In this document: one piece after another, positions 1 to 64,000 of the stretch
Position numbering within the stretch: position 1 is the first letter of the stretch
Layout of the letters: every line of letters begins with the position of its first letter
From: an uncultured Francisella sp.
GTDB lineage: Bacteria > Pseudomonadota > Gammaproteobacteria > Thiomicrospirales > Thiomicrospiraceae
DNA: 64,000 bases
Reading direction: 5' to 3'
NCBI GenBank assembly: GCA_964606405.1
Contig: CAZSGH010000002.1
Coordinates: 34,719-98,718 of the forward strand
Notes under the pieces: generated by a model
Told to the model about the DNA's origin: nothing
The model's input: only the letters and a program-made list of their open reading frames with translations
The model's database searches: none
Translations under genes and position numbers: made by a program

Positions 1-102
1 TACTTGTGCTATAAGCTTTTGTTTAACAGAAGCAGACTCATCAGCAGCTAACCCATAACCAGACAAGAGCATCAATCCAAGCAGAGACATTAACTTCATC
101 AT
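1..102 (-). CDS. 5' end of a secreted-protein gene that continues past the left edge
   Basis: ATG at 102 is preceded by AAGGAAG. Translation MMKLMSLLGLMLLSGYGLAADESASVKQKL.. looks like a Sec signal peptide and stays open to position 1. Track ORF 41..337 is in another frame and antisense to rplS. Confidence 0.35.
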   Translation of the reverse strand, partial: MMKLMSLLGLMLLSGYGLAADESASVKQKLIAQV

Positions 103-141
103 AACATTCTTCCTTAGGAGCGAATAAAAAACAGAACATAC

Positions 142-172
142 AAAAAAAGCGCCATCTCTGGCGCTCTTTTTT
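142..172. terminator. Bidirectional rho-independent terminator downstream of rplS
   Basis: Stem AGCGCC/GGCGCT with loop atctct, flanked by an A7 run and a T6 run, 20 nt after the rplS stop. Confidence 0.6.
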
Positions 173-191
173 GCTACTAAGCTTAAGGCAA

Positions 192-539
192 TTATACCTT
201 TTCGCGAATACGAGCAGCTTTGCCGCGTAGTGCACGCAAGTAGTACAACTTAGCACGACGAACATCACCACGACGCACAACAGCAACCGAAGCAATTGAA
301 GGGCTGTGTGTTTGGAAAACACGCTCAACACCCACACCGTGCGAAATCTTACGCACAGTGAAAGCAGAGTTTAAGCCACGATTACGTTTAGCAATCACAA
401 CACCTTCAAATGACTGCAAACGCTCGCGCGTGCCTTCAATTACTTTAACCTGAACGATCACTGTATCACCAGGACCAAAAGCAGGTACATCATTCTTTAA
501 CTGGGCAGTTTCCAGAGCTTGAATTTTAGCGTTAATCAT
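192..539 (-). CDS. rplS: 50S ribosomal protein L19
   Basis: 115 aa, colinear with E. coli L19 ([50 protein letters not shown]). Confidence 0.97.
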
Positions 540-621
540 TATTACTCACCTTAAATCATCATCGCATTCAATGCGATTCAATCTATTAAAATACTTGGTT
601 TTCTATACCATACAACAAATT

Positions 622-1377
622 TTATTCTTGCGTTATCTTCTCAACCGAAAGACCTGCTTCTTGCAACCAGCGCTTATCTTGCTTCGTCAGCTCAACATTT
701 GCTAACAACTCAGGACGACGTTCAGCCGTTCGAATGAGTTGCTGCTGTCTGCGCCATTTCGCAATATCAGCATGGTTACCCGATTGCAACACTGCTGGCA
801 CTTCCTGTCCTGCAATCACAGGCGGACGTGTGTAGTGCGGGCAATCCAGCAAGCCTTGCGCAAAAGAGTCTTCAACAGCCGACTGAGCATGTCCCAAAAC
901 ACCAGGTATTAAGCGCACCACCGCATCCATCAACATCATCGCAGGCAGCTCGCCACCCGAAACAACGAAATCTCCTACCGAGATTTCTTCATCGACAAAT
1001 GAAGTAACAAAACGCTCATCCACACCTTCATAGCGACCACACAACAAGGCAACTTGCGGCAGTTTAGCTAGTTCGGCAGCTCTCGCTTGTGTTAGCGGTT
1101 TACCCTGTGGTGAAAGATAAATAAAATGAGGTTTAACATCGGCACACTGTGCGACCAAGCCTACGAACGTATCAGCCAAAGGCTGATACATCATCACCAT
1201 ACCTGGACCACCACCATAAGGACGATCATCAACCGTATTATGCACATTATGTACATAATCACGTGGATTGTGACACACACAAGACCATCGTCCGTTACGG
1301 TGTGCCCTACCTGTCACTCCGACATCCGTTACTGCGCTAAACAGCTCGGGAAACAGAGTAATGACATGAAAGTCCAT
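622..1377 (-). CDS. trmD: tRNA (guanine37-N1)-methyltransferase
   Basis: Start moved to [13 protein letters not shown] (ATG 1377) by comparison with the E. coli TrmD N-terminus. Motifs [21 protein letters not shown] and SGGELPAM are present. Sits in the rpsP-rimM-trmD-rplS order. Confidence 0.95.
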
Positions 1378-1381
1378 CTGC

Positions 1382-1906
1382 TTAGTTGTTAAAGTAACCA
1401 GATTCCCAGTCAACGATAATGCGCTTATTTGCAATATCTACGGCTTTAACCACCACATCCATCACAAAAGGAATCAGCTCATCGCCCGATTCACCGCGCA
1501 CACGCATCACGTCGTGAGCACCTGTTTCCATCATTTCTTTCACCACACCTAAAGAAACACCCGACTCATTTACTAGCGTACAACCCACAAGGTCAATCCA
1601 ATAATAATCATCTTCATCTTTGGGCAGTTGCTCTGGCATAATTGCCACATCACAACCCATCAACAAGCGTGCTTCTTCGCGGTCGTCAAGACCCTTAAAC
1701 TTCGCAACCAATCGACCATCAGCATGGGCTTGCGCCTCTTCGACGTCGAACGATTGCCAACCTTCGGTTGTCTTTACCCACAAGGGGTTATAACTCATTA
1801 AATTGGCAGCAGGGCGAGTATAGGAAAAAAACCGCAACCAACCACGCACACCAAATAGACCATTAATACGGCCTACTAAAATTTTGTTGTCTGTTAACGT
1901 TTGCAC
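1382..1906 (-). CDS. rimM: 16S rRNA processing protein RimM
   Basis: 174 aa with VGRI.G.FG.RGW.R near the N-terminus. Located between rpsP and trmD. Confidence 0.92.
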
Positions 1907-1913
1907 GTTAAAA

Positions 1914-2159
1914 TCAAGCAGCCTTAGACTGCTTAGCCAAGGTCAAAACACGATCAGACGCTTGCGCACCCTGACCTACCCAGTAATCGTAACGGTCGCT
2001 GTCAAAGCGCAATTTTTCTTCATTGCCACGAGCGACAGGGTTAAAGAACCCAATACGTTCGATAAAACGACCATCACGACGCATGCGGCTGTCCGCTACG
2101 ACGATCGAATAAAAAGGTTTTTTCTTAGCTCCACCACGGGCTAGACGGATTACAACCAT
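1914..2159 (-). CDS. rpsP: 30S ribosomal protein S16
   Basis: 81 aa, [37 protein letters not shown], full-length S16. Confidence 0.96.
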
Positions 2160-2470
2160 CTGTCACTCCTTATAACGTTTAACAGCGACAACAGGAATTC
2201 CTGCTGACTATTTCTTTAGCCTTCCCCACCCAATAGCAGGGAATCGCACATTATGACAGATTAGAGAAAATAAAACAACAAATTAAGACACCGTCAGTAG
2301 TGCAGGGCGATCACTAAAAATCGATCACGAAAGCGGAAATTTATTTCATTGCCTTTATGGATCCCCGCATACGCGAGGATGACGAAATATTGGGTTATTT
2401 AGAGATACCCATTAGTAGATAACGCAGCACGATTAACGTTGCATCAACACAAGAGCCAGCGCAGTAGGTT

Positions 2471-3835
2471 TTAGCGCATGAAGGGCATCTTACCCATCGC
2501 CCCACCAGCCATACCACGCATCATGTTTTTCATGCCGCCTTTTTTCATGCTCTTCATCATTTTTTGCATTTCTTCGAACTGCTTAATCAGGCGGTTTAAC
2601 TCTTGCACACTTGTACCAGAACCCAGCGCAATACGACGCTTGCGCGACCCCTTGATAATACTCGGGTGACGACGCTCTTGTAGCGTCATCGAATTAATCA
2701 TCGCTTCGATGCGCTTAAACTGCTTTTCGCCCTGAGCTGCATCGACCTTTTGCGCCATACCACTCATACCTGGGAGCTTATCAAGCAAGGAAAAAACGCC
2801 ACCCATTTTTTGAATTTGCTGCAGTTGCGATTTAAAGTCTTCGAAGGTAAAACCTTCACCTTCTTGCAAACGCTTAGCAAGCTTTTCTGCCTCGACTCGA
2901 TCAACTTTCTGTTCAACTTGCTCAATCAGACTGAGGACATCGCCCATACCCAAGATGCGCGATGCCATACGTTCGGGATGAAAAGGCTCCAAGGCATCAA
3001 GTTTTTCGCCTGCACCCAAAAATTTAATGGGCTTGCCTGTTAGCTCGCGCAAAGACAAGGCCGCACCACCACGTGCATCACCGTCTGTCTTAGTTAAAAT
3101 CACACCCGTTAAAGGCAAAGCTTCGTTAAAGGCTTTGGCGGTACGCGCCGCATCTTGCCCTGTCATAGCATCAACAACAAACAAGGTTTCGATTGGGTTA
3201 ATGGCGGCATGAATGGCTTTCGCCTCTTCCATCATCTCGCTGTCGATGTGCAAACGACCTGCCGTATCGACAATCAACACATCGAAGAACTGCTTACGCG
3301 CGACATCGACGGCGGCTAAAGCAATATCGACAGGCTTTTGTTGTGCGGTTGAAGGGTGAAAGCTCGCCCCCACTTGCTGCGCGACCGTTTGTAACTGCGA
3401 AATCGCAGCGGGGCGGTATACGTCAGCAGAAACGACCAATACTTTCTTTTTCTCACGCTCTTTTAAATAGCGCGCCAACTTACCAACAGTGGTGGTTTTA
3501 CCCGCCCCCTGCAAACCCGCCATTAAAATAATCGCAGGTGGTGCAACATTAAGTTTTAAACCATCATTGGCTTCGCCCATCACGGCTGTAAGCTCGTCTT
3601 TAACGATTTTAATGAACGCCTGCCCTGGTGTCAGGCTCAGTGCTACTTCTTGCCCGACTGCACGCACTTGCACACGATCAACAAACAATTTAATGACTTC
3701 TAAGGCAACGTCTGCCTCTAATAAAGCGCGACGCACCTCACGCAAAGCATCCTTGACGTTCTCTTCGGTGAGTCGTCCTTGCCCACGAATCGATTTTAGG
3801 GTACGTTGTAAGCGTTCACTTAAATTTTCAAACAC
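2471..3835 (-). CDS. ffh: Signal recognition particle protein Ffh
   Basis: GTG at 3835 with an AGAGGA RBS gives VFENLSERLQRTLK, matching the E. coli Ffh N-terminus MFDNLTDRLSRTLR. GTPase motifs GLQGAGKTT, DTAGR and TKTDGD are present, and the C-terminal M-domain is Met-rich. Confidence 0.95.
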   Translation of the reverse strand: MFENLSERLQRTLKSIRGQGRLTEENVKDALREVRRALLEADVALEVIKLFVDRVQVRAVGQEVALSLTPGQAFIKIVKDELTAVMGEANDGLKLNVAPPAIILMAGLQGAGKTTTVGKLARYLKEREKKKVLVVSADVYRPAAISQLQTVAQQVGASFHPSTAQQKPVDIALAAVDVARKQFFDVLIVDTAGRLHIDSEMMEEAKAIHAAINPIETLFVVDAMTGQDAARTAKAFNEALPLTGVILTKTDGDARGGAALSLRELTGKPIKFLGAGEKLDALEPFHPERMASRILGMGDVLSLIEQVEQKVDRVEAEKLAKRLQEGEGFTFEDFKSQLQQIQKMGGVFSLLDKLPGMSGMAQKVDAAQGEKQFKRIEAMINSMTLQERRHPSIIKGSRKRRIALGSGTSVQELNRLIKQFEEMQKMMKSMKKGGMKNMMRGMAGGAMGKMPFMR

Positions 3836-4043
3836 GATGATTCCTCTTTGTGCACTATGCATTTTTGATATTATAAAGCATCGAAGGCAAACAGTCTGAA
3901 AATAAGTTTTTTCTCAAAGAGCACATGTATAAATTACAATAAAAACAATGCTGTGTCAACAACCTATACCCTCGATTATTATACCTTAGCAGCTTATACA
4001 CGACTCAACTTGTAACAATGTTGCTTCAAAATAGATCATTAAT

Positions 4044-4958
4044 TTACAACCGATAAATATTGGATATTACGTTTATTGCCTGTTGCATTGACGCTCGCAT
4101 ATCACCTCGATCATATCCCAATGTAGTATCTACTTTGCTATGCCTAGCAATTGCCTGAACCACCCTAGGACTAATATTCTGATCTAGTAGGTTTGTTATT
4201 AGCGTTCGTCTCATATCGTGCGGAGTCGTTTTGTTCTTGACCCCAGACTTTGAAACTACTTGTTTATAACTGTACATAACTGCTTCGCCTCGAATGCCAG
4301 ATAAGTTTAGGATTTTTCCAGACGAGTGAATTGATCCAAAAACATATCTTCCATAAACTCCTTGCAGATTACATTCTTTGTACCATAATTTTATATATGG
4401 CACGGCAAGACTTGCGATAGGAATTGTTACCTGTTTATTGCCTTTTCCAGTAACTTTGCAGGTTCCAGATTCAAAGTCTAGGTCATCTCGTTTTAACTTA
4501 GCGATTTCTTCTCGCCTTAAACCCATAAAAATGCCCAGCGAAAGCATTGCGGCACTTCTTAATCCTCTCGTTTTATTGGCATCGTTGGCGCATACCGAAA
4601 ACAACTCCTCGACTTCTGAGTTTTCTAGTTTTCGGCCCGCAACCTCTCTTGAGCCTTTTCTATTTGGAATATGGTTGATATGCATATAGGAAACTGCGGT
4701 GATTTTACCCAGGTACCAGCACTGCTTTGCAACACCCTTAAGTATTGATAAATAAGAATTAATACTTCTATAGGTCAACCCTTTTGTCTCTAATTCAGCC
4801 ATTTTTTTAATAACGAATTGATGATTGAGTAGCTTCCAATTATATTTCTTGGCACTTTTATCGTCACTAAACCCAAATATGGCCTTGCAGACGGATTTCG
4901 TTTGTTGACGAGAATTTTCACTATTTAAAGATAGCAGATACAGCTCTATTGGAGTCAT
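4044..4958 (-). CDS. Tyrosine recombinase / integrase (short XerC/D-like)
   Basis: 304 aa with catalytic signature R (MGLRREE), HxxR (PHDMRRT), H (ARHSK) and Y (TLGYDR). It is the first gene of the element next to ffh. Confidence 0.85.
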   Translation of the reverse strand: MTPIELYLLSLNSENSRQQTKSVCKAIFGFSDDKSAKKYNWKLLNHQFVIKKMAELETKGLTYRSINSYLSILKGVAKQCWYLGKITAVSYMHINHIPNRKGSREVAGRKLENSEVEELFSVCANDANKTRGLRSAAMLSLGIFMGLRREEIAKLKRDDLDFESGTCKVTGKGNKQVTIPIASLAVPYIKLWYKECNLQGVYGRYVFGSIHSSGKILNLSGIRGEAVMYSYKQVVSKSGVKNKTTPHDMRRTLITNLLDQNISPRVVQAIARHSKVDTTLGYDRGDMRASMQQAINVISNIYRL

Positions 4959-5049
4959 TACGGTCTTGTTGTCCTTTGGTATTTAACAGCACAACCGAAT
5001 ATTTAGCAAATAAAGTACCAATCAGCATTTATCGCTAATAACCAAAATG

Positions 5050-5742
5050 TTACCAGTATTTTTTATAAAACTTCCACTGTAAGCGTACGCTAAGCCAGAC
5101 AAATGTCAACCAAACCGCAACGAACGCTTGTGCATTCGTTACAGCGTCAAACCATAGGCAGTATATGGTAATCAGAAGCATCATTCCGCCCCAGTGTAGC
5201 GCCTTTGCGTGCAAGTAAATCGATGTAGACTCTCTTCCCGCACTATCAGTTCTAATACCACGCTCAACCATACCATCGACAAACGCCAACGCATAAACCA
5301 TTCCCACTAATGGCAATAATGAGATGATCGCCCCAATTCTAATGCCGACGATATGAACTGACTGAATAGCGACAATAAACTGCCAGTTAAACGTTTTAAC
5401 AAAACGCTCAGTCCAGTTAGGTTGGTTAGGATCTGTTGCTTGTACGAGTGCTTGATAGATACCTGGTTCCTGAAACAGGATCCAGTCAAGGAAGTCAGCT
5501 ATTGTCAGTGATAGATAACCTGACGGAGACTCGTTTACGATTGATTGTGATAGTTGCATCAATTCTTGAATCGTTTCAAGCCCATTAGATACACGATAAA
5601 TATCGATGCCAATACGAAAAAACACAATCATTGAGCTAGTAAGCAAGACAAATAAAGCCAACCCAAAGATACCAACTGCCAAATTAGTTGAAGGTTTATC
5701 CAGTAAATAGTGTTTTTGTTGCGGGCTATTATCTTGAGCCAT
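5050..5742 (-). CDS. ICE inner-membrane protein (multi-TM), conserved partner downstream of TraD
   Basis: 230 aa with 4-5 hydrophobic segments. Its start overlaps the TraD stop by 1 nt (5742). Confidence 0.55.
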   Translation of the reverse strand: MAQDNSPQQKHYLLDKPSTNLAVGIFGLALFVLLTSSMIVFFRIGIDIYRVSNGLETIQELMQLSQSIVNESPSGYLSLTIADFLDWILFQEPGIYQALVQATDPNQPNWTERFVKTFNWQFIVAIQSVHIVGIRIGAIISLLPLVGMVYALAFVDGMVERGIRTDSAGRESTSIYLHAKALHWGGMMLLITIYCLWFDAVTNAQAFVAVWLTFVWLSVRLQWKFYKKYW

Positions 5743-7907
5743 TAAGCTGCCATCCTATCATTCTCTGGCAAACTCCACATGTCCTGCCAATCATTCCTAA
5801 ATTGACTGATAGAGGTATCCCAGTGTGTTTCTGTATGTTCGTACTTAATGCGCATATCGCGCACTAATTGCGCTAATGAGTCTGGTAGCAGCTTGTCATC
5901 ACTTTCATCAGGCAATGGAAGTCTGATTTTCCAAAGCTGACCACCCTCCAGTAATGCAAAAGCTTGTCCCTTAGGAAGCTGAACAATGTCTGAAGGAGAA
6001 ACAACAGGCAAACGTTCCATCTGAATTCGATCCTCATTTTTGGATACAAAGCTCGTTTCACCGCTAATACTATCCTTATCAGACACGCCTGAGCTGGCAA
6101 CAATGGTGGGTATTTGTACCTCCTCAACCTGATTAGTCAAAATTTCAGCGGTTTCTTTATTTTTCACCCTGAGCATGATCAGCGTGTTTAAGTTACCACC
6201 TATTTGCTCTGCTTTAGCGGCAGAACCTATTTTTGCCTCAACATCAGACCATGTCTGCGTGTAAACGGTAACTTGGAAACCAGCACCACCGGCCTTATTG
6301 AGCAGCGGTATGAACTCATCGCCAATCAATTCATTGAACTCGTCAGCGTGAACGCTAATTTTTCGTTTCTGATTAGGATTAGCAAAGCCATAACCCGTTC
6401 CGTGTTTGTAGATTCGACCGGCCTTACTGGTTATGTCTGCAAACATCGATGCACCAACTGTTGCGGCCACCATCGGGATGCTAAGCGAATCCAAACCGAC
6501 GTACACGATCGCTTTACGGCTAATAGCCTCCATCCAATCAAATACGGGTCGTTGATCGTCAATATCTTCTAAATCAGGAGAGATTAGCTCTCCAACTTGA
6601 CCAGTTGTCAGCTTTTCAAGTAATGGATATAAGCTTGAAACAAGCTTATCGAAGTAACTCTTTTCATTACCTAAAATAGCAATGAGTGCCCTTGCAATAT
6701 CGGCTAACTCTAGGCTAGATGACTCAGCATCTGCCTGAGTTGCTTTACCAAATAGCTCTTTACGCTTGGCAAACTCAATCATCTTGACCGCATCAAAGTT
6801 GCGCTGCTTCATGACTTTGTCTTGAATTTCTTTGACATCAAAATCAAACAAATCAAGTTCAATCTGCCATCCTGGTATCATCTTGTCGAAGAATAGCGCG
6901 AGGAAGTCGATGAGTAGGCTATCGATATCAGAAGCATAGCGATAGAGCTTCTTGAAATCTGGCTTAATACCTAAAGCAACGAGTGCGCGGGTAATTACGT
7001 TCACAAATCGCCACACAAAGTCCCTAAATGCTCGACTATTGCCTTCGCTTGGTAATTGGCCAGCAATGCGATCGGCCACTTCGGTTACTTTCTCGAAGTC
7101 ACCAATAGGGTTATAGCGCCATGATATTTCTGGGAAGCCAAGGTGGAAAATAATGAAGTCGTCTAATCGACCAGCAAGCTTAGCCTCAAGATACATGCGT
7201 TTTAATAAACTCGCATCGCCTTTAGGGTCGAATACGATAACCACGTCGCCTCGACGAATATCCTGAGCGATCATTAACTCGGCTAGGCGCGTTTTACCCA
7301 CACGAGTTGTACCTAGAACCAGCTTATGACCGACACGCTCTGATAATGCTTCCCATACAGGGCGCTCTCCTTCCCAAAGACCTACAGCATGAATGGCGCT
7401 GTTACCACCAATAGGCGGCAAAGGAGAAACTGGATTCCACCACGCATCGTTTTGGCTGATTCGTTTAACGGTTAGTCTAATTGACTCAATCGACTTATTC
7501 TTATAACGACGCATCTCTAAGTCGCGTACAAAGTCATACAATCGACCAGGAACAACAAATCGCCTGTTTTTGGGAACTCTTAACTGCTCTATGCGTTGTT
7601 TATGGCGTTGATCCCAACGAAACCCCATGCCAAGGTATAGTTTTTCGTGAGACCATTTAAGATCTCTACTGCCCATCTCGAACTTGGGCATTCGACTTAA
7701 TCCACGTTGATACTGGTGCAAGTTCCAGCCTTCTTTAAGTCTCTTTGCTCCCCATAATGCGGTCAACGACGCTAAAGGTGTACTCCATGATGGATTGCTG
7801 ACTATTACCGCACCTAATGGCGATAGAGTTATGCCTGCAGCGGCAGCATATATCGCTCCACCATATAACTCATAGAGTGGTCGCAGTAGGTTTTCGACTT
7901 GGCTCAT
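5742..7907 (-). CDS. traD: Conjugative coupling protein TraD (VirD4-like ATPase)
   Basis: 721 aa with N-terminal TM segments, Walker A GTTRVGKT and Walker B-like VVIVFDPKGD. Adjacent to the relaxase. Confidence 0.88.
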   Translation of the reverse strand: MSQVENLLRPLYELYGGAIYAAAAGITLSPLGAVIVSNPSWSTPLASLTALWGAKRLKEGWNLHQYQRGLSRMPKFEMGSRDLKWSHEKLYLGMGFRWDQRHKQRIEQLRVPKNRRFVVPGRLYDFVRDLEMRRYKNKSIESIRLTVKRISQNDAWWNPVSPLPPIGGNSAIHAVGLWEGERPVWEALSERVGHKLVLGTTRVGKTRLAELMIAQDIRRGDVVIVFDPKGDASLLKRMYLEAKLAGRLDDFIIFHLGFPEISWRYNPIGDFEKVTEVADRIAGQLPSEGNSRAFRDFVWRFVNVITRALVALGIKPDFKKLYRYASDIDSLLIDFLALFFDKMIPGWQIELDLFDFDVKEIQDKVMKQRNFDAVKMIEFAKRKELFGKATQADAESSSLELADIARALIAILGNEKSYFDKLVSSLYPLLEKLTTGQVGELISPDLEDIDDQRPVFDWMEAISRKAIVYVGLDSLSIPMVAATVGASMFADITSKAGRIYKHGTGYGFANPNQKRKISVHADEFNELIGDEFIPLLNKAGGAGFQVTVYTQTWSDVEAKIGSAAKAEQIGGNLNTLIMLRVKNKETAEILTNQVEEVQIPTIVASSGVSDKDSISGETSFVSKNEDRIQMERLPVVSPSDIVQLPKGQAFALLEGGQLWKIRLPLPDESDDKLLPDSLAQLVRDMRIKYEHTETHWDTSISQFRNDWQDMWSLPENDRMAA

Positions 7908-7911
7908 AGCG

Positions 7912-10320
7912 TTAACTTAACCTCAGCTCATCAACTTGCACCATAAACAAGTTTGGCTCGGGTACTTCTTGGACATATTTTTGTGGATTAGCAAGTAACA
8001 CAACGTTGAGTACCGCTGTTCTCTTTTTACTATCATCATTAGACTTAATCGCAAATCGAAACAGCTTGTCTCCGCTAGGCTTGCGCACGATTAAATTGCT
8101 TCTTATCAGGCTAGCTTGTACCTGCCGCCAGTCATCTAAGCCCGCAAACTCACAGAACAGATTGAAAATAGCTGGCGATACCAATCCAAGCCCTTCTTTT
8201 AGGAAGTGCACAGGCGCTTTAGGCACGTTATAAGCAACAGTTCCATTAGCAAGAGAGGTTTGCAGCCAGTAAATAAACTGCATGGTTAATGGCTCTGGCT
8301 CCCTATCCTGAGCGCTCAGTAAATTAGGTGAAGGCAACTTAATTGGAATGCCTAATACAGGCTCTTGCTTGGTTAAGGCATCATTGATCGCAGTGCGAAC
8401 ATCTTCATTCTCTGGTAAAAATGCAGCTGGCTGAACTTGAGTTGACTCATGATCTTCTGGAAGCTTAGGCAAATCATTGGCATCTTCTTCGTTTACTACT
8501 GACAATGATTCTGGTTCATCCGATGATTGCACCTCTATTACAGGCTGTTCCGACTGAGAGAAATCAGCGAAAGGGTCGTCTTCGTCAATCTCAGAAACAG
8601 GCTTCACTTGAACAGCTAGTGTCGCTTTTTTATCTTGTTTTGGTTTTGGTGACGGTTTGAAAGCTGCCAAGTTAGGCGTTGGTAAGGATTCTGTTTTATT
8701 TTTTACTTTTGGTTTAGGTGCTTCATCTCGACTAACGGCCGCATCGTCGTTTAATGGAGTGCTTACTGAATCACCAATATCCTCAATTATTGTCTCAACG
8801 TTCGTTTCTTCTGATGGCAAAGAGTGATTTGAATCAACTGTTGCTGGCTGTTTAACGGTTGTCTCAATATCTGCTGGTTGCGTAGACTGTGTTTGATCCT
8901 GTTTGACAGGTACGGTCTTAGCTTCTGATGGCTTGGCTACTTTATCCCATGTATTTTTGATGGTAACACTACCCGTAAACTGCTTTGGATAGGCTGCAGT
9001 GTTATCTCCATACACGCAGTGCAGCGGGAATCTAAGTACGGTCAACTCATGTTTGAACTTGCCATTATTATTCGCTCCTTCAAAAATGCACGTCCAAATC
9101 GCTTTATTGTCAGGTGTCGGTACAATCTGTCCAAAGTCCTGCCAAGTGCTAAATAGACGGTCATTATCGGTCGGCAAACTCACTAGATAACTACTTCGGT
9201 TGGCAGTAATCCAATCCCTAACACGGTCAGCGGTCGTCTTACTCACCATGTAGATGTCACCTTCATGCACAAAGGCAGCACCACCTGACTGATTTAGCTT
9301 AAATCCATCACTGAGCAACAGATGATTTAGGGACTCCATTAAAATCTCAATGAGCGGTCTGGTGCGAGCGACATTAAAGCGTACTTGTGTTCCTTGACCA
9401 ATATCCATTTTGACAGAGGCTTGGTCAGCCTTGGTAACGATGTCACTAATCGACTGCACCTCAAGCGTCGTATCACGGGCACCAGTCAAATAAGCACGCA
9501 AGGCTGTCATTAATGATGCGTTAGCACCAAGCCAGCTCATCATCGGTTTGGGGCATAACATCGGCAATAGATCAGCACCTAGCTGTGCATGCTCGCTATA
9601 GTTGTGATCCGCAAAGGTTACTCGATAGCGATCGATGCCAATCGCCGGCATACTGCCGCCTGAAGGATTCCAGCGCAATTGCTTGCCGTCACGACTCAAT
9701 CCATCAACTTGAATATCAGAAATAACTTTACCCGCATCATGTAAGCAGGCTGCGAGAATAATCGCTACTGTCCATCGATGTTGTTCGGCAGTACGTTCTT
9801 CTTGCGATACCCCTTTAGGTAATAGTCGTCCACGGCGAATACGACAGGCAATATTAGCGACTTCTATCGTATGTCGCGCTAATCCACCTGGTCCTGAGTG
9901 ATGATGCGATTGAGATGCGGGTAGCAGCTGCACCATTTCGACAAGCGCGTAAAATGTCTCTGATAGCCATTGTGAAGTTTCGGCATCGAGACCACTTTGC
10001 GCCAAAATAAGCTTTATTTTTGGTTCAACGCCCAAATGTTGCGCCAAAAGCTTGCCTTGGGTGGCAAGCAGGTAGCCATTTTGCTCCAATGAGTTTATGT
10101 TGAATGATTGTGGCAATTGCTTTGGTTGTTGGTCAACTTCTAGCTGTTGCTTCAGTTGATTGCGACCTTTGTGCCAATAATAAGCACTAGCAAGCGTTAT
10201 AGTCGTGCTGGCTACCAAAACACTTGCTTTAACAGGCTGGTTGATAGCCCAGTCGATGATGGTTGTTAGTTGGTCCAAGGTATATACAGCTTTGTATAAA
10301 CAACAAACCCAAGAAACCAA
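7912..10320 (-). CDS. traI: ICE relaxase TraI, HD-domain (PFGI-1/ICEclc class)
   Basis: 802 aa with an HD-type metal site (HHSGPGGLARHTIEV ... CLHDAGKV). A long acidic, Pro/Gln-rich linker separates the N- and C-terminal domains. Position next to traD. Confidence 0.72.
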   Translation of the reverse strand: MVSWVCCLYKAVYTLDQLTTIIDWAINQPVKASVLVASTTITLASAYYWHKGRNQLKQQLEVDQQPKQLPQSFNINSLEQNGYLLATQGKLLAQHLGVEPKIKLILAQSGLDAETSQWLSETFYALVEMVQLLPASQSHHHSGPGGLARHTIEVANIACRIRRGRLLPKGVSQEERTAEQHRWTVAIILAACLHDAGKVISDIQVDGLSRDGKQLRWNPSGGSMPAIGIDRYRVTFADHNYSEHAQLGADLLPMLCPKPMMSWLGANASLMTALRAYLTGARDTTLEVQSISDIVTKADQASVKMDIGQGTQVRFNVARTRPLIEILMESLNHLLLSDGFKLNQSGGAAFVHEGDIYMVSKTTADRVRDWITANRSSYLVSLPTDNDRLFSTWQDFGQIVPTPDNKAIWTCIFEGANNNGKFKHELTVLRFPLHCVYGDNTAAYPKQFTGSVTIKNTWDKVAKPSEAKTVPVKQDQTQSTQPADIETTVKQPATVDSNHSLPSEETNVETIIEDIGDSVSTPLNDDAAVSRDEAPKPKVKNKTESLPTPNLAAFKPSPKPKQDKKATLAVQVKPVSEIDEDDPFADFSQSEQPVIEVQSSDEPESLSVVNEEDANDLPKLPEDHESTQVQPAAFLPENEDVRTAINDALTKQEPVLGIPIKLPSPNLLSAQDREPEPLTMQFIYWLQTSLANGTVAYNVPKAPVHFLKEGLGLVSPAIFNLFCEFAGLDDWRQVQASLIRSNLIVRKPSGDKLFRFAIKSNDDSKKRTAVLNVVLLANPQKYVQEVPEPNLFMVQVDELRLS

Positions 10321-10362
10321 ACAAGATAAAGTAGCACTAAAAATGATGCGAAAGCAGAGTCT

Positions 10363-10620
10363 TTAGTCATTATTGCTGCCTTCTTCAACGGTTCTATTGG
10401 AAGCTAGAACTGCCTTTTCGATTTTCTCTAGCATCTCAACAATGAAGCTTGCCATTAATGCTATAAACGTTAACGCAAAAAAGTACGCGGTATGTGAATA
10501 GGCTAATTCAAACGAAAAGATGAATCCCAACACTGCCGTAATAGATGCAAATAGCGTTAATACAAAAGAATAAGTAAATATTTTTTTAAACTCGGTAGTT
10601 TTCATGTCAATAATCCTCAC
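10363..10620 (-). CDS. Small membrane protein (2 TM)
   Basis: 85 aa with two hydrophobic helices, in an operon with its neighbours. Confidence 0.45.
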   Translation of the reverse strand: MRIIDMKTTEFKKIFTYSFVLTLFASITAVLGFIFSFELAYSHTAYFFALTFIALMASFIVEMLEKIEKAVLASNRTVEEGSNND

Positions 10621-10632
10621 TTCATTTCTGTA

Positions 10633-11376
10633 TTATTTTTTTCGCAAAAAAGAGAAGAAAACATCAGTTATAGATTCTAAAAATGGAATTAGCTTATTCA
10701 TAAAAAGAAATGATGTAATCCAGTAACTCATTATGGAAGCAAGAACTATCGCAAGAGCAAAAAGAAGAGCAATCGCGCCTTTAACGAAAAACATATCATA
10801 ATCATTCAACTTCCACTTAAACGCAGCGTGGTTAAACATATCTGTAGCTGCTGCACCTATTAACGAAACGAATAAATACAAAGCAACTAAAATGATCAAT
10901 CCGAGAAAGGCGTTACGTGAAATAATCAGTACCAATAAAAAACACACAAGAAACGTTACAATAACCGTCGTACTAATTGTCTGCTCTGTTTTTTTGTTTT
11001 GCTCTAATGATAAGAGGTTGTCTGCGGGCGGCATTTCTCTAATATTGCCAATCGCAAGTAATTTGTTTCTTAATTCATTAATATCTTCAGTGTTGACTCC
11101 TGTTTGAGAACTTCTTTTTTCGATGTCGGCTAGCGTTAAAAGACCGTAGCCATAAGTGTTAGGATTAAGATTGCCATTGCAAATACTGGCTTTCACGGTG
11201 AGCAACATCATAAAGTCAGATAATTTTTCGTCTGGCTTACTATCATTAATCAAACTAAAAACGTCATCACACGTCCCTGAATGGATTACTGTTTGGATGT
11301 CTGAAGACGTTGATGCTTGAGCTATTGTTGATAAAAACAACCAACTTAACAAAATCAATTTTAAAACTTTCATCAT
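10633..11376 (-). CDS. Exported protein with C-terminal multi-TM region
   Basis: 247 aa with signal peptide MMKVLKLILLSWLFLSTIAQA and 3 C-terminal TM helices. Confidence 0.5.
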   Translation of the reverse strand: MMKVLKLILLSWLFLSTIAQASTSSDIQTVIHSGTCDDVFSLINDSKPDEKLSDFMMLLTVKASICNGNLNPNTYGYGLLTLADIEKRSSQTGVNTEDINELRNKLLAIGNIREMPPADNLLSLEQNKKTEQTISTTVIVTFLVCFLLVLIISRNAFLGLIILVALYLFVSLIGAAATDMFNHAAFKWKLNDYDMFFVKGAIALLFALAIVLASIMSYWITSFLFMNKLIPFLESITDVFFSFLRKK

Positions 11377-11391
11377 TTGATCTGCTCCATA

Positions 11392-11880
11392 TCAATAATC
11401 ATCACTTGCTTCAAGAAATACATTAATCAGGGTTGTGGCAAAACTTCTTACCTGTTCGTCTGCTAGGCTTTCAACGCGCAATATGTTTCGGTTGTAGAGC
11501 AGCGCTGCAATCGTCGGTGAGTCTTCATTCAATTCACCTTCAATTTGCATATTGCTGTCCGAACACTCAAATGATTGCTTCAAGCAGTAGTTGGTAAATG
11601 TTTGGCGCAATGGGTTCCATTGAGCGTAGCGTGTTGCAGCAAGCCAATGTAGAAAGTCGCTTTCTACTAATAGGTTGCTTAAACTTGGGATGCTGACGTA
11701 TTCAGGGATGATGTTTTGCTGCAAGCGTTCAATCAGTTGATCGATCTGCTGATCGATTGGTTCAGTGTCTGCCACTTCGTCAATGCCACAATATGCTTCT
11801 GACATAAAATGAACCAAGGTTTTAAGCCATGGATGACCCAAGGCATCTAGCTTGGCTAAATTGTCAGTTGAAATCGGCAT
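11392..11880 (-). CDS. Acidic hypothetical protein, first gene of the leftward transfer operon
   Basis: 162 aa with AGGAG-type RBS (caggagtccttt ATG). No recognisable motif. Confidence 0.5.
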   Translation of the reverse strand: MPISTDNLAKLDALGHPWLKTLVHFMSEAYCGIDEVADTEPIDQQIDQLIERLQQNIIPEYVSIPSLSNLLVESDFLHWLAATRYAQWNPLRQTFTNYCLKQSFECSDSNMQIEGELNEDSPTIAALLYNRNILRVESLADEQVRSFATTLINVFLEASDDY

Positions 11881-11946
11881 AAAGGACTCCTGTTAGAATA
11901 GGAGACAGTGTGCCAAGGTGCTTTTCAAAAGTCGTGCGACCAAGTT

Positions 11947-11981
11947 CAGTGAAATAAATAATTTAGCACTTGCGCGTTTGA
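11947..11981. repeat. 35-bp perfect inverted repeat, left copy
   Basis: CAGTGAAATAAATAATTTAGCACTTGCGCGTTTGA is the exact reverse complement of 12287..12321. Confidence 0.95.
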
Positions 11982-12286
11982 TTTTGTTGGTGTAGAGTTT
12001 GCGTTGTGGCAGAATCCGTCTTTAAGTCCTTATCTTTATTCTTCTTTACCCCTTATCCTTTATAAGTCCTTGAGTCTTAACCCTTATCTTTTGTCTTTTG
12101 ACCCTTTGATGCGGCTTTTAAGCAGCAAAGGGGCTTTATTAGTCTTTACGATAGAATCCCTTAACCATTTCCAAGAAATCGTTATATCTTTTTGTTTTTA
12201 TAGTCTTTATTGTATTGGTCGCGCAGTGGCGAAGTGACATGTTTTCGATGGTTAACCTTTAATTATATCAAATCAAGTTATAGAGT

Positions 12287-12321
12287 TCAAACGCGCAAGT
12301 GCTAAATTATTTATTTCACTG
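12287..12321. repeat. 35-bp perfect inverted repeat, right copy
   Basis: TCAAACGCGCAAGTGCTAAATTATTTATTTCACTG. A TTGACA -35-like hexamer at 12344..12349 follows 22 nt downstream. Confidence 0.95.
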
Positions 12322-12390
12322 TACCTAGTCACGTGATTAGTTGTTGACACCTTTTTAAGATTGTCATAACTCAAACACGGGCATTGGTAG

Positions 12391-12882
12391 ATGAATAGTT
12401 CACATCCTAAAATTAGCAGCATACAAGCAACATTGATTGCCATTTCGTTATTGGCTACCAATGCGGTCAATGCTTCTTCCGTGAAACAAATTCCTAATCC
12501 CTACCCTACTTGCTTCGATAGCGCTGCTAAGCGCGTTGGTGTATCGCCACTCCTTTTGTCCTCATTAGGATGTGTTGAGTCTAAATTTAATGCCAATGCA
12601 ATTAATCGTGCTAACAAGAATGGCAGCTCAGATTATGGGTTGATGCAAATCAACTCTGCTGAGTTGCCACGATTGGCGCAAAAAGGCATTGGGGTTGAGC
12701 AACTCATGGAGCCTTGTACCAATATCCAAATCGGTGCCGAAGTGTTGGCGCAAAAGATTAAATCTAAAGGTGATACTTGGCGTGCTATCGGTGCCTATAA
12801 CGCTGCTTCTGAAAAAAAGCGTCAAGGCTATGCGTGGAAGGTTTACAACGTCATGAAGGCTGGGGTGTGCGTTAATGCGTAA
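12391..12882 (+). CDS. Lytic transglycosylase (SLT domain)
   Basis: 163 aa with a signal peptide and the catalytic region ESKFNANAIN...GSSDYGLMQIN. Confidence 0.88.
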   Translation: MNSSHPKISSIQATLIAISLLATNAVNASSVKQIPNPYPTCFDSAAKRVGVSPLLLSSLGCVESKFNANAINRANKNGSSDYGLMQINSAELPRLAQKGIGVEQLMEPCTNIQIGAEVLAQKIKSKGDTWRAIGAYNAASEKKRQGYAWKVYNVMKAGVCVNA

Positions 12883-13483
12883 GCTCTTTAGTCTCTCATT
12901 CGTGTCTTTTATCTCTGGTTGCACGATGCTACCGTCACAAGAGATGATTGTTGAGGCAAAGCCAATTGTTTGGCAAATATGCCCTAGCGCGACCGGCTAT
13001 GAGCGAGTGAATCACGATTGCCTCATAACGCATAAATCGCCAATTGTTGCACCAATGAGAACCAGCAGCTTAAGTGCATTGTCACAATTAAATAAAGCCG
13101 ACAATAGTGGTTCAACTCAATTTACGTCGAAAGTGGTTCAACAAGATACCACTTGTGAGGTCATTACGGCCTATTTCGATACAGGTGTTAGTCACCTTTC
13201 TAAAGCAGACATTCAACACATTAGCGTTTGGTTCAAAGCAAATCGTCATTCATTAAAAGGTAAGCATTTCGTTGTGACTGGTTATACCGATAACACAGGT
13301 GCGCGAGATTTGAATGAACGTATTGCTTTATCCAGAGCAAGTTCTGTTGCCAAGCTACTAACCCAATTAGGTGTTTCTAGTCGCGCAATTACGTTAACCA
13401 GCCTACCTGATTGTTGCCGTGCAGGTGAGTTGGATTCAGATTTAGCACGGCAACGCAAAGTAACCCTAGTGGTTAAGGAGTGA
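12875..13483 (+). CDS. OmpA-like C-terminal-domain lipoprotein (PilL-like)
   Basis: Lipobox ISGC and peptidoglycan-binding motif TGYTDNTGARDLNERIALSRASSV. Confidence 0.78.
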   Translation: MRKLFSLSFVSFISGCTMLPSQEMIVEAKPIVWQICPSATGYERVNHDCLITHKSPIVAPMRTSSLSALSQLNKADNSGSTQFTSKVVQQDTTCEVITAYFDTGVSHLSKADIQHISVWFKANRHSLKGKHFVVTGYTDNTGARDLNERIALSRASSVAKLLTQLGVSSRAITLTSLPDCCRAGELDSDLARQRKVTLVVKE

Positions 13484-13704
13484 GTATGTCTTCAATCGAA
13501 GAAAAGCCCACCAAACAAGCACGACCTAAACCAGACTTTATTGATGTGTTTATGTTTGGTGCGCCGATGTTTGCGGGTATTTATTTTTCAGGTGGTCCCA
13601 TTACAAGCATGGCTGTAGCAGGATTTTCTTTCGGCATTATGGCTGGTTGGGTAGGTGCAAAAATTTACCACAGTCCAAAACAAATTGAAGGACAAGCATC
13701 ATGA
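13480..13704 (+). CDS. Small T4SS membrane protein
   Basis: 74 aa with 2 TM helices and 4-nt overlaps with both neighbours. Confidence 0.55.
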   Translation: MSMSSIEEKPTKQARPKPDFIDVFMFGAPMFAGIYFSGGPITSMAVAGFSFGIMAGWVGAKIYHSPKQIEGQAS

Positions 13705-14045
13705 TGACAGCCAATATGTCACTGAATGCCTTTCATGGTATGCAATTTAAAACTGCAACATTTAAGGCTATTAAATATAGCGTACTCGGTGCGATGGTGG
13801 CAGCACCATTAATTGCAGGTGTCTTAGAAGCCGCAACATCAGCCTCTATGACAAGCATCTATACAGCAACACAAACTAACGTTGGTGGTGGCGGTAAAGT
13901 TGCTGGCTACATTGGTGGTTTGTTTGCGTTATATACAGCCGCATATTTGGGCAAATGGACTTCTGCATTAAGTATGGGAGCAGGAATTATCGGTGCTGCC
14001 AATTGGAGTTCATTCAATGACGCTATTTGGGGCGCATTAATCTAG
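13701..14045 (+). CDS. Pilin-like small hydrophobic protein (TraA position)
   Basis: 114 aa, Gly/Ala-rich with hydrophobic helices. It is the first gene of an F-like order A-L-E-K-B-V-C. Confidence 0.5.
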   Translation: MMTANMSLNAFHGMQFKTATFKAIKYSVLGAMVAAPLIAGVLEAATSASMTSIYTATQTNVGGGGKVAGYIGGLFALYTAAYLGKWTSALSMGAGIIGAANWSSFNDAIWGALI

Positions 14046-14109
14046 TCGAAGTAGCGTAGCGGATAAACAAGACGAGATTAGGTAACTACTGTTTAAGCTG
14101 GAGAATAAC

Positions 14110-14421
14110 ATGTCATCTTTCAATAAGTCCTACATCCCACAGAATTTGGATGTTGCTGAAAAGTTTTTGATCTGGGGATATGACCAGTTAGCGTTTTTTA
14201 TGCTGGGCATGTTCATCGGTCACATGATCAAAGACATCAATACTGGGTTGGTGCTAGGGCTTATTGTTTCTTACCTTTATACCAAAATACTCAAGCAAGG
14301 TTCTCATCCTTATTTTTGGAAGCATTTAATGTATTGGTTTTTACCTAAAGAAATGAGTTCTATCGGTGGTAAGCGATTGAAAAAGACGCCACCAAGTGAA
14401 ATTCGGAGATGGTTATTGTGA
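14110..14421 (+). CDS. TraL-like membrane protein
   Basis: 103 aa with 2 TM helices. Assigned by synteny position only. Confidence 0.5.
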   Translation: MSSFNKSYIPQNLDVAEKFLIWGYDQLAFFMLGMFIGHMIKDINTGLVLGLIVSYLYTKILKQGSHPYFWKHLMYWFLPKEMSSIGGKRLKKTPPSEIRRWLL

Positions 14422-15008
14422 GCCTTAAAGATATTGCGATTAAAACCTTTGATCCAAGAGATTTCAAAACACTTAAAACAACCTTGCGATACACGCAAGC
14501 CCTATTGTTCATCATGACGCTTGGTGTTGTTGGTCAAGTCTACAAAGACATTCTTCTTGATGAAGAATGGGTAACGTTGATTCCGCCAATGCTATCCGAG
14601 CCACTATCGATTAGTCGTTTTAATCCTTCTGGCGATCAGCTGCAGAAATTGGGGTGGTTCATCTCTGAGAACAATATGACGTTTACGCCTACCACCATTG
14701 CAGACCAACAGAAAACGGTGCTGATGTACGTTCACCCCGCTATTCAAGGTGAAATGCAGAAAAAACAAGATGAAGCAAGAGACTACATTACGAAAAACAA
14801 TTTGTCGCAAATATTCGAGCGACGCACGGTTAAGTATAACCCACAAAATTTAACCGTCGTTTATATCGGCACAGTGCAAACGTGGGTCGGCGATAAACGT
14901 ATGGATCCCAAAGAAGCGGCCTATAAAGTTGCCTTCGCATGGGAAGATCACAAGCTTTACGTCAAAGAGTCGCGTGAAGTACCTATGAACGAAGGAACGG
15001 TGAAATGA
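14409..15008 (+). CDS. TraE-like bitopic protein
   Basis: 199 aa with an N-terminal TM helix. Assigned by synteny position. Confidence 0.5.
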   Translation: MVIVSLKDIAIKTFDPRDFKTLKTTLRYTQALLFIMTLGVVGQVYKDILLDEEWVTLIPPMLSEPLSISRFNPSGDQLQKLGWFISENNMTFTPTTIADQQKTVLMYVHPAIQGEMQKKQDEARDYITKNNLSQIFERRTVKYNPQNLTVVYIGTVQTWVGDKRMDPKEAAYKVAFAWEDHKLYVKESREVPMNEGTVK

Positions 15009-15754
15009 TCTTAACAGCCTTACGACTAGCGCAATATTTATTGCTCTCATCGCTCATTATATCAAGCCAAACAGCTATCGCTGAGTCTATCGTATCTCTG
15101 GATACAGGCTCAGTGCCGAGTGCTACTGTCACGGCTGGCAAACCGTTTCTACTTGAGTTCGCAACAGGTAGCGTTCATCGTATCGATGGACGTAATGGTA
15201 TTGATTGGTCCATTGATGAAGAAAGTGGTGTCATGAAAGATCTAGGAAAGGTCATGATTGAGCCAATCACTGATAAGCCATTTACCTTATTGGTAACGCG
15301 CGATGACGGTAAGAGCTATCAACTTGAAATTAAGCCCGTTAAAAATATTGGAATTGAGCATCTTGTTCTCAAATCAGCCCTAACAGTTAGTGATGACAAC
15401 ACTGCTGATCCAGCAGTGATGCGTAACCTATCTAAAGCCCAAACGCGCGATAAAACCATTCGTTTGTTTATTGAGGCAATGGCTAATGATAAGCGTGCCA
15501 AAGGGTTAACGCTTACAACTGTCAATACGCCGGTTTCATTGTGGTTAGAAACACATATCGTTGAAACACGCAGGGTTAAAGGCATGGGCATGTCAGGTAA
15601 GGTGTGGGAACTCACTAATATTAGCGATCAAGTAATGACGTTAGATGAGCGTGAGTTTTTCTTTGAAAATACAGCAGCTGCTGCAATCCAAAAATTGGTG
15701 CTGCAACCAGGTGAGAAGACACGCATTTTGATGGTATTGGAGTCTGCACGATGA
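15005..15754 (+). CDS. TraK/VirB9-like periplasmic protein
   Basis: 249 aa with a signal peptide. Assigned by synteny position. Confidence 0.5.
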   Translation: MILTALRLAQYLLLSSLIISSQTAIAESIVSLDTGSVPSATVTAGKPFLLEFATGSVHRIDGRNGIDWSIDEESGVMKDLGKVMIEPITDKPFTLLVTRDDGKSYQLEIKPVKNIGIEHLVLKSALTVSDDNTADPAVMRNLSKAQTRDKTIRLFIEAMANDKRAKGLTLTTVNTPVSLWLETHIVETRRVKGMGMSGKVWELTNISDQVMTLDEREFFFENTAAAAIQKLVLQPGEKTRILMVLESAR

Positions 15755-17259
15755 GTGATAAAGATTTCATTAATACCAATGAGGCTGTTAAGCGTCGTCA
15801 AAACATGCTCGGTTTTGGCGTCGTAATTGGCGTCGGCGTTCTTGTTATGGTTGGTATGAGCGTTTCTGAGCAACCACAGCAGTCAGAGCAAAAAATTGCA
15901 GATCAGAAAGCAGAGCAAGTCAAACAAATAGAGCCTAATAGCGTTGCGGTAAATCCTGCTCAGGTATGGATGGCAAAATCAGCTAATCAGATGGATGCGA
16001 TTCAAAAGCAAATTGATGGATTAAACAATCAGGCAGAAGAACAGCGCAAGATTGCTGCACGAATAGAAGAGCGTGATCGGGAAATGATGGCTGCCTTAGA
16101 GCGCAGTCGTCTGGACCAAGCGAATAAAGACAAAGAAGCAGAACAACCAGCATCGGCTTCCGTACAAGCAACCACTGTAACGGCTCAAGCATTCTCACCT
16201 GCTGTTCAAGTAGGTCAACCTACGAATACGGGCGCACCATTTACGCCCATGCAACCAACGCAATCGACAACGCCTGTGCAGATAAATGCCCAATATTATG
16301 GACAGAGTCAGCAAGCAAATACAAATAACGTTGTAACGCAAGGCAATGGCTATCCACCAGGACAACCTAATGCGGTAGAGCCTCGTCGTCGCGGTGGTGT
16401 AGTGGTTGGCGAATTAAAAAAAACCGCTTCGGTTACAAATAGTGATTCTCCAACGCCTGTAAAACCGAATAGACCCAAAGCAAAAAACTTCTTAGCGCCA
16501 GGTACTTTCACTAAAGCAACGATTTTAACGGGAGCATACGCACCAACTGGTGGTAATGCACAGCAAAATCCTGCACCAATGTTATTTTGGGTTGACGACC
16601 TAAGCCAAATGCCCAATGAACAACAAGCGGACATTAAGGGCTGCATGGTTTTGGCCTCAGTAGTTGGCGATAAGACAACTGAGCGTGGCAAAGTCAGACT
16701 AATGAGTCTGTCTTGCATCAATAATGAGGATGAAGAAGTTATTTCTCAACCATTATCTGGTTATGCCGTAGGAGAAGACTCAATGGAGGGCATTCGCGGT
16801 GAGATGATCGTTCGCACTGGTGATTCTCTCACTATGGCGATCATGGCTGATGTCGTGGGAGGATTTGGCCGTCAATTGCAATATCAGTCTATGCAAACTG
16901 CAATGACACCTTTTGGTCAAACATCAACCATTGATCCTGGCAAAGCAATGGAGTCTGGTGCAGGCGCTGGTTTTGGACAGGCGGCGCAACGGTTGAGTCA
17001 ATACTACATTCGCTTGGCTGAGGACTTGTTTCCTGTAATCGAAATTAATGCCCTACGTGAAGTTCATTTGGCGATTACAAAAGGGGTAGATATGAACGCT
17101 GATTATCAGGAAGCCTCATCACAAAGTAACACAAGCATGAACGCAATGCCGATGAACCCAGCCGCTGCAGCCGCCATGATGAATCCAGCTATGGCAGGTA
17201 TGGTTGGTGCATCTAACATGCTTCAACAGCAATCAACGAATAACGCATACCGTCAATAA
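15751..17259 (+). CDS. TraB/VirB10-like protein with Gln/Ala/Pro-rich linker
   Basis: 502 aa with an N-terminal TM helix, a low-complexity middle and a conserved C-terminal globular part. Assigned by synteny position. Confidence 0.6.
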   Translation: MSDKDFINTNEAVKRRQNMLGFGVVIGVGVLVMVGMSVSEQPQQSEQKIADQKAEQVKQIEPNSVAVNPAQVWMAKSANQMDAIQKQIDGLNNQAEEQRKIAARIEERDREMMAALERSRLDQANKDKEAEQPASASVQATTVTAQAFSPAVQVGQPTNTGAPFTPMQPTQSTTPVQINAQYYGQSQQANTNNVVTQGNGYPPGQPNAVEPRRRGGVVVGELKKTASVTNSDSPTPVKPNRPKAKNFLAPGTFTKATILTGAYAPTGGNAQQNPAPMLFWVDDLSQMPNEQQADIKGCMVLASVVGDKTTERGKVRLMSLSCINNEDEEVISQPLSGYAVGEDSMEGIRGEMIVRTGDSLTMAIMADVVGGFGRQLQYQSMQTAMTPFGQTSTIDPGKAMESGAGAGFGQAAQRLSQYYIRLAEDLFPVIEINALREVHLAITKGVDMNADYQEASSQSNTSMNAMPMNPAAAAAMMNPAMAGMVGASNMLQQQSTNNAYRQ

Positions 17260-17272
17260 TTGAGGCAATACC

Positions 17273-18046
17273 ATGTTAAAAAAAGCAATCAAAACTCCAT
17301 TGGCAATCGCGCTACTTACTGTCTTATCACTGCCCGTTATGGCGGACGAAGTAACAAAGGCGGCAGTTCAAGCCAAGTTCCCTGCTACACCGATTACCGA
17401 TGCGAGTCCTGTTGCAGACTTCCCTGGACTCATTGAGATGGTTGTTGGTAAGAATCAGATTTTCTACACCAATGCTGATGGCTCTCGTTTATTGATCGGT
17501 CATATTTTTGATCCAAAGACAAACACTGACTTAACACAGCAAAAGATTGAGTCAATGACTGTTATGGATTGGTCTTTATTGCCATTGAAGGATGCTATTA
17601 CGATCAAAAAAGGGAAAGGCGAGCGTGAAATGGCGGTGTTTACTGATCCAGAATGTCCCTACTGTAAGAAGTTGGAAGAAGAACTTAAGCTGGTTGATAA
17701 CGTCATTATTCATGTATTCACCTATCCGCTGCCGATGCATGAACAAGCCAAACCCATTTCTGAATCAATTTGGTGCGCTAAAGATAAAGCGAAAGCGTGG
17801 AGTGATTTTACGCTAACAGGTGCAAAGCCAGCGAATGATGGGACTTGCACAGCAGCTCAGGCAGTTTCACGCAACCTTGCTTTAGGTGAAAAGCTAGGCA
17901 TCACAGGAACGCCAGCCATCATTGCCCGTAATGGCAAGATAAAGCCGGGCTATATGCCTGCAGCGCAACTGGATATTTGGCTCAATGAGAACGCTAAAGC
18001 GCCCATTACCAATGGTATGAAACCTCGTGTCGGGGAGAAGAAGTGA
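17273..18046 (+). CDS. DsbC/DsbG-like thiol:disulfide interchange protein
   Basis: 257 aa with a signal peptide, CPYC active site and the C-terminal thioredoxin-fold motif GTPA. Confidence 0.85.
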   Translation: MLKKAIKTPLAIALLTVLSLPVMADEVTKAAVQAKFPATPITDASPVADFPGLIEMVVGKNQIFYTNADGSRLLIGHIFDPKTNTDLTQQKIESMTVMDWSLLPLKDAITIKKGKGEREMAVFTDPECPYCKKLEEELKLVDNVIIHVFTYPLPMHEQAKPISESIWCAKDKAKAWSDFTLTGAKPANDGTCTAAQAVSRNLALGEKLGITGTPAIIARNGKIKPGYMPAAQLDIWLNENAKAPITNGMKPRVGEKK

Positions 18047-18528
18047 TGATTAAATACACGATGATGCTTTTACCCGCACTGGCACTTTGCTTGTCTGGTT
18101 GTTCGGTAACTGGTTTAGGTGGCAAAAGCTCTTTTTCATGCGGCGCTCCCGAAGGATCTACCTGTAAAAGTTTAGATGCGGTATATGAGCAGGCTGTTTC
18201 TGGTAATTCGTCTACTCAAGTTGCAGCAAAAAACAATACCACTAGCGTGACCACCGATGAGGTTAAATCTACACCTCGCCCTCGCATCATTCACGAAGGT
18301 GTTCAATCTGGTATGCCTGTTCGCTCTGAACCAGTTGTCATGCGAATTTGCCTGTTTCCTTGGCAAGATAGTGATAACGTTTTGCATGATATTTCGTATC
18401 AATATGTCACGGTTAATTCAGGCGATTGGTTGATTGAACATAATCGTGCAAAGGTTCGCGCTAGTGTTTTTACGCCACTAGCGCCGCAAACTGTACCTAC
18501 TGTAGGCGAAGAGGCTGCTTCACGATGA
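18043..18528 (+). CDS. TraV-like outer-membrane lipoprotein
   Basis: 161 aa with lipobox LSGCS, located just upstream of the TraC ATPase. Confidence 0.6.
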   Translation: MMIKYTMMLLPALALCLSGCSVTGLGGKSSFSCGAPEGSTCKSLDAVYEQAVSGNSSTQVAAKNNTTSVTTDEVKSTPRPRIIHEGVQSGMPVRSEPVVMRICLFPWQDSDNVLHDISYQYVTVNSGDWLIEHNRAKVRASVFTPLAPQTVPTVGEEAASR

Positions 18529-21143
18529 GAGGCGAAACCACATTTCAGGACAGCATTTTTAATGACATTAAAGCACTATTAAAAGAAGTGTTTGATGCTG
18601 TTAAAGAACAGTTTGAACCGACCGATGCAGAAAAAGAGAAGGCTTTTTTTGATGCCGTTAATAGCTTTCCTCGGCTTAGAAATCTGTTGCCATATTCAGG
18701 CTATATGAAAGACCTTGGCTTATTCATCATTGATGACGGTGCTAATGGTCAATCCTTCGGTTTCATGCTGGAGTTTATGCCGCAGACCGGTGCTAATGAT
18801 GAAATGGAAAAGGTGCTACAACAAGTTTACCGCATGGGACCGACCAATACAGGCATTCAAGTCATGATGTATGGTTCACCTAACATCGAGCACTCATTAC
18901 AAAGACAACAGGAAATGGTGACTTCTGAAGATGATATTCATCATGATCTACTACGTTATCGTCATGCCTATCTTCGCAAACACACCAGTCAAAGCCTTTT
19001 AGAGGGTGGTTCCTACATTCTTCGTGATCTAAGATCATGGATTGCTGTAACGGTACCTGTAGAGGACATCAATACATCCGTGTCTCAAGATAAGGTCGTA
19101 CATTTTCGTAATGAGTTGAAAGGTGTTTTAGAGTCAGCACACCTTAAATCCTGGTCATGGGATCCTGCCGACTTGATTGATTTCTTGCTTGATGTAACAG
19201 ATCACCGTCGTATGTTCCAAAGGCGTAATGAGGCCAAAGCCAGTTACGATGAGGGCTTGTTTATTCGTGACCATGTTCGCTCCGGTGGCATGACCGACAT
19301 CAAGCCAAGTGAGTTTGTGAACTGGTGGCCTGATGCAGAAAACTTACGAACACGAACCATTGCTATGTCAGCTGTTAAATACCCTACTGAAGGATTTGAT
19401 TTATATCAGGCTGGCGGCATGATTGGAAGTTTCTTTGACCAGGTCATTTCATACCCCTGCCCCTTTCTAATCACGCTTGGTTCATGGGCATTGAACAAGG
19501 ATTCTGCTTATAAACGCGCGTTATTCAAAAAAGAACGCGCTAAAAAGCTGTATGAAGGGCAAATGGGCAATCTACTCCCAGAGATTGGTCAGAATTATGC
19601 CGACTGGAACAACATGATTCAAGCATTGGATGCGGGTTACGTGTCCGTTCGCATGTATCATCAAGTTTTACTCTTTGCGCCCTACGACACAGCACCTCAG
19701 ATTACGACGAAAGTTAACTCCTTGTGGAGTTCTCTAGGCTTTACCATGTTGCCAGACACCTTTGAAATGGGGCAGGCTTTTTTTTCAAGTATGCCTATGA
19801 ATCTTACTGAAGGCATGCAGGAAGACTTAATCAATCATGGGCGAGCTGGAACTAAATATTCAAACAATGCGATCGCAACCAGTCCTGTTATCGGGGAATG
19901 GAAAGGATCTGGTACGCCAAGCATTTTGCTGCATGGTCGTCGTGGTCAGCAAATGGATCTTGATTTATACGACAACAAACAAGGCAACTATAACGCATCA
20001 ATCGCTGGTGCTCCAGGATCAGGAAAATCAGTGTTTATGAATGAACTGCAACGCTCATTTATTGCACAAGGTGGACGCGTGTGGAACTTTGATTCTGGCT
20101 ACTCGTATAAAAAGTTAAATAAGGTTTTAGGTGGGCAATATATTGAGTTCACGTTAGACTCAAACATCAATATCAACCCATTCACGCATGTCAAAGACAT
20201 TGAAGATGAGATGGAGGCCTTGGTTTTTATTCTGGGGCGCATGATTTCACCGAGCAATCAATTAACAGACTTCCACCTTGCTGCATTGGATACATCCATT
20301 CAAAAAGTCTTTGCAGAGTACGGTACTGATACAACACCAACGCAATTATGGCATTACATCAAAGATGAATGGCGTAACAGCGATGGCAATCGTGATGATC
20401 GCGTCAATGACATGGCTCAGATGTTAGAAAAGTGGACAAAGAATGGGTCACTTGGTCGTTGGATGAGTGGTCCTTCTAACGTTCAGTTTGATAATGACTA
20501 CGTTTTGCTTGAAATGAACGAGCTTAAAAACAAGTCGATGTTGCGTGACGTGGTGATGTCACAAATGACTTTACGTATCTCACAAGAAATGTTCTCAAAC
20601 CGTACCTTGCGTAAGATGATGCTGATGGACGAAGCTTGGGATCTGATGGCTGGTATGACTGGTGGCTTCATGGAAGACTTAGCACGTCGCGTTCGTAAGC
20701 AAGATGGTTCTCTCGTTACGGGTACTCAAGGCTTGGCAGACTACTATGAAAAGTCTGATGCTTCTCGTGCGGCACTGATGCAGTCTGACTGGTTATTCTT
20801 GCTACGTCAAAAAGAAGAGTCGCTCAAAACCTTAGAAAAAGATAACCGGTTGTCTGCTTCAGAATACGAGTTGCGTATGCTTCGTTCACTCAACACCATT
20901 CGCTCTGAGTTTAGGAAAACACCACTACCCAATGGCGATACTTACCGTGGTGGCTACTCGGAAATATTTGTTAAGTCGCCCATGGGAAAAGGTGTTGGAC
21001 GTCTTATTTTAGACCCCTACTCACTCATGCTTTATTCAACACTACCAGCTGACTTTAATGCCATGGAAGAGAAGCTCTCAATGGGCATGGACGTATCCAC
21101 AGCCATTAAATCTGTCTTGGCTGATCGAGGCGTTAGCGTATGA
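18525..21143 (+). CDS. traC: Conjugative transfer ATPase TraC/VirB4-like
   Basis: 872 aa with Walker A GAPGSGKS and Walker B MLMDEAWD. Confidence 0.9.
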   Translation: MRGETTFQDSIFNDIKALLKEVFDAVKEQFEPTDAEKEKAFFDAVNSFPRLRNLLPYSGYMKDLGLFIIDDGANGQSFGFMLEFMPQTGANDEMEKVLQQVYRMGPTNTGIQVMMYGSPNIEHSLQRQQEMVTSEDDIHHDLLRYRHAYLRKHTSQSLLEGGSYILRDLRSWIAVTVPVEDINTSVSQDKVVHFRNELKGVLESAHLKSWSWDPADLIDFLLDVTDHRRMFQRRNEAKASYDEGLFIRDHVRSGGMTDIKPSEFVNWWPDAENLRTRTIAMSAVKYPTEGFDLYQAGGMIGSFFDQVISYPCPFLITLGSWALNKDSAYKRALFKKERAKKLYEGQMGNLLPEIGQNYADWNNMIQALDAGYVSVRMYHQVLLFAPYDTAPQITTKVNSLWSSLGFTMLPDTFEMGQAFFSSMPMNLTEGMQEDLINHGRAGTKYSNNAIATSPVIGEWKGSGTPSILLHGRRGQQMDLDLYDNKQGNYNASIAGAPGSGKSVFMNELQRSFIAQGGRVWNFDSGYSYKKLNKVLGGQYIEFTLDSNININPFTHVKDIEDEMEALVFILGRMISPSNQLTDFHLAALDTSIQKVFAEYGTDTTPTQLWHYIKDEWRNSDGNRDDRVNDMAQMLEKWTKNGSLGRWMSGPSNVQFDNDYVLLEMNELKNKSMLRDVVMSQMTLRISQEMFSNRTLRKMMLMDEAWDLMAGMTGGFMEDLARRVRKQDGSLVTGTQGLADYYEKSDASRAALMQSDWLFLLRQKEESLKTLEKDNRLSASEYELRMLRSLNTIRSEFRKTPLPNGDTYRGGYSEIFVKSPMGKGVGRLILDPYSLMLYSTLPADFNAMEEKLSMGMDVSTAIKSVLADRGVSV

Positions 21144-21550
21144 AAATTGAAATAGATCCTATCAAGTCTGCGAAATTTATTGCAGTCATCATGATGGTTG
21201 TTGGTGTTGGGTTATTTGTTGTTCCAAGAGTGATTGATAGGGTTACTGATGGTGTTTATTCCCTGACACAACCACAAGTTGCGATTATCAATACCAATGG
21301 CCTGCTGACTGAGAAAAGCAATAGCATCAAACAGCGTTTGATTGATGCAAAAACGGATGATGAGCGTCAAAAGGTTCTCTCAGAGTTGAATGCTTTTGGT
21401 AATCAGTTGAATCAATGGTTGGACAAGCGTGTACCTGAAATTTGTGGCAAGCATTGCTTGGTGCTCGATGAGCGTATGGTTATTCGTGGTGCGAAAGTCG
21501 ATCTTACCCCTATTTTTATGAATGAACAAACAACACATGAGAAGCCATAA
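21140..21550 (+). CDS. T4SS bitopic protein
   Basis: 136 aa with an N-terminal TM helix, overlapping the traC stop. Confidence 0.5.
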   Translation: MKIEIDPIKSAKFIAVIMMVVGVGLFVVPRVIDRVTDGVYSLTQPQVAIINTNGLLTEKSNSIKQRLIDAKTDDERQKVLSELNAFGNQLNQWLDKRVPEICGKHCLVLDERMVIRGAKVDLTPIFMNEQTTHEKP

Positions 21551-21717
21551 TGTCTACTAATAACCTAACACAACAGCCTAATACGACAGAACCTACAACA
21601 TCACCTGCGCCACAAAAGCCGCCTATGCACTGGTTCTTAAAGTTAATGCTGGAGTCCTTATTTGTTGGTGCTGCAACCTTAGCCCTGGCTTTTTCATTGG
21701 CTTGGTTTGGGAACTAA
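21550..21717 (+). CDS. Small membrane protein (55 aa, not in the ORF track)
   Basis: Its ATG overlaps the TAA of the previous gene (ATAATG). Sequence MSTNNLTQQPNTTEP...LKLMLESLFVGAATLALAFSLAWFGN has a C-terminal TM helix. Confidence 0.4.
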   Translation: MSTNNLTQQPNTTEPTTSPAPQKPPMHWFLKLMLESLFVGAATLALAFSLAWFGN

Positions 21718-21721
21718 TCTC

Positions 21722-22564
21722 ATGAAGCATTTAGGTTCTTTCATCGTAATGACTATGCTGACCATGCTGTCATCTCAGTCTATGGCTTGGGATGCTTTTA
21801 ACTATCCCTCTCCTTTTCAGTGTGATGGTGAAAGTAAGTGGCTATGGTACTGCGATGAGGCACCTCAAAAACCAGAGAAGCCAAAACCTGAACCAGTAAA
21901 ACCTGTACCAGTTGAAAAGCCAAAAGAGATTGTGATCAGTAAACCAAAAGTACCCGAGATTGAGGCTTATGAGCAGCTACAGAAGAACCTACAAGATGCG
22001 TTAAAAATAGCTACCATGAATCCAACAGAAGCGAATGTTAAGCGTTGGGTCGAACTCAATAACGAGGTAGGCGATCGGTCATCTAATTTCGCTGATGTTG
22101 GCAAGCGGGTGATTTGGCAAAACCCAATCTTAGACTATTCGCAGCGCTTCCCGACCTCCGAGATCGCTAAGACGGCCCAACGCGACCAATTACGGATGAA
22201 GAAGCAGCAGATATTTTCCCAGCTTGCTGCTGATGGGTGGGGTTTGTTTTTCTTCTTTTCTTCGGACTGTCCTTATTGTCATAAACAAGCCCCTGTTCTG
22301 CAATTTGTTAAACAGGATACTGGCTTACCAATATTGCCGATCACCATGAATGGTGAAAGTTTTCAAGCTGCTGATGCACTTGGTAATGTCATGGTCAACC
22401 AAGGACAGGCAGCGATGATGGGCGTAACCATCTGGCCGTCATTGGTATTAGGTAATGTGAATACCAAACAACTTGTGTTCATCAGTTCTGGTATTCAGAG
22501 TGCAGAAGAAATCGAAAACCGTATTTACGTGCTAACGAGCACCAAGCCAGGAGACAACTTCTAA
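21722..22564 (+). CDS. TraF/TrbB-like thioredoxin-fold protein
   Basis: Signal peptide from MKHLGSF and a CPYC motif in FFFSSDCPYCHKQAPVL. Confidence 0.72.
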   Translation: MKHLGSFIVMTMLTMLSSQSMAWDAFNYPSPFQCDGESKWLWYCDEAPQKPEKPKPEPVKPVPVEKPKEIVISKPKVPEIEAYEQLQKNLQDALKIATMNPTEANVKRWVELNNEVGDRSSNFADVGKRVIWQNPILDYSQRFPTSEIAKTAQRDQLRMKKQQIFSQLAADGWGLFFFFSSDCPYCHKQAPVLQFVKQDTGLPILPITMNGESFQAADALGNVMVNQGQAAMMGVTIWPSLVLGNVNTKQLVFISSGIQSAEEIENRIYVLTSTKPGDNF

Positions 22565-24030
22565 TGCGATCAATTTGGACCATAGCAACCAATCTAGCCT
22601 TAGTTGTATCAGCATTAGGATGGCAGCCTGCTATCGCTGGCGATGCAGGCATGCAACAATGGTTTAATGATATGGGTATGTATGCCAATAGCACACCATC
22701 AGGTGCTTTTAAAGGGCAGACCATGAACACCTATACAGGCGGTGGACTCTATGCCCGTGCTCCACAAAAGAGTTATCAATTTGCTACCTTTGATCCACCG
22801 AGAATTGGTGCGGGATGTGGCGGTATCGACCTCTATACAGGGGCATTTTCATTCATAAACAGTGACCAAATTGTTAACTTACTAAAAAACGCCTCGACCA
22901 ATGCCACAGGTTATTTATTCTCTACTGCGCTAGAGTCAATCTGCCCTTCATGCTCGTCAGCGATGAAATTTTTACAAGATCAGTCAGCCAAAATGAATGG
23001 GCTGAATATGAATTCGTGCGAGCTGGCTAAAGGCACAGTGAATGCGACATTAACAACAATTGGATTAAGGGATGGAAGAAACGAAGCTGGGCTATATGGG
23101 AAGATGGCTGGTATTGGTGATGACGTGACCGCTGCATGGCAAGGCATTAAAGAAGATGCCAGTAAAATTGGTACTGCTACAGCCGCAAAACGCGCAGATC
23201 CAACAGTTCCTGAAGGCTCTAAAAACCGCAATGTCAATCTCGTATGGGCAGCCTTATCCGACATCACGCGTGATGGCGCACCGCTGAGCCAAGAAGAAAA
23301 AGAGCTTGCAATGAGCATGGTCGGTACAGTGATTGTGACGGATATTCCACCAGGACAAGTAACCTCTCCCGCTGGCTCTGGGCAGAATATCTATTTTCAG
23401 CCACCTACAGTGGTATTTGATAGGTTTGTCGATGGTGATAATGGCCAACTCAACATCAACAAATACACCTGCACCACAGCCGCCACTAAATGGGACTGTG
23501 CCGACATTAGCAGTGGTGGCTTAGCAACGACACCTTGGCCAACTGGCTCATTGAATTTCAGCTTTAGAGACATGGTTGAAAGATCAATTACCAACCTTAT
23601 GGCTGGCATTGATGCCAGACAAACCTCTACGACAGGCAATAGCGACTTTACGCTTATTAATAGCAGCTCACTTCCTGTTTGGAAAATGATTTCCACCTAC
23701 TCACAGCTACCAGGTGGTGCGTCACTCACGCAAGAGTATATCGACATGATTGCCACTGACATCGCATATCAATACTACGCTGAAGGTATTCGTGCAGTAC
23801 ATGCGGCCTTGGCGCGTGAAAATGGCAAAACAGGCAATCCTATGGCTGCGATGGCAATTGAAATGCTACTTAAAGAAGCTAAAGACAAGCAATCAGCGGC
23901 AATTGCCATTGTGCAAAAAAGGTATAGCGCAGGCATTGCAGTTACCTCTCTTAATGAACAAGTGCAGCTTTTAGAAAAATCATTGCGAAATCAGGTTAGC
24001 GCATATAGTTCGGTTCGCACAGGACAATAA
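22564..24030 (+). CDS. TraH-like mating-pair-formation protein
   Basis: 488 aa with GCGGIDLYTGAFSFINSDQIVNLLKN and the spaced Cys pattern typical of F-type TraH. Confidence 0.78.
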   Translation: MRSIWTIATNLALVVSALGWQPAIAGDAGMQQWFNDMGMYANSTPSGAFKGQTMNTYTGGGLYARAPQKSYQFATFDPPRIGAGCGGIDLYTGAFSFINSDQIVNLLKNASTNATGYLFSTALESICPSCSSAMKFLQDQSAKMNGLNMNSCELAKGTVNATLTTIGLRDGRNEAGLYGKMAGIGDDVTAAWQGIKEDASKIGTATAAKRADPTVPEGSKNRNVNLVWAALSDITRDGAPLSQEEKELAMSMVGTVIVTDIPPGQVTSPAGSGQNIYFQPPTVVFDRFVDGDNGQLNINKYTCTTAATKWDCADISSGGLATTPWPTGSLNFSFRDMVERSITNLMAGIDARQTSTTGNSDFTLINSSSLPVWKMISTYSQLPGGASLTQEYIDMIATDIAYQYYAEGIRAVHAALARENGKTGNPMAAMAIEMLLKEAKDKQSAAIAIVQKRYSAGIAVTSLNEQVQLLEKSLRNQVSAYSSVRTGQ

Positions 24031-24032
24031 CG

Positions 24033-27000
24033 ATGGAAATTATTACCTACTGGAACGGCGAGGAATTATCCTACGTATTAAATGCGATTTCCTCGCTGAT
24101 GAATAGCTTGGATTTTGCATCACTGCTAAAGACTATTTCTTATACAGCGGTGATGGTTGCTTTTATGATGGGCGTAACAGGCCTCATGAAGCAAGAAGAT
24201 TGGCCAAAGTATGTTGCCGTGATGGTTGTCTTCATCTATGTCATGACCGGACCTCGATCGACAGTCACCATTACCGATCAATCTGTCTCTATGCCTGCAA
24301 CCGTTGTTGGTGGTGTACCAATGCCATTAGCATGGATCGGCAGTACGACTTCTGGTATTGGTGCTTGGCTAACCACAGCTGTTGAGACAGTGTTTCAGGT
24401 GTTACCGCCGCTTACGAGCGGCAATGTGCCCTACCCACCTGAACTCAGTTTTACGGGTGGCGGTGGTCCATTATTCGGTCATCGCATTATTCAAGAAAGC
24501 GGGATGTTATCCATCAACTCGCCTGTTTTGTCTCAAGACATGATGTCTTTCTACCGTGAATGTGTCATTCCCGACATCAATACGGGTTACCTTAACGTCA
24601 ATGACCTGAATACAACCAGTAATATATGGTCAATGCTCAACGATACCAACCCAGCACGTTATGTCACCATCCACTATTATGACTCTGGGACAGGAAAGTG
24701 GGCATGGGATGCCAGTGCCATTAACTGTCAGCAAGCTTATGCTCGCCTAACAGGTTATTTAAACAGCGAAGCAACGACTACCTTACATCAACTTGGTCGT
24801 CGCATGAATTACAAGTCAAACCAAGCGGCAGCTGAATCAATGATTGTTGGTCAACTGCAATCAGGTTATGGCGCAATGTTGGGCATATCCGCCAATGCAG
24901 TGGACATTGTGAAACAGAAGATGATGACTAACTTCATTCGTGAAGCGTCATACAAGATACCCGCAATGTCAGGTGATCCTGCTTCAACTCAAATTGGTCT
25001 CGCACAAGCACAGGCTGAAGCACAGTATGCTTCATCATCGCTAACCATGCGCAAAGTAGCCGAAGGTCTACTACCTAAGGTCAGAAACATCATTGAAGCT
25101 CTGATATACGCCCTATTTCCGATATTGGTTATCTATGTCATTATGGCTGGTCACAACGCTCTAAAGCCATTAGCGATGTACTTAAAATTAGCGGTGTGGA
25201 TCCAGTTATGGCCGATGCTATACGCCATCATGAACTTCTTCACCACCTTTGGCATGGCGAAACAGTGGCAAGCTGAAACGCTCGGCAATGGACTGGCCAT
25301 GCAGTATTCTGCACTCATTCATGCTGGTGCTGCATCGGATATGTCGGTAGCAGGCATGATGATTTCTATGATTCCCGCCATTGCATGGATGCTGGCAAGT
25401 GGTTCCGTCTATGCCGCGACCCAAGTCGCCACAGGCATGATGCAACCCGCTAACTCAGCAGCCAGTAGCGCAGGCTCACAAGCTGCTTTAGGCAATATTG
25501 GTATGGGGAATACCAACCTAAACAGTGCCAGTACCGACAAATACGACATGTCTCCTAATATCAGCACTGGTACGATGAGTATGAGAGGAGGAAATGGCTC
25601 TGAACATAACTTCACATCATCTGGCGGACTTGGTGGCGGTGGTGATGTTGCTCGAAACGATGGCTTTAGAATGAATAACCTATCAGCTAACGCATCGCAG
25701 GAATGGGCGGCAGTACAAACAGCACAAAAAACGTTAACCAATGCAGAAGCAGCATTGAAAACCTCTCAAGAGTCTTATCAAAGCGCTATTGGTTCTAATT
25801 CTGGCACAAGTTATGACTTTGCGAGTAATGCCAGTAACATGCAATCCTTCACCAAGGGTATGGGAAAAGATGAAAGTAATGAGTTTGCTAAGGGCGCACA
25901 GTCCTATCAATCATCTGCGGATTCCATTGCTAAGTCTTTGGGTATTGATAGTGCACAAGCCAAGCAATTGATGGCCAGTACTGGTTTTGGTTGGAATGGC
26001 GGCTGGCTGCCTGGATTAGAAGCTAAAGTTAACGGCAGTGCTCAGTACTCGCAAGCTCAAAAAGATGCATTTAATCAAGCCACGACAGGCGAAAATGGTA
26101 AAAAGCTTGATGAAGCATCGCGCTGGGCTGAGAAAGTCAATCAAAATAGCGGTTGGAGTGATGTTGCTCAACATGGCAATACTGCGTCTAAAAAGATTGC
26201 TTCTGGTGTGATGGAAACCAGAGCCAGAGCATCGGCTGTCACTGCTGCTAAATCTAATGTGTTAACAGCACAACAAGCCTTGAGTGACGCGGAATCATCA
26301 GCTGTTAAGGCATCTTTTAACGATAACATCGGCAGGAATGCAGGCAATGCAAAATTACAGGGATTTTTGGAAGAAGGACAAAAAATAGCTCAACGCAAAG
26401 GCATGACAGATCCAGGCGACATTGCATACTTTGCACGTCAATACGCTGGTCAAAAAACGAGAGACTGGGTGAAGAGTATGGGCGGTAGTGACGATTTAGC
26501 AAAAAGAATTATCGCAGCCAACGAGAATCCTGGCGTGACAATTGAGCAAAGGCATAAAAAAAATGTGGGCAGCGTAGATGCTGCTGGTGACCCAACTGCT
26601 TTAGCGAACAACGCGAAAGGATTATACGAAGGTGAAATGGGTACGGCTCAAGCTAAGGTGAATGCTGGAATGCAAAAACTGGATAAAGACGTAAACGGCA
26701 TGAAACAGCGCGTCGATTCCTTCCGAGCATCCACGGGAAAAGATATGGATGCTAAACAAACCGAAGCCTTAAAAGCAGCTGAAGCAGCTGGCTTAATTAC
26801 CTTTGATGACAAATCGGGTAAATACACGATCAATGACCCCGACATGGGCAAGAACATTGATAAAGCCGCTACAGAGGTATCCGACCTTACGGGTGGTAAG
26901 GTTACACCCGAGCAGGTTAAAGATGTTGTTGGTACCTTGGCAGCAGCTCGTACGGGTGCTGTTCTGGGTAAGTCAGCTGGAACAGTTGTAGGTGGTACTG

Positions 27001-29234
27001 TGGCAAGGACTGTCGATATGCAAGTGCTTACTGGTGCAGCAGGCGGCATCGCGGGATTCGGAGCTGGTGGTGCAGCACTTGGAGGAGCTGGAGGCGGTAA
27101 TCATAATGGTTCTGGTACAACCACAGCATTGCCTGACGGTAGAACATTCGGTTGGAATGGTGATGTTCCCGTTGTCATACCCGCGCAGACTGGTAGTACA
27201 GGACAGAATAAAGACAATCCAACAGTGACTACTGACCCAAAAAATATACCAGATGGTTATTCTGACGCTGGAGGCCTAACTTTATCTGATGCAGGGAACA
27301 ATAAGCCACTCGTTACAAATAACACCAGACTAGCGCCTGTCGATGGAAAGAGAATTGACTCAATGACAAATGCACTAACGTCAATGCTTGGTGGCACACC
27401 AACTACTGGCAACGGTAAACCTAAAGTTACGAAATCACGTACAGTCAAGCCTGCTGCACCAGCACAGCCGACATCGATCGGCACCTCCGATGCGAGCCGT
27501 TCGGATGTCAGTACAGCGAATACAGGCGCGACGACTATTGCTAATGGCACAGCGCAAGCCGCTCAGCCATTAGAAACATCACAGGTGCATGCTGATGTCC
27601 CTGCTGCAGCTCAATCTTCGACTCAGCAGCTAATAACAGGTGGACAGTCGTCAACCACTGCTGCGCCTGAATCTAAGGTCGATGCTAAATCAACACCTGC
27701 GGCAGATGCGGCTCAACTGAGCACAGGCACGGCTAACGCCCAGCCTGCTCAATCAAGCCAAGCAATGACAACAGCTGGTGATAATACCAACCGTCCTGAT
27801 GTGAGTCACAACCAGGGCGCTCACCAAGGTGGACGCTCACCCGTGGGTGAGTCAGGTACTGGCAGTGCTGGTCAAGCGAGTGTCACACCAGGTCAGCAAG
27901 CAACGCAACCTGCTAAAGCATTTGATGACGTACCTGCTGCACCAGCACAGCCGACATCAATCGGCACCGCTAATGCGAACCGTTCTGATGTCAGTACCGC
28001 GAATACAGGCACAAGTCATCAAGCGAGTGTGACGACGATTGATAATGGCACAGCGCAAGCCGCTCAGCCATTAGCAACGTCACCGGTGCATGCTGATGTC
28101 CCTGCTGCAGCTCAACTGAGCACAGGCACAGCTAACATCCAGCCTGCTCAATCGAGCCAATCAATGACAACAGCTGGTGACAACACCAACCGTCGTGATG
28201 TCAGTACAGCCAATACAGGAGCAAGGACTCAAGCCAGTGCTGCGACGGTTGAAAACGGCACCGCGCAAGCCCCTCAGCCATTAACAACGTCACAGGTGTA
28301 TTCTGATGTGCCTGCAGCAGCTACAGCTCAATCATCCACTCAAAATCTAATAGGTGGTAAATCGTCGGCCACTGCTGCGCCTGAATCTAAGGTCGATGCT
28401 AAATCAACACCTGCTGTTGATGCGGTTCAACCGAGCACAGGCACGGCTAACGCCCAGCCTGCTCAATCAAGCCAAGCAATGACAACGGCTGGTGACAACA
28501 CCAACCGTCCTGATATCAATCACAACCAGAGTGCTCACCAAAGTGATCGCGCACCCGTTAGTGAGTTAGCTTCTGGCAGTACTACTCAACCGAACGTTAA
28601 CCCAAGCAAGCAAGCAGCACAAGTATTTAATGATGTACCTACTGCACCAGCACAACCGGCATTGAGCGGCACCACTGATGAGAACCGTTCGGATGTCAGT
28701 ACCGCGAATGCGGGCACAAGTCCTCAAGCGAATGTGACGACAGTTGATCATGGCACAGCGCAAGCAGCTCAGCCATTAACAACCTCACAGGTGCATACTG
28801 ATGTCCCAGCAACACCTCAATCATCGATTCATAATCTAACAGGTGGACAGTCATCATCCACTGCTGCACATGAGTCTAAAGTAGACGCTAAAGCAACATC
28901 GACTACGCCTACGGCAGATTCAGCTCTATTGAGCACTGGCACGGCTAACGCCCAGCCTGCTCAATCAAGCCAAGCAATGACAACGGCTGGTGACAACACC
29001 AACCGTCCTGATATCAATCACAACCAAGGTGCTGGTGATCGAGGCGCTCAGACAGAAGTGAGAACAGTAGAAACGCAGACACAAGTTAATACTATCGAGA
29101 CGCAGCACCATACCAATACGATTACACAAAAGGTTAGCGGATCCGCACAATCACAGCCTGCACCAAAGGTTGGCAGCAACCAAACCAAAAATGCTAATGC
29201 TGCTAATAAAGGAGATAAACCTGATGTTAGTTAA
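24033..29234 (+). CDS. traG: TraG-like mating-pair stabilisation protein with a giant repetitive C-terminal extension
   Basis: 1733 aa. The first ~480 aa form a TraG_N-like multi-TM region (MEIITYWNGEELSYVLNAIS...). The remainder is low-complexity Ser/Thr/Ala/Gln-rich with long tandem repeats. Confidence 0.85.
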   Translation: MEIITYWNGEELSYVLNAISSLMNSLDFASLLKTISYTAVMVAFMMGVTGLMKQEDWPKYVAVMVVFIYVMTGPRSTVTITDQSVSMPATVVGGVPMPLAWIGSTTSGIGAWLTTAVETVFQVLPPLTSGNVPYPPELSFTGGGGPLFGHRIIQESGMLSINSPVLSQDMMSFYRECVIPDINTGYLNVNDLNTTSNIWSMLNDTNPARYVTIHYYDSGTGKWAWDASAINCQQAYARLTGYLNSEATTTLHQLGRRMNYKSNQAAAESMIVGQLQSGYGAMLGISANAVDIVKQKMMTNFIREASYKIPAMSGDPASTQIGLAQAQAEAQYASSSLTMRKVAEGLLPKVRNIIEALIYALFPILVIYVIMAGHNALKPLAMYLKLAVWIQLWPMLYAIMNFFTTFGMAKQWQAETLGNGLAMQYSALIHAGAASDMSVAGMMISMIPAIAWMLASGSVYAATQVATGMMQPANSAASSAGSQAALGNIGMGNTNLNSASTDKYDMSPNISTGTMSMRGGNGSEHNFTSSGGLGGGGDVARNDGFRMNNLSANASQEWAAVQTAQKTLTNAEAALKTSQESYQSAIGSNSGTSYDFASNASNMQSFTKGMGKDESNEFAKGAQSYQSSADSIAKSLGIDSAQAKQLMASTGFGWNGGWLPGLEAKVNGSAQYSQAQKDAFNQATTGENGKKLDEASRWAEKVNQNSGWSDVAQHGNTASKKIASGVMETRARASAVTAAKSNVLTAQQALSDAESSAVKASFNDNIGRNAGNAKLQGFLEEGQKIAQRKGMTDPGDIAYFARQYAGQKTRDWVKSMGGSDDLAKRIIAANENPGVTIEQRHKKNVGSVDAAGDPTALANNAKGLYEGEMGTAQAKVNAGMQKLDKDVNGMKQRVDSFRASTGKDMDAKQTEALKAAEAAGLITFDDKSGKYTINDPDMGKNIDKAATEVSDLTGGKVTPEQVKDVVGTLAAARTGAVLGKSAGTVVGGTVARTVDMQVLTGAAGGIAGFGAGGAALGGAGGGNHNGSGTTTALPDGRTFGWNGDVPVVIPAQTGSTGQNKDNPTVTTDPKNIPDGYSDAGGLTLSDAGNNKPLVTNNTRLAPVDGKRIDSMTNALTSMLGGTPTTGNGKPKVTKSRTVKPAAPAQPTSIGTSDASRSDVSTANTGATTIANGTAQAAQPLETSQVHADVPAAAQSSTQQLITGGQSSTTAAPESKVDAKSTPAADAAQLSTGTANAQPAQSSQAMTTAGDNTNRPDVSHNQGAHQGGRSPVGESGTGSAGQASVTPGQQATQPAKAFDDVPAAPAQPTSIGTANANRSDVSTANTGTSHQASVTTIDNGTAQAAQPLATSPVHADVPAAAQLSTGTANIQPAQSSQSMTTAGDNTNRRDVSTANTGARTQASAATVENGTAQAPQPLTTSQVYSDVPAAATAQSSTQNLIGGKSSATAAPESKVDAKSTPAVDAVQPSTGTANAQPAQSSQAMTTAGDNTNRPDINHNQSAHQSDRAPVSELASGSTTQPNVNPSKQAAQVFNDVPTAPAQPALSGTTDENRSDVSTANAGTSPQANVTTVDHGTAQAAQPLTTSQVHTDVPATPQSSIHNLTGGQSSSTAAHESKVDAKATSTTPTADSALLSTGTANAQPAQSSQAMTTAGDNTNRPDINHNQGAGDRGAQTEVRTVETQTQVNTIETQHHTNTITQKVSGSAQSQPAPKVGSNQTKNANAANKGDKPDVS
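27450..29030 (+). repeat. In-frame composite tandem repeats inside traG
   Basis: Module APAQP(T/A)(S/L)(I/S)GT..(N/S)RSDVSTAN(T/A)G occurs at about 27456, 27939 and 28646. Module STGTANAQPAQSSQAMTTAGDNTNRPD occurs at about 27712, 28110, 28430 and 28925. Confidence 0.9.
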
Positions 29235-29236
29235 CG

Positions 29237-29512
29237 TTATCGATAAGCCGGATAGGGTTGAGCTTCTTGCGAGTAAGGATTTTGATTTTGCATCATGTAA
29301 GGATTTTTTAGGTTTTGATTGTAAGGCTGTTGGTAAGGATTGCCATACTGATTTTGATATTGTTGCTGCTGACTTTGTGTTCCACGATCTACCGCTTGTT
29401 GCATCGGCTGTGTAATGGCTTGGTTAATTAAGTCCAGCATAGGATCAGCGCTCGCAATATTTGATATTGCAATGAGTGAACCTGCAAGTAATAACAACTT
29501 TGATCTTTTCAT
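29237..29512 (-). CDS. Small secreted Gln/Asn/Tyr/Pro-rich protein
   Basis: Start taken at MKRSKLLLLAGSLIAISNIASA (signal peptide). The mature part is QQQYQNQYGNPYQQPYNQNLKNPYMMQNQNPY. Confidence 0.5.
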   Translation of the reverse strand: MKRSKLLLLAGSLIAISNIASADPMLDLINQAITQPMQQAVDRGTQSQQQQYQNQYGNPYQQPYNQNLKNPYMMQNQNPYSQEAQPYPAYR

Positions 29513-29543
29513 AATGAACAACCTTTGTATAAAGAAAAATGAT

Positions 29544-30080
29544 TTAGGTAGAAGACTTGGGCGGTGCAACCAACTGAGTAATCAGCCAATCAATGTATGT
29601 AATACTGCTATAACTCACTGGCTGATGGCTACGCCAACGTGCACGCAAAATTTTAAGGCGGTGGTAGATGCGTTCAATTAACTCAGTTTCAGATTTGATC
29701 GATGTTGCCCAAGTCTTATGCGCCTTATCCTCTGCATATCGAGTATTAAGATCAATATTTCCCGAAAAATATAAGTCTATTGGCATAAATGAGTCTTCAA
29801 GCTTAGTAAACGCAGAAAAGTCCAACTCATTAGCAAGCTCTTGTGCAAAAGACTCATACTCTTTGGTTTTGGCTGCAAACTGGTCTGCACTGTTTGCAAA
29901 AGAGCTTAGCTGTTTCGTATATTCACTTATCAATGCCTTATTAAACTTTAACTCCCGAAAAACAGCCTCTCGGATAGCACCTCTAGAATTAACAAACTCT
30001 GCATCCCGTTTTAAGTTTTCAACCCCTTTCTTTACTAGATGCTCCCACGCCACAGTAAAAATCGTTTCAAACATTATCAA
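29544..30080 (-). CDS. Hypothetical helical protein
   Basis: 178 aa with no recognised family. Contains RARWRSH near the C-terminus. Confidence 0.45.
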   Translation of the reverse strand: MIMFETIFTVAWEHLVKKGVENLKRDAEFVNSRGAIREAVFRELKFNKALISEYTKQLSSFANSADQFAAKTKEYESFAQELANELDFSAFTKLEDSFMPIDLYFSGNIDLNTRYAEDKAHKTWATSIKSETELIERIYHRLKILRARWRSHQPVSYSSITYIDWLITQLVAPPKSST

Positions 30081-30120
30081 TTTCCTATTACAAATTAAAT
30101 TACTTTTCGGTCAAAGGATA

Positions 30121-30420
30121 TTAAGTACGCCACTCGTCAACGCGTTCAATTTTACCCGTGTATTTATTACGCCACACGGTGCGGGACAAAGAACCAACTG
30201 GCCAGCCATCTTCGTGAACAGCACTAAACACACGTTGTTTATTGTGTTCAACTTCTTTGATAAGGTGAGGTTCGTCAATTGGTCCGTGAACGCTATAGCC
30301 TACTTTAAGCATAAACCACATGTTGTCGAGGATGTTGCCAAGATATTTAAGGACAGTAAGCAGAAACGACATAACAGGATTAGTTGCGAATTCGTTTAGT
30401 TTGAATTTTAGAGTTTCCAT
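30121..30420 (-). CDS. Hypothetical protein
   Basis: 99 aa, 40 nt upstream of the 178-aa gene on the same strand. Confidence 0.45.
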   Translation of the reverse strand: METLKFKLNEFATNPVMSFLLTVLKYLGNILDNMWFMLKVGYSVHGPIDEPHLIKEVEHNKQRVFSAVHEDGWPVGSLSRTVWRNKYTGKIERVDEWRT

Positions 30421-30627
30421 GATACACCGCCTAAGTTTTGCGTTTCGTTATGAGCATTATTGCGCTGTGAAGTGGTGGTGTCAAGTGGTTTTGTGAAAAT
30501 AATTTGATTTATTTTATTAAATATCAACAGGTTATATTGTTACAACTATAGGATCGTAACGCCGAATACAGTCACAGTTGAGACAACCTTAAATAGTATT
30601 TTTTTGGGACAAATTAGGAGATTAGTG

Positions 30628-31239
30628 ATGAAAGATTTGGGGCAAAATGTGCTTTTTAACATAGCCAAAATAGTTCAACAAATGAAGAAAGAATTAGTGG
30701 CGAACAACGAAGATGTTTATCTTGTCATCGGCTCCGATGGCGACTTGTTTTCTGTCGAAATTTGCTCAGGTGAATTTGACAGCAGAAAAATCATTAAACT
30801 GATACACATCAATATCAAACCAAAAGCAGAACAGCCTTATGAGCTAAAAGACATCATACAACTTGCCACAGCTTCGGAATGGAACGCATTCATAAAACTT
30901 CTCTCAATTGCAGTTCAAGCGTCAAAGGTTGAGATTTGCCACCCAATAGATGGTAATGGTGAATTCTTAACTGATTGGGATTCTGCTGTTGAGATGGTGT
31001 CAACGGATAACGAAAAATTGAATAGTCTGTGTGAAGACAACATCATAATGTCTGACCATATAACCGAACATCACCCTGTACCTTGGAAACTAGAAAAGGG
31101 TAGCGAAAATTATAGGTCAGTAATATTAGATCAAAACAATGCTATTGTATTGATTGGATTTAATGGCTCTGCATCCAATGAGGTCAGCGATGACGTTCTA
31201 CAGGAAATCGTCGCTTGTGTAAACAAGTTTAATATGTAA
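30628..31239 (+). CDS. Hypothetical protein
   Basis: Start at MKDLGQNVLF preceded by AGGAG. 203 aa with no recognised family. Confidence 0.45.
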   Translation: MKDLGQNVLFNIAKIVQQMKKELVANNEDVYLVIGSDGDLFSVEICSGEFDSRKIIKLIHINIKPKAEQPYELKDIIQLATASEWNAFIKLLSIAVQASKVEICHPIDGNGEFLTDWDSAVEMVSTDNEKLNSLCEDNIIMSDHITEHHPVPWKLEKGSENYRSVILDQNNAIVLIGFNGSASNEVSDDVLQEIVACVNKFNM

Positions 31240-31268
31240 TGACCAGTCAACTGATATGTAGCAGAAAA

Positions 31269-32036
31269 CTAGTTAAATTGATTTGGAAAACTAGCCATCA
31301 TTTTTTCAACCTGAAATTTATTTGGTTGTAAAAATTGGTTTTCAAACAACCAGTTTAGATCAGGCTTTATATTTTCGTGCTCTAATAAGTCTGACTCGGA
31401 TGGCTTTGCTTTAGATGAGCATGGTGCTTGAAACGTAAGTTTTAGAATACTCCAATCTTCATTTACTCTAATCCAAATATCTTCAAGTGTTCTTACTCGG
31501 TTACTATAATAAAACCTAATCCATGTGCTTCTAACTGACCTAGCCTTAATATTTGTGGGTGGTGGAAACTCACAAGTAGTCAAAAATATGTAAGGCAGAT
31601 GCCATTCAAGTAGCCCACGATACGCCCAGATATTTTTGTTATTTAACTCTCTAATCCAAGCTATAAACAAAAATATGTCAGTCATAGGGGCAAATTTTTG
31701 TATTAGCCCCCAGTGTCGCTCCCAATTATTGAAAAAGGAAAGTTTAACCAGATTAGCATTTGCAAGATCAGGGTCATTTGGCTTTAACATCTCATATTTC
31801 GTTTTACCAAAATCTTTCAGTACACAAAATTCATTATCATGAGGATGTGACCAAGTAGGATCTCTTTTAACTGAGTTTCTATCAACAGGAGACATCTTTG
31901 CACCACATGCTGGACATAAGATATCGTGTAATACCCGATTTACTTTTTGATATTGATTAATATATTGTCCATATTGTTGATCAAAATCACTAACTGTAAT
32001 TAGCTTATTAAGTATTGGATCAAAAGCTTTCTTCAT
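31269..32036 (-). CDS. Unknown Trp-rich protein with CPAC...HPH..C cluster, last gene of the RT operon
   Basis: 255 aa. Its ATG is 6 nt after the nucleotidase stop. No family recognised. Confidence 0.6.
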   Translation of the reverse strand: MKKAFDPILNKLITVSDFDQQYGQYINQYQKVNRVLHDILCPACGAKMSPVDRNSVKRDPTWSHPHDNEFCVLKDFGKTKYEMLKPNDPDLANANLVKLSFFNNWERHWGLIQKFAPMTDIFLFIAWIRELNNKNIWAYRGLLEWHLPYIFLTTCEFPPPTNIKARSVRSTWIRFYYSNRVRTLEDIWIRVNEDWSILKLTFQAPCSSKAKPSESDLLEHENIKPDLNWLFENQFLQPNKFQVEKMMASFPNQFN

Positions 32037-32042
32037 TAAGTT

Positions 32043-32975
32043 TTACTTCACAATATTCGCAATTCCAAATGGAATATGGACTAATGATATGTTCCCTGAA
32101 TCCGTTTCAAGATGACCCTTTTGATCATCAAAAAATAGATGAGGTTTTAATATCTCCAAAATCCTAGACTTTTTCATTCCACCTAAAAAGAATGATTCAT
32201 CAGGGGTTACGCCCCATTTACTCAAGGTAGTCACTACCCTTTCATGAGCTGGAGCATTTCTTGCAGTGATAATTGCAATTCGAAGAATTTTTTTATAATT
32301 TTGATCATTTAAAGCCAGCTTATCTTCAAGACTTTGCATAAACGATAGCTTCTTAAATAAATCTGCTAATGGACCAGGATTGTGAGGAATTGATTTTTTT
32401 AAAGCCTCGTGCTCCTGAAACTCCAATAAGTCATTGTTTTCTTTGTACACTGACTCTGCCTCATCATCAGCGATTACCCCATCAAAGTCGAATGCAACTC
32501 GCAACTCTTGGTCACTCTCATCGTCTACAACGTTAGATGGCAAAACAACCCCAGCTGGATAGCCTAACTTAATAGCTTCTAAAACATCATTTTCGTTGGC
32601 ACTCAAAAAAATGGAAATATTAAATGCTGGAATATATTCATGAGGTGACTTTCCTGCCATAAAAGCTGCCCGAGAAATATTCAATCCATAGTGGCTAATT
32701 GACCTAAACACCCGCATACCAGTTTCAGGAGAGTTCTTCGATAGGAGAACAACTTCAACTGGCATTTCACTATTAAAAACTCTATTAATATTTAGAAACC
32801 TTTTTATGAAAGGAAAGGCCACACCTTTGTTAAAAGGGATATCAATATTTTTCATTTGATAATTACGATAAGCATCTACACCAGATGTTTGATAAACATC
32901 ATTAGATTCAGACAAATCAAATAAAGCACTTGACGCTACGCCGATAACTAGTTTTCTCTCAATAGGATATGGCAT
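32043..32975 (-). CDS. Stand-alone bacterial 5'-nucleotidase family protein (HAD-like)
   Basis: 310 aa. VASSALFDL..S..VY...GV.AYR.YQ, VEVVLLSKNSPETG, AFDFDGVIADDE (DxD), ITARNAPAHERV and FFDDQ match my recollection of the Pfam 5'-nucleotidase family along the whole length. Confidence 0.75.
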   Translation of the reverse strand: MPYPIERKLVIGVASSALFDLSESNDVYQTSGVDAYRNYQMKNIDIPFNKGVAFPFIKRFLNINRVFNSEMPVEVVLLSKNSPETGMRVFRSISHYGLNISRAAFMAGKSPHEYIPAFNISIFLSANENDVLEAIKLGYPAGVVLPSNVVDDESDQELRVAFDFDGVIADDEAESVYKENNDLLEFQEHEALKKSIPHNPGPLADLFKKLSFMQSLEDKLALNDQNYKKILRIAIITARNAPAHERVVTTLSKWGVTPDESFFLGGMKKSRILEILKPHLFFDDQKGHLETDSGNISLVHIPFGIANIVK

Positions 32976-32978
32976 AAT

Positions 32979-33926
32979 CTACTGTTCCTTGTTTTTATTA
33001 TTTATTTGTTTAACGATGTTCTGTTGCCCTCTCAGGCTTCCTGTCAATGATGCTATTTCGATTAAATCTGTTGAGTCATCAATCTGTTGTTTAGTAATTC
33101 TGATTTTCTTCTGTAACTTATTACTTGCTAACATTCCGCGATCTGATAGACGCACGCCAGTAACTATTTTGGGCTGTGTGCTCGCATATGTTATTGATTT
33201 TGAGTTTTTGGTTTTAAGTCCATTGTTTCTAAGTAACTGACGAACCTCTGAGAGCATTTTCTTAGTTGCCTTTTCTCCTGAAATAGTGATGTCATCAACA
33301 TAAAGCGTAAACACGCATTCGTGTGTTTGAGCCAGCGAGTTAACTTGATCAAACACATCAACATAAGTCCAAAATGCTAAGCGATCGCTAAGGAAGCTAC
33401 CTGTTGGTAATACCTGTTTAAGAGCACCTAAATCATCCCCTAATGGTACAGTGCATAAATCAGCTAACAAAGAAGCTATATCATTACCACATTGGAATTT
33501 TTTAGCGAATAGGTTAAAGATCATCTCCCTTGATACGCTAGGAAAAAAACACTTTATATCAGTTTTTATTAGTGGATTTAATGAGATATGTTCCGCTGCA
33601 TTGTCTATAAAAGATCGACCTTTTTTAGAAAAAACATAATCTGGCTGCTTGATCTTTGCCAAGTAGTTTGCTATTTTTCTATGGATAGTTTCTAAATCAT
33701 ATATGGGTTTTTGGTATTTTCTATCTTTATCAGCAATTGTCACAATACCATGGTAATAATAAGATTCGATATTTTCTGACAGGCTTTTACAGGAGTACCA
33801 ATCCAGTCCGATGATAGACTCAAACTGTGCTTTCCCTTTTATCTTAAAGAGTGGCGATTGATGTAAAGGATAAGGAGTTTTAAGCAGCTTTTGGTGCAAT
33901 ACTGTCATAGTCTGCCAACCACTCAA
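32979..33926 (-). CDS. Retron-type reverse transcriptase
   Basis: 315 aa. RT blocks are LIKTDIKCFFPSV, LPTGSFLS, FTLYVDDITISG and GLKTKNSKS. Retron hallmarks NAxxH (DNAAEH) and VTG (KIVTGVRL) are present, and the size is typical for a retron RT. Confidence 0.82.
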   Translation of the reverse strand: MSGWQTMTVLHQKLLKTPYPLHQSPLFKIKGKAQFESIIGLDWYSCKSLSENIESYYYHGIVTIADKDRKYQKPIYDLETIHRKIANYLAKIKQPDYVFSKKGRSFIDNAAEHISLNPLIKTDIKCFFPSVSREMIFNLFAKKFQCGNDIASLLADLCTVPLGDDLGALKQVLPTGSFLSDRLAFWTYVDVFDQVNSLAQTHECVFTLYVDDITISGEKATKKMLSEVRQLLRNNGLKTKNSKSITYASTQPKIVTGVRLSDRGMLASNKLQKKIRITKQQIDDSTDLIEIASLTGSLRGQQNIVKQINNKNKEQ

Positions 33927-34206
33927 GAATTTTTAAAACTTTGTCTGCTGCAGAGATTCTGATCTTATTCTTGGCAATGTTCTTATTACCATCAATGCTT
34001 TCTGAAAACAATAAAATTGTTGATACAGGCATATTAAAAATATTGGAGTATTTATTTAGCAAGTCAATACTAGGAGACTTAACACCTTTCTCAATCTCGC
34101 TTAAATACGAGTTAGATATCTCAAGTCGTCCAGCCAACTCAACTTGTGTGAGCTGATGGTAAGTTCGAAGAAGCTTTAGTGCTCTATTAATCATTGAATT
34201 TTCCAT
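33880..34206 (-). CDS. XRE-family HTH regulator
   Basis: 108 aa with LTQVELAGRLEISNSYLSEIEKGVKSPSIDLL. Its 3' end overlaps the RT start. Confidence 0.8.
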   Translation of the reverse strand: MENSMINRALKLLRTYHQLTQVELAGRLEISNSYLSEIEKGVKSPSIDLLNKYSNIFNMPVSTILLFSESIDGNKNIAKNKIRISAADKVLKILEWLADYDSIAPKAA

Positions 34207-34242
34207 TGTTGAGACAAAGGGATACTGCTATTTTTCATTCGT

Positions 34243-34368
34243 CTATAAAAACCAGTAACAAAACTGGCTAAACAACCAATAAACAAGCTTGATTACAGCA
34301 GACTTCACAAGAAATCTTTTGATACGCTTAACAACAGTTCCCTGCTCTTTGGAAGATTTTTGGTCCAT
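34243..34368 (-). CDS. Possible 41-aa small membrane protein
   Basis: AAGGAG lies 6 nt before the ATG. Sequence MDQKSSKEQGTVVKRIKRFLVKSAVIKLVYWLFSQFCYWFL has a basic N-terminus and a hydrophobic C-terminus. Confidence 0.35.
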   Translation of the reverse strand: MDQKSSKEQGTVVKRIKRFLVKSAVIKLVYWLFSQFCYWFL

Positions 34369-34399
34369 GATGGACTCCTTTATTGCACTGCAAAATCGC

Positions 34400-34605
34400 A
34401 GCCGTCGTACGCAATAAGTCCAAAGCAATGAGCAGGTTGACCCCCTTTATTACAATGCATCACTCAGCCACGTCGTGCTGAGTGATGCTTTTTTCGGCGC
34501 ACCACGTATGACTCAGTGACGAGGTGTGCAGAAGTATCAGAGCTTACGCTCCACAAAGTCAAAAAGACTTCCAATTACCGACGGTTATCTTTTTTCAATC
34601 TTCTG
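34400..34605 (-). ncRNA. Candidate retron msr-msd ncRNA (structured 5' leader of the RT operon)
   Basis: Lies between the predicted promoter (34612..34640) and the first RBS. Contains hairpins AAGTC/GACTT, GAGC-GUAA-GCUC and a 12-bp stem (34457..34488). Terminal complementarity CCGTCG (34579..34584) / CGACGG (34402..34407) could be a1/a2. Confidence 0.3.
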
Positions 34606-34611
34606 CGTCAG

Positions 34612-34640
34612 ATTCTAGCATCAACTTCCTTAATTTGCAA
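34612..34640 (-). promoter_or_regulatory. Sigma70-like promoter of the RT operon with overlapping palindromic operator
   Basis: On the minus strand: TTGCAA, 17 nt, TAGAAT. Palindrome ATTTGC-N10-GCAAAT (34633..34654) overlaps the -35 hexamer. Confidence 0.5.
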
Positions 34641-34679
34641 ACTTTTTCGCAAATAGCGAATAAAATACTCAAAACCATC

Positions 34680-34708
34680 TTGAAAATTAACGAAGACCGC
34701 ACTATATT
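34680..34708 (+). promoter_or_regulatory. Sigma70-like promoter for the 34772 gene
   Basis: TTGAAA, 17 nt, TATATT, located 64 nt upstream of the ATG. Confidence 0.5.
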
Positions 34709-34771
34709 GGTAGCTGTAAGGGCAATCCTATCTTTTGCTTTTTTATCAACAACTCAAAAGGTTAATTTAAC

Positions 34772-35014
34772 ATGAATACAAAACAAACGTCTGAAGGCTT
34801 AGCACAACTGGCCGCACGCACACTTAATGACGACAACTCATCCAAGATCGCTAAACGATTAGCTGGATCTGCATTATCACAAACGCACACAGGCAACCAA
34901 ACAAGTGCTGAGATGGAAGGCTTAGCGTCATCAGTTCTTAGAAGTACAAAGTACAGTGACGATACTAAATCTTTAGCTGGTTCGATCCTTTCTCAGTCAA
35001 ACAAACAGAGATAG
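34772..35014 (+). CDS. Small hydrophilic protein with repeated LAGS.LSQ motif
   Basis: 80 aa with three copies of (K/R)(R/S)LAGS(A/I)LSQ-like segments. No family recognised. Confidence 0.45.
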   Translation: MNTKQTSEGLAQLAARTLNDDNSSKIAKRLAGSALSQTHTGNQTSAEMEGLASSVLRSTKYSDDTKSLAGSILSQSNKQR

Positions 35015-35434
35015 AGATTTATGCTTAAACATCCTTATTTTTATGTCATGATCGTGCTATTAGTTGTCGTTTCCTTGGCATGGGGCAATAAATTGGGATT
35101 AGGTAAGCAATATGACTGTGGGCACGGATAGGTAATAACTTTTAATGCGATAACAGGAAGAACTTACCTTACATATCAATATATTCAATATGTCGGCTCA
35201 TTTTCTTCTGGGGATATCGCATGGGATACGGAGCCAAATACTGATATGATCAAGTTACCCAAAACTCTTACATTTGATACAGACAATCCTGAAATTCTAT
35301 TGAGTGGTGGTTTTGCTGGATCTTACACTCTGTGTAAGCCCCTGAACTAACTCTTTCCACCCCCATCTAAATCGTGACTACACCTTGATACTTATCGTTT
35401 TCTTGTTGATAAGCTTAATTGTGATAATGATTAA

Positions 35435-36841
35435 CTATTCCCCAAGCAGTTTACCAAAATCAATATTGATGACACTATAATCATTATCTGCAACTTCTAA
35501 AAAAGTGCTCTCTCTAAAGTAATAATATGAATCATTTAATTTTTTTATAACTTCATCAAATTCTAATAATTTAATTGGTTCATTTTTTACAAAAAAATCA
35601 TGAATGCGATTCATCGAGATAATTGATGATGCAAGACAAGTAAAAGCCAAAGCAAGCAAATTGTTCCCACTTCCTTCTTCAAGGTCTTTGATGAAGGCAT
35701 AGCTATTCGTAAGATCACAATCACACGCCCTTATCTCAACATTTAACCTATTAGTAATAATTTCAAGACGTTGACTAATAAATTTACGAAAAAGTAATAC
35801 TTCATCATATTTATTGTCCTGTATTAAACTCATCATTGTTATGAGTTCAGCAAACCAACAATTAGAGTTATTCACCAAGGATAGAAATAGTTCTTTTGCG
35901 ATCTTATTATTAAATGAAATAAGGTAATCAAACCTATTTTCAGTATACTCATCAATAAGATAAGTTTTATATATTGATGTTAATTCAAAATGAAATAGTC
36001 TATAAAGTCCATTAAGAAACTCTTCCAATGTTTGCGATTCAACCTCAATAAAAGAACGAACAAATCCATCTGGTAATAAACCAGAGAATTCTTTCATTTC
36101 TTCTAACAAACAATTTAGCTTCATCACGCCTGTAGCTACTTTATCAGCTGTCTTGAAGTTAGATTGGGAGTGATAGAATGACGTTAATTGCAGTTTTAAG
36201 TAAAATTTCGCATTAATTTCATTAATTTCATTAATATTTATAGTTGAATGCTTTATGGTTACATCCTGCCAGCTCTTATCTTTTTTCAATTCGTCATAGA
36301 TATCTACAGGGAGTACTCCTGTAATTGAACGACTCTTCCTAAGCTTAACATCAGAAAAAACGCGCGCTATAAGCTCACTACAATGAAAACTTAGTCTAGC
36401 GTCTCTTCTTTTACGTAGTTTTACTTTAAAATCAATTAAAAAGTTGTATGGTAGACCAAAATAATATAGTGCTTTACTAGAAATTTCATTTTGAAGATTT
36501 ACATTACCAGTAACCTTCTTGTTCCTCAATACTAAAAAACGTTCAACACCTTTATCGATAAAACCAGAAGATGATAAGCTGTCAATTGTTACACCTGACT
36601 TCAAAACATATTCAGGTAGCGAAAGCTCACGAGATACCATCTTCATCAACTCTCCTTTACTAGGTATTGAATGAAGCACAAGTCCCGAAGATATGACTAG
36701 ACCTACATGAGTAAACTCTTCCTGATAGCTTTTCGATCTTACTTTTTGATACAAAAGATTTATTTTAGCTAGCTTACCAGCGGACTTGATGAATAATACG
36801 TCACCAGGTTGTGGTACAAATTGTCCAACGTTTTTATCCAT
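35435..36841 (-). CDS. Permuted papain-fold (YiiX/NlpC-P60-like) peptidase domain fused to a ~270-aa helical domain
   Basis: Start at MDKNVGQF, where the ATG shares one base with the upstream TGA (TGATG). The order PGDVLF ... THVGLV (His) ... FHCSELIARVF (Cys) is as in permuted papain-like amidases. Confidence 0.6.
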   Translation of the reverse strand: MDKNVGQFVPQPGDVLFIKSAGKLAKINLLYQKVRSKSYQEEFTHVGLVISSGLVLHSIPSKGELMKMVSRELSLPEYVLKSGVTIDSLSSSGFIDKGVERFLVLRNKKVTGNVNLQNEISSKALYYFGLPYNFLIDFKVKLRKRRDARLSFHCSELIARVFSDVKLRKSRSITGVLPVDIYDELKKDKSWQDVTIKHSTININEINEINAKFYLKLQLTSFYHSQSNFKTADKVATGVMKLNCLLEEMKEFSGLLPDGFVRSFIEVESQTLEEFLNGLYRLFHFELTSIYKTYLIDEYTENRFDYLISFNNKIAKELFLSLVNNSNCWFAELITMMSLIQDNKYDEVLLFRKFISQRLEIITNRLNVEIRACDCDLTNSYAFIKDLEEGSGNNLLALAFTCLASSIISMNRIHDFFVKNEPIKLLEFDEVIKKLNDSYYYFRESTFLEVADNDYSVINIDFGKLLGE

Positions 36842-37317
36842 CACCCCACCCTCTCCAGCAGTGCATGGCAATGGGGTGACTGGGCGACAACGTCGGCGAT
36901 TTGATTGGCGAGTTCTTGATGCAAGTATTGCGAGCTTAGGTTGACCCAAACGAGTGCTAGACCAGCACTGGTGAAGGCTTCACTAAGAAAATTGTCACGT
37001 TTAATTCTGTCTTCGCGCTCATGAGATTTGTCGTTTAGTTCGACCGCGCACAGAAAGTTGAGTTGTTTATCAGTGATAACGAAATCGACATGCTTTTGAC
37101 TGACTTGAGAAAATAACCAATGCCAACCACTGCCCTTTTCGAACTGATTAACACTAGGCATAAGAATGTCGGAAACCCGAACTTTTCCGAACACACGGAA
37201 GGCATCGCCAGATATGGCATCGAGGGCATCTAAGAATTTTTGCTCCGCTTTGGTAAACAAAGCGCCTCTAGGCTTATAGAGGATGGGTGTAGTCATAATT
37301 AACTCGCTTTTCATCAT
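36841..37317 (-). CDS. DUF2726-like (restriction-endonuclease-fold) protein
   Basis: 158 aa. FTKAEQKFLDAL, RVFGKVRVSDIL, HVDFVI and AVELNDKSH fit the DUF2726 signature (D...E.x.K-like core). Confidence 0.62.
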   Translation of the reverse strand: MMKSELIMTTPILYKPRGALFTKAEQKFLDALDAISGDAFRVFGKVRVSDILMPSVNQFEKGSGWHWLFSQVSQKHVDFVITDKQLNFLCAVELNDKSHEREDRIKRDNFLSEAFTSAGLALVWVNLSSQYLHQELANQIADVVAQSPHCHALLERVG

Positions 37318-37358
37318 CGAAGTCAGCGGTTAATATACGCCTGAGCATTTAGTTTGTC

Positions 37359-37386
37359 AAAGGGGAAGAACATTCCCCTTTTTTAA
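37359..37386 (+). terminator. Hairpin plus T6; the stronger U-tract is on the plus strand
   Basis: AAAGGGGAA-gaaca-TTCCCCTTT followed by TTTT on the plus strand. The minus strand has only TTT. Confidence 0.45.
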
Positions 37387-37387
37387 G

Positions 37388-37927
37388 TTAATCGTCAATC
37401 TGTACACTCTCAAACCCACAACTGACCTTCTTAGTCTTGAGAAACTGATTGACCTCATGCAAGGTTAGCATGTCTCTATTGTGCAAAAGCTCAATACTTT
37501 CACGAAAGGTGGCGAGTTGTTGATAGTGCTTCTTCGCAAAAGCTACAATGCCATCCTCATAACTTGGCGCACTAGTTAGAAGAATACTAATATTTCGTGT
37601 TTGTTGAAACAGATCATCGCTTAACCACAATGAATGAGAAGATATTTCATTGATAATCGTGTGTGCATCTAGTAAACCATTCTTGTGTGAAAGCAGGATA
37701 TGGTACGGTAGTCTGTCATCGTCAATGACTGCTGTTTTTAAACTAGTAATCAGTTGTTGTATTGACTCGTATGCAGCGATTCGCTTTGCGATAACTAACT
37801 TGTAATAATCATGTTCATACCCACGATCTTTTACTCTGAGATTAAATCGCCCCGCTATGACTGCACCAATTGTGCCACCAATCACAGAGCTAGAAAGTAT
37901 TGCGATAACAAGTTGCTCAGTGGACAT
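37388..37927 (-). CDS. Hypothetical protein with N-terminal TM helix
   Basis: 179 aa. No family recognised. Confidence 0.45.
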   Translation of the reverse strand: MSTEQLVIAILSSSVIGGTIGAVIAGRFNLRVKDRGYEHDYYKLVIAKRIAAYESIQQLITSLKTAVIDDDRLPYHILLSHKNGLLDAHTIINEISSHSLWLSDDLFQQTRNISILLTSAPSYEDGIVAFAKKHYQQLATFRESIELLHNRDMLTLHEVNQFLKTKKVSCGFESVQIDD

Positions 37928-38133
37928 AATTAAGCTCGTTTAAAACTAAAAGTATCCCCATTGAATACTTCAGCAACAGGACTGGAAAGTTTAATACCAT
38001 ATTAGAAAGCCCTCTTATGACAGTGAATTCGGAGCTGCTCAACACGATAAATAAAATTATTGTTGTACATGATATCATTGAGGTGTGTGAAAAAGACAGA
38101 ATCATAGGCTGTTAATTTTTTAAGGAATAGATT

Positions 38134-38694
38134 GTGGTATATATAGTAAATCGCCTGTACATTGAGTTAAAAAAAGATATCCTATTCTTTGGCTCTTGTG
38201 GGGTATTAGTTGTATCTTTTTTCATATTACGCAGTGCATTTCAAGCACAAGGTGTCGGCTCCTCAGCATCATGGCCAGATGATCTTTTTTCTGATTTTAT
38301 ATCACTTGATGTCTTTGCCTTTTTATCGTTTGGATTTATTGTTCTAGCTTCTATCAATACTGCGATCTATTTGCTAGGTAAATCATGTACACGGCTTGAG
38401 GCTATAATTCAACATATTGAAAACCGCTTTACTCAACTTACAAGCTCAATCATGTCATTTAGTATCGGAATGGCCGTTGCTGCACTTGGTCATGCCATGA
38501 TGACATACACAGCTGGTGGTTTGGAGCTTGCCCTATTATTATTTGTGCTTAATACTTTACTGTTTGCTGGTTACTATGCAACGCTTTTATATGCTACTCG
38601 AGAGAAGCCTTTTGATAATTGGTGGGGTATATCAATTGGATTAACCCTAACATGTGCATGCTTTCTTTACCTTATCTTGAAAAATGTAAATTGA
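38134..38694 (+). CDS. Multi-TM membrane protein
   Basis: 186 aa with 5 hydrophobic segments, convergent with the cassette array. Confidence 0.5.
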   Translation: MVYIVNRLYIELKKDILFFGSCGVLVVSFFILRSAFQAQGVGSSASWPDDLFSDFISLDVFAFLSFGFIVLASINTAIYLLGKSCTRLEAIIQHIENRFTQLTSSIMSFSIGMAVAALGHAMMTYTAGGLELALLLFVLNTLLFAGYYATLLYATREKPFDNWWGISIGLTLTCACFLYLILKNVN

Positions 38695-38732
38695 GTAAAC
38701 CACTAATAAGGTGCTAAGAAAAACGTACTTTA

Positions 38733-38937
38733 GGTGTCGACCGCATAGCGGCGGAACCATGCTCAATCATTATTGTTTGCTACAATCAGTATTGATGGGG
38801 CATGGTTTGGGTAGTGGTGAAAGCAGGGCAGTAATCATATTCGGCTACTGCTGTTCCAACCCTAACTCGAATCGGCAATGCCCAGCTGAACTGGTCAAGT
38901 CGCACAGCCTCCCTCGCCCTCATCCGCAGTCTGTCCG
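38733..38937 (-). repeat. Conserved non-coding element, copy 1 (core only)
   Basis: About 90% identical to 40784..41078 apart from a 90-nt indel. Substitutions are spread evenly over all codon positions in every frame. Confidence 0.85.
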
Positions 38938-38960
38938 CCTTGCACGTATTGTTAGGGTAT

Positions 38961-39902
38961 TTATTTGGCATGCGTAATAGCGTTTCTTGAATCTGAAATT
39001 ACTCGGTCATAGCGCTCAATAAAGACAAGCATCTTGTCGGGGCTTTCTTGAAATGTCTTAATCCAACGAGATAATGCCTGCGCTATTTCATCTATTAAAT
39101 CTTTAAAGTTGAAGTATTGAGTGCCTAGGTCGGGATTTGGAATATATCCACTTCTTGCGACACAAAAGCTAATTCTCTTTTCTTTTCCGGACAAGACTTT
39201 TCTGGAATTCAAATTAGACATGTGAAGAACTGAATTCCGAAGCTCCCACAGTTGATGCTCGGTAATTTCCAATTTTTCAATTGATGCATACTTTGTTAAC
39301 CATTGAACGAAACCTTCTTTAACATCACCAAGCTCGAGATATGCGATCGTATCGATGAATGAAACAAGAAGCTTCATACACGATACATAGTGCTTTGCGT
39401 TAAAAAGAAGTTTTATTGCATTAAAGTAATCGTCGTTCAGCAATCGAGGCATATCAAAACCATCTGGCGTGATGTACGACTCCAGGTAATCTGCCATCAT
39501 ACCTTTGCCGAGCTTTGGATGATCTTCAAATGAGCTCACATAGAATGGATCATACCCGTGTGAGACATCTATCCGCGCCTCACCATTTACAATTGGAGTA
39601 ATGCAGAAAAGTGGGCTTTCAGGAGCATTGTGGCTAGCGAAAAACTCTTCAAAGACCTCCATGCTTCTCCCCGCCCTCACCAGTGCCATGTAGGAAGAGT
39701 ACTTAAATATGCCATCGGAAGTACCAATCGTACATGACCGCACGTTAGCAATATCTGCTATTAAGCAGTCGCTAGAAACAGATCTTCTAAGGAGTTCCAT
39801 TTTTTCTTCATCAGAGCCATCCATTTCATGCACTGCCACACCGAGCTGACTAATTTTTTCACCGTCAGTATAGAGAAAGCAGTTAAATATTTTTTCCTTC
39901 AT
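38961..39902 (-). CDS. Cassette protein with possible C-terminal HEPN-like domain
   Basis: 313 aa. WELRNSVLHM fits the Rx4H motif. No family recognised otherwise. Confidence 0.5.
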   Translation of the reverse strand: MKEKIFNCFLYTDGEKISQLGVAVHEMDGSDEEKMELLRRSVSSDCLIADIANVRSCTIGTSDGIFKYSSYMALVRAGRSMEVFEEFFASHNAPESPLFCITPIVNGEARIDVSHGYDPFYVSSFEDHPKLGKGMMADYLESYITPDGFDMPRLLNDDYFNAIKLLFNAKHYVSCMKLLVSFIDTIAYLELGDVKEGFVQWLTKYASIEKLEITEHQLWELRNSVLHMSNLNSRKVLSGKEKRISFCVARSGYIPNPDLGTQYFNFKDLIDEIAQALSRWIKTFQESPDKMLVFIERYDRVISDSRNAITHAK

Positions 39903-39931
39903 ATAGACCTTAGAAATTTCTCGTGGTCAAA

Positions 39932-39997
39932 CACCCTAACGTGGAGTTGAGTCGCCGACGCGTCTTTTCGCGAAGGTCGCCTCGAGTGCAGTGTTGT
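39932..39997 (-). other. attC-like site
   Basis: Minus strand: GCACAAC...TCGAGGCGACC..CGCG-aaaaga-CGCG..GTTAGGG. It shares TCGAGGCGACC with the site at 41137. Confidence 0.6.
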
Positions 39998-40017
39998 GCG
40001 CCTGTGGCGCAAAACGT

Positions 40018-40554
40018 TTAGAACTCATGAGGCTCGATGCCGAAAGAGATGTTTGAATAGCAGATCTTTGGATTTCCTGGATGCGGTGCATAGGACGAAC
40101 CGATGGCGATCTTATACACGGCCTTCCCCTCGAAGAGATTTCTTAGTTCGTCAGCGCGGTCTCTGAACCGATAGACGCCCTTATTCTTCAACTGGCCAAA
40201 AACCAGAAGGAACTCATTGTTCTCCGCTATAGCTTTACGCAAATCGAGATAGCATTTTGGATCTTTCGGAGAATCAGTATTGACTTTCTTGGTATCGATC
40301 CGCGAGTAGAGATTCAGCATGAGTATCTTGCCGACGTGATGGAAGTGCTCGAAAACGAACCGCTCAATGTATTCGACCGTCTTATCAGCGTGATCTGCAT
40401 TGGCGCAACTCGGGTTCTGCCCAATTACACAAAGTGTATGACCATCTTCCCTATCGAAGAACGGAAGGCAAAGCTTGCACCTGTGCTCTCCGTTGGCCGA
40501 AAAAACGGCTTCGATTTTTGACTTATCAACTTTAGCGAAGTGAGGAGTTCTCAT
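40018..40554 (-). CDS. DUF1643-like protein
   Basis: Start taken at MRTPHF. CVIGQNPSCANADHADKTV resembles the DUF1643 signature (.NPS.A....D.T). Confidence 0.6.
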   Translation of the reverse strand: MRTPHFAKVDKSKIEAVFSANGEHRCKLCLPFFDREDGHTLCVIGQNPSCANADHADKTVEYIERFVFEHFHHVGKILMLNLYSRIDTKKVNTDSPKDPKCYLDLRKAIAENNEFLLVFGQLKNKGVYRFRDRADELRNLFEGKAVYKIAIGSSYAPHPGNPKICYSNISFGIEPHEF

Positions 40555-40577
40555 TGGAATGGATACCCACAACCCTG

Positions 40578-41100
40578 ATTATACGGCAAGCCTGCCGTAT
40601 AACACCCACTAACAGTTTTCATCATAATCAAAACCTCTCCTACCACTTCATTTTAATGTGCTGCATGACATATATCAGCACCTACTTTGGCAAGATAATA
40701 GCACAACAATTAATAACTGTGTACAGTCTTAGTTAAGCATTAATAGCGCAAATGAATCCATATTAAACGGCATTATGCCCATTGGTGTCGACCGCATAGC
40801 GGCGGCGCCATGCTCAATTATTATTAGTTGCTGCAGTCAGTATTGATAGGGCATGGTTTGGGGTTATCACCCTCGACGATTTTCTGTTCGCGGGTACTAA
40901 ACCAGCTCAAAATCGGTTTAGCAGGTAGGCTAATTTTGTGCGGTGACTTGGGTAGTTGTGAAAGCAGGGTAGGCATCATATTCGGCTACTGCTGCTCCAA
41001 CCCTAACTCGAATCGGCGATGCCCAGCTGAACTGGTCAAGTCGCACTGCTCCCCTCGCCTTCATCCGCAGTCTGTCCGACTGCTTTCGTGTCGGGATTGG
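40578..41100 (-). repeat. Conserved non-coding element, copy 2 (full length, 523 nt)
   Basis: Fills the 5' part of the DUF1643 cassette. Ends in a perfect 10-bp hairpin TTATACGGCA-ggct-TGCCGTATAA. Contains a -10-like TTAAAAT box and a short leader ORF. Confidence 0.85.
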
Positions 41101-41136
41101 TAGAATGGGCAATTCAATTAGCCACGGATTCTTGCA

Positions 41137-41202
41137 AACTAACATACAAGCAACCTGCCTGCTCAGCCTTTCGAACTGGTCGCCTCGAACGAAGTGTTAG
41201 AC
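41137..41202 (-). other. attC-like site
   Basis: Minus strand: GTCTAAC (overlaps the stop codon) ... GTTAGTT. Confidence 0.65.
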
Positions 41203-41859
41203 TGTACGCTTTACAATGCGAGTTGTGATCGCGTGCGCCGGTTGAATAATGGCTTCTCTTCGGGTGTATCGCTCTTTATCTTGATCGTAATAGAGACCTA
41301 TTTCTCCAATTCTGCACTCCAGAAATTCGACTCCAAGCATTTGACCAAGTGGCTTCATCGCTCCGAGACGGTTTGCCTCCGTGCGGTTTCCATGAGTCTC
41401 GATAGCGATAGAGGTACTGCAAGCTTTGTACCCAGTTGAGCTATAGTCAATGACAAGACCTTCACCGGTTGTTTGTTCCATATCACTGGATTGAGATGCA
41501 ACAGCCTTGCTTGAGCCTCGCCAGTTGGTCTTTGCCTGAAAGGGAAGACCCTTCTGACGAAGAGTTTCTCCGAACTCATTAGACACAGATATTTGGAACA
41601 AGCCGTCAGAACCGTATAAGCGCTCAGGAGCATTGATGCCTCGCCCACGGAGCTTCCGATAGGAGACTTGTACCGTGTACTCCCCTGAAGAGCCAGTGAA
41701 CGTGATTGGACTTTTCATTGCTAACGCCTGGCCTAATGCCCCAGTTAGCGCGTCTTCATCTGCACTATTATCGTCGAAGCTTGCTTCGGCTGTCGCTACC
41801 CCTGCTATGTAACGGTCACGAAGAAAGTCAATTAGATGAGAGGGCAGTAAATCACGCAT
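41197..41859 (-). CDS. Cassette protein, unknown (possible D..QxK nuclease-like core)
   Basis: 220 aa with GSDGLFQISV ... KGLPFQAKTN. The assignment is weak. Confidence 0.5.
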   Translation of the reverse strand: MRDLLPSHLIDFLRDRYIAGVATAEASFDDNSADEDALTGALGQALAMKSPITFTGSSGEYTVQVSYRKLRGRGINAPERLYGSDGLFQISVSNEFGETLRQKGLPFQAKTNWRGSSKAVASQSSDMEQTTGEGLVIDYSSTGYKACSTSIAIETHGNRTEANRLGAMKPLGQMLGVEFLECRIGEIGLYYDQDKERYTRREAIIQPAHAITTRIVKRTV

Positions 41860-41884
41860 ACCATATCCTTTTGTTGTGTTTGCA

Positions 41885-41938
41885 GTTTAACGTCAGAGTT
41901 AACCAGGCCGCGTGCTTTCGGCATCGATCTGGTTGAGC
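41885..41938 (-). other. attC-like site
   Basis: Minus strand: GCTCAAC-CCAG-atcgat-GCCG-aaagcacg-CGGC-CTGG...GTTAAAC, with an asymmetric bulge. Confidence 0.7.
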
Positions 41939-42750
41939 GATTTGTTAGGGATCTGTTCCGGGATTGACCGGAACCAGTACTTAAAACCTCTTTCTAATAT
42001 TTCCTTATCAAAGAGTTTTTGCTCCATATTCATAAATACATACCCGTATTGGTTGAGCAACACTAGCTGAATTTCATAGCCACCTGCTTCTAGGTATTTA
42101 TTCAACTCTTTTTCTTTAGGCAAAATAACTGTGGTCTTGGTTGTTTTATGAGGGGCTATGGAAATCATTCCATTTACCGTCATACCATTTTCTGGTATCT
42201 GCACTTTTGCGCTGCCACTATATATAACAGATTGGGTCCCTGGAGAAACGGAACGCACAATATAAAATTCCGCCTTCCTATCTAAATCCGAGTTTTCATT
42301 CCATGTACTTTCAATCGTAACAGGTATCTTGATTTCCTGAAGCGCAACCTGCTGCTCTTCATTACCTTTTTTTGACGAGGATTCCAAATTTATTGTGTTA
42401 ATGAAGTTGCCAATGAATATAAGCAAAACACCAGCAATTACGCTGACCATTAAATTACCGACAAATCCTTCGTGCCATGACTTCTTGACGATTCTCTGAA
42501 CCTCGTTAGATATGGGTATGCGCTCAGAATCAGCCGATTTATCATCGGGTCCATTTGCTGACAAAAGCTCATCAATTAGATCTTTTATTGCTCTTCTATA
42601 ACCAGACCCTTCATCCCGATTACTTAATTGGTAGTCCGCTTTTTTAAGCACCGAAAGGGGAAATGACTCTAGCTCTGAGCGGTCACCATTCTTTAAGTAC
42701 CGCATTGCGGCACCCATAACCGCTTGCGATTCTTCATCTCTTGCTACCAT
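41899..42750 (-). CDS. Cassette protein, bitopic membrane protein of unknown function
   Basis: 283 aa with a single central TM helix (LMVSVIAGVLLIFIGNFI) and a beta-rich C-terminal half. Confidence 0.5.
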   Translation of the reverse strand: MVARDEESQAVMGAAMRYLKNGDRSELESFPLSVLKKADYQLSNRDEGSGYRRAIKDLIDELLSANGPDDKSADSERIPISNEVQRIVKKSWHEGFVGNLMVSVIAGVLLIFIGNFINTINLESSSKKGNEEQQVALQEIKIPVTIESTWNENSDLDRKAEFYIVRSVSPGTQSVIYSGSAKVQIPENGMTVNGMISIAPHKTTKTTVILPKEKELNKYLEAGGYEIQLVLLNQYGYVFMNMEQKLFDKEILERGFKYWFRSIPEQIPNKSLNQIDAESTRPG

Positions 42751-42763
42751 ATTTCTTATTGAT

Positions 42764-42817
42764 TCCTAACGTTTGAATTCAACGAGCTGGGCGGATTTTG
42801 CTCAGATCTGGTGAAAT
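42764..42817 (-). other. attC-like site (outer boundary uncertain)
   Basis: Minus strand: ATTTCAC...GAGC-aaaatccgccca-GCTC...GTTAGGA. Confidence 0.5.
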
Positions 42818-42834
42818 GATGGGGCAAGCGGCAA

Positions 42835-43356
42835 CTACGCATGGTTATTGACCGCTTTCCAAAGGGTGAAGACTGCTGGGTCGTTAATGCCCAAGTCGGA
42901 GAGTTTGTCAGCGATGCCGTTGACGTAGGATAAGCATGTGCCATCAGTGCCTGACGCAGCCAACACCATTGCGGCTAGCTCTTCGGTAGCCCTTCCTTCA
43001 ATGACATTTTGTCCGTTGTAGAGCGGGACAAGGGCCGACACTTCCGATTGATCCACAAGGCATACCAATAGCTTGTGAAGTCGGAATGCTTTTCCCTCTC
43101 GCTCTTCGAGGTAGGACAGAACTTCCACCTCCTGCGCATCTGGGAATTGAAAAGCAATGCCTCGACAAACGCTGGCATCAAGCTTAGAGAGATTGAGAGT
43201 TGGACCAGGAGCAGCTTTCGTACCCCAATTCCGCACCGATGCTTTGTTGAACCTGCGGCAATAGCCAGGGAGGTCAGCCACTGCTCGGCGAGTACAGCCA
43301 TGCTTGGCTTCCCAACCATCCCACATAAGCGACCCGTACCCAAACACCCACATCAT
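42835..43356 (-). CDS. Gamma-glutamylcyclotransferase-like (AIG2/ChaC family) protein
   Basis: Start at MMWVFGYGSLMWDGW, the typical FGYGSL N-terminal motif. Confidence 0.65.
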   Translation of the reverse strand: MMWVFGYGSLMWDGWEAKHGCTRRAVADLPGYCRRFNKASVRNWGTKAAPGPTLNLSKLDASVCRGIAFQFPDAQEVEVLSYLEEREGKAFRLHKLLVCLVDQSEVSALVPLYNGQNVIEGRATEELAAMVLAASGTDGTCLSYVNGIADKLSDLGINDPAVFTLWKAVNNHA

Positions 43357-43389
43357 CAATTCCTCAGTAGATCGGCGGTAGCTGTTGCC

Positions 43390-43446
43390 GCCCAACGTAA
43401 AATTAGCCGGCTCCGCGCTTTTGCGGAGTCCAGGTTGAATTTGGGT
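43390..43446 (-). other. attC-like site
   Basis: Minus strand: ACCCAAA..CTGG-A-CTCCGC-aaaa-GCGGAGCCGG..GTTGGGC, with an extrahelical A. Confidence 0.7.
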
Positions 43447-44627
43447 CAGACCTCATCGGGATATTTGAACTGTAGCAAGAAATCATAAATGCTCTCGACC
43501 GTATACCTGATATCTTCGTCACAGCTCAATCCGTCTGGAAAAGTGTAATAGATCATTCGTTTTTCCTGCGGAACAATCTTGGGATAGGGTACGCAACCCT
43601 CCTCGAGTCCAGCAAGCATATCGTCGGGGATGGGCACAATGGTTACTCTCCACTCGTCTCCGAATTCATGTTTAATGCGTTTTGCTAAACGGGTTCTGAC
43701 GGCCTCCCAGCCCGGAATGTATTTAAGCGTAAGATCCAAGGCTACAACGACAGTTTGGTGTTGAGGTTCTGCGCCTGAATTCGGTGCAGTTGGTTTTGCA
43801 GTATTGTTGAGTGCTAAAGCCGCCACTCGCTCCCTCAGTGCCCTACAGATTTGCGTGTAGCCGTCGGGCGTGAATTCGTCAACCCAGTGCCGCTGAGAAA
43901 GACGGTCTGGAACGTCACAGACCTCCAACCGAATTGGAACGACAAATATCACGCCCTCAGGCTGCTCATCGGCGACGTCCAATGCAATTCGGATTTCCTT
44001 CTGTACGAAGCCAGATTTAATAGTTGAACGCGTGGAAAGGCAGACCAACACGACATCGGCAATTTTAACGGCGCGTCTGATTTCCAGTTGCCAGTCTTGA
44101 CCAGCAATTAGATCCTCTTCATCGAGCCATGGCGAGAAGCCATCTCGCTTGAGCTTGTGATACAGCTCGCGAACTTGTGGCTTGTCTTCAGAAGCGTGGC
44201 ACAAGAAAACTCGAAGTGGGCGATTGATAGGTGCCACTATCAATGGGGTACTCGCGGAATTGATCACCGGAGTCGCTAGTCCGTTCGCGGTGTGCATGAC
44301 GTGGTCGGAGAATTGAGGACCGAAACGTTTGATGATCTTCGAACGAAGCTGCTTCACCTCATCTGGCGTCGAAATTCCAAAACGATCACACAGATCTAAC
44401 AGGAACTCGTACTGATCCTTCGGCGAGAAAACCGCGAGATTCTGTTGAAGTGCTGTTCTTTTGTTTGGAGCGTCAAACGGATAAGTGCTGTGTGGAGGAT
44501 CAACATTGCAATCTACTGCCCGTGCGTTGCAGTACTCGACAATTTTAGAACCCGAGAGTCCACGTGAGGTATCCGCCAGAATCTCTGCTGCGTGGTTCAA
44601 AAAGGATGCGGGTATTCTGTCGGACAT
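43446..44627 (-). CDS. TIR-domain protein with unknown N- and C-terminal domains
   Basis: Start at MSDRIP with an AAGGAAG RBS. TIR core is RVFLCHASEDKPQVRELYHKLKRDGFSPWLDEEDLIAGQDW...VVLVCLS...FVQKEIRIAL, including the conserved Glu. Confidence 0.78.
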   Translation of the reverse strand: MSDRIPASFLNHAAEILADTSRGLSGSKIVEYCNARAVDCNVDPPHSTYPFDAPNKRTALQQNLAVFSPKDQYEFLLDLCDRFGISTPDEVKQLRSKIIKRFGPQFSDHVMHTANGLATPVINSASTPLIVAPINRPLRVFLCHASEDKPQVRELYHKLKRDGFSPWLDEEDLIAGQDWQLEIRRAVKIADVVLVCLSTRSTIKSGFVQKEIRIALDVADEQPEGVIFVVPIRLEVCDVPDRLSQRHWVDEFTPDGYTQICRALRERVAALALNNTAKPTAPNSGAEPQHQTVVVALDLTLKYIPGWEAVRTRLAKRIKHEFGDEWRVTIVPIPDDMLAGLEEGCVPYPKIVPQEKRMIYYTFPDGLSCDEDIRYTVESIYDFLLQFKYPDEV

Positions 44628-44641
44628 GCAGGTGCTTCCTT

Positions 44642-44689
44642 GGCTAACGTTCAAGCTAAGGGGCGGAGCGCTTTTGCGCCTGATTAGCT
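44642..44689 (-). other. attC-like site between the cyclase-like and TIR ORFs
   Basis: Minus strand: AGCTAAT-ca-GGCGC-aaaa-GCGC-T-CC..TTAGCT..GTTAGCC, with an extrahelical T. Confidence 0.55.
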
Positions 44690-45559
44690 TTTCTTTGTAT
44701 CGATGTTGCATAGGCAATCTTGATTCCGAGTGAAATTATTAGCTATCTCGTTGTGGTAGTTGGCAAGCCATTTGTATTTGGCTTTTACATCATCATCATT
44801 AGCACCAGTATAAGCACGTTTGATGTTTTCTGAATGTGTTTTTAGCCATTCATCGATATTCTGGCGATACCCTTCGTCCATGATTTTGTTTTTATCTTTC
44901 GGCGAAGAAAGGCGATATTCATCGGACCGCTCTTTTGATCTCTGCCATCCAACCCCTTCCAAGCATATGGTCATATAGTCAATGTAGAAATGCTTTTTAC
45001 CATTTATTTCCAGACATCTAAAAACTCTAGGTATTGGATCAAAATCATCGCTGTAGTACTCGCGATGGGAATGCTTTGAAAAATAATCATAAACTCGATC
45101 AGTGAGTGCGATAACTGGAACTGATACAGCAACTTCCGATTTATATGCGTTAACCATACTCTGGCTAATTAATGTGGCGTCCTTCTGATACCACCACCCA
45201 AGATCAAGGCCACCACGGATAAAGAGTGAATTGAGACAACAGACTCCTTGACCATAAGCAAAACTCGTAATCTCAGACATTATTGAGTCAAAAGTGCCTT
45301 CGAATTTCGTAGCTTCGGATTCGAGCGGTATATTAACCACCACACAATCTGAGAATGCCAAAACAGTTGTCTTGTGCATTTCTTGCACTTCGCGAGTTAA
45401 ATCATCGTCGGTTTCGAAATCAAAAGCGTCCTGAATGAGTTTTACGCCTTTATGTATTTCTTTGATGTCGTCTATGCTCTTCGCAGCAAGTACCTTGTTG
45501 CCAAAACCTAATATATCGATGAAGGCAGTGACTCCGACGGAAATATCTTTTTCGTCCAT
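44684..45559 (-). CDS. Nucleotidyl-cyclase-like (class III cyclase / palm-fold) protein
   Basis: 291 aa. VTAFIDILGFGNKV resembles F.DI.GFT, VLAFSDCVVV resembles the second metal Asp strand, and IRGGLDLG...ISQSMVNAYKSE resembles RIGIH.G...G..VN.A.R.E. No search was run. Confidence 0.5.
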   Translation of the reverse strand: MDEKDISVGVTAFIDILGFGNKVLAAKSIDDIKEIHKGVKLIQDAFDFETDDDLTREVQEMHKTTVLAFSDCVVVNIPLESEATKFEGTFDSIMSEITSFAYGQGVCCLNSLFIRGGLDLGWWYQKDATLISQSMVNAYKSEVAVSVPVIALTDRVYDYFSKHSHREYYSDDFDPIPRVFRCLEINGKKHFYIDYMTICLEGVGWQRSKERSDEYRLSSPKDKNKIMDEGYRQNIDEWLKTHSENIKRAYTGANDDDVKAKYKWLANYHNEIANNFTRNQDCLCNIDTKKS

Positions 45560-45580
45560 ATGGTATCGGTTGCTCTTGAA

Positions 45581-45646
45581 AACTAACGTTTGAGTTCAGC
45601 CGCCTGAACGCTTTTTGCAAAGGTCGGCTGCAACGATGGGTTGGGC
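45581..45646 (-). other. attC-like site
   Basis: Minus strand: GCCCAAC..TT-G-CAGCCG-A-CC..GGCGGCTGAA..GTTAGTT, with two extrahelical bases. Confidence 0.75.
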
Positions 45647-46453
45647 CTAGGCATTGATTAAACCAAACCCAGTATTGAAGTAAGGATGAATGGAAACGTC
45701 CATATGATTGAGCCAGTCTGCATACGAGGACAGATCGTTCAATAGCTGCACAAAAGGGAATCCTCGCAAGTCTTCTTCCAATGGCATTAGGTAGAAGGTG
45801 TCTTTCGGAATTACGCAACCGGTCGACGCGCGTGTTTCACTTCGAAAGAACCTAATCATGTATTTCCGGTTAACGACTATTCCTTTCGGATAGCGGCGGT
45901 ACGGAATATTAGGATGGTTACTATAAAAGGCATTTACATGAGCAAGGCACGTTTCGCCGCTGATACCTTCGTAAGCGAATACGTATAGCGACGGATGGCG
46001 TTCAAGAAACGCTTCGCTTGATCCGGTCTTAAGAATTTTGAAGCCAAATGCTTCCATGCTTGGCTCAGGAATGCTGGATAAATTAGTAAGCGCATCAATC
46101 AAGGAGGCCTGATTTAAGGTCGTTTTGACTGTAATTGCACCCGCAACGCTTTCTGTTGTGACAAAGGTCTTTTCATTTTCGTCAAACCTCACACCAAGGT
46201 CATTTGAAACAATCACATCGATCTGTCCGGATTCACTGCCGTTGTGAGAAATGACCTGTCCGCCAAGAGAGGCATAGAGTCGCCTTGGGAGATGGCGAAG
46301 CAAGAAATCTCTAACAATATCTTCCCGATTTGACCCAATGTCTGGTCGGTGTTGTGCGGTGCTTGCGATAAGCGAAGCACTTGCGATCTTGTCTGCGACT
46401 CCGTTGAAGTAGTTTTGAATTCTTGTCACCGCAAACTCCCTGTGTAGGCCCAA
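45647..46453 (-). CDS. PD-(D/E)xK-like nuclease-fold protein (DUF6602-like by recollection)
   Basis: GSNREDIVRDFLLRHLPRR, SGQIDVIVSND and TESVAGAITVKT give a D...E.K arrangement. The true start may be GTG at 46429. Confidence 0.55.
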   Translation of the reverse strand: MGLHREFAVTRIQNYFNGVADKIASASLIASTAQHRPDIGSNREDIVRDFLLRHLPRRLYASLGGQVISHNGSESGQIDVIVSNDLGVRFDENEKTFVTTESVAGAITVKTTLNQASLIDALTNLSSIPEPSMEAFGFKILKTGSSEAFLERHPSLYVFAYEGISGETCLAHVNAFYSNHPNIPYRRYPKGIVVNRKYMIRFFRSETRASTGCVIPKDTFYLMPLEEDLRGFPFVQLLNDLSSYADWLNHMDVSIHPYFNTGFGLINA

Positions 46454-46458
46454 CCATA

Positions 46459-46733
46459 ATTATACGGCAAGCCTGCCGTATAACACCTACTAACAGTTTT
46501 CATCATAATTAAAACCTCAGTTTAACAACAACTTCATTATAACGTGCCGCATAACATATTCTGCACCTATTTTTGCAAGATAATAGCACAACACATAGTT
46601 ACTGTGATCAGTATCGAACGGGCATAATTTAAGGCTTCTGCACATCGGCGATGCCCAGTTAAACTGGTCAGGTCGCACACCCTCCCTAGCCTTCATCCGC
46701 AGTTTGTCCGACTGGATTTTGTGTCGAAATTGG
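46459..46733 (-). repeat. Conserved non-coding element, copy 3 (internally deleted)
   Basis: Has the same hairpin, leader ORF and promoter-like part as copy 2, plus the distal ~95 nt of the core. The central ~270 nt are missing. Confidence 0.85.
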
Positions 46734-46735
46734 TT

Positions 46736-47308
46736 TCATACTGACAGAGCGTACCCCATAAATTCATTTTTAGTTTTACTTGTTTTGGAGGACAAAAACT
46801 CTTTAAGTTTATTAAAGTCATCAGGGTATAAATTGTTATACACGTCCCATGTAACTTTTATAGCTACAATAATAGGCATAACAACAAGGAAAAAGACTAG
46901 CAACACAGGAGATCTTGCGATAACTCCAAAAGCCATAATCATTGATAGTTTCTTTTCTAATAAGGCAACTTCACTTAATAAGACTGGATTATCTTCACGA
47001 AAAAAAGTTGTTAAGGGAGCACATCTTGCGTTCACATTGCCTTTAAGAAAAAGGTGAAACGTCAGCAGCCTTTGCCAAGTGGCTTTGTGAGTAAATCTTA
47101 TGAGAGAATTGATCCTTCTAACACCTTCAATATAACCATCTTCATCAAAAGAAATTGTGTTATTAGCTGCTAGATTAAAAAGCACATCGCGTTGCTCAAA
47201 AAGCCTTTGCCTAACAACAGACTCTATCAAAGATGGCCACAAGTAAAACCAAAGCACTAATAAAAACAGAAATGCGAAACCATTAATCATATCTGATAAG
47301 CTAATCAT
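46736..47308 (-). CDS. Membrane protein
   Basis: 190 aa with TM helices at both ends, last gene of the recombinase operon. Confidence 0.45.
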   Translation of the reverse strand: MISLSDMINGFAFLFLLVLWFYLWPSLIESVVRQRLFEQRDVLFNLAANNTISFDEDGYIEGVRRINSLIRFTHKATWQRLLTFHLFLKGNVNARCAPLTTFFREDNPVLLSEVALLEKKLSMIMAFGVIARSPVLLVFFLVVMPIIVAIKVTWDVYNNLYPDDFNKLKEFLSSKTSKTKNEFMGYALSV

Positions 47309-47319
47309 ATTTCTTATCC

Positions 47320-47694
47320 TTAATTGTCACTTGGATTTGTTGAACCACTAGGCAATATACCACTAGATTGACGATTAGGATGAATCATCAGCTCTAACTC
47401 TCTGATTCGTTCATGCATTATTTCTGTTTTTGATTTTCGAAAACGTCGCTCCATAAAGCCCCACAATGCAAGCCCTACTAATGCCAATGTACACCAGATA
47501 GGTTTAAAGAAAAAACCATTATTACCATCATCGAATGCAACACTAATATCTGCCAAGGTGGTTAACCCCGCAAACTTTGGAATAATCTCTATTGCAGCAT
47601 AAGCTAAAACACCGACCTTTCCCAGCCCCGACAAAAGACTAAACGTCTTGTCGATCACCATCTTAGTAAGTTCAAATTTTTGCTGTTTAGTCAC
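47320..47694 (-). CDS. Membrane protein
   Basis: 124 aa with 2-3 TM helices. Confidence 0.45.
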   Translation of the reverse strand: MTKQQKFELTKMVIDKTFSLLSGLGKVGVLAYAAIEIIPKFAGLTTLADISVAFDDGNNGFFFKPIWCTLALVGLALWGFMERRFRKSKTEIMHERIRELELMIHPNRQSSGILPSGSTNPSDN

Positions 47695-47706
47695 TTCGTA
47701 GCACCA

Positions 47707-49074
47707 TCAAACATTATTGAACTGTATTCTATCAGAAGTCCACAATGCCATCGCCATCATTTTATCTAAGGATATTAGGCCTGCTGGAAAGATAAACTCC
47801 ATCTTATCTAGACTCACAGTTACTGGTTCACTGGTTTCGTCTGGTAGTTTGGGTGGATTAGGTACTTTAATAGCGTCCCACACCAACGTTTCGAGTTTTT
47901 CCTGTTTGTAAAAAGCCAGCTTTTTTGCCTTTTGTACAAGGTAAGCTTGCGAGTTCATTCCTAATACTTCAATGTTGACGGGCTTAGGTGTATCGAGAAG
48001 GACAAAGTCAGGCACAATAGCACCAACTCGATGTGTCAGTGGTTTTGCAAAGCGTCGTCCTTCTGCAACAAGCTTTGAAACCATAACCTCTTCGTAACTA
48101 CCTGCAATAGGAATAAAGTGGCGAGTCGTCATCATGATTGCCATGTCAGAAATCAGCATGCGCATATTCTTTTTAGAAGAATTAAACTTAAAAGCCTTTA
48201 CCAGCATGACAAAACAGTACTTGTTCTTGTCTGGTCGTGAAAAAGCCGCTAACTCACGCCCGAAGCTTCTAAATAGTCGGTCCGCTAATGATGGATGTAA
48301 ATAAAAGTTTTGCATACCGTGCATGAATTTGAGCTTGATATTGAATCCACCACTTTTGGCTTCATTGATAAACAGCAGTTCGCCCAACATAAACGATGCC
48401 GTGTCAGGTGATAAGCCATTTATTGCGACAGCTGTAAAGCCATCGACAGGCTTTACAGCTGTAGCTGGCTTCTTAATGACCGTAAGAGACTCTTTAAGTG
48501 ATTGCTTGCCGTTAAGAATAACGGGCGTATCTGTTAAGTAGTCATCCATTAAATGATGAACTGTGTTCCATGATCGAGGATACTGACGGTCAGGATACCA
48601 TTGATTCAGCCGCACCTGTTCCCACATGAAATGTAACAGTCCCAACATATTTGTTGGCGCTTCTATTCTTTTTGCATGAGCAGGTGCATAGTTTGCAATA
48701 TCACTACTGGCTGGCAACTCACCGATCTCATTTTTTCGACGGGTCAACAAACCAGCAAGTCGCACATTAATACTACCGTCACCACCTTGGGAAATCCCCA
48801 TTAAAGCATCTTTATTGGCACCAGCTTGAGGATCGTAATACAAATGACAGGTAAGCGCATGCTCGACCATAGTGCCAGTAGTCCGCATTAAGAAATAACG
48901 TTGTTTGACTCGCGAAGCTACCACATACATTGGAACACCTGAAGCCTGGCAATCACACATGGGATGATGTTTGCCTTCATAAGCGCGATGCAGCACATCC
49001 TGTGCAGCGTGGTTAAGTGGATCTGTTAACCAGTCAGCGCGATGTTTCTCATTCCCGATTGCAATACGACTCAT
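47707..49074 (-). CDS. Cys/His-cluster protein of unknown function (possibly DUF1173-like)
   Basis: 455 aa with HHPMCDCQ...HALTCH near the N-terminus. Its ATG overlaps the recombinase stop (ATGA). Confidence 0.5.
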   Translation of the reverse strand: MSRIAIGNEKHRADWLTDPLNHAAQDVLHRAYEGKHHPMCDCQASGVPMYVVASRVKQRYFLMRTTGTMVEHALTCHLYYDPQAGANKDALMGISQGGDGSINVRLAGLLTRRKNEIGELPASSDIANYAPAHAKRIEAPTNMLGLLHFMWEQVRLNQWYPDRQYPRSWNTVHHLMDDYLTDTPVILNGKQSLKESLTVIKKPATAVKPVDGFTAVAINGLSPDTASFMLGELLFINEAKSGGFNIKLKFMHGMQNFYLHPSLADRLFRSFGRELAAFSRPDKNKYCFVMLVKAFKFNSSKKNMRMLISDMAIMMTTRHFIPIAGSYEEVMVSKLVAEGRRFAKPLTHRVGAIVPDFVLLDTPKPVNIEVLGMNSQAYLVQKAKKLAFYKQEKLETLVWDAIKVPNPPKLPDETSEPVTVSLDKMEFIFPAGLISLDKMMAMALWTSDRIQFNNV

Positions 49075-49631
49075 TCGACTTCCTTGATGGTGCGGTAGTA
49101 AGTGGCTCTGCTTATCTTAAAGCGTTTTGCAATTTCAGTGGGACTAATTTCTTGATTATTAGACATCAATTTAATCATTTTTTTATCAGAATCACTTAGA
49201 CTGACAGGACGTCCACCTTTACGACCACGCGCACGCGCTGTTTCCAGCCCTGCTCTTGTACGCTCACGAATAAGGTCACGTTCAAACTCTGCTAAAGCAC
49301 CCATGATATGGAACAGAAGTTTACCCGCTGGTGTGTTTGTTTCAATCTGCTCAGTTAGCGACTCAAACCCTATTCCTCTATTGGCAATATCTTGTACTAT
49401 CGTGATTAACTCTCTAGTACTTCTAGCCAATCGATCTAACTTCCATACCACAAGCACATCACCAACACGCAGCGCTTTTAGGCAAGCAGCTAACTCTGGT
49501 CGATCTTTACCAGACTTAGCACCAGATTGTGTTTCTTCGTATATAGTGTCGCAACCAGCAGCACGCAAAGCATCAATCTGAAGATCAACTGATTGTTGTA
49601 GTGTCGAGACACGGGCGTAGCCGATTTTCAT
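49071..49631 (-). CDS. Serine recombinase (resolvase/invertase family)
   Basis: MKIGYARVSTLQQSVDLQ (catalytic Ser), DRLARS, and a C-terminal HTH (ISPTEIAKRFKISRATYYR). Confidence 0.9.
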   Translation of the reverse strand: MKIGYARVSTLQQSVDLQIDALRAAGCDTIYEETQSGAKSGKDRPELAACLKALRVGDVLVVWKLDRLARSTRELITIVQDIANRGIGFESLTEQIETNTPAGKLLFHIMGALAEFERDLIRERTRAGLETARARGRKGGRPVSLSDSDKKMIKLMSNNQEISPTEIAKRFKISRATYYRTIKEVE

Positions 49632-49667
49632 ATTAGTTGTACCTATTGCCAACTCTCGGTGATTGGC

Positions 49668-50471
49668 TTACTGCGTCAGTATAAACTGGCTATTACATTT
49701 ATTGCAGGTGATATCTAGCGTTGGCTTTCCCCATAGATTTTCACCACACTCACATGTAAACTTACACTTACTTGTCATTGGTTTATTAGGGTGCACAGCC
49801 TGAACAGATACGCTTACTGCAGCAGTTTCTATAGCCGCATCCATACTATCCTCGGCGCTTGTGTTATCCAATGTGAGGTGAGGAACAACTAACAAGGATT
49901 CCGAAGCGTTTTCCAAAATTTCTACTGCAAAGTTACGATCACTCATCATCGAGTATGTGGATGTATTTTTGGGCAAGAAGCGATCGTACCAAGCAACGAT
50001 AAATCCTTGCTCAAATAGTTTGTTGCACACCATCATGAACTTGCCGTCGGCAATTGCGTAATCTGCCATTTTTTGACCTGTTTTCTTGCCACCAATGCGA
50101 CCTGTATCGCTTGGCATTAAACCGATACTCTCCATTTTCGTCGCCCACTCTTGATTGTGGTAACTTTTCTGGCTTGGTTTACCGTATTGAGTTTGCCAAA
50201 GGTGGCACATCTCATGAACAATCGTCTGTAATACTTCAATTAATGGCTTAATACCAAAGAAATCTGGATTTAATGCCAGTTCATGCGTAAAGGTATTCTT
50301 ATCTCCTACCGCTACAAATCGATTGTACGACATATATCCGTAGGTATTCGCTTGCCTCTGCAGTGTAATCAAACTATTGTCTAAGGTACCATCGAATAGT
50401 TCGATATTGAAAGTATCATAAGCATGTTGAAGTGCGCCGTACAATTGTGGAGTTGGCTTATTCTTAGTCAT
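49668..50471 (-). CDS. SprT-like zinc metallopeptidase-domain protein with C-terminal zinc ribbon
   Basis: HEMCHLWQ (HExxH) and C-terminal CKFTCECGENLWGK...CNKCN. Confidence 0.78.
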   Translation of the reverse strand: MTKNKPTPQLYGALQHAYDTFNIELFDGTLDNSLITLQRQANTYGYMSYNRFVAVGDKNTFTHELALNPDFFGIKPLIEVLQTIVHEMCHLWQTQYGKPSQKSYHNQEWATKMESIGLMPSDTGRIGGKKTGQKMADYAIADGKFMMVCNKLFEQGFIVAWYDRFLPKNTSTYSMMSDRNFAVEILENASESLLVVPHLTLDNTSAEDSMDAAIETAAVSVSVQAVHPNKPMTSKCKFTCECGENLWGKPTLDITCNKCNSQFILTQ

Positions 50472-50748
50472 GATAGCAAACTACTAAATTAATATTATAT
50501 GGTACGATATAAATTATTTGCATATGCTCGGCTCTTGAGTTTTTTACAAGTTATGATACAGGTATTTGATACTTTGATTTTGACACAGTATTGAGACAGG
50601 ATTCAAGTGGTTTTTGATGAGTTTTATGGACAGTCTCAAAAACATCCGTTTTTAATACATAATTTTGATGTATTTAAAAGTCTAATCTTGTAGATTGTTC
50701 TCATCGTTTATGTTATAAAGAGCAGACATATAATATTTGGAAAAATAT

Positions 50749-51810
50749 ATGGCGCACTTAGAATATGTACCTTTCAGTAAAATTGACTTATCTGATAATT
50801 TTTTTGAGTCTCTTAAAGCAGATTATGCCGAGTTTTCTACTTGGTTCAACAAAAAAGCCGCTTGCGATGAGTATGCCTACGTTCTTTATGATGACGAAGA
50901 TAATCTCGTAGCCTTTTTGTATCTCAAGCTGGAACATGATGAGATCAAAGACGCTAGCCCACCTTTAACTAATAAGAAAAGACTAAAGGTGGGTACACTA
51001 AAGATCGAAGCGCACGGAACCAGGCTCGGTGAAAGAGTCATCAAGAAAATAATGGATCACGCAACAGAAAACAATGTAGAAGAAATTTATGTCACTGTTT
51101 TTCCAAAACATGAACAGTTAATCAAAGGACTTAAGCATTACGGCTTTTATCATACGGCGGACAAAAAATCAGCCAATGGAATAGAACAAGTCCTAGTAAA
51201 AAATGTTGGCATAAACTCTCACAACATCTACCAAGATTATCCTTTTGTTAAAGCGACAAGAAAAAAATGCTGGGTATTGAGCATCAAGCCAGAGTTCCAC
51301 ACTAAAATGTTTCCTGACTCAATACTTTCTAATGAGTCATACAACTTGTTAAATGATGTAGCTCCAACGAACACCATAAGAAAAATTTACATCACCGCTA
51401 TGGATTGCCTCACAATGATGTCCAAGGGTGACTTAGTATTCATTTATCGGACGAACGATGGGCAAGGTCCAGCATATTACAGATCTGTAGTAACTTCATT
51501 GTGTGTTGTAGACGAAGTATGGAACATCAATTACTTCAAAACTGAATCAGATTTTTTATCATATTGCTCGAAGGGCAGTATTTTTTCCATTGAAGAATTA
51601 AAACGATTCTACAAAGACAAAAAATATCCACATTTAATAAGAATGACCTACAACGTAGCCTTCAAAAAAAAGGTTACGAATAAACAACTGCAAGAAGAAC
51701 TAGGAATTTCACCATTCTACTGGGGATGTTTTTCTTTAACGTCAAAGCAATCTAAAACTCTTTTAGAACTTGGGCAATGTAACCCTCGCATCGTCCTATG
51801 GGAGCAATAA
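50749..51810 (+). CDS. GNAT acetyltransferase-like N-domain fused to ASCH/PUA-like C-domain
   Basis: GTRLGERVIKKIMDHA..EEIYVTVF is a GNAT motif A-like region. C-terminal KKCWVLSIKPEFHTKMF parallels VLLSIKPEFAEKIL of the ASCH protein at 53466. Confidence 0.55.
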   Translation: MAHLEYVPFSKIDLSDNFFESLKADYAEFSTWFNKKAACDEYAYVLYDDEDNLVAFLYLKLEHDEIKDASPPLTNKKRLKVGTLKIEAHGTRLGERVIKKIMDHATENNVEEIYVTVFPKHEQLIKGLKHYGFYHTADKKSANGIEQVLVKNVGINSHNIYQDYPFVKATRKKCWVLSIKPEFHTKMFPDSILSNESYNLLNDVAPTNTIRKIYITAMDCLTMMSKGDLVFIYRTNDGQGPAYYRSVVTSLCVVDEVWNINYFKTESDFLSYCSKGSIFSIEELKRFYKDKKYPHLIRMTYNVAFKKKVTNKQLQEELGISPFYWGCFSLTSKQSKTLLELGQCNPRIVLWEQ

Positions 51811-51812
51811 AA

Positions 51813-52958
51813 ATGAATAAGTTAAATTCCCTCGTCATATGGGTCGACAACAAAGAAGAGCGAGATTGGTCAAATGAATCTCTGGAGCCAACATCTAGCG
51901 AGCCAGGGAACTCTTCCACTTCTCTAGAATTAGACATAAACATATGGAAGCCTGATGACGATAACGGCTATTTGGAGATTGGCTTTAAAATAATGAATTG
52001 GAGCAATAAGTCTTGTTTGCACTGTATCCTACCTTTTTCCTTAAAGCAAACCGAGATAGTCGATAAGAGCCCTTTTTTAAGAGAGCATCCTGCTGTTTTA
52101 GAGGCGCTGTTTAACGACTCGTTAAAGATAGAAACTCATGAATTCGATCCCAGATTTGCTAAGATAACACGTTCAGAATCAAATTTTTATCTATTTAGTC
52201 CAGAAAGAAACTTGCGTATAGAAGACACCAACAATGATGACAAGCAAGAGAACACACACATCATCGTTGATATTCCCAAAGACACTTCTAAATTAGATAA
52301 AATTGATATTTACGTCCGCTTGAGATTTAAACCTTCAAGTTATGCGCCAATAATCACCAATGAAAACCTACCCGCTAGATTTTTTTCTGGCATGTCTGAA
52401 AAAATGACTTTTATAGACTTTCGCATAAACTCCATGAGAAGCATATCTTATAGCTTACGAACAAAAGCCAAAAGCACCGAAATTAACAAGGTCAAGTTTT
52501 TTCTGATAGTTGATGCCTGGAGTCAAGTTGTAATGGGAACGATTAAAAACAACTCATCAAGGCTCTTAGAAGAACAAATCTGGAGTGATTTTGTAAACCA
52601 TAATACCGAATCAAAAGATAAATCATACTTAGCTCTTCAGTGGGTAAAATGTGCTTTAATTAATCCTTTGTCATCACTGTGGAACACAATAACACTCAAT
52701 AAACAATCAAGATCTATGTATTATGTGGCTTATAACTGGTCTGAAGACAGAACAGAGAAGCCAAAAATAGGTTATGACAATTTCATTAAAGTGAAAAGTT
52801 CAAAGAGTTCTCGACGCTCCTTTTTTATAACGATAGGTGCTATACTCTTTGCGGGATTTTTAGCCTCCACAATCGCCAACATATTTTGGAGTCATGAGCT
52901 AACCCAGTGTTATCTATCACTTGCACCACAACAGGAGCAAAAAAATGCAAGTAATTAA
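51813..52958 (+). CDS. Hypothetical protein with C-terminal TM anchor
   Basis: Start at MNKLNSL with a GGGAG RBS. 381 aa with no family recognised. Confidence 0.45.
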   Translation: MNKLNSLVIWVDNKEERDWSNESLEPTSSEPGNSSTSLELDINIWKPDDDNGYLEIGFKIMNWSNKSCLHCILPFSLKQTEIVDKSPFLREHPAVLEALFNDSLKIETHEFDPRFAKITRSESNFYLFSPERNLRIEDTNNDDKQENTHIIVDIPKDTSKLDKIDIYVRLRFKPSSYAPIITNENLPARFFSGMSEKMTFIDFRINSMRSISYSLRTKAKSTEINKVKFFLIVDAWSQVVMGTIKNNSSRLLEEQIWSDFVNHNTESKDKSYLALQWVKCALINPLSSLWNTITLNKQSRSMYYVAYNWSEDRTEKPKIGYDNFIKVKSSKSSRRSFFITIGAILFAGFLASTIANIFWSHELTQCYLSLAPQQEQKNASN

Positions 52959-53427
52959 TGATCTAAGTAAGACCATTAGCAAAGAGCTTACTAGCGAGGC
53001 GGTTGTAACTGCTTTTAATCTTACGAAATCAGCTTCTGCATTTTATCCAGACTACGATACATGGTTTTGGGGTAGTGTCGCTACTGACATAGCTATGACA
53101 GATGAAAGAAAAATTATTCTTGAGTATTCTGGTTTGGCAGCGGTAGGAGTATCGATTATTAAGAATACTCAGTTTGAGAAAAAGCTGTGCAACCTTACTG
53201 TGCATCCAAACTACCGAGATAAAGGCTTTGGGATTAAGCTGTTCGAAAAAAGCTTCGAAGAACTTGGTACAGATAAGCCATTTTTAACCGTCTCTGAAGA
53301 AAAGTACCTTGAGTTTGAACGTTTATTCAAGCACTACGGCTTTAGAGTAACGAGTGTTCACGATGCCTTATATAGACCAGGAAAAGTCGAATACTTCCTC
53401 AATGAGGATGTGTCTAAGATAGTGTAA
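52945..53427 (+). CDS. GNAT family N-acetyltransferase
   Basis: Start at MQVINDL with an AGGAG RBS. Motif A is YRDKGFGIKLFEKSF (RxxGxG). Confidence 0.68.
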   Translation: MQVINDLSKTISKELTSEAVVTAFNLTKSASAFYPDYDTWFWGSVATDIAMTDERKIILEYSGLAAVGVSIIKNTQFEKKLCNLTVHPNYRDKGFGIKLFEKSFEELGTDKPFLTVSEEKYLEFERLFKHYGFRVTSVHDALYRPGKVEYFLNEDVSKIV

Positions 53428-53432
53428 CGAAT

Positions 53433-53459
53433 CAGTGCCATACGAAAGACGTACGGCAC
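53433..53459. terminator. Hairpin between convergent genes
   Basis: AGTGCCATACG-aaaga-CGTACGGCACT with no strong U-tract. Confidence 0.4.
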
Positions 53460-53465
53460 TCGACT

Positions 53466-53846
53466 TTATCTATCCAAATAACAAAATGATTGTGGTGGTG
53501 TTTTAATCCCTAGGCTTCCTAAGTTGATAGGACTATCGTAACAAAACACTCGCCCCACCTTAATTGCATACCCTTTTCTCTTCCCTTCAAAGTAAGCATC
53601 AAAATATTTCCTATCAATTCCAGATCCTTGTGATGTTTTCTCCCACAATTCTGCTGGCGACATCTCGTAAACATCGTCAATGCTAAACTCTCCAACCACC
53701 TTCTGAACGGGACTAGATGCGTATATTACAACCGCACTGATATTAGGCTCCTTAAATACAGCACGCCTGAATTCGAACGTTTTCTCGCCAGAAAGAATTT
53801 TTTCTGCAAACTCTGGTTTTATTGACAGTAGCACTTTCATATTCAT
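53466..53846 (-). CDS. ASCH-domain protein
   Basis: 126 aa. KVLLSIKPEFAEKILSGEKTFEFRR is the typical ASCH N-terminal strand-helix-strand. Confidence 0.72.
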   Translation of the reverse strand: MNMKVLLSIKPEFAEKILSGEKTFEFRRAVFKEPNISAVVIYASSPVQKVVGEFSIDDVYEMSPAELWEKTSQGSGIDRKYFDAYFEGKRKGYAIKVGRVFCYDSPINLGSLGIKTPPQSFCYLDR

Positions 53847-53908
53847 ATTGCCTTTAATTTGTTGAGTTGATATTATACCACATCACATATTCAAATATTC
53901 AAATTAAA

Positions 53909-54244
53909 ATGAAAAAAAGCATAGACATAATCAATCGCTTACTAATTGATTGGAAAGAGAAAAACCCAAGAAAGCAACTATTAATTCAAGAAAAAACAGG
54001 AATAGATCAGTCCCAAGTTTCAAAAATACTATCTGGAAAATCAAGAAGGATATCAAACAACGTCATTAAAGTATGCAAATATGCAAAAATAGACATTGAT
54101 AGTGATGATAAATTAAAAGTCAGCGAACCACTAATGTCTGCGGTATTGAATGCTTGGGACGGCAGCAAAGAGTCAGAACTATTAATCATAGACATATTAA
54201 ATAATATCGGTAGACTTAGTACTCGTTCGTTCAGTTATGACTAA
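53909..54244 (+). CDS. HTH DNA-binding protein
   Basis: Start at MKKSIDIINRL. Contains IQEKTGIDQSQVSKILSGK. Divergent from the ASCH gene. Confidence 0.6.
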   Translation: MKKSIDIINRLLIDWKEKNPRKQLLIQEKTGIDQSQVSKILSGKSRRISNNVIKVCKYAKIDIDSDDKLKVSEPLMSAVLNAWDGSKESELLIIDILNNIGRLSTRSFSYD

Positions 54245-54407
54245 TTACCATTTACACAACGCTTTGCTCAGCTCTCGTCGCATTAGGTGAACAAGTTTTA
54301 TATCTATTTTGGATAAATAGGTCGCAAACATTTCTCTAATTCTGAGACTCGTGATAGATTTTATCTCGCAGCGACTTGCTGCAGCAAAATTAGAAGTGAC
54401 ATGCAAT

Positions 54408-54662
54408 ATGCAGAAACGAACTTTAACGCTCATCTTGTTTTCACTATCGGCTTCAGCCTACGCACATGAGGACATCAAAGAACAGCCTTACTGTATTTAT
54501 GCTGACCAGAAATTCTCTATTGGCAGTGAACAAAAAGAAACGTCAAACGACAATAGTCAAAGTAATACTGGTTGGATTTGCTATAGTTGTCCAACAGGAC
54601 CACAGTGGTTAAGCTTTAGTCAAACCAGTGTTTACAAGCCCACAAAAAACAATTGCCAGTAA
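54408..54662 (+). CDS. Small secreted Cys-containing protein
   Basis: Start at MQKRTLTLILFSLSASAYA (signal peptide). 84 aa. Confidence 0.45.
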   Translation: MQKRTLTLILFSLSASAYAHEDIKEQPYCIYADQKFSIGSEQKETSNDNSQSNTGWICYSCPTGPQWLSFSQTSVYKPTKNNCQ

Positions 54663-54691
54663 CAAAAAACCCACGCCTTACGGCGTGGGTT
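54662..54691 (-). terminator. Rho-independent terminator of the helicase gene
   Basis: AACCCACGCC-gtaa-GGCGTGGGTT followed by T6 on the minus strand. Confidence 0.7.
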
Positions 54692-54703
54692 CTTGCGGTA
54701 GTT

Positions 54704-57037
54704 TTATCCTCTACCAAGGAGTTGTTTGGCTAAGGCAACCTCAACACTGTCACCTGACTGGTTGAGGATGTCTAGCCCTGAATCTGGCATATCGCCAGAG
54801 GTTGATTGGCTAACGGTGATCTTCTTGGCCATGAGTTCTAGGCAGGTAATCTGCGCTGAGTCTCCATAGCCTAAAAAGTACACGTCGACGGGCAACTTCT
54901 GCCCAATACGCCAGGAGCGTCGCGCTGCCTGTTGTACCGTGTAGACGTTGTAACCTGTCTGCATAAACACGATGGTTGGGAACTGAAGCATATCGAGGCC
55001 TGTCTTAACCAGTTCGGGATTGGTGATGATGACATCAACACCTCGATCGACCTGGTCAAGTAACCAATCTTCACGCTTCGCAGCTTCTACACTGGCTTTG
55101 AGTACCGCCACTCGAAGCCCTTCGGCTTCAAGTAGTGACTTTAACCGCCCAGTGGTATCGCGTGTGCCGGTGTAAACGGTGTACACCAGCGTGCGACGAC
55201 CTCTAAGCTTCTCAGTTTTGCATATTTCCAGCATTCTTGCTTCCTTCGGAGAAATCTCCGTTTCGTCAAAAATGCTCGGTGCATAAGCCAGCGTTGAACG
55301 GTTATGCGGATGACGTACTGTTTCCGAACGGAAACAGGTATCTGGCCAAGCCAACAAAGTATTCAAAACAACACCCATTAATGAGGTATCACCTTTCGCC
55401 AATGCTTGTCTCAACTCAGACTGCAAACTCGATGCCATTTTGCTGTACATCTCACCTTGCATCGCTGTCATCTCAGCTTTCTCAAAATGCTCCTGGTAGG
55501 CTGGCAAAATATTGCCGCCAATATCCTTGAGTTTTAAGAATGCCGTGTAAGGTACCACGTAGCGCATGATGCCTTTTGGTCCAAAGCCTGGTGCTTTTGC
55601 GGATCTCGTATCAATCTGGTCGCCTTTAGCTGTTCGATGTGAACGACGTTCGCTATCGGAGCTTTTAACACGAGTAACTTCCTTAATCACACCATGCTGA
55701 CGCAAGAATGATTGCGCTGCGCTTCCTAACCCACCTTTACGGTAGGTGAAGCCATCTTCAATCATCAGTTTAGGATTGAGACGCCATAACAAGTAAAACA
55801 AGTCATCAGCGTAGCCACCCATGAGAGTGCCCGTTAATAGCAATGTCTTCTTGCACTTGCGTGCCAATACCGCCATTGCCTGACCTTGTGCCGAACCTTC
55901 GTTTTTATATTCGTGTCCTTCGTCCACGACTAATAAACCAAAGTAACCACTGGGTAGGTAACGTTTGATGAACTCGGTTGGCTGATAACCACCCTGCCCA
56001 AATGAAAACTCCATGCGTGACATAGCTCTTTCCATTCGTCGTGCCTGGTTATCGGTAAACACCAGTTCACCTTCGGCATCCATTAGGTTAATAAAGGAGT
56101 AAACATTGTCCTCCAGCATCTTACCTAGCCCATCACCAAAGGTATCGTACAAACGCTCAGCCGTTTTCTTGCCGATCGTTGGTATCTGCACCAGCGCATC
56201 CATGACAATTTCTTGTCGTGTTTTGGCCACTTCACCTTTTCTGCGTGATAACGTCCAAAGACGCTCACCGCAACAACGGCAGTTTTGACGTTTCTCATTC
56301 AAACGTAATTGCGCAGCATGAGGTGTCAATGGAATAGGCTCTTCATCGCTATGCAAAATGTGTGTACCACACTTAGGACAGGCGGCAACTTGTGTGTTGA
56401 CCGCTTCGCCCATTTCTCCATATTGACGATAACGACGCACTGCAAAAGCAGGACGCCAGTCAAAGCCCATTCGCATCCGGACACGCCCCATGACAAAAAA
56501 CTCTGGCACATCAGGCTTATCGAGCATATTGCGAATCAAGAGCAGTTTACGAAGCGTGTCTGGGCCATTGAGCACCCATACGCGTGCGTTAGGAACTGTT
56601 TCTAGTATTTCACGTCGCCACTTGTACACCAGGTGCGGTGGTGAAACCACCAAGGTACGCTGATAGCCCTCTGCGTGCATGACTGCTACAGCGCAAATGG
56701 CCATCATGGTTTTACCAGTACCCATTTCCGCATTAATGACGGACGCAGGCGCACCTTCATCAATCATCAATTTGGTAACGGCTTGCACCACGTCTTGCTG
56801 CTGCACGAATGGCTTACGTTTGAGACCATCCATCACTGCAAGGCGTTTTTCTGACTCGTCGTGAACAAGGTAAGTTGGGCGCAGTTGCGTTTTAACCGCG
56901 TCCATCAATGTGCCACCAAAATCCTTAATGAATTGGGACAAAGGCATCACATCGTCATTGGTAGGTTGATTCAACGCATCACCTAAGACACAGTTGTCAT
57001 CGGTAATATTGGTATCGTCAACAATGTTGTCGTTCAT
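54704..57037 (-). CDS. SNF2-family helicase with inserted zinc ribbon
   Basis: 777 aa with AEMGTGKT (motif I), VVDEGHEYKN (DEGH), an inserted CPKCG...CRCCGE, and QQAARRSWRIGQ (motif VI). Confidence 0.88.
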   Translation of the reverse strand: MNDNIVDDTNITDDNCVLGDALNQPTNDDVMPLSQFIKDFGGTLMDAVKTQLRPTYLVHDESEKRLAVMDGLKRKPFVQQQDVVQAVTKLMIDEGAPASVINAEMGTGKTMMAICAVAVMHAEGYQRTLVVSPPHLVYKWRREILETVPNARVWVLNGPDTLRKLLLIRNMLDKPDVPEFFVMGRVRMRMGFDWRPAFAVRRYRQYGEMGEAVNTQVAACPKCGTHILHSDEEPIPLTPHAAQLRLNEKRQNCRCCGERLWTLSRRKGEVAKTRQEIVMDALVQIPTIGKKTAERLYDTFGDGLGKMLEDNVYSFINLMDAEGELVFTDNQARRMERAMSRMEFSFGQGGYQPTEFIKRYLPSGYFGLLVVDEGHEYKNEGSAQGQAMAVLARKCKKTLLLTGTLMGGYADDLFYLLWRLNPKLMIEDGFTYRKGGLGSAAQSFLRQHGVIKEVTRVKSSDSERRSHRTAKGDQIDTRSAKAPGFGPKGIMRYVVPYTAFLKLKDIGGNILPAYQEHFEKAEMTAMQGEMYSKMASSLQSELRQALAKGDTSLMGVVLNTLLAWPDTCFRSETVRHPHNRSTLAYAPSIFDETEISPKEARMLEICKTEKLRGRRTLVYTVYTGTRDTTGRLKSLLEAEGLRVAVLKASVEAAKREDWLLDQVDRGVDVIITNPELVKTGLDMLQFPTIVFMQTGYNVYTVQQAARRSWRIGQKLPVDVYFLGYGDSAQITCLELMAKKITVSQSTSGDMPDSGLDILNQSGDSVEVALAKQLLGRG

Positions 57038-57060
57038 GGTGGTTCTCCATTTTTTGAAAT

Positions 57061-57107
57061 AAAAAAGGGAACCACCGCCCCTACAGGGATGTGATTCCCT
57101 GTAGGGT
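57061..57107 (-). promoter_or_regulatory. Intergenic RNA motif copy H1
   Basis: Minus strand: CCCTACAGGGA-atcaca-TCCCTGTAGGG-gc-GGTGGTTCCC-T6. GGGAATCAC can pair with GTGGTTCCC. Confidence 0.7.
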
Positions 57108-57159
57108 AAAATAAATGCGGCGCTACTTCTTATTCTGACAGTAACACCATCGCTCTAAA

Positions 57160-57252
57160 TTAGTGCTTTCGCATCATAATGTGAATACCAGAAATAATAA
57201 TCGCAACCAAAAAAATGGATACGGCTATTATTTTTGCAGTTTCATGATCCAT
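57160..57252 (-). CDS. 30-aa hydrophobic peptide
   Basis: MDHETAKIIAVSIFLVAIIISGIHIMMRKH. Its ATG shares a base with the upstream TGA. Confidence 0.3.
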   Translation of the reverse strand: MDHETAKIIAVSIFLVAIIISGIHIMMRKH

Positions 57253-57347
57253 CAATTGCTACTATTTTTATGCATCTGCCATACTGTATAGGCTAATGCC
57301 ATAACAACCAAACCCATAGCAATGACTTGCATTGTAAATGTGCTCAT
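57252..57347 (-). CDS. 31-aa hydrophobic peptide
   Basis: MSTFTMQVIAMGLVVMALAYTVWQMHKNSSN. It starts 2 nt after the stop of the 73-aa gene. Confidence 0.3.
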   Translation of the reverse strand: MSTFTMQVIAMGLVVMALAYTVWQMHKNSSN

Positions 57348-57349
57348 GA

Positions 57350-57571
57350 TTAAAGCTCCTTCAGTTTGCTAATTAACTTAAAAATTATGCGCTGAACAAT
57401 TAACCAAGTCGCAATTAAAGAAACAATCGCAACTAAAGCAAATCCTGATTTAACATCTTGTCCATCGTACAACACAAACCAACCAACGACAGCAAACAAG
57501 GCTGCCAGTACAATTGACAAGATCATTTTGTAAAAGCCAATTTCTTCTTTGACTTGATCAATTTCGGACAT
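57350..57571 (-). CDS. Small 2-TM membrane protein
   Basis: 73 aa with a GGAG RBS. Confidence 0.5.
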   Translation of the reverse strand: MSEIDQVKEEIGFYKMILSIVLAALFAVVGWFVLYDGQDVKSGFALVAIVSLIATWLIVQRIIFKLISKLKEL

Positions 57572-57589
57572 ATAAACTCCTATGTGTCG

Positions 57590-58051
57590 TTATTCTACTC
57601 CCACTGGTGACGCTTTGTCACCAGAGTCAGTAAATCGCAACAGCAGCTCATCAATATTGCCTATCGTCGCCCAAACCTCTTCATGTTCAGAATGTTTGAG
57701 AGGACAAAAGACGATCAAATCGCCATCGCTGTGCACCTTAACGTGTTCGCCATCCAGTCGGTAGTCAGTTTCGAACTCGATCAGACAGGTTTCTTTAAGG
57801 TCGAGACCTTCAAGGTTAACATCTATATCACCTATATCGCTCTTGTCACCATCGTCACCGACTTGATACATGATTGAGTCAACTGCCCACCAACGCACGG
57901 CATAGTGCATATTGGCTTGTTGCAGTATCACTTGCACCCGTTTCAATTGAACCAGCATCGCCTGTTCAATTTCAACGACCAGGTACTCAGGTAAATTGTC
58001 GATCTGTTCGATATTGTGTGATGCTTTGCACAACACTTTTAGTTTACTCAT
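57590..58051 (-). CDS. Acidic hypothetical ICE backbone protein
   Basis: 153 aa, preceded by motif H2. Confidence 0.55.
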   Translation of the reverse strand: MSKLKVLCKASHNIEQIDNLPEYLVVEIEQAMLVQLKRVQVILQQANMHYAVRWWAVDSIMYQVGDDGDKSDIGDIDVNLEGLDLKETCLIEFETDYRLDGEHVKVHSDGDLIVFCPLKHSEHEEVWATIGNIDELLLRFTDSGDKASPVGVE

Positions 58052-58075
58052 AGCGGCTCTCCATTTTTTTGAAAT

Positions 58076-58123
58076 AAAAAAAGGGAACCACCGCCCCTAC
58101 AGGGATGTGGTTCCCTGTAGGGT
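58076..58123 (-). promoter_or_regulatory. Intergenic RNA motif copy H2
   Basis: Near-identical to H1. GGGAACCAC pairs with GTGGTTCCC, followed by T7. Confidence 0.7.
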
Positions 58124-58146
58124 GTCAAAATTGAATAGGATTTGAA

Positions 58147-58422
58147 TTAGCTCGTTTTTAGCAACGCTACTTCTTCCCTCACAGCCTTTTTGATCAGCTC
58201 TTCAAGCGTTAATCCACCAGACTTTATGTATTGTCGTAAAACACGGTTAATCTCTGTCTGATAACCGATTCCTTCGCTCAATGCTCTGGCTTTGAAGTCC
58301 CTTACAATGTCATCATCTAGATACATCGTTACTCGCACTTTTCCACCCTCTTCTCGAAGCTTGTTCAAATGCGGAACTTCCGTGGCTCGCTTTGCTTTAC
58401 TGAAATCATATTCCGCTTTCAT
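58147..58422 (-). CDS. brnA: BrnA-type antitoxin
   Basis: Start at MKAEYDFSKAKR. 91 aa, overlapping the brnT stop by 17 nt. Confidence 0.75.
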   Translation of the reverse strand: MKAEYDFSKAKRATEVPHLNKLREEGGKVRVTMYLDDDIVRDFKARALSEGIGYQTEINRVLRQYIKSGGLTLEELIKKAVREEVALLKTS

Positions 58423-58681
58423 AGTCAGCCTTCTCCTTGCCAGTTGCTTTTCGTGCAGAAATGAATCTGATCGTATCCTCATGTCTAAGGGCATATACAA
58501 CCAGTAGCACTCGCTCTTTCTTACTCTTACCAAGCAGCAAAAAACGCTCTTCATCAATAGATTCAGAGTCCTCCATAACCAAAGCAAATGGATCATAGAG
58601 CGACTCTTCAGCTTCATCGAATGTAACGCCATGCTTTTGAAAGTTCTTCTGAGCTTTTTGCTCATCGTATTCTATTTTCAT
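58406..58681 (-). CDS. brnT: BrnT-type (DUF497) toxin
   Basis: Start at MKIEYDEQKAQKNFQKHGVTFDEAEE, with ..IRFISARKATGKE. Confidence 0.78.
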   Translation of the reverse strand: MKIEYDEQKAQKNFQKHGVTFDEAEESLYDPFALVMEDSESIDEERFLLLGKSKKERVLLVVYALRHEDTIRFISARKATGKEKADYESGI

Positions 58682-58725
58682 GATTTTATTATACACACGA
58701 AATACATATAAAAATAGAAGCAACA

Positions 58726-59373
58726 TCAAACATGACTCACCTCCAGTACACCACTTTTGACCATATTGGAAACATAGGATGGAAAATCGCATCCCATGAA
58801 GTCCTTGGCTTGTTTGCTATCAAGATCAACTCGCCAGCAACGCACACCAATAGACAGTCTTAGATCATTCCCTTGTGACATATCAGATACAATCGCACCT
58901 GTTTTAGCTAAAGCGTTCATAATCGCTATACGCCATGAGTCCATTAAAGGAATGGGTGACAGTCGTTTAATGACTGACCATATCCTTAAATCGACATCAT
59001 ATTCATCATATTGACCTCGCAGTAACATCCAACGCACCTGGTTACTCATATCATCTTGAACGATAGACTCATCGTAAATAAATGTATGTACCAGGTTAGC
59101 CCCAAACAGACCGTTCGGTAAACGACCGGCTGTTTTAGTTAAGCGATCGCTGCTACCAATTAATAGCTTCCGTTCCCTACTCTCATAGTCAAAAGACAAT
59201 GACGTTAAGCCTCCATTGAATTTTGCTAAGGCAAAGGACGCAAACAATCGGTTAATTGACGCATCATAGCCATAACATGACATCATCATGATTTGTCCGT
59301 GTTCATCGGCAATAATGGCATCACACATGACGCCATCTACTTCGTTAAACTGAATGAGCGCACTCATACTCAT
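58726..59373 (-). CDS. Hypothetical ICE backbone protein
   Basis: Start at MSMSALIQF with an AGGAG RBS. 215 aa. Confidence 0.55.
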   Translation of the reverse strand: MSMSALIQFNEVDGVMCDAIIADEHGQIMMMSCYGYDASINRLFASFALAKFNGGLTSLSFDYESRERKLLIGSSDRLTKTAGRLPNGLFGANLVHTFIYDESIVQDDMSNQVRWMLLRGQYDEYDVDLRIWSVIKRLSPIPLMDSWRIAIMNALAKTGAIVSDMSQGNDLRLSIGVRCWRVDLDSKQAKDFMGCDFPSYVSNMVKSGVLEVSHV

Positions 59374-59389
59374 AATAGCTCTCCTAATC

Positions 59390-59436
59390 AAAAGAGAAGC
59401 CAGTCCCCACAAAGGAAATTAGCTTCCCTTAATGGG
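59390..59436 (-). promoter_or_regulatory. Intergenic RNA motif copy H8 (degenerate)
   Basis: Minus strand: CCCATTAAGGGAAGC..TTCCTTTGTGGGG..GCTTCTC-TTTT. Confidence 0.45.
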
Positions 59437-59443
59437 TTAATGA

Positions 59444-59926
59444 TTATTTTTTAATCAGGTTATTTTCTGCAAATGAAAAACTAGCGTTGCCCACAATAAT
59501 ATGATCAACAACTTTGACATCAATGGCTTTCAAAGAATCCACTAAATAATCCGTTAGTTTTTTATCCGCATTGCTTGGCTCTGTGTCTCCACTCGGATGG
59601 TTATGAGCGAAAATGACAGCGGCTGCATTGCGCTCTAGCAACTCTTTAATGATGTTTCTTGAATATACAGGTGATTCAGAAATACTACCTCTTGAAAGCT
59701 CGCACCAGTCTAGGACCTGCAATTTTGCATTTAATGCAAGCATTCCAAAATGCTCTTCTTTCAAACCTCGCAAACGATGCTCCACCATCGGTATAACATC
59801 CTTAGTAGATCGAATATTTACCATATTGGTTGAGAGCGCCATTGCAGCATAATGAGAAGCTGCTTCAAACACTGCTAGTGCTTTTGCGGGTTGATACCCT
59901 TTTTTTGTTTTAATGTATAGTTCCAT
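59444..59926 (-). CDS. radC: RadC-like JAB-domain protein
   Basis: 160 aa with HNHPSGDTEPSNADKKLT (JAMM motif). Confidence 0.9.
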   Translation of the reverse strand: MELYIKTKKGYQPAKALAVFEAASHYAAMALSTNMVNIRSTKDVIPMVEHRLRGLKEEHFGMLALNAKLQVLDWCELSRGSISESPVYSRNIIKELLERNAAAVIFAHNHPSGDTEPSNADKKLTDYLVDSLKAIDVKVVDHIIVGNASFSFAENNLIKK

Positions 59927-59944
59927 GCCATATCTCCTAAATAG

Positions 59945-59988
59945 AAAAAGGCACGCTTCCCCTATTGGGCAGCGATGCCCAATAGGGT
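59945..59988 (-). promoter_or_regulatory. Intergenic RNA motif copy H3
   Basis: Minus strand: CCCTATTGGGCA-tcgc-TGCCCAATAGGG-gaa-GCGTGCC-T5. Confidence 0.65.
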
Positions 59989-59998
59989 GTAAAGAAAT

Positions 59999-60247
59999 TT
60001 AGCTAATCGCTATATTCATTAGGTGATAGCTACCATCAGCGATACCCCAAGTCATATAACAGCCTTGAATTTGAATAATATCGCCTCTGCCCTTGGTTAG
60101 ATCATCTAACCAAAGAACATCATCGTTTGAGATTGGAAAATAAGGGTGTGTTAGCATCCTCACTGCCTGGTGAAAATCATCAGGTAAGCTCATGCTAGTT
60201 AACACAACAGATCGCTTCCAATTACGGGGGAGTTTAGTCAGTGCCAT
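59999..60247 (-). CDS. Hypothetical protein
   Basis: 82 aa, 15 nt downstream of the MTase gene. Confidence 0.45.
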   Translation of the reverse strand: MALTKLPRNWKRSVVLTSMSLPDDFHQAVRMLTHPYFPISNDDVLWLDDLTKGRGDIIQIQGCYMTWGIADGSYHLMNIAIS

Positions 60248-60262
60248 GGTGTTTTAGTATCC

Positions 60263-61345
60263 CTAGCGTATCGTCATCAAGCGACCGTAATTGTCACCGG
60301 GCGTTAGTTCGATACCCTTGATGATGGGAACAAAACGATCTAAACGAGTGATGGTTAAATTGCCGTCTTCGTCCATTTCGCGTCGTTCGTCCTTTTCCTT
60401 AAAGGTGTTACCCTTAATCAGCAAAGTTCGTCCATCATCACTATTGACGACACCCTCGATGTAGCCAGCAGCTAATGCCAAAGCCAAATGCCATTGTGTT
60501 AAATCACGCAAAGGCTTGGGTACGGCAGATTGAGACACGCCACCAAACATGGCATCAAAACCACCCCAAAGCGTTGCCTTGTTGTGTTTTTGAATCTCCA
60601 CTGCTAACTGTTCTGGCTCAAGCCGAACAATTCGCATGATAGGTAGCTGTCGCATTTCTGGAATGACATACGGATCTTGTGACGGATAATCTGGTAACTC
60701 AGGTGGTAGTTGACCACCACCAATTGACTCCAGTCGCTTAGCTGTTGCGGCATCCGTTGTGGATGATGCACGTTTCTTAGCGATAATCACGCACTGTTTG
60801 AATTGCTGCTCCGGTGCCATATAAGCCTGAACATCATAAAACCACTTGGTGATCATCAAGGAAAATTCCTTGTCGAGCACGTAGTAGGGAACGATCATTA
60901 CCAGCACACCATCGGACTGAAGTGTCGAGAAGGTTCGTCTGAAGAAAACTTTCTCCAGACGATCGGTACCTCGAGCATCACCCAATCCAGCCTTGTCGGT
61001 CACAATTTGACCGTAAGGTGGATTGAGCCACAGCAAGCCATAAGCGCGTAATGAAAGATTTACCTCGTTTAAGTCAGAATGAACGACTTGGTTCACTCGA
61101 TCACTTGCTGCGAGATAACGATCTCGATTGATCTCAACACCATGAGTTAGAATACTAGTCGGTTGCTCAAATTGTCTGACGACATCTGCAACCGCCAAAC
61201 CTTCGCCACAACACGGGTCAAGCAAGGAAAAATTAGTTGATGATGAATCCAATAGATAAGCGCAGCGCTTAACTGTTTCATCATCTGTGCGGTAATAGCC
61301 ATCTTGCGCATAGTTATGGGCAAGACGGTCAAACATGAGTGCCAT
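60263..61345 (-). CDS. Orphan SAM-dependent DNA methyltransferase (NPPY type)
   Basis: LDPCCGEG (motif I) and LWLNPPYG (motif IV). No adjacent endonuclease. Confidence 0.78.
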   Translation of the reverse strand: MALMFDRLAHNYAQDGYYRTDDETVKRCAYLLDSSSTNFSLLDPCCGEGLAVADVVRQFEQPTSILTHGVEINRDRYLAASDRVNQVVHSDLNEVNLSLRAYGLLWLNPPYGQIVTDKAGLGDARGTDRLEKVFFRRTFSTLQSDGVLVMIVPYYVLDKEFSLMITKWFYDVQAYMAPEQQFKQCVIIAKKRASSTTDAATAKRLESIGGGQLPPELPDYPSQDPYVIPEMRQLPIMRIVRLEPEQLAVEIQKHNKATLWGGFDAMFGGVSQSAVPKPLRDLTQWHLALALAAGYIEGVVNSDDGRTLLIKGNTFKEKDERREMDEDGNLTITRLDRFVPIIKGIELTPGDNYGRLMTIR

Positions 61346-61358
61346 AGTCGCTCTCCTT

Positions 61359-61401
61359 AAAAGGGAACGACTCCCCTACTGGGTGGCGTTCCCAGTAGGG
61401 T
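61359..61401 (-). promoter_or_regulatory. Intergenic RNA motif copy H4
   Basis: Minus strand: CCCTACTGGG-aacgcca-CCCAGTAGGG-gagt-CGTTCCC-TTTT. Confidence 0.65.
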
Positions 61402-61442
61402 GATAGAAAACAGCCCCGCGATGCGAGGCTATTGTTTGTTGA

Positions 61443-61565
61443 TTAACCTAAAATATTAGGTTTTGATTGTACTTCTGCTTCTCGCCTAGTAACTTCTTTC
61501 ACGAGGAAATGTGCGCCAATAGCAAGCAAGCCAAGAAATAGTGATACTGCCAGTACGCCTAACAT
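61443..61565 (-). CDS. 40-aa hydrophobic peptide
   Basis: AGGAG RBS. Sequence MLGVLAVSLFLGLLAIGAHFLVKEVTRREAEVQSKPNILG. Followed by a hairpin plus TTTT at 61411..61432. Confidence 0.35.
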   Translation of the reverse strand: MLGVLAVSLFLGLLAIGAHFLVKEVTRREAEVQSKPNILG

Positions 61566-61566
61566 A

Positions 61567-61848
61567 TCAGACTCCTTTAGACTTTGATAACGATACCAAG
61601 TATATACCAAACGCCAAAATTGGCAAAGACAACAAAATCAATAAATGATCTTGATGTTCAAGGCCTCTAACTACGTCGTACACGCCTTTTGATGCAATTG
61701 CAATTGCTGAAAAAACAGTTTTTTCACCAATGCTGTACATCAGCTTCAAAACACCTTCTTTTCCAAGAGAAACTAATGTCTCCCAAGTATAAATGAGCAG
61801 CATCCAAACAGGAATGGACACGAAGTAAACGGTTAATATAGTCGTCAT
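61567..61848 (-). CDS. Small 3-TM membrane protein
   Basis: Start taken at MTTILTVYF. Confidence 0.45.
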   Translation of the reverse strand: MTTILTVYFVSIPVWMLLIYTWETLVSLGKEGVLKLMYSIGEKTVFSAIAIASKGVYDVVRGLEHQDHLLILLSLPILAFGIYLVSLSKSKGV

Positions 61849-61859
61849 GGTATCAACCC

Positions 61860-62459
61860 CTAGACCTTCTGCCAAACTTGAGCAATTGGGTCAAACTTAT
61901 AACCATTAGCCTTCAGATAATCACGTTGCTGTCTAAACAGCTCACGATCTATCGTTGGGTCAAGTGTTATGGGTTGCCCTCCTGCGAGCACTGTTTCTAG
62001 TGTTTCAGGGTCGGCACCAAACAACTTGTTAACCAAGTCATCATCTTGCTTTGGTGACAACACCGTTCCAGTTTCTGCCTCATCAGAATCAGAGCCAACA
62101 AATACCGTTGGCAACTGAATAATAGGCGGCATCCTAACTGTTGACTGTTGCTCCACAATAGGATCTTGCACCGGTGGTGCATCTGAGGTCTGATCGACCT
62201 CATCTGAGTGAGTGGATAAGATAATATCAGCCAGTTTTGCTCTAACTTCAATCATTACTTTTCCACGCCACGCCCATGAATGTGGGTAAATTTGCTCAAC
62301 GAGAAATATGCCCTCATAGGTGCCAGGCTCAAACTGGTCAAGAATAGCATCGACGACTTTAAAGTCACCGATACCTGTTGTGAGATCACCAACAGAAAAG
62401 CTTCCATTTCTGCCAGTGACTGATTTAACAGCAATTTTGCCTTCGAGACGAATAGTCAT
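61860..62459 (-). CDS. DUF3275-like ICE backbone protein
   Basis: Start at MTIRLEGKIAVKSVTGRNGSFSVGDL with an AAGGAG RBS. The N-terminal pattern is typical of DUF3275. Confidence 0.6.
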   Translation of the reverse strand: MTIRLEGKIAVKSVTGRNGSFSVGDLTTGIGDFKVVDAILDQFEPGTYEGIFLVEQIYPHSWAWRGKVMIEVRAKLADIILSTHSDEVDQTSDAPPVQDPIVEQQSTVRMPPIIQLPTVFVGSDSDEAETGTVLSPKQDDDLVNKLFGADPETLETVLAGGQPITLDPTIDRELFRQQRDYLKANGYKFDPIAQVWQKV

Positions 62460-62482
62460 GGTATGACTCCTTATTTTGTTTG

Positions 62483-62532
62483 AAAATTCGGAGCACACCA
62501 AGCCCAACGGGACAGTCATGCCCCGATTGGGT
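62483..62532 (-). promoter_or_regulatory. Intergenic RNA motif copy H5
   Basis: Minus strand: CCCAATCGGGGCA-tgac-TGTCCCGTTGGG..TGCTCC-gaATTTT. Confidence 0.55.
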
Positions 62533-62558
62533 TAAGTAAAAAACACTAATGTGTAAGA

Positions 62559-62771
62559 TTAATAATTAGGTTCAGCTAATAGCATCATGCCTTTAGATAA
62601 GGTGATATGCTCACCCAATTCAAAAGACAACTCGACCACCAAGGTGATCCAGCACTTGGCGCATAGCGCATTAAGTTCTGATCCCTCGCAGGCAGTGATG
62701 ACTTTTCCTGTACGCTGCTTGAAGTCATCGTACAATTCTTTTAACTGGAACTTGGTTGATATAGTTTTCAT
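62559..62771 (-). CDS. Hypothetical small protein
   Basis: 70 aa, preceded by motif H6. Confidence 0.45.
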   Translation of the reverse strand: MKTISTKFQLKELYDDFKQRTGKVITACEGSELNALCAKCWITLVVELSFELGEHITLSKGMMLLAEPNY

Positions 62772-62787
62772 GGTGTATCTCTTAAGT

Positions 62788-62830
62788 GGAATACACCAAC
62801 CCCTTGGGAATAATGTATCCCCGTGGGTAA
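62788..62830 (-). promoter_or_regulatory. Intergenic RNA motif copy H6 (no U-tract)
   Basis: Minus strand: ACCCACGGGGATACA..TTCCCAAGGGGT..GTGTATTCC. Confidence 0.5.
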
Positions 62831-62845
62831 AGGTATTTTTTGAAA

Positions 62846-63027
62846 TTAAGCTGCACGAACACCAATTTTGACATTAGTGTTCCGCTCATTAATGACGCCG
62901 ATCGCTTTTAATCGACGCACGGCAGAAAACCATGCATCCATCGATGTTCGCGCGACAACTTCAATGACTTCATGACGTGCGATATTGTGTTGATAAAACT
63001 GCATATCGACGAGGTATAGTTTGTTCA
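62846..63027 (-). CDS. Hypothetical small protein
   Basis: Start taken at MNKLYLVDMQF with a GGAGAA RBS. The longer track ORF would run through motif H7. Confidence 0.4.
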
Positions 63028-63049
63028 TAAGGTTCTCCAATTTGAAAAC

Positions 63050-63091
63050 AAAAAGGAACCTTACCCCACTGGGATTGGTTCCCAGAGGGTT
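63050..63091 (-). promoter_or_regulatory. Intergenic RNA motif copy H7
   Basis: Minus strand: ACCCTCTGGGA-accaa-TCCCAGTGGGGT-aa-GGTTCC-T5. Confidence 0.6.
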
Positions 63092-63181
63092 GTTGAGTGA
63101 TGACACCGAGGCATCGCCGCGTGTGTCTGTTTGATATGTGTCAGTTATTGTGCTGACTGATTGAAGGTTACGTCCCGCCAA

Positions 63182-63432
63182 AAGGCTAGTTGCTCGAAGG
63201 GACTTAGCAACAATATTCCTAAGATAGCATCAAATTAATGCCACCTTAGGAATATCACTGTAACGTGATACCCAGGAATTCATGCCAGTGTTACTGGCTC
63301 ATGATAAAGCCTGGTCATTCGGGGTGACCGCCCCTATTTATTAATTTGAAACTGAGTAATACCGCCTGTTCACACAGGTTCTTCCAAATATCCGACGGGA
63401 CACTTGGAAGAACCTGCAAGGCAGGTCCAAAG
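63182..63432. ncRNA. ORF-free region with eight consecutive local hairpins (structured RNA or ssDNA element; strand unknown)
   Basis: Stems include GTTGCT/AGCAAC (63189..63211), ATTCCTAAG/CTTAGGAAT (63215..63253), ATCAC/GTGAT, CCAGT/ACTGG, GGTCA/TGACC, CCTG/CAGG, GGTTCTTCCAA/TTGGAAGAACC (63377..63414) and CCTGC/GCAGG. Confidence 0.4.
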
Positions 63433-63434
63433 AG

Positions 63435-63542
63435 TTAGTGTTTGCCGTGATCTCGCTGATATTTCAACCATAAGACCAATACAGTCGCTGCGACCGCAAC
63501 AAATAAGCTGAAGCCCATAACGAAAATATCCATATCAGACAT
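63435..63542 (-). CDS. 35-aa hydrophobic peptide
   Basis: GAAGGAG RBS. Sequence MSDMDIFVMGFSLFVAVAATVLVLWLKYQRDHGKH. Confidence 0.35.
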   Translation of the reverse strand: MSDMDIFVMGFSLFVAVAATVLVLWLKYQRDHGKH

Positions 63543-63584
63543 AATAATTTACTCCTTCACAAAACCAAGCACAGAAGTGCCAAA

Positions 63585-63722
63585 TTATTTTTTAGCTTGA
63601 AGTCCACGCTCTGTCACTTTGCTCATCCAATCAAGAAGGTCTTTCACTAATAGGAGTGGAGCAAAGAAACCTCGAGGCGTTTCTTTCATTCCAATAATAA
63701 ATCCTTTCATAAAGTCACTCAT
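63585..63722 (-). CDS. Small hypothetical protein
   Basis: Start at MSDFMKGF, overlapping the upstream stop by 8 nt. Confidence 0.4.
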   Translation of the reverse strand: MSDFMKGFIIGMKETPRGFFAPLLLVKDLLDWMSKVTERGLQAKK

Positions 63723-63975
63723 GGTCAAGTTCCTCAATCGCTTTTTTGGTTGATGTAACCAACCACCAAACAAAGACTACGGCATCAACGATAAAAATGA
63801 TTTTATCGATATACCCCAGTAGTGTAATGATTAGCCAGTCAAATATGATCCCTTCTGCGTAGTGTACCAAAGAGTGAATACTAATGGTTACAACGACTAA
63901 AAAAGAAAACATCAGTGCGCCAAATATGAGATGAGAAGCAAACTCACCAGCAACTTGTTTATTAGATTTAGCCAT
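63715..63975 (-). CDS. Small 3-TM membrane protein
   Basis: 86 aa with a GGAG RBS. Confidence 0.5.
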   Translation of the reverse strand: MAKSNKQVAGEFASHLIFGALMFSFLVVVTISIHSLVHYAEGIIFDWLIITLLGYIDKIIFIVDAVVFVWWLVTSTKKAIEELDHE

Positions 63976-64000
63976 AAAAGCTCCTCTGGTTAGGTTAAAA

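Follow-up and report, generated by a model that had tools for sequence, protein, structure and literature searches.

The Type VI class of retrons was reportedly defined by Mestre et al. 2020. The HTH protein of published Type VI retrons is an antitoxin or regulator, and their msDNA may be made only on infection. The cue in the systems studied so far is provided by recombination proteins or by RecBCD inhibition. The toxin is a small protein (SP), whose gene lies after the ncRNA and before the HTH gene (Retron-Vpa2, bioRxiv 10.1101/2025.10.22.683967; Retron-Sen3, bioRxiv 10.64898/2026.04.27.721009). A 5'-nucleotidase has been described as a recurrent partner of KomBC in the Kongming defence system (bioRxiv 10.1101/2024.12.20.629578). 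We analyzed a locus in a 64-kb stretch of DNA (the window) where a retron RT, a 5'-nucleotidase and a zinc-ribbon protein are encoded one after another, and compared it with these systems.

Layout of the locus

The ORF check recovered four tightly packed genes on the minus strand, whose coordinates and spacing had been given correctly in a preliminary description of this DNA (Table 1). The HTH and RT genes overlap by 47 nt if the RT is read from its TTG start and by 29 nt from the ATG start, the ATG of the nucleotidase gene lies 3 nt after the RT stop, and the gap between the nucleotidase and 255-aa genes is 6 nt. That description of the operon stands for the four genes, but a 41-aa ORF, an ncRNA and a promoter inside 31269-34640 had gone unrecognised. 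A pattern scan found no terminator-like site between the RT stop and the nucleotidase ATG. The 3-nt spacing and the lack of such a site suggest that the genes are expressed together, and the nucleotidase module is probably co-transcribed with the retron.

Table 1. Features of the locus in window coordinates.
Feature	Position	Strand	Description
Co-inherited block	30601..34756	.	~91% DNA identity in L087 and L001 (blastn)
211-aa gene, convergent	30604-31239	+	part of the 30601..34756 block
255-aa protein	31269-32036	-	N-terminal zinc ribbon C41-C44-H64-C71, DUF7830/CoiA_N-like; C-terminal alpha/beta domain
Stand-alone HAD-type 5'-nucleotidase	32043-32975	-	310 aa; bacterial homologue of human cN-IA
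Retron RT, Type VI clade	32979-33926	-	315 aa from TTG; 309 aa from ATG at 33908
Cro/C1-type HTH protein	33880-34206	-	108 aa; PADLOC HTH_VI 4e-34, Pfam HTH_3 9.8e-11
SP	34243..34368	-	41 aa, MDQKSSKEQGTVVKRIKRFLVKSAVIKLVYWLFSQFCYWFL; candidate Type VI retron toxin
Retron ncRNA	34375..34605	-	msr-msd-like part of Type VI 'hybrid RNA'; seven helices
12-bp perfect hairpin	34457..34488	-	GCATCACTCAGC-N8-GCTGAGTGATGC; candidate msd stem-loop
Sigma-70-like promoter, predicted	34612..34640	-	TTGCAA 34640-34635, 17-nt spacer, TG-extended TAGAAT 34617-34612

The co-inherited block comprises the promoter, ncRNA, SP, HTH, RT, nucleotidase and 255-aa genes together with the convergent 211-aa gene, whose product gave no Pfam or PADLOC match. 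Three or more diverged variants retain its five-gene part (window/L001, L087-89 and L090). As had been noticed earlier, the setting is mobile cargo with defence genes: a defence-rich region adjoins a TraG_N conjugation gene and is dense in genes of the TIR, DUF2726 and DUF6602 types.

RT and HTH proteins

The best PADLOC model for the RT was RT_VI (2.4e-75, covering 277 of 279 profile positions), followed by RT_III-A (4.3e-35), and the protein also matched Pfam RVT_1 (1.7e-12). Gene callers choose the ATG six codons in, giving 309 aa, not the TTG that gives 315 aa. The retron RT signatures NAxxH, YVDD and VTG are present and are invariant across 24 homologues (residues N109, A110, H113, V210, D211, D212, T256 and G257), in agreement with the first reading of this protein as a retron RT. 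All motifs quoted in that reading, namely YVDD, FIDNAAEHI, KIVTGVRL, AFDFDGV, ITARNAPAHERV, FFDDQ and CPAC..HPH..C, were found in the translations. The remaining Type VI RTs in the retrieved set are only 28-44% identical to the window RT. The RT homologues retrieved include one from the genome of Thiomonas delicata DSM 16361 (L027), a species represented among the tested Type VI retrons. Homologues of the HTH protein were found by tblastn in 67 loci, and the gene lay directly upstream of the RT gene in the loci whose arrangement was examined. By PADLOC profile match, the RT and HTH protein belong to the named Type VI retron class.

Promoter, ncRNA and small protein

The promoter-like sequence at 34612-34640 was found by a pattern scan. 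Its -10 hexamer and the preceding TG are identical in L001, L007 and L087, and the -35 hexamer is variable (TTTCAA in L007 and TTGCTA in L087).

The ncRNA region that follows is nearly invariant in four close relatives and folds with a z of -4.2. It can be aligned with 14 loci despite RT identities of only 34-44%, and in this alignment 93.5% of the cells are paired, versus 38-45% in slid controls. Compensatory changes occur in 27 of 40 pairs (4-15 pairs in the slid controls). The window and distant Type VI loci thus share, as judged from this strong covariation, a structured ncRNA, and no Rfam family matched it. An a1/a2-like long-range helix is formed by CCGTCG at 34584-34579 and CGACGG at 34407-34402, and in the predicted fold helices 5 and 6 (34425-34410 with 34387-34375) sequester the ribosome-binding site of the SP. 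The perfect hairpin is a candidate msd, which would serve as the template for reverse transcription; distant loci carry a hairpin of other sequence at the same alignment position, such as GCCTGCCCGGG..CCCGGGCAGGC.

The product of the 41-aa ORF is basic at its N-terminus and hydrophobic at its C-terminus, and a strong ribosome-binding site, AAAGGAG, is located 7 nt upstream of the ATG. With few exceptions, the Type VI loci examined have a comparable ORF of 41-57 aa just upstream of the HTH gene, and the window ORF is 80-100% conserved in L001, L007, L087 and L090. When the 1358 six-frame segments of the window were searched with an HMM of 14 SPs from distant loci, this ORF ranked at the top, but the match was weak (E = 0.012). 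We regard it as a candidate SP toxin, whose toxicity is suggested by analogy with Retron-Vpa2 and Retron-Sen3. Judged by its genes and RNA fold, the module from 34640 to 32979 is a complete, self-contained retron of an already-known kind, a divergent Type VI.

The 5'-nucleotidase and the 255-aa protein

The third gene had been read as a stand-alone HAD-type 5'-nucleotidase, and the full-length match to PF06189 (4.6e-124) bears this out. By its PADLOC match (2.8e-134), the protein is already recorded as the single-gene defence candidate PDC-S08; we found no experimental support for this candidate. The HAD residues D163, D165, T237, K269, D283 and D284 do not vary among 33 homologues. Clusters with 70-77% identity to the protein number more than 8000, and its dN/dS is 0.05-0.09. 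Thirteen ordinary chromosomal copies adjoin mfd. A neighbour-joining tree groups the nucleotidases of the window, L087 and L090 into one clade, every known member of which is retron-linked.

The fourth gene matches no annotated family directly, as was first reported. Its product gave no match to the DUF7830 (PF25169) or CoiA_N (PF25164) models, and 33 of 66 aligned members of its family match DUF7830 at E <= 0.01 (best 3.1e-9). The family comprises 338 clusters, in which the four zinc ligands are the only invariant residues; no conserved residues of catalytic type were found beyond them. The AF2 model has a pLDDT of 92.5 and gave no match at E <= 0.001 in the PDB or among the viral folds of BFVD. 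No sequence or fold match was obtained for the C-terminal 175 residues, and a CoiA nuclease domain was not detected. Members of this family occur on plasmids, on ICEs and in defence islands. They are also found alone: L002 has one behind the JetCD genes of Wadjet, L003 has one in a T4SS region of Leptospirillum, and Bacillus plasmids carry others.

Synteny and divergence of the two modules

The preliminary description had suggested looking for nucleotidase genes beside RT genes elsewhere, and such synteny proved to be absent outside one narrow lineage. Neither the nucleotidase nor the 255-aa gene was present within 6 kb in any of 79 other Type VI loci, and tblastn detected them in none of the 80 genome loci retrieved through the RT alignment. 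Conversely, RT, HTH, SP and 255-aa homologues were found in none of 80 metagenomic nucleotidase loci, and no retron-free pair of nucleotidase and 255-aa genes was found. Directly behind the RT gene, other Type VI loci have stand-alone defence candidates of unrelated kinds, including a ShosT/PsyrT-like PRTase, PDC-S60, PDC-S06 and Vsr, and there is a 4-nt overlap between the RT stop and the PRTase gene in L019-L022.

In L007, the SP, HTH and RT are retained, are 80-90% identical and evolve under purifying selection (dN/dS 0.10-0.20), and the nucleotidase gene runs for only 11 codons before giving way to a HEPN-MNT pair that replaces it together with the 255-aa gene. Comparison with L090 gave a dS of 0.05 for the RT gene, versus 1.62 for the nucleotidase gene and 1.67 for the 255-aa gene; the values jump at the RT/nucleotidase junction, suggesting that the modules have different histories. 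The nucleotidase and 255-aa genes are both intact, purifying selection acts on them (dN/dS 0.05-0.34), and they co-diverge and stay adjacent in both alleles. Since the retron-linked nucleotidase clade spans a dS of ~1.6, the linkage to the retron may go back a long way, and recent homogenisation may have affected the retron part alone. The nucleotidase and its 255-aa neighbour look like separately evolving passengers of the defence island and not like a new retron effector.

Relation to Kongming-like clusters

Clusters in which a nucleotidase gene accompanies KomB and KomC, the effector pair of Kongming, were found in L094, L095, L117, L123 and L150. The order in L087-L089 is KomB-KomC-[retron]-nucleotidase-255, where the retron cassette appears to have been inserted between KomC and the nucleotidase, and the KomB homologue of L087 has the residues N9, K12, E15 and H65, as in KomB. 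This order suggests that the nucleotidase of the window may have come from a Kongming-like cluster. In the 64-kb window itself, tblastn with the L087 and L094 queries gave nothing for KomB or KomC below E = 0.1. We therefore rejected the window locus as a KomBC-based Kongming system, as it contains no HAM1-like KomB and no SIR2 KomC.

Discussion

We consider it likely that the locus combines defence modules in a mosaic under one promoter, namely a complete Type VI retron and a separately evolving passenger made up of the nucleotidase and the 255-aa protein. If the retron works like Retron-Vpa2 and Retron-Sen3, the HTH protein and the RNA structure would hold the SP silent or neutralised, and a phage cue would unleash it and abort the infection. 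The nucleotidase and 255-aa module would have ended up directly behind the RT gene as a passenger; if the nucleotidase is still defensive, its likeliest route may be hydrolysis of the (d)NMPs that phages salvage.

The preliminary description had proposed a new retron subtype with the nucleotidase as effector. Because the RT and HTH protein are of Type VI and an SP ORF and ncRNA are present, this proposal is not supported, and the exchange of both downstream genes for HEPN-MNT in L007 argues against the nucleotidase as the effector. A milder version holds that this Type VI lineage recruited the two proteins as accessory effectors or sensors, for example in nucleotide or msDNA metabolism alongside the SP. 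Other retron types frequently have effectors that target nucleotides (NDT-like, PRTase), which supports such a role, as do the short gaps with no terminator, the recurrence of the five-gene block in its diverged variants, the monophyly and deep synonymous divergence of the retron-linked nucleotidases, and the PRTase that overlaps the RT stop in L019-L022. Yet nucleotidase/RT synteny outside the lineage was 0/79 and 0/80, L007 keeps a retron with neither gene, and the retron already has its ncRNA and a cognate toxin in the candidate SP. Moreover, the nucleotidase is 70-77% identical to chromosomal copies, unlike a fast-evolving conditional toxin, and dS differs 30-fold between the retron and the downstream module. 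We regard recruitment by the retron as quite unlikely. A further reading is that a Type VI retron of this lineage inserted into a Kongming-like nucleotide arm and stayed fused to it, driving the nucleotidase and 255-aa protein as a second effector or sensor arm. This seems very unlikely to us; if true, it would be a composite retron/nucleotide-pool defence not yet described.

The two downstream genes might instead form a defence system of their own, an extended PDC-S08 that borrows the retron promoter and is independent of both retron and Kongming. Their matched dS values against L090, their adjacency in both alleles, the purifying selection on both, the candidate status of PDC-S08 and the mobile and defensive settings of the 255-aa family are consistent with this possibility, which we hold only tentatively and think somewhat unlikely: the pairing is limited to this lineage, the other 80 nucleotidase loci contain no 255-aa homologue, members of the 255-aa family are seen elsewhere without a nucleotidase, and experimental support for PDC-S08 was not found. 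An unlikely reading, too, is that neither gene has a defence role, the nucleotidase being a metabolic enzyme left stranded when a Kongming-like cluster broke up, and the 255-aa protein the product of an unrelated mobile-element gene. The missing KomB and KomC, the many housekeeping-like family members that adjoin mfd and the lack of conserved catalytic-type residues in the 255-aa protein point in that direction, but both genes are intact with low dN/dS, and their surroundings are dense in defence genes.

On the mosaic reading that we prefer, the locus should be filed under Type VI and not under a new class of retron. The covariation of the ncRNA carries the recently proposed Type VI architecture into another lineage, and the relatives suggest that defence modules are shuffled at gene boundaries, with a retron between KomC and the nucleotidase in L087-L089 and a HEPN-MNT replacement in L007. 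Two under-studied items also deserve attention: the 5'-nucleotidase that accompanies Kongming-like systems, and a mobile-element zinc-ribbon family of ~340 clusters without a known fold.

Comparison with known systems

The N-terminal CxxC...H...C region of 255-aa family members matches DUF7830/CoiA_N (PF25169, PF25164), whereas the window protein does not. With Kongming (KomABC) and the KomBC variants that lack KomA, relatives of the locus share the KomBC-nucleotidase grouping, but the window is without KomB and KomC. Like PDC-S08/PF06189 (NT5C1A family; PMC5098729), the nucleotidase matches over its full length and has intact HAD motifs; PDC-S08 is a single gene by definition, whereas the window copy is close-packed behind the RT gene and followed by a co-diverging 255-aa gene. 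The order ncRNA-SP-HTH-RT, with HTH overlapping RT, is the same as in Retron-Vpa2 and Retron-Sen3 (both Type VI). The basic N-terminus and hydrophobic C-terminus of the SP, the burial of its ribosome-binding site in the ncRNA and the a1/a2-like inverted repeat are likewise shared with Type VI retrons. In contrast, the window SP is short (41 aa), could be assigned to no published SP cluster and is without the acidic tail of many SPs, and the window operon differs from those of Type VI retrons in the two extra genes fused at its 3' end.

Organization of the operon and its surroundings

The preliminary description had placed four close-packed minus-strand genes, for an HTH protein, a reverse transcriptase (RT), a 5'-nucleotidase and a 255-aa protein, in ICE cargo beside defence-like genes. 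The ORF listing bore out this gene set, with the noted 47-nt HTH/RT overlap and gaps of 3 nt (RT/nucleotidase) and 6 nt (nucleotidase/255-aa gene), and all of the quoted motifs were found in the translations; the description was incomplete upstream, where a promoter, an ncRNA and a small protein (SP, candidate Type VI retron toxin) had been missed. Pfam searches assigned the HTH protein to HTH_3 (9.8e-11) and the RT to RVT_1 (1.7e-12), and gave no significant match for the 255-aa protein. No match to 31.0-34.8 kb was found by megablast among plasmids and E. coli genomes, and literature searches on retrons with nucleotidases, PDC-S08 (a PADLOC single-gene defence candidate) and PF06189 did not find this gene combination described.

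The block adjoins a TraG_N protein, with TIR, DUF2726, DUF6602, DUF1173 and DUF1643 genes around it, which fits ICE cargo, as had been proposed, or a defence island. The TraG_N protein carries a long C-terminal stretch of imperfect tandem protein repeats (..TANTG..AQPAQSSQAMTTAGDNTNRPD..), with a GC of 0.52, above the surroundings. The 211-aa ORF beside the block has no Pfam or PADLOC match; L001, L087 and L091 have it together with the retron-nucleotidase block, as a joint inheritance (L numbers denote comparison loci from other genomes or metagenomes). The cargo, including a 504-aa unknown protein, has a content typical of defence islands. Three copies of a composite intergenic element, some 200-500 nt long and 83-94% identical, lie in this cargo; in L087 and L088 the element also precedes unrelated genes. 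It could be a promoter/regulatory cassette in shared use or a hotspot of recombination.

Features of the retron locus and comparison loci (window positions unless a locus is named)
Feature	Position	Strand	Remarks
TraG_N protein, 1733 aa	24033-29234	+	
211-aa ORF	30604-31239	+	convergent with 255-aa gene
255-aa protein gene	31269-32036	minus	ORF listing
Nucleotidase gene, 310 aa	32043-32975	minus	ORF listing
RT gene	32979-33926	minus	ORF listing
HTH gene	33880-34206	minus	ORF listing
Candidate SP ORF, 41 aa, MDQKSSKEQGTVVKRIKRFLVKSAVIKLVYWLFSQFCYWFL	34368-34243	minus	upstream of HTH; AAAGGAG ribosome-binding site
Candidate msd stem	34488-34457	minus	12-bp hairpin
a1/a2-like long-range helix	34584-34579 with 34407-34402		
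Promoter-like TTGCAA-N17-TAGAAT	34640-34612	minus	upstream of SP ORF
80-aa ORF	34772-35014	+	divergent from retron promoter
Cargo	35435-37927; 43446-46453		
DUF2726 protein	36841-37317		
Composite intergenic element	38733-38940; 40570-41081; 46451-46713		cargo region
TIR_2-domain protein	43446-44717		2.7e-27
DUF6602 protein	45647-46453		
Gene after RT in L007	L007:5068-5863		
PRTase	L019:3041-3637		equivalent positions in L020, L021, L022
KomB-KomC-nucleotidase clusters	L094:643-2780; L095; L117:1504-3851; L123:423-2852; L150:5001-7370		
KomB-KomC-[Type VI retron cassette]-nucleotidase	L087:2731-7153		

A divergent Type VI retron

Using PADLOC-DB, we found that the RT matched RT_VI at 2.4e-75 (next model RT_III-A, 4.3e-35) and the HTH protein matched HTH_VI at 4e-34. 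DRT/UG, Abi and group II identities of the RT were rejected because those models scored far lower (Drt3a 2.1e-8, group II 8.4e-7). NCBIfam gave only sub-threshold retron/RT matches and none for the nucleotidase, the 255-aa protein or the SP. From the reports on Retron-Vpa2 (bioRxiv 10.1101/2025.10.22.683967) and Retron-Sen3 (bioRxiv 10.64898/2026.04.27.721009), Type VI operons run in the order ncRNA, SP, HTH, RT; the SP, encoded within a structured 'hybrid RNA', is the toxin, and the HTH protein neutralises or represses it. We fetched a comparison set of 80 genome loci via RT alignment; 67 loci in all gave an HTH homologue, which immediately preceded the RT in those whose arrangement was examined. 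The new retron type proposed earlier was not borne out, as the RT and HTH fall in the named Type VI class; the locus adds a new, divergent member to this known class, in one operon with passenger modules.

Nearly all Type VI loci examined have an ORF of 41-57 aa immediately upstream of the HTH gene, whose product is basic at the N-terminus and hydrophobic at the C-terminus. When a profile HMM of 14 distant SPs was applied, the window SP ORF ranked first of 1358 six-frame segments, weakly (E = 0.012). The 230 nt upstream of the SP fold strongly (z = -4.2), are almost invariant across four close relatives, and can be aligned with loci that share only 34-44% RT identity. In an 18-sequence alignment, a seven-helix ncRNA structure had 93.5% of cells paired, compared with 38-45% when the partners were slid, and compensatory changes in 27 of 40 pairs, compared with 4-15 in slid controls; the a1/a2-like helix showed a C-G to U-A switch in seven sequences. 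Other helices of this predicted structure hide the ribosome-binding site of the SP, a feature that Type VI retrons are reported to have. No Rfam family was found in 30.0-36.5 kb at E <= 1. Since promoter, ncRNA, SP, HTH and RT are all present, the retron is complete without the two downstream genes.

The 80-aa ORF on the other side of the promoter has internal AxxLAGSxLSQ-like repeats and no Pfam or PADLOC match; L007 and L090 conserve it, and L087 has a different 73-aa gene instead. Read on the plus strand, the msd-like hairpin is terminator-like and lies some 285 nt before this ORF.

Relationship of the nucleotidase and 255-aa genes to the retron

The preliminary description had suggested that the nucleotidase might be the effector of a new retron subtype. 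By tblastn, the nucleotidase and the 255-aa protein were found in none of the 80 RT loci, and homologues of the RT, HTH, SP and 255-aa protein in none of 80 metagenomic nucleotidase loci (61-75% identity), so this role was not supported. The five-gene block was found only in relatives fetched by other routes, with RTs at least 89% identical (L001, L087-L089, L090, L091-L093). In about 45 of 78 other Type VI loci, no ORF follows the RT on the same strand; the remaining ones, where annotated, have unrelated stand-alone defence candidates there (ShosT/PsyrT-like PRTase, PDC-S60, PDC-S06, Vsr). The PRTase, of 196-198 aa (ShosT/PsyrT-like, 1e-9), overlaps the RT stop by 4 nt in L019-L022, which come from different taxa; elsewhere, PRTases are the effectors of Type III retrons.

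In L007, whose retron is 90% identical to that of the window, SP, HTH and RT are kept at 80-90% identity, all under purifying selection, and the gene after the RT is a chimera: 11 initial nucleotidase codons (MAYPIERKMVI) lead into a HEPN (NTase_sub_bind) protein, followed by MNT. L007 is a cassette swap with its breakpoint 31 nt inside the nucleotidase gene, and the retron is therefore maintained there in the absence of the nucleotidase and 255-aa genes. Between the window and L090, dS was 0.05 for RT, 0.16 for HTH and 0.21 for SP, whereas the nucleotidase and the 255-aa gene reached 1.62 and 1.67, respectively, indicating that the two halves differ in history, with a recombination break at the RT/nucleotidase junction. 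A functional link confined to this lineage is nevertheless conceivable, if rather unlikely, since the genes are tightly spaced with no terminator-like site between them, the three retron-linked nucleotidases form one clade, and no retron-free nucleotidase-255 pair was found.

The 255-aa putative zinc-ribbon protein

A word-indexed search found only five relatives of the 255-aa protein, and an exhaustive profile search brought up 338 clusters, with lengths close to 250 aa in nearly every case; only C41, C44, H64 and C71 are invariant. Half of the aligned members match Pfam DUF7830 and a few match CoiA_N, both over residues 30-75. A PD-(D/E)xK nuclease, suggested by the CoiA_N-like N-terminus, was rejected for now because the family conserves no acidic or lysine residues; this lack of conserved catalytic-type residues would argue for a binding rather than an enzymatic role. 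The profile gave only noise against PDB (E >= 0.29), and tblastn against phage genomes gave no match. A first AlphaFold2 model from six sequences was unusable (pLDDT 52); with a 66-sequence alignment, pLDDT reached 92.5. As this confident model had no Foldseek match in PDB or BFVD at E <= 0.001, the modelled C-terminal domain may be an undescribed fold. Family members also stand alone, after Wadjet JetC/JetD, in a Leptospirillum T4SS region, and on plasmids of Bacillus, where recombinases and type I R-M genes are close by.

The nucleotidase and the Kongming system

The nucleotidase matched PF06189 over its full length (4.6e-124) and PDC-S08 at 2.8e-134; experimental support for PDC-S08 was not found in the literature. 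PF06189, to which human cytosolic 5'-nucleotidase IA belongs, is part of the HAD superfamily (PMC5098729), and all HAD motif residues are retained in the window protein. A sequence search against PDB found nothing. This is a very large, strongly conserved family, with more than 8000 clusters at 70-77% identity. The gene immediately precedes mfd in 13 of 82 loci, and the copies found there group in a separate clade.

In L094, L095, L117, L123 and L150, the nucleotidase adjoins a Ham1-like and SIR2_2 pair, which is KomB-KomC of the Kongming defence system. This three-gene cluster recurs in either order, and is a Kongming variant without the KomA deaminase. The Kongming paper lists 5'-nucleotidase among KomBC-associated proteins when KomA is absent (bioRxiv 10.1101/2024.12.20.629578). 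In L087-L089 the order is KomB-KomC-[small reverse gene, ncRNA, SP, HTH, RT]-nucleotidase-255, which suggests that the retron cassette was inserted between KomC and the nucleotidase; neither KomB nor KomC is present in the window. That the window operon is a composite of the retron with a Kongming-derived nucleotidase arm is improbable. The KomB homologue of L087 shares residues N9, K12, E15 and H65 with Kongming KomB.

Follow-up and report, generated by a model that had tools for sequence, protein, structure and literature searches.

What kind of element is a row of one-gene units in the cargo of an integrative conjugative element (ICE), set among attC-like sites and with no integron integrase (IntI) to serve them? 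The row lies in a window of 64 kb (the whole stretch of DNA analysed here), and it is very probably a CALIN in the cargo region of an MPF-G-type ICE. By the published definition, a CALIN is a cluster of integron cassettes with two or more attC sites and without an integron integrase in its vicinity (Cury 2016, PMC4889954), and the assignment follows from three independently significant attC sites and the lack of IntI, which support the earlier reading of an array without integrase. CALINs on ICEs belong to the kinds of element already known, with one such case reported (Cury 2017, PMC5587801); the odd feature here is a repeated spacer with a promoter-like box that splits and brackets the array.

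Organization of the array

On one side of the array are the MPF-G-type transfer genes (5.7-29 kb), and on the other the backbone genes for the resolvase, DUF1173, SprT, SNF2 helicase and DUF3275. The eight one-gene cassettes proposed from the sequence alone were confirmed (626-1252 bp, all beginning with TT). The picture of a single array has to be given up, because a 570-bp repeat (a copy of element X, described below) between cassettes 6 and 7 makes two sub-arrays, cassettes 1-6 and cassettes 7-8. GC content per cassette ranges from 0.40 to 0.53, compared with 0.43 for the window, suggesting a mosaic origin of the cassettes. Their coordinates, with those of the genes in brackets, are as follows.

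45587..46453, minus strand: cassette 1, 260-aa DUF6602 / PD-(D/E)xK nuclease (GTG 46429 to 45647) and attC s1
44648..45586, minus strand: cassette 2, 291-aa protein with a class III nucleotidyl-cyclase fold (45559-44684) and s2
43396..44647, minus strand: cassette 3, 393-aa TIR-domain protein (44627-43446) and the weak s3
42770..43395, minus strand: cassette 4, 173-aa ChaC/gamma-glutamylcyclotransferase-like protein (43356-42835; Pfam ChaC, 7e-25) and the degenerate s4
41891..42769, minus strand: cassette 5, 283-aa protein (42750-41899) and attC s5
41143..41890, minus strand: cassette 6, 220-aa protein (41859-41197) and the degenerate s6
39940..40572, minus strand: cassette 7, 178-aa DUF1643 protein (40554-40018; Pfam DUF1643, 2e-12) and attC s7
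38942..39939, minus strand: cassette 8, 313-aa protein with an RNSVLH (Rx4H) motif (39902-38961) and a left half-attC alone

Most of the labels first given to the products (PD-(D/E)xK-like, cyclase-like, TIR, GGCT-like and DUF1643) were borne out by Pfam, PADLOC and Foldseek. The cassette 1 protein matches Pfam DUF6602 (1e-21) and, in PADLOC, PD_DExK (3e-23) and the NucC effector, while the cassette 3 protein matches TIR_2 (2e-27) and the N-terminal domain of PADLOC PDC-S32 (5e-17). The cassette 2 protein gave no family in the Pfam search; its AF2 model (pLDDT 96.4) has class III adenylyl/guanylyl cyclases as all 50 best Foldseek matches (E 3e-6). Pfam, PADLOC and a further profile search yielded no family match for the cassette 5 protein, first labelled a putative bitopic membrane protein. 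The Rx4H motif, likewise claimed beforehand, was read in cassette 8 as RNSVLH; a HEPN_Apea match to the same protein (E 0.11) was set aside as under the cut-off and covering a stretch that differs from the motif.

Not every cassette is flanked by attC sites: the eighth has a left half-attC alone (CCCTAAC AATAC GTGCAAGGCG, joined to X at GGAC on reading the sequence), and the first cassette of each sub-array is preceded by X. The close spacing of site and following gene stands, with a distance from R' to start codon of 13-33 nt, rather than the 14-29 nt first given.

attC sites, cassette boundaries and integrase search

Two covariance models were used, R1 built from 12 class 1 attCs and R2 from 19 attCs of class 1 (plasmid) integrons and the environmental integron L036, none of them from the window. 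The three best R1 matches in the window are claimed sites (42.9, 27.3 and 17.6 bits). The R2 search covered both strands of the 64 kb (128 kb of strand), and its six best matches, three of them with E <= 1e-5, all coincide with claimed minus-strand sites. The coordinates first given for the sites, including the example quoted at 45581-45646, proved exact.

45581-45646, minus strand: s1 attC, R2 52.7 bits, E 3.3e-11
44642-44689, minus strand: s2, 48 nt, found by neither R1 nor R2
43390-43451, minus strand: s3 attC, 13.5 bits, E 0.42; weak
42764-42829, minus strand: s4 attC, 14.6 bits, E 0.22; degenerate, R'' without AAC, 71% identical to s1 (repeat family D4)
41885-41950, minus strand: s5 attC, 31.7 bits, E 8.5e-6; overlaps the end of the cassette 5 gene
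41137-41202, minus strand: s6 attC, 10.1 bits, E 3.2; degenerate, left half canonical, right arm not complementary to the left
39934-39999, minus strand: s7 attC, 34.8 bits, E 1.4e-6

The covariance-model scan thus upholds s1, s5 and s7 as attC sites, while four of the seven claimed sites are not significant on their own (s3, s4 and s6 weak or degenerate, s2 absent from the hits). Both models rest on short attCs and fail to detect longer ones, several genuine class 1 sites among them, so that the scores are lower bounds, which does not rescue s2. The R' context of s2 is canonical (GAACGTTAGCC), but the site is too short, with an R'' ending in AAT, and we regard it as doubtful or decayed. About half of the attC sites are decayed, which makes the present mobility of single cassettes doubtful.

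The expected folding with extrahelical bases was found for some sites. Bottom-strand folds with bulged bases were obtained for s1, s3 and s7, while the arms of s6 do not pair (z = 0.1 against shuffles). Folding energies were mostly no better than those of shuffled sequences, s3 being the sole site that folds clearly better (z = -2.4, two bulges); the control, the VIM-2 attC, reached only z = -1.7.

The best site, s1, shares the L'' arm GTTGCAGCCGACC with the class 1 blaVIM-2 attC, as well as its geometry (7-nt R'', 5-nt spacer, left arm GTT-G-CAGCCG-A-CC, right arm CGGCTG-AAC, 6-nt spacer, GTTAG). When the bottom strand is folded, both sites have C as their first extrahelical base, not the commoner G. 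The central loop and flanking genes of s1 are unrelated to those of the blaVIM-2 and cmlA5 class 1 attCs.

Cassettes 1 and 7 are shown directly to be cassettes by homology breakpoints in unrelated contigs. Cassette 1 has 82% DNA identity and the same boundaries as a cassette of L036, a true integron with an IntI N-terminal fragment at the contig end and at least nine attC hits. The homology to L036 and to L037 begins at window position 46454 (the G of G|TTGGGC; G|TTGGGCCTA) and continues into the attC; the breakpoint in L037 coincides with that in L036, and there ...ATCAAC|GTTAGGCC precedes the cassette. For cassette 7, homology to L039 spans exactly 40572-39936. Homologues of the DUF6602 protein occur in Trichlorobacter, Bordetella, Lamprobacter, Nitrosomonas and Ca. 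Manganitrophus (71-87% identity) and in Pseudoxanthomonas (53%), a spread typical of a horizontally moving cassette.

No IntI is encoded in the window, according to a profile search and tblastn with IntI1, which confirms the claim that intI is missing from the 64 kb; the same result was obtained for ∼7.3 kb past its right end. The sole tyrosine recombinase is an Xer-like 304-aa integrase at the ICE end, which, at 36.8 bits, falls below the TIGR02249 cut-off of 265 and is all that tblastn with IntI1 found over the window.

Element X and the arrival of the cassettes

The heads of both sub-arrays (cassettes 1 and 7) sit exactly at G|TT, not after an attC, but after a ∼0.5-kb non-coding repeat, X, with a promoter-like box and a 10-bp hairpin; the copies measure 0.2-0.57 kb. 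The three copies and the neighbouring backbone genes are as follows.

46454..46745, minus strand: X copy 1, partial; start of D1, D6 with promoter-like box, D3 with SD, ATGATG and 10-bp hairpin; ends at G of G|TTGGGC
40573..41142, minus strand: X copy 2, complete (570 bp); 58-nt lead, then D1-D2-D6-D3; ends at G of G|TTGTGG
38733..38941, minus strand: X copy 3, D1-D2 alone; 92% and 90% identical to copy 2
47707..49652, minus strand: ICE backbone, serine resolvase (49071-49652) and DUF1173 (47707-49074), by Pfam

Copies 1 and 2 have diverged (D3 94%, D6 83%). Their promoter-like boxes read ATCACA-17-TG-TATTAT (46608-46580) and TACACA-17-TG-TATTAT (40723-40695), and their hairpins fold with z = -4.6 and z = -5.8, respectively; copy 2 has no match in Rfam. 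X follows DUF1173 directly in L032, and comes after resolvase-DUF1173-124aa-190aa in L034 (a Thiotrichales MAG). X belongs to the ICE backbone, near the resolvase-DUF1173 pair. The sequence before the first cassette of each sub-array contains no attC and no recognisable attI, and the junction of cassette 8 with X is a microhomology deletion (GGCGGAC/GTCGGAC).

We propose that integron integrases formed and mobilized the cassettes in other genomes, and that an IntI acting in trans joined them to the ICE. Formation of CALINs by IntI at secondary sites has been described (cited in Cury 2016, PMC4889954). Both sub-arrays start at the canonical G|TT crossover, and each is immediately preceded by the 3' end of X, an ICE sequence; a single secondary-site event does not account for two different cassettes placed at an identical base in two diverged copies of X. 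The decay of about half of the attC sites, and the truncation of one, would go with the lack of a resident IntI.

That the sites are ordinary intergenic hairpins or terminators in a co-oriented defence island, matching RYYYAAC/GTTRRRY by chance, is very improbable indeed: weak folding z-scores at most sites, and the failure or near failure of s2, s4 and s6 in the models, would fit it, but three sites reach E 3e-11 to 9e-6 with models from foreign attCs alone, the six top matches all fall in the seven gene junctions (∼0.5% of searched strand positions, by our estimate), and cassette boundaries agree to the base with the real integron L036. A Campbell-type accretion of circular modules, each consisting of one X copy and a pre-formed array, we consider unlikely. 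In this view the cassettes would have been made by integron chemistry beforehand, in another place, and would have reached the ICE without it: X copies would have recombined, through homology or through the action of the neighbouring serine resolvase at a 24-bp palindrome. Three direct X copies do bracket both sub-arrays, and an unrelated insert (a DUF2726 gene) in L034 is likewise bracketed by X head and X start. The perfect palindrome TTATACGGCA-GGCT-TGCCGTATAA, in direct orientation at 46460-46483 and 40579-40602, matches a small serine recombinase crossover site in size; the resolvase lies ∼2.6 kb upstream with its linkage to X kept in L034, and the divergence of the copies fits modules from different sources. 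Accretion, however, gives no account of why, in both copies, X meets the first cassette exactly at the integron crossover base; neither res-like accessory sites nor extra palindrome copies were found, and the cassette 8/X junction is not site-specific.

Quite unlikely, in our judgement, is that X is a dedicated docking and expression platform of this ICE family (an attI-like site and promoter, with no integrase) at which a host IntI repeatedly inserts cassettes, in which case the locus would be a 'satellite' integron platform and not a passive fossil array. Its arguments are the ending of two diverged X copies at the same base, followed by different cassettes each at G|TT, the conserved extended -10 promoter-like box ∼125 nt upstream of the crossover, the occurrence of X as a backbone feature in relatives, and the three direct GTTR boxes and palindrome before the crossover (GTTAGTA..GTTATAC..GTTGGGC), which we take to recall loosely the DR2-DR1-L-R layout of attI1. 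In L034, however, non-cassette DNA without GTT comes after this X end (GG|CAGAAAA, a duplicated DUF1173 3' end); the attI of L036 and X are not similar in sequence, no remnant of IntI lies beside X, and the collections searched contain just two or three related sequences, too few to judge whether the boxes are conserved.

Under the preferred reading, delivery by IntI in trans, the genes are now largely fixed and would travel with the ICE by conjugation, not as single cassettes, because about half of the attCs are decayed and one is truncated; the location of the array on the ICE suggests the 'transferable package' first proposed. Transcription is probably from the promoter-like box in X upstream of each sub-array, as the cassettes have 18-39-nt leaders. 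A simple scan for promoter-like sites inside the cassettes listed some non-conserved ones and no conserved one.

Defence content and comparison with known systems

TIR and cyclase-fold proteins are typical parts of defence systems. The description of the array as loaded with defence-like genes is justified for three of the eight (DUF6602, class III cyclase fold and TIR) and not for the other five. Phage defence would be a plausible benefit for the ICE host. As in Pycsar (cyclase and TIR effector), the class III cyclase-fold gene lies directly upstream of the TIR gene. Assignment of cassettes 2 and 3 to Pycsar was dropped: no PADLOC Pycsar model matches either protein, domain searches found no cNMP-binding domain in the TIR protein, homologues of the cyclase-fold gene adjoin other genes and not TIR in the two contexts read, and an attC-like R' lies between the two genes.

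Damona is a validated defence cassette with a DUF6602 domain (Darracq et al. 2024, bioRxiv 10.1101/2024.07.02.601686). Cassette 1 resembles it in domain and in the secondary matches described for it in that paper (Cas PD_DExK and CBASS small endonuclease/NucC). Like the anti-phage integron cassettes Damona and BRiCs (10.1101/2024.07.02.601719), the cassettes here are compact single-gene units; those are carried by chromosomal and mobile integrons, whereas the carrier here is an ICE without IntI.

The locus resembles the CALINs of Cury 2016 (PMC4889954) and the ICE CALIN of Cury 2017 (PMC5587801) in its co-oriented one-gene cassettes parted by heterogeneous attCs, the lack of intI or an intI pseudogene nearby, and cassette functions that are mostly unknown; as in most CALINs, there are fewer than 10 cassettes. 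Unlike in those CALINs, decay has reached about half of the sites, a repeated ICE backbone element of 0.2-0.57 kb divides and brackets the array, and the sub-arrays open at the crossover base after X, rather than after an attC or a known attI.

Setting of the array and its attC sites

The window spans a chromosome-ICE junction, with rplS-trmD-rimM-ffh at 0.2-3.9 kb. The gene content includes the relaxase, coupling protein, type IV secretion genes and integrase at the chromosomal junction by which an ICE is recognized:

4044-4958, 304-aa Xer-like tyrosine integrase, adjoining ffh-rimM-trmD
up to 29 kb, transfer genes (TraD/TraG-type coupling protein, TraI_2 relaxase, TrbI, TraC, TraF, TraH, TraG_N)
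from 47.7 kb, backbone genes (resolvase at 49071-49652, DUF1173, SprT-like, SNF2 helicase, DUF6094, DUF3275)

By its gene set, we take the ICE to be MPF-G, PAPI-1-ICEclc-like. The array lies between the transfer block (≤29 kb) and the backbone block (≥47.7 kb), so that "ICE cargo", the description given in the sequence-only reading, is a fair one. The same ICE with an identical array is present in several metagenome contigs of one sample set, the longest being 125.7 kb (ERZ27247823:k141_1008435), and no variant array was found among the metagenome contigs carrying this ICE. The nearest known relative of the ICE backbone is in a Thiotrichales MAG (contig L034).

Other genes are carried on the same element. 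A retron-like reverse transcriptase (RVT_1, 315 aa) at 32043-34300 on the minus strand has an HTH gene before it in the contig gene table and a 5'-nucleotidase-family protein (E 5e-124) after it, possibly forming another defence module. The cargo past the array (35435-38694) includes a DUF2726 protein (36841-37317), an overlapping ORF of ~470-500 aa, a 179-aa ORF and an opposite-strand 186-aa ORF. The ICE backbone encodes a BrnT/BrnA toxin-antitoxin pair at ~58.1-58.8 kb, and past the right end of the window (contig L041, 2320-4022) are a umuDC-like pair (Peptidase_S24 and IMS) and an SSB gene.

Since Rfam contains no attC model, our own covariance models were built from sequences unrelated to the window. 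Model R1 consists of 12 attCs with visible boundaries, cut from the class 1 arrays of seven plasmids; for model R2, real sites were re-aligned and the sites of an environmental integron (L036) were added. In the plasmid collection, the best match to the aadA1 attC is at least 99% identical in 1962 records, R100 among them. When both strands of the 64 kb are searched with R1 with all filters off, the top three matches are 45581-45646 (42.9 bits, E 2e-8), 41885-41950 (27.3 bits, E 1.4e-4) and 39934-39999 (17.6 bits, E 0.03), all of them sites proposed from the sequence alone, on the proposed strand. The best six window matches to R2 are likewise all proposed sites.

Best six window matches to R2 (all on the minus strand)
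s1, 45581-45646, 52.7 bits, E 3e-11
s7, 39934-39999, 34.8 bits, E 1e-6
s5, 41885-41950, 31.7 bits, E 9e-6
s4, 42764-42829, 14.6 bits, E 0.22
s3, 43390-43451, 13.5 bits, E 0.42
s6, 41137-41202, 10.1 bits, E 3.2

Seven attC sites had been proposed, together with a two-strand covariance scan as the check. That scan establishes s1, s5 and s7 (E 3e-11 to 9e-6) with an independent model, gives s3, s4 and s6 as next-best matches (E 0.2-3), and leaves s2 (44642-44689) detected by neither R1 nor R2. By rough arithmetic ~0.5% of the positions searched lie in the seven gene junctions, and the location of all three weak matches at these junctions argues strongly for s3, s4 and s6 being decayed attCs rather than noise. 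Chance hairpins are excluded as an explanation of the sites.

Alignment to the model reveals the full R''(RYYYAAC)-spacer-L''-loop-L'-spacer-R'(GTTRRRY) geometry in s1, s5 and s7, and the left arm of s1 is that of the VIM-2 attC (GTT-G-CAGCCG-A-CC). The remaining sites deviate in different ways: in s2 the R' context (GAACGTTAGCC) is good and the loop motif GCAAAAGCG of the other sites is present, but the site is only 48 nt long and its R'' ends in AAT; s4 has GCC in place of AAC; the right arm of s6 is unpaired with its own left arm; and the last gene (cassette 8) is followed only by a left half-site. A bulged L stem is present in the minimum-energy folds of s1, s3 and s7, with energies near those of shuffled sequences except for s3 (z = -2.4). 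A genuine VIM-2 attC folded as a control reaches only z = -1.7, which makes folding energy a poor test for these sites. Our models also miss long real attCs (arr-2, qnrVC1, dfrA32 and a visible attC in the Lamprobacter contig L037), so that little weight attaches to a negative result obtained with them.

A search for an integron integrase combined Pfam or NCBIfam scans of ~50 of 71 ORFs ≥110 aa (every ORF ≥250 aa among them) with tblastn of IntI1, and of an L036 fragment, over six frames. The only protein found in the window with a Phage_integrase domain is the 304-aa protein at the ICE end, 40 kb from the array, which scores 36.8 bits against the integron-integrase model (cut-off 265) with a match limited to the catalytic C-terminus. 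No further match was found by tblastn within the window, bearing out the earlier statement that the 64 kb contain no intI, and the gene table contains no recombinase in the 7.3 kb past the right end.

Cassette boundaries and cassette genes

The array had been read as eight one-gene cassettes, and this division stands. All eight units start with TT, and they measure 626-1252 bp with leaders of 18-39 nt. Their GC content of 0.40-0.53 fits separate origins. Boundaries were compared with foreign contigs for cassettes 1 and 7. Homologues of the cassette-1 gene with 71-87% identity are present in Trichlorobacter, Bordetella, Lamprobacter, Nitrosomonas and Ca. Manganitrophus, with one of 53% in Pseudoxanthomonas. 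One homologue is carried by L036, a 29-kb metagenome contig with the layout of a textbook integron: a divergent 77-aa ORF fragment at the contig end (translation ...LRLKRYSMRTEQAYLGWIKRFILFHG), which by eye against IntI1 appears to be an IntI N-terminus, is followed by about twenty small co-oriented genes with attC matches in between.

DNA homology between cassette 1 and L036 starts at GTTGGGCCTA (window 46454) and stops inside the attC. The comparison with L037 breaks at the same base, 46454, and in L037 the cassette is preceded by ...ATCAAC|GTTAGGCC. Cassette 7 matches contig L039 exactly over 40572-39936, a span that opens with the TT next to the crossover G and closes with the s7 GTTAG. 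Cassettes 1 and 7 are thus TT...attC-G units with the same boundaries in other arrays, and these shared boundaries, as direct proof at the level of sequence, identify the units as integron cassettes.

The cassettes had been described as loaded with defence-like genes, a description that applies to three of the eight (DUF6602, cyclase fold and TIR) and is unsupported for the other five. Cassette 1 encodes a DUF6602 protein with PADLOC matches to Cas-associated PD-DExK and NucC effectors. This is exactly the domain profile described for Damona, a validated one-gene defence cassette (DUF6602 with PD-(D/E)xK matches; bioRxiv 10.1101/2024.07.02.601686), which makes cassette 1 a putative Damona-type cassette.

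The 291-aa protein of cassette 2 matches no Pfam family, even in individual scans of 40 homologues, and the Guanylate_cyc profile is unmatched. Single-sequence AlphaFold prediction was useless (pLDDT 35); prediction from the homologue alignment gave a model with pLDDT 96.4. The best 50 PDB matches of this model in Foldseek are all class III adenylyl or guanylyl cyclases (TM on target 0.55-0.63), and D71 (invariant among the 40 homologues) and D15 (nearly invariant) are located at the expected metal-binding aspartate positions. The earlier label "cyclase-like" is thus supported by a predicted class III cyclase fold. The family comprises 666 cluster representatives at E ≤ 0.001, has no Pfam model, and contains the near-invariant motifs FxDxLGF, SD, RGGxDxG and a C-terminal KYxWLxxYHN.

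Cassette 3 encodes a TIR_2 protein, the N-terminal domain of which matches the PADLOC candidate PDC-S32. A cyclase beside a TIR protein recalls Pycsar; no PADLOC Pycsar model is matched, the readable contexts of cyclase-fold homologues show other neighbours, and the pair is treated here as two cassettes. Since a member of this uncharacterised ~290-aa cyclase-fold family here occupies the cassette next to the TIR one, the family is a testable defence candidate. Cassette 8 encodes an RNSVLH motif, its sole HEPN match being sub-threshold, and no family was assigned to cassettes 5 and 6. The remaining two are:

cassette 4, minus strand, ChaC-like
cassette 7, minus strand, DUF1643

The repeated element X

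The array is split and bracketed by a non-coding element, X, which does not feature in the sequence-only reading and is present in three copies in direct orientation:

~46745-46454, minus strand, X copy 1, partial, just before cassette 1
41142-40573, minus strand, X copy 2, complete, between cassettes 6 and 7
38941-38733, minus strand, X copy 3, 5' half only, fused through a GGAC microhomology with the broken cassette-8 attC

A full X opens with a conserved start (ACCAATCCCGACACGAAAGCAGTCGGACAGACTGCGGATGAAGGCGAGGGG), continues with a middle part that varies, and then has a promoter-like box, a Shine-Dalgarno sequence with ATGATG, and a hairpin, in this order. The start comprises 40 nt (ACCAATCCCGACACGAAAGCAGTCGGACAGACTGCGGATG), with the conserved part ACCAAT...GACTGCGGATGAAGGCGAGGGG; the promoter-like box has an extended -10 kept in both heads; and the hairpin is a perfect 10-bp one (TTATACGGCA-GGCT-TGCCGTATAA; z ~ -5), after which the 3' end reads ...TATG or ...CAGG and then the crossover G. 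Palindromes are located at 46460-46483 and 40579-40602. The X head also contains a small minus-strand ORF with a good Shine-Dalgarno sequence, at 46436-46516 (MMKTVSRCYTAGLPYNYGWAYTGSLR) and 40552-40626 (MMKTVSGCYTAGLPYNQGCGYPFQ). The stop codon of this ORF (MMKTVS...) and the start codon of the first gene in the cassettes that follow overlap (GTGA, ATGA), and the ORF may serve as a coupling leader.

Several identities for X were rejected. A protein-coding gene is one of them: the peptide is a different one in L034, where the hairpin DNA is kept, indicating that the conserved feature is nucleic acid and not a peptide. No Rfam family reaches the gathering threshold anywhere in the window, or E ≤ 5 over 38.4-47 kb, so X is not a known RNA. 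A remnant of a group II intron, suspected because attC sites are targets of group IIC introns, is rejected for X by the same lack of an Rfam match. As a decayed intI 5' end X gives a single alignment of 23% identity (E = 8) with stop codons. Consensus folding of three X sequences on either strand shows almost no covariation.

Relatives of X are few. Searches found none in the viral contig collection, in the plasmid collection or, by DNA pattern, in genome contigs; 17 pattern matches in metagenome contigs included one true relative, the JGI contig L032, and a search of genome contigs with the DUF1173 protein added one more, L034. The X-bearing lineage is rare in the collections searched. In L032, X (733-1008) directly follows the DUF1173 stop codon. 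L034, the DUF1173 of which is 75% identical to that of the window, has X parts at 2885-3015 and 3805-3859, in the order resolvase, DUF1173, 124 aa, 190 aa, short X head with hairpin, duplicated DUF1173 3' end, DUF2726 gene and next X start. Judging from these sequences, X is part of the ICE backbone.

The resolvase-DUF1173-124aa-190aa block (window 47320-49652) is conserved in L034. Homologues of DUF1173 at ~30% identity are present in 992 plasmid records, most of them conjugative, and the family is mentioned in a 2010 paper on new PD-(D/E)XK nuclease homologues (PMC3045609). Immediately after the X hairpin of L034, at 3015-3250, is a copy of the last ~65 DUF1173 codons. This duplicate resembles a scar left by recombination, and it sits at the junction position that the window cassettes use.

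Origin of the array

Overall, the sequence-only reading was largely right, in what it observed as in how it interpreted it. The safest statement is that cassettes made elsewhere became attached to the ICE through integron-type recombination at the 3' end of X, that they brought no integrase along, and that the array is now decaying while the ICE carries it.

Two different cassettes follow two diverged X copies at the same base, and two explanations of this were considered. X could be an attI-like capture site used in trans: located beside resolvase-DUF1173, it would borrow the integron integrase of the host, with the promoter, the hairpin and a G|TT crossover allowing cassettes or whole arrays to be inserted. 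Cargo inserts are bracketed by direct X copies in two lineages, and the break after the X head is at the same position in all three cases, but TT and a cassette come next in the window only. We regard the capture-site role as improbable. Alternatively, modules of X plus array could have accreted by X-by-X recombination, possibly through the linked resolvase acting at the palindrome. Either explanation has just three related sequences by which to be judged. If X is a capture site, ICEs of this family would be integrase-free "satellite integrons", gathering defence cassettes out of chromosomal integrons in one host after another, and the formation of CALINs on mobile elements that lack an integrase would be explained. 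X is the only part of the locus that could lead to something new.

At single-base precision, the locus is a record of integron cassettes that are out of an integron and riding on a conjugative element. Such conjugative carriage is a route by which compact defence genes of chromosomal integrons could reach bacteria lacking integrons. A CALIN is defined by at least two clustered attCs without an integron integrase nearby (PMC4889954). Here three significant sites are clustered within 5.7 kb, and the features of a complete integron are missing, with no intI or remnant of one found in the window, none in the 7.3 kb beyond it, and no known attI; the locus thus falls under this definition, and the earlier description of an integrase-less array is borne out. 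By its sequence the locus is classed as a CALIN, a kind of element already known, and one CALIN inside an ICE has been reported previously (PMC5587801).

Follow-up and report, generated by a model that had tools for sequence, protein, structure and literature searches.

Probable composite integron modules with integrase-less attI platforms in the cargo array of a conjugative element from an uncultured Francisella sp.

Integrons are understood as one attI site and one Pc promoter adjoining one intI gene, and arrays that have no intI (CALINs) are regarded as promoter-less stockpiles of cassettes. Sedentary chromosomal integrons bank anti-phage systems. The first six bases of an integron cassette come from the right half of the core site it formerly had and are therefore complementary to the R'' box of the cassette's own attC, a site that must fold as single-stranded DNA. 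At attI1, translation of a short ORF spanning the site (ORF-11 or ORF-18) couples ribosomes to the first cassette (PMC8876359). CALINs are described as cut off from Pc, and attI is unknown for most integrons (Cury et al. 2016, PMC4889954).

The window analyzed here is the whole 64,000-nt stretch of DNA from an uncultured Francisella sp., and it carries an element that was originally predicted to be conserved, non-coding, and present three times. This element is probably a composite integron architecture, built from modules A, B, and C on the minus strand, rather than an RNA gene. Going by sequence, we consider it likely that an attC-type site (A), a spacer (B), and a unit with promoter, mini-ORF, and attI (C) are combined in the cargo of an ICE and are used by an IntI supplied in trans. 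The parts are of known kinds (attI, Pc, an ORF-11-like ORF, attC, and CALIN); what is unusual is an attI/leader module detached from intI that occurs six times in a genome without intI, and twice in one ICE-borne array. A limited literature search found no publications describing orphan attI modules.

Module C resembles the attI1/Pc/ORF-11 (ORF-18) region of class 1 integrons in having an L-box-like and R-box-like pair with a G↓TT crossover (arrow), a promoter (here predicted) reading into the cassettes, and an SD-led short ORF that spans the crossover, takes its stop from the inserted cassette, and is coupled to the first cassette (PMC8876359; here predicted). It differs from attI1 in that there is no sequence similarity and no adjoining intI, the mini-ORF is longer (24 to 26 codons), a 10-bp palindrome lies just upstream of the core, and the module is repeated within one genome and one array. 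The array is like a CALIN in having attC sites without a nearby intI, thought to be usable by an integrase encoded elsewhere; however, CALINs are defined by attC alone, whereas the arrays here keep an attI and a promoter-like region, and one array has two. The sedentary chromosomal integrons of the genus (in genomes G006, G008, and G009) and of the family share the attI type, the intergenic layout, and the attC flavor (CGG-A-CA L'' box), but in these intI lies 95 nt from attI, where the modules in the window have module B or other flanks and no intI pseudogene. Module A also recalls the VCRs of the Vibrio cholerae superintegron, as a ~100-nt attC-type repeat that is 80 to 98% identical between cassettes of unrelated content. 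Unlike the VCRs, it is known from seven copies in one ICE lineage, and most are followed by spacer B rather than by another cassette.

Three repeat copies in the cargo of a conjugative element

The window represents a conjugative element, with TraC, TraH, and TraG_N upstream and a TraI_2 relaxase, a TraD-type coupling protein, and a tyrosine recombinase further left. TraG and an SNF2 helicase gene enclose the cargo that contains the repeat copies; this region also codes for DUF6602, TIR, ChaC-like, DUF1643, and DUF2726 proteins, and all genes around the copies are on the minus strand. Read on that strand, copy 3 lies between the stop of a 190-aa gene and the DUF6602 gene, copy 2 comes before the DUF1643 gene, and copy 1 after a 313-aa gene. 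The order is an ICE gene, a truncated A plus C, about four cassettes, A-B-C, the DUF1643 cassette, the 313-aa cassette with A as its attC, and B. As in CALINs, at least two attC sites lie in the window without a nearby intI (45646-45581, 39999-39934, and 38957-38860); further attC-like sites, recognized by eye only, follow the TIR, ChaC, and 220-aa genes, and two of these fold no better than shuffles.

The original prediction placed the copies at 38733-38937 (copy 1), 40578-41100 (copy 2), and 46459-46733 (copy 3), and both a repeat finder and alignments recover them there. Copies 1 and 2 match between 38807-38940 and 40948-41081 (92%) and between 38733-38811 and 40784-40862 (90%), and align as two ungapped blocks of 134 nt (91.8%) and 79 nt (89.9%) set apart by an 85- to 86-nt indel with flanks ..TTTGGG and ..CTTGGG, in good agreement with the ~90% identity and the ~90-nt, TTGGG-flanked indel first described. 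Copies 2 and 3 match between 40570-40637 and 46451-46518 (94%) and between 40675-40727 and 46560-46612 (83%); they have the distal ~90 nt and the proximal ~155 nt in common (83 to 94%), and alignment confirms that copy 3 is without the center of copy 2. The predicted 10-4-10 hairpin at the proximal end is likewise perfect in both, and is followed by GTTGTGG in copy 2 and GTTGGGC in copy 3. Five assemblies of this organism, independent of one another, match the region at 100% identity wherever they cover it (99.8% in one, with a single gap); copy 1 is present in all five, copy 2 in three, and the full set in one. Since these assemblies agree, copies 1 and 2 at least are not an assembly artifact.

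Over 213 nt, 19 substitutions separate copies 1 and 2, and these do not favor third positions, as expected from the claim that substitutions fall evenly over codon positions, and copy 2 has 9 to 12 stops in each of the six frames. The longest ORF has no homologue in a collection of 5.8 billion proteins except the ORF over copy 1 itself. The stops and the lack of a homologue uphold the view of the element as non-coding, except at the proximal end, which carries a short SD-led ORF. The concern that the copies might be fragments of a known gene or IS finds no support, as there is neither a protein homologue nor transposon ends. We also considered modules A and B as a decayed protein gene, rejected with that ORF over copy 1 as the sole protein match, and as a decayed intI, rejected because no part of the element is hit in a tblastn search with the G009 IntI. 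No Rfam family matches the window at the gathering threshold, the suggested Rfam scan gives nothing over 38000-47500 even at E<5, and no tRNA or tmRNA was found by scan.

Table 1. Positions in the window of modules, predicted signals, and cassettes
Feature	Position	Strand	Description
Module C, copy 2	40567..40670	-	Distal box TGTCATGCAGC to attI core GTTGTGG; crossover between 40573 and 40572
Module C, copy 3	46448..46556	-	Distal box TGTTATGCGGC to attI core GTTGGGC (46454-46448); hairpin 46483-46460
attI palindrome, copy 2	40579..40602	-	Perfect 10-4-10 repeat TTATACGGCA-GGCT-TGCCGTATAA (also perfect in copy 3); right arm holds L-box-like GTATAAT
Promoter-like site P1, copy 2	40695..40723	-	TACACA-17-TATTAT with TG extension, TGCTATTAT; consensus match, predicted
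Promoter-like site P1, copy 3	46580..46608	-	ATCACA-17-TATTAT with TG extension; consensus match, predicted
SD and mini-ORF, copy 2	40551..40640	-	SD GGAGAGG 40640-40634; 24 codons, MMKTVSGCYTAGLPYNQGCGYPFQ and stop, 40625-40551; stop overlaps DUF1643 start as ATGA
SD and mini-ORF, copy 3	46426..46519	-	SD GAGG; 26 codons, MMKTVSRCYTAGLPYNYGWAYTGSLR and stop, 46506-46426; stop overlaps DUF6602 start as GTGA
Module B, copy 2	40704..41000	-	Non-coding spacer; contains 86-nt stretch missing from copy 1
Module B, copy 1	38733..38859	-	Homology to copy 2 stops at GGTCGACACC; no module C after it
Module A, copy 2	41001..41103	-	attC-type site; L'' CGG-A-CAG 41078-41072, L' TCGCCG 41019-41014, R' GTTAGGG 41007-41001
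Module A, copy 3	46641..46736	-	3' arm truncated; abuts stop of 190-aa ICE gene
Module A, copy 1	38860..38957	-	attC of 313-aa cassette; R'' CCCTAAC 38957-38951, R' GTTAGGG 38866-38860
DUF1643 cassette	39934..40572	-	Starts TTGTGG at 40572; ORF 40554-40018; attC R'' GCACAAC 39999-39993, R' GTTAGGG 39940-39934
DUF6602 cassette	45581..46453	-	Starts TTGGGC at 46453; attC R'' GCCCAAC 45646-45640, R' GTTAGTT 45587-45581

The attI platform, the attC-type site, and the spacer between them

The DUF6602 and DUF1643 cassettes begin exactly at the G↓TT of a module C (Table 1). The R'' box of the DUF6602 cassette is complementary to G+TTGGGC at 7/7 positions, and that of the DUF1643 cassette has 6/7 bases of the complement of G+TTGTGG. 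Because the DUF1643 cassette starts at G↓TT and its start is cognate with its own attC R'', the element lies outside this cassette, which begins directly after it, and does not fill the 5' part of the cassette as had been thought.

Module C is ~110 to 150 nt long and ends in GGCA-N4-TGCC-GTATAAT-N4-G↓TT; its attI site is laid out as a palindrome, GTTATACGGC-N4/5-GCCGTATAAT, four bases, and the G↓TT crossover. A bona fide IntI is encoded in the same-genus genome G009, on a contig other than that of the ICE (TIGR02249, 454 bits, cut-off 265), and between intI and the first cassette both G006 and G009 have ...GATGGCAATTTTGCCGTATAATTATAG↓TTA, with the sequences diverging directly after GTTA. For every copy that bears module C, the best match on the G009 integron contig is this attI spot (15 to 18 identical bases), and over its last ~105 nt copy 3 can be aligned to the full intI-attI spacer of G006 and G009 (z = 8.5 to 9 against shuffles), the alignment beginning a few bases from the intI start codon. 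An alignment of ten sequences has conserved blocks at TGTTATGCGGC, then GAGG..TTATGATGAA, then GTTATACGGC-N5-GCCGTATAATTATAGTT, and the homology ends at GTT. Family-wide, the attI motif GGCA-N4-TGCC-nTATAnT-N4-GTT has 38 matches in 99 Francisellaceae genomes, many of them adjoining intI, and none in a reversed control. Judged by these alignments, module C is an integrase-less copy of the chromosomal intI-attI intergenic region of the genus. Among the interpretations first put forward, that of a promoter or attI-like platform remnant is thereby supported for the proximal third of the element, which aligns to a complete intI-attI region and has cassettes joined at G↓TT.

Predicted sigma-70-type promoter boxes are carried by module C, recognized as consensus matches. 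The extended -10 box TGCTATTAT is common to copies 2 and 3 (P1) and resembles TGCTATTAT or TGCTATGAT in the intI-attI regions of G006 and G009; the copies in G009 and G010 do not have P1. A second box, TATGAT, also a consensus match only, is in alignments the positional homologue of the box in the integron spacer.

The predicted mini-ORF starts at ATGATG after an SD (GGAGAGG or GAGG) and spans both palindrome and crossover. At three independent junctions, the stop of the mini-ORF and the start codon of the cassette overlap (ATGA at DUF1643, GTGA at DUF6602, and GTGA at C9a), and the DUF1643 ORF has no SD of its own. The frame (..CYTA..PYNY..) is open in six copies (copies 2 and 3, C9a, C9b, C77, and the ICE copy of G009), and in G003 the stop is a TAG within the core. 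The arrangement, an SD and start upstream of the crossover with the stop supplied by the cassette, is predicted to allow coupling of the ORF-11 type.

Module A, by its boxes and predicted fold, is an attC-type recombination site whose start lies no more than a few bases from the stop codon upstream. An attC has mutually complementary end boxes, R'' of the form RYYYAAC and R' of the form GTTRRRY. The R'' and R' boxes of copy 1 (CCCTAAC and GTTAGGG) pair at 7/7 positions, and this R'' is also 7/7 complementary to the start of the 313-aa cassette (G+TTAGGG, 39940-39934). The corresponding box in G009 (GCGCAAC) agrees at 6/7 positions with the start of an HTH cassette (G+TTGTGC), and that in G010 (TTATAAC) at 5/7 with the start of a DUF2726 cassette (G+TTGTAT). 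Within the site, CGG-A-CAG pairs with (T)TGCCG or TCGCCG and leaves an extrahelical A, and canonical attCs of G009, G003, and C77 have the same L''/L' signature. Folded as single-stranded DNA, module A gives a long imperfect hairpin with its ends paired (-18.5 kcal/mol and z = -3.1 for copy 1, z = -2.2 for copy 2), and the closing helix is retained in a fold computed from the consensus of four copies, which has two compensated pairs. The conserved local stems noted earlier are present, and the distal hairpins fit an attC, a structure at the DNA level; the covariation looked for amounts to these two compensatory pairs and is thin, with only seven module A copies in three genomes.

The crossover of module A is ambiguous (GTTAGGG versus GTTGGAG). 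In copies 2 and 3 the R'' box is degenerate, the 5' box of copy 2 being a poor inverse core, and neither lies at the 3' end of a cassette, copy 2 following a short spacer and copy 3 an ICE gene. Because the 5' boxes of both copies are degenerate and copy 3 has lost its 3' arm, some copies of module A are likely nonfunctional.

Module B, a fast-decaying spacer of 0 to 300 nt, has large indels between all copies and is only ~60 to 75% conserved in G009. It has no ORF (stops in all frames), no protein homologue, and no Rfam match, and inspection by eye found no cognate inverse core that would make B-C a canonical cassette with its own attC. It may be DNA that ancestrally separated one array's end from the platform that followed.

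Distribution of the modules and of intI

At least six attI modules are present in the genome from which the window derives, two each on contigs C2 and C9 and one each on C17 and C77 (those beyond C2, recovered by a relaxed search, are at C9:44297, C9:59474, C17:30037, and C77:3571). In all six, the R'' predicted from the 6 nt that follow G↓TT is present, with at most one mismatch, where the first ORF or operon ends, and an attC-like site begins with it; the chance of a cognate R'' match is roughly estimated at ~0.08 per site. In G003, a genome lacking IntI, the two cassettes that follow an orphan module also show cognate junctions, as do two cassettes of the G009 integron. No synteny was found between the orphan platform on C9 and the flanks of the G006 and G009 integrons.

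Modules A and B occur three times in the genome, all within the array (nhmmer), so the count of three first given for the element stands for module A, whereas the proximal module is found on other contigs too. Across 99 family genomes, a GTDB-wide pattern scan, and a metagenome pattern scan, modules A and B are otherwise seen in just two genomes, G009 and G010 of the same genus, where in both cases they follow the same resolvase-DUF1173 backbone genes. Exact module A pattern scans of GTDB representatives and metagenome contigs return only G009 and chance matches of 20 to 26 nt, and a blastn search against 72,556 plasmids gives no match.

An intI gene is found neither in the window nor anywhere in the 98%-complete, 111-contig assembly, in which the best TIGR02249 score is 24 bits (cut-off 265) and a tblastn search with the G009 IntI detects Xer-like genes only, with no intI remnant. 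The attI sites of this genome may be fossils, or intI may simply be unassembled. IntI is encoded in 30 of the 99 family genomes, including same-genus G006 and G008, and G009 carries both an IntI and a related ICE platform.

Proposed use of the platforms by an integrase in trans, and other explanations

We propose that an IntI supplied in trans would insert circular cassettes at the attI sites of module C, that the promoter or promoters of module C would transcribe the first cassettes, and that translation of the mini-ORF across attI would bring ribosomes to the cassette start codon, as for ORF-11 and ORF-18 of attI1. Copy 3 stands at the head of the array, and copy 2 is a second, mid-array platform that would restart expression of the DUF1643 and 313-aa genes; copy 1, at the distal end, consists of A and B only. 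More tentatively, and as a possibility that we favor less, the scattered integrase-less modules (at least six here, two of them in the ICE) could form a distributed integron, serviced in trans by the single chromosomal IntI of some strains, with the ICE copies shuttling cassettes. The ICE copies would capture defense-type cassettes from sedentary arrays, conjugation would carry them to new hosts, and the mid-array platform would re-promote the distal cassettes and re-couple their translation.

It is unlikely, in our view, that the copies are functionless debris, a recently duplicated flank brought along by recombination between arrays of different ICEs, with attI sites that are dead relics of integrons that lost intI. 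The absence of intI from the genome, the ~91% identity of copies 1 and 2 with substitutions that look neutral, and the different deletions in each copy would all fit such a history, as would G010, in which a 190-nt duplicated fragment is inserted at attI with AAGG microhomology and splits the site. Decayed integrons are moreover common in Francisellaceae, and some orphan attI sites in the family are still flanked by a degenerate intI start. However, although the middle has decayed, no module C copy has lost its SD, open mini-ORF frame, palindrome, or G↓TT core, and in G009 the cognate IntI coexists with the ICE platform. The ICE attI sites of G000, G009, and G010 also hold different cassettes, and insertion therefore went on after the platforms diverged.

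A structured non-coding RNA, or a cis-regulatory leader (riboswitch or attenuator) for the downstream defense-type genes, could account for the conserved local hairpins, among them a stem in G009a that changes on both sides (CAGTC-GGACA-GACTG to CATTC-GGACA-GAATG), and for the location of the element 5' of two genes, where mini-ORF and hairpin are superficially attenuator-like. For the element or its A-B part we nonetheless regard this as quite improbable: compensated stems are equally expected for attC, the leader RNA folds no better than shuffles (z = -0.02, -1.4, and -1.55, in a range of 0 to -1.6), the center is dispensable and rich in indels, copy 1 sits 3' of a gene with nothing downstream on that strand, and no Rfam family is matched. 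The earlier option of an ORF-less cassette encoding a structured RNA loses its support on the same grounds of Rfam, folding, and an indel-rich middle. We give very little credence to a small non-autonomous mobile element targeting cassette boundaries (a MITE, an IS remnant, or a fragment of a group IIC-attC intron), an interpretation also raised at the outset. Several copies do lie at cassette boundaries, and group IIC introns target attC sites, but there are no terminal inverted repeats or target-site duplications, the ends (CCAATCCCGAC.. and ..CGTATAATCAGG) are unrelated, no group II intron is matched in Rfam, and module A is confined within the genome to this array and, across the 99 family genomes and the GTDB and metagenome scans, otherwise to two related ICEs.

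As we read it, the docking-and-expression module has here been multiplied, separated from its integrase, and placed on a conjugative element. If IntI does use these sites in trans, cassettes of sedentary integrons would gain a direct route onto a mobile element, one array could hold more than one expressed "first position," and the attI of non-clinical integrons would be recognizable by simple junction logic. For annotation, a conserved "non-coding element" is explained without a new RNA, and the cassette boundaries in the array are corrected.

The resolvase and DUF1173 genes were considered as the array's own recombinase platform. This idea was dropped because DUF1173 belongs to the common backbone of ~2,500 plasmids, most of them conjugative; the array follows IntI-type G↓TT logic, and DUF1173 is described as lacking a nuclease active site (PMC3045609).

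Recombination between arrays, whether homologous or site-specific, probably gave rise to the three copies, and copy 2 may stem from unequal homologous exchange between ICEs or from site-specific events. In G009 the order is DUF1173, A, an HTH cassette, A-B-C, and an 858-aa cassette, an arrangement that looks like a cassette inserted at A.

attI modules elsewhere in the same genome

Four further integrase-less attI/leader modules are encoded in the genome that carries the cassette array (see the table below), and a cassette with the cognate inverse core, the attC 5' box complementary to the first bases of its own cassette, follows each of them (4/4). The first cassette behind the C9a module codes for a lipoprotein, and its attC and that of the DUF6602 cassette form one family. 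A tyrosine recombinase is encoded close to the C17 site; it shares 26% identity with IntI and is not an IntI as judged by TIGR02249. This protein could be unrelated to the attI-like site, or it could belong with the site as a recombinase of another type.

Coordinates of attI modules and associated features outside the cassette array
Feature	Location	Setting
Integrase-less attI/leader module C9a	own genome C9:44274-44399	outside the window, chromosomal
Integrase-less attI/leader module C9b	own genome C9:59459-59576	outside the window, chromosomal
Integrase-less attI/leader module	own genome C77:3556-3623	outside the window, chromosomal
Integrase-less attI/leader module	own genome C17:30019-30063	outside the window, chromosomal
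326-aa tyrosine recombinase	own genome C17:28582-29559	~500 nt upstream of the C17 attI-like site, same direction
Post-G|TT palindrome	L016 (G009 ICE) 9988-10030
Post-G|TT palindrome	own genome C9:59400-59460

attI motifs and integrons in related genomes

Several attI motifs in family genomes are remote from any intact intI (G035, G109, G086, and others; loci L066, L086, and L078), and a degenerate intI start, with ATA for ATG, still adjoins some of them. For at least one of the remote motifs (G086:708419), only a terminator and ~50 nt lie upstream. Orphan attI modules in two of the genomes are immediately 3' of toxin genes, which by eye are PIN/VapC-like in L100 (G003:C223) and PemK/MazF-like in L099 (G006:C52). 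The first cassette of the genuine G009 integron (L043, G009:C54; 1186-2702) contains two ORFs: the first carries GSYGRGT..D.D, a motif like that of nucleotidyltransferases, and the product of the second is membrane-associated by appearance. The two may constitute a compact defence pair.

Altered and possibly altered junctions, and palindromes at the crossover

At L017 (G010:C129), a 190-nt second copy of the DUF1173 gene 3' end (3023-3212) precisely separates the attI L-box from the G|TT core, with AAGG microhomology at its flanks; it is an illegitimate insertion that splits attI. In the window, ~40 nt of unassigned DNA (41104-41145) separate the attC-like site that follows the 220-aa gene from module A, the attC-type part of element copy 2. 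This interval may be a collapsed ORF-less cassette, although the inverse-core logic does not hold for it. An independent ENA contig, k141_274925 (L096), differs from window 36002-39941 by one 9-nt gap and terminates within 1-2 bases of the attC5 R' core (39940-39934), where the 313-aa cassette borders on it; together, the end and the gap may hint that the population also contains another junction.

Two loci, L016 and C9, have almost the same perfect palindrome, TTA(T/C)CCTGA(T/C)GC-TA(A/T)-GCGTCAGGGTA, directly after G|TT. Its ends are GTT..AAC-like, a feature shared with the palindromes following attI in many other family integrons.
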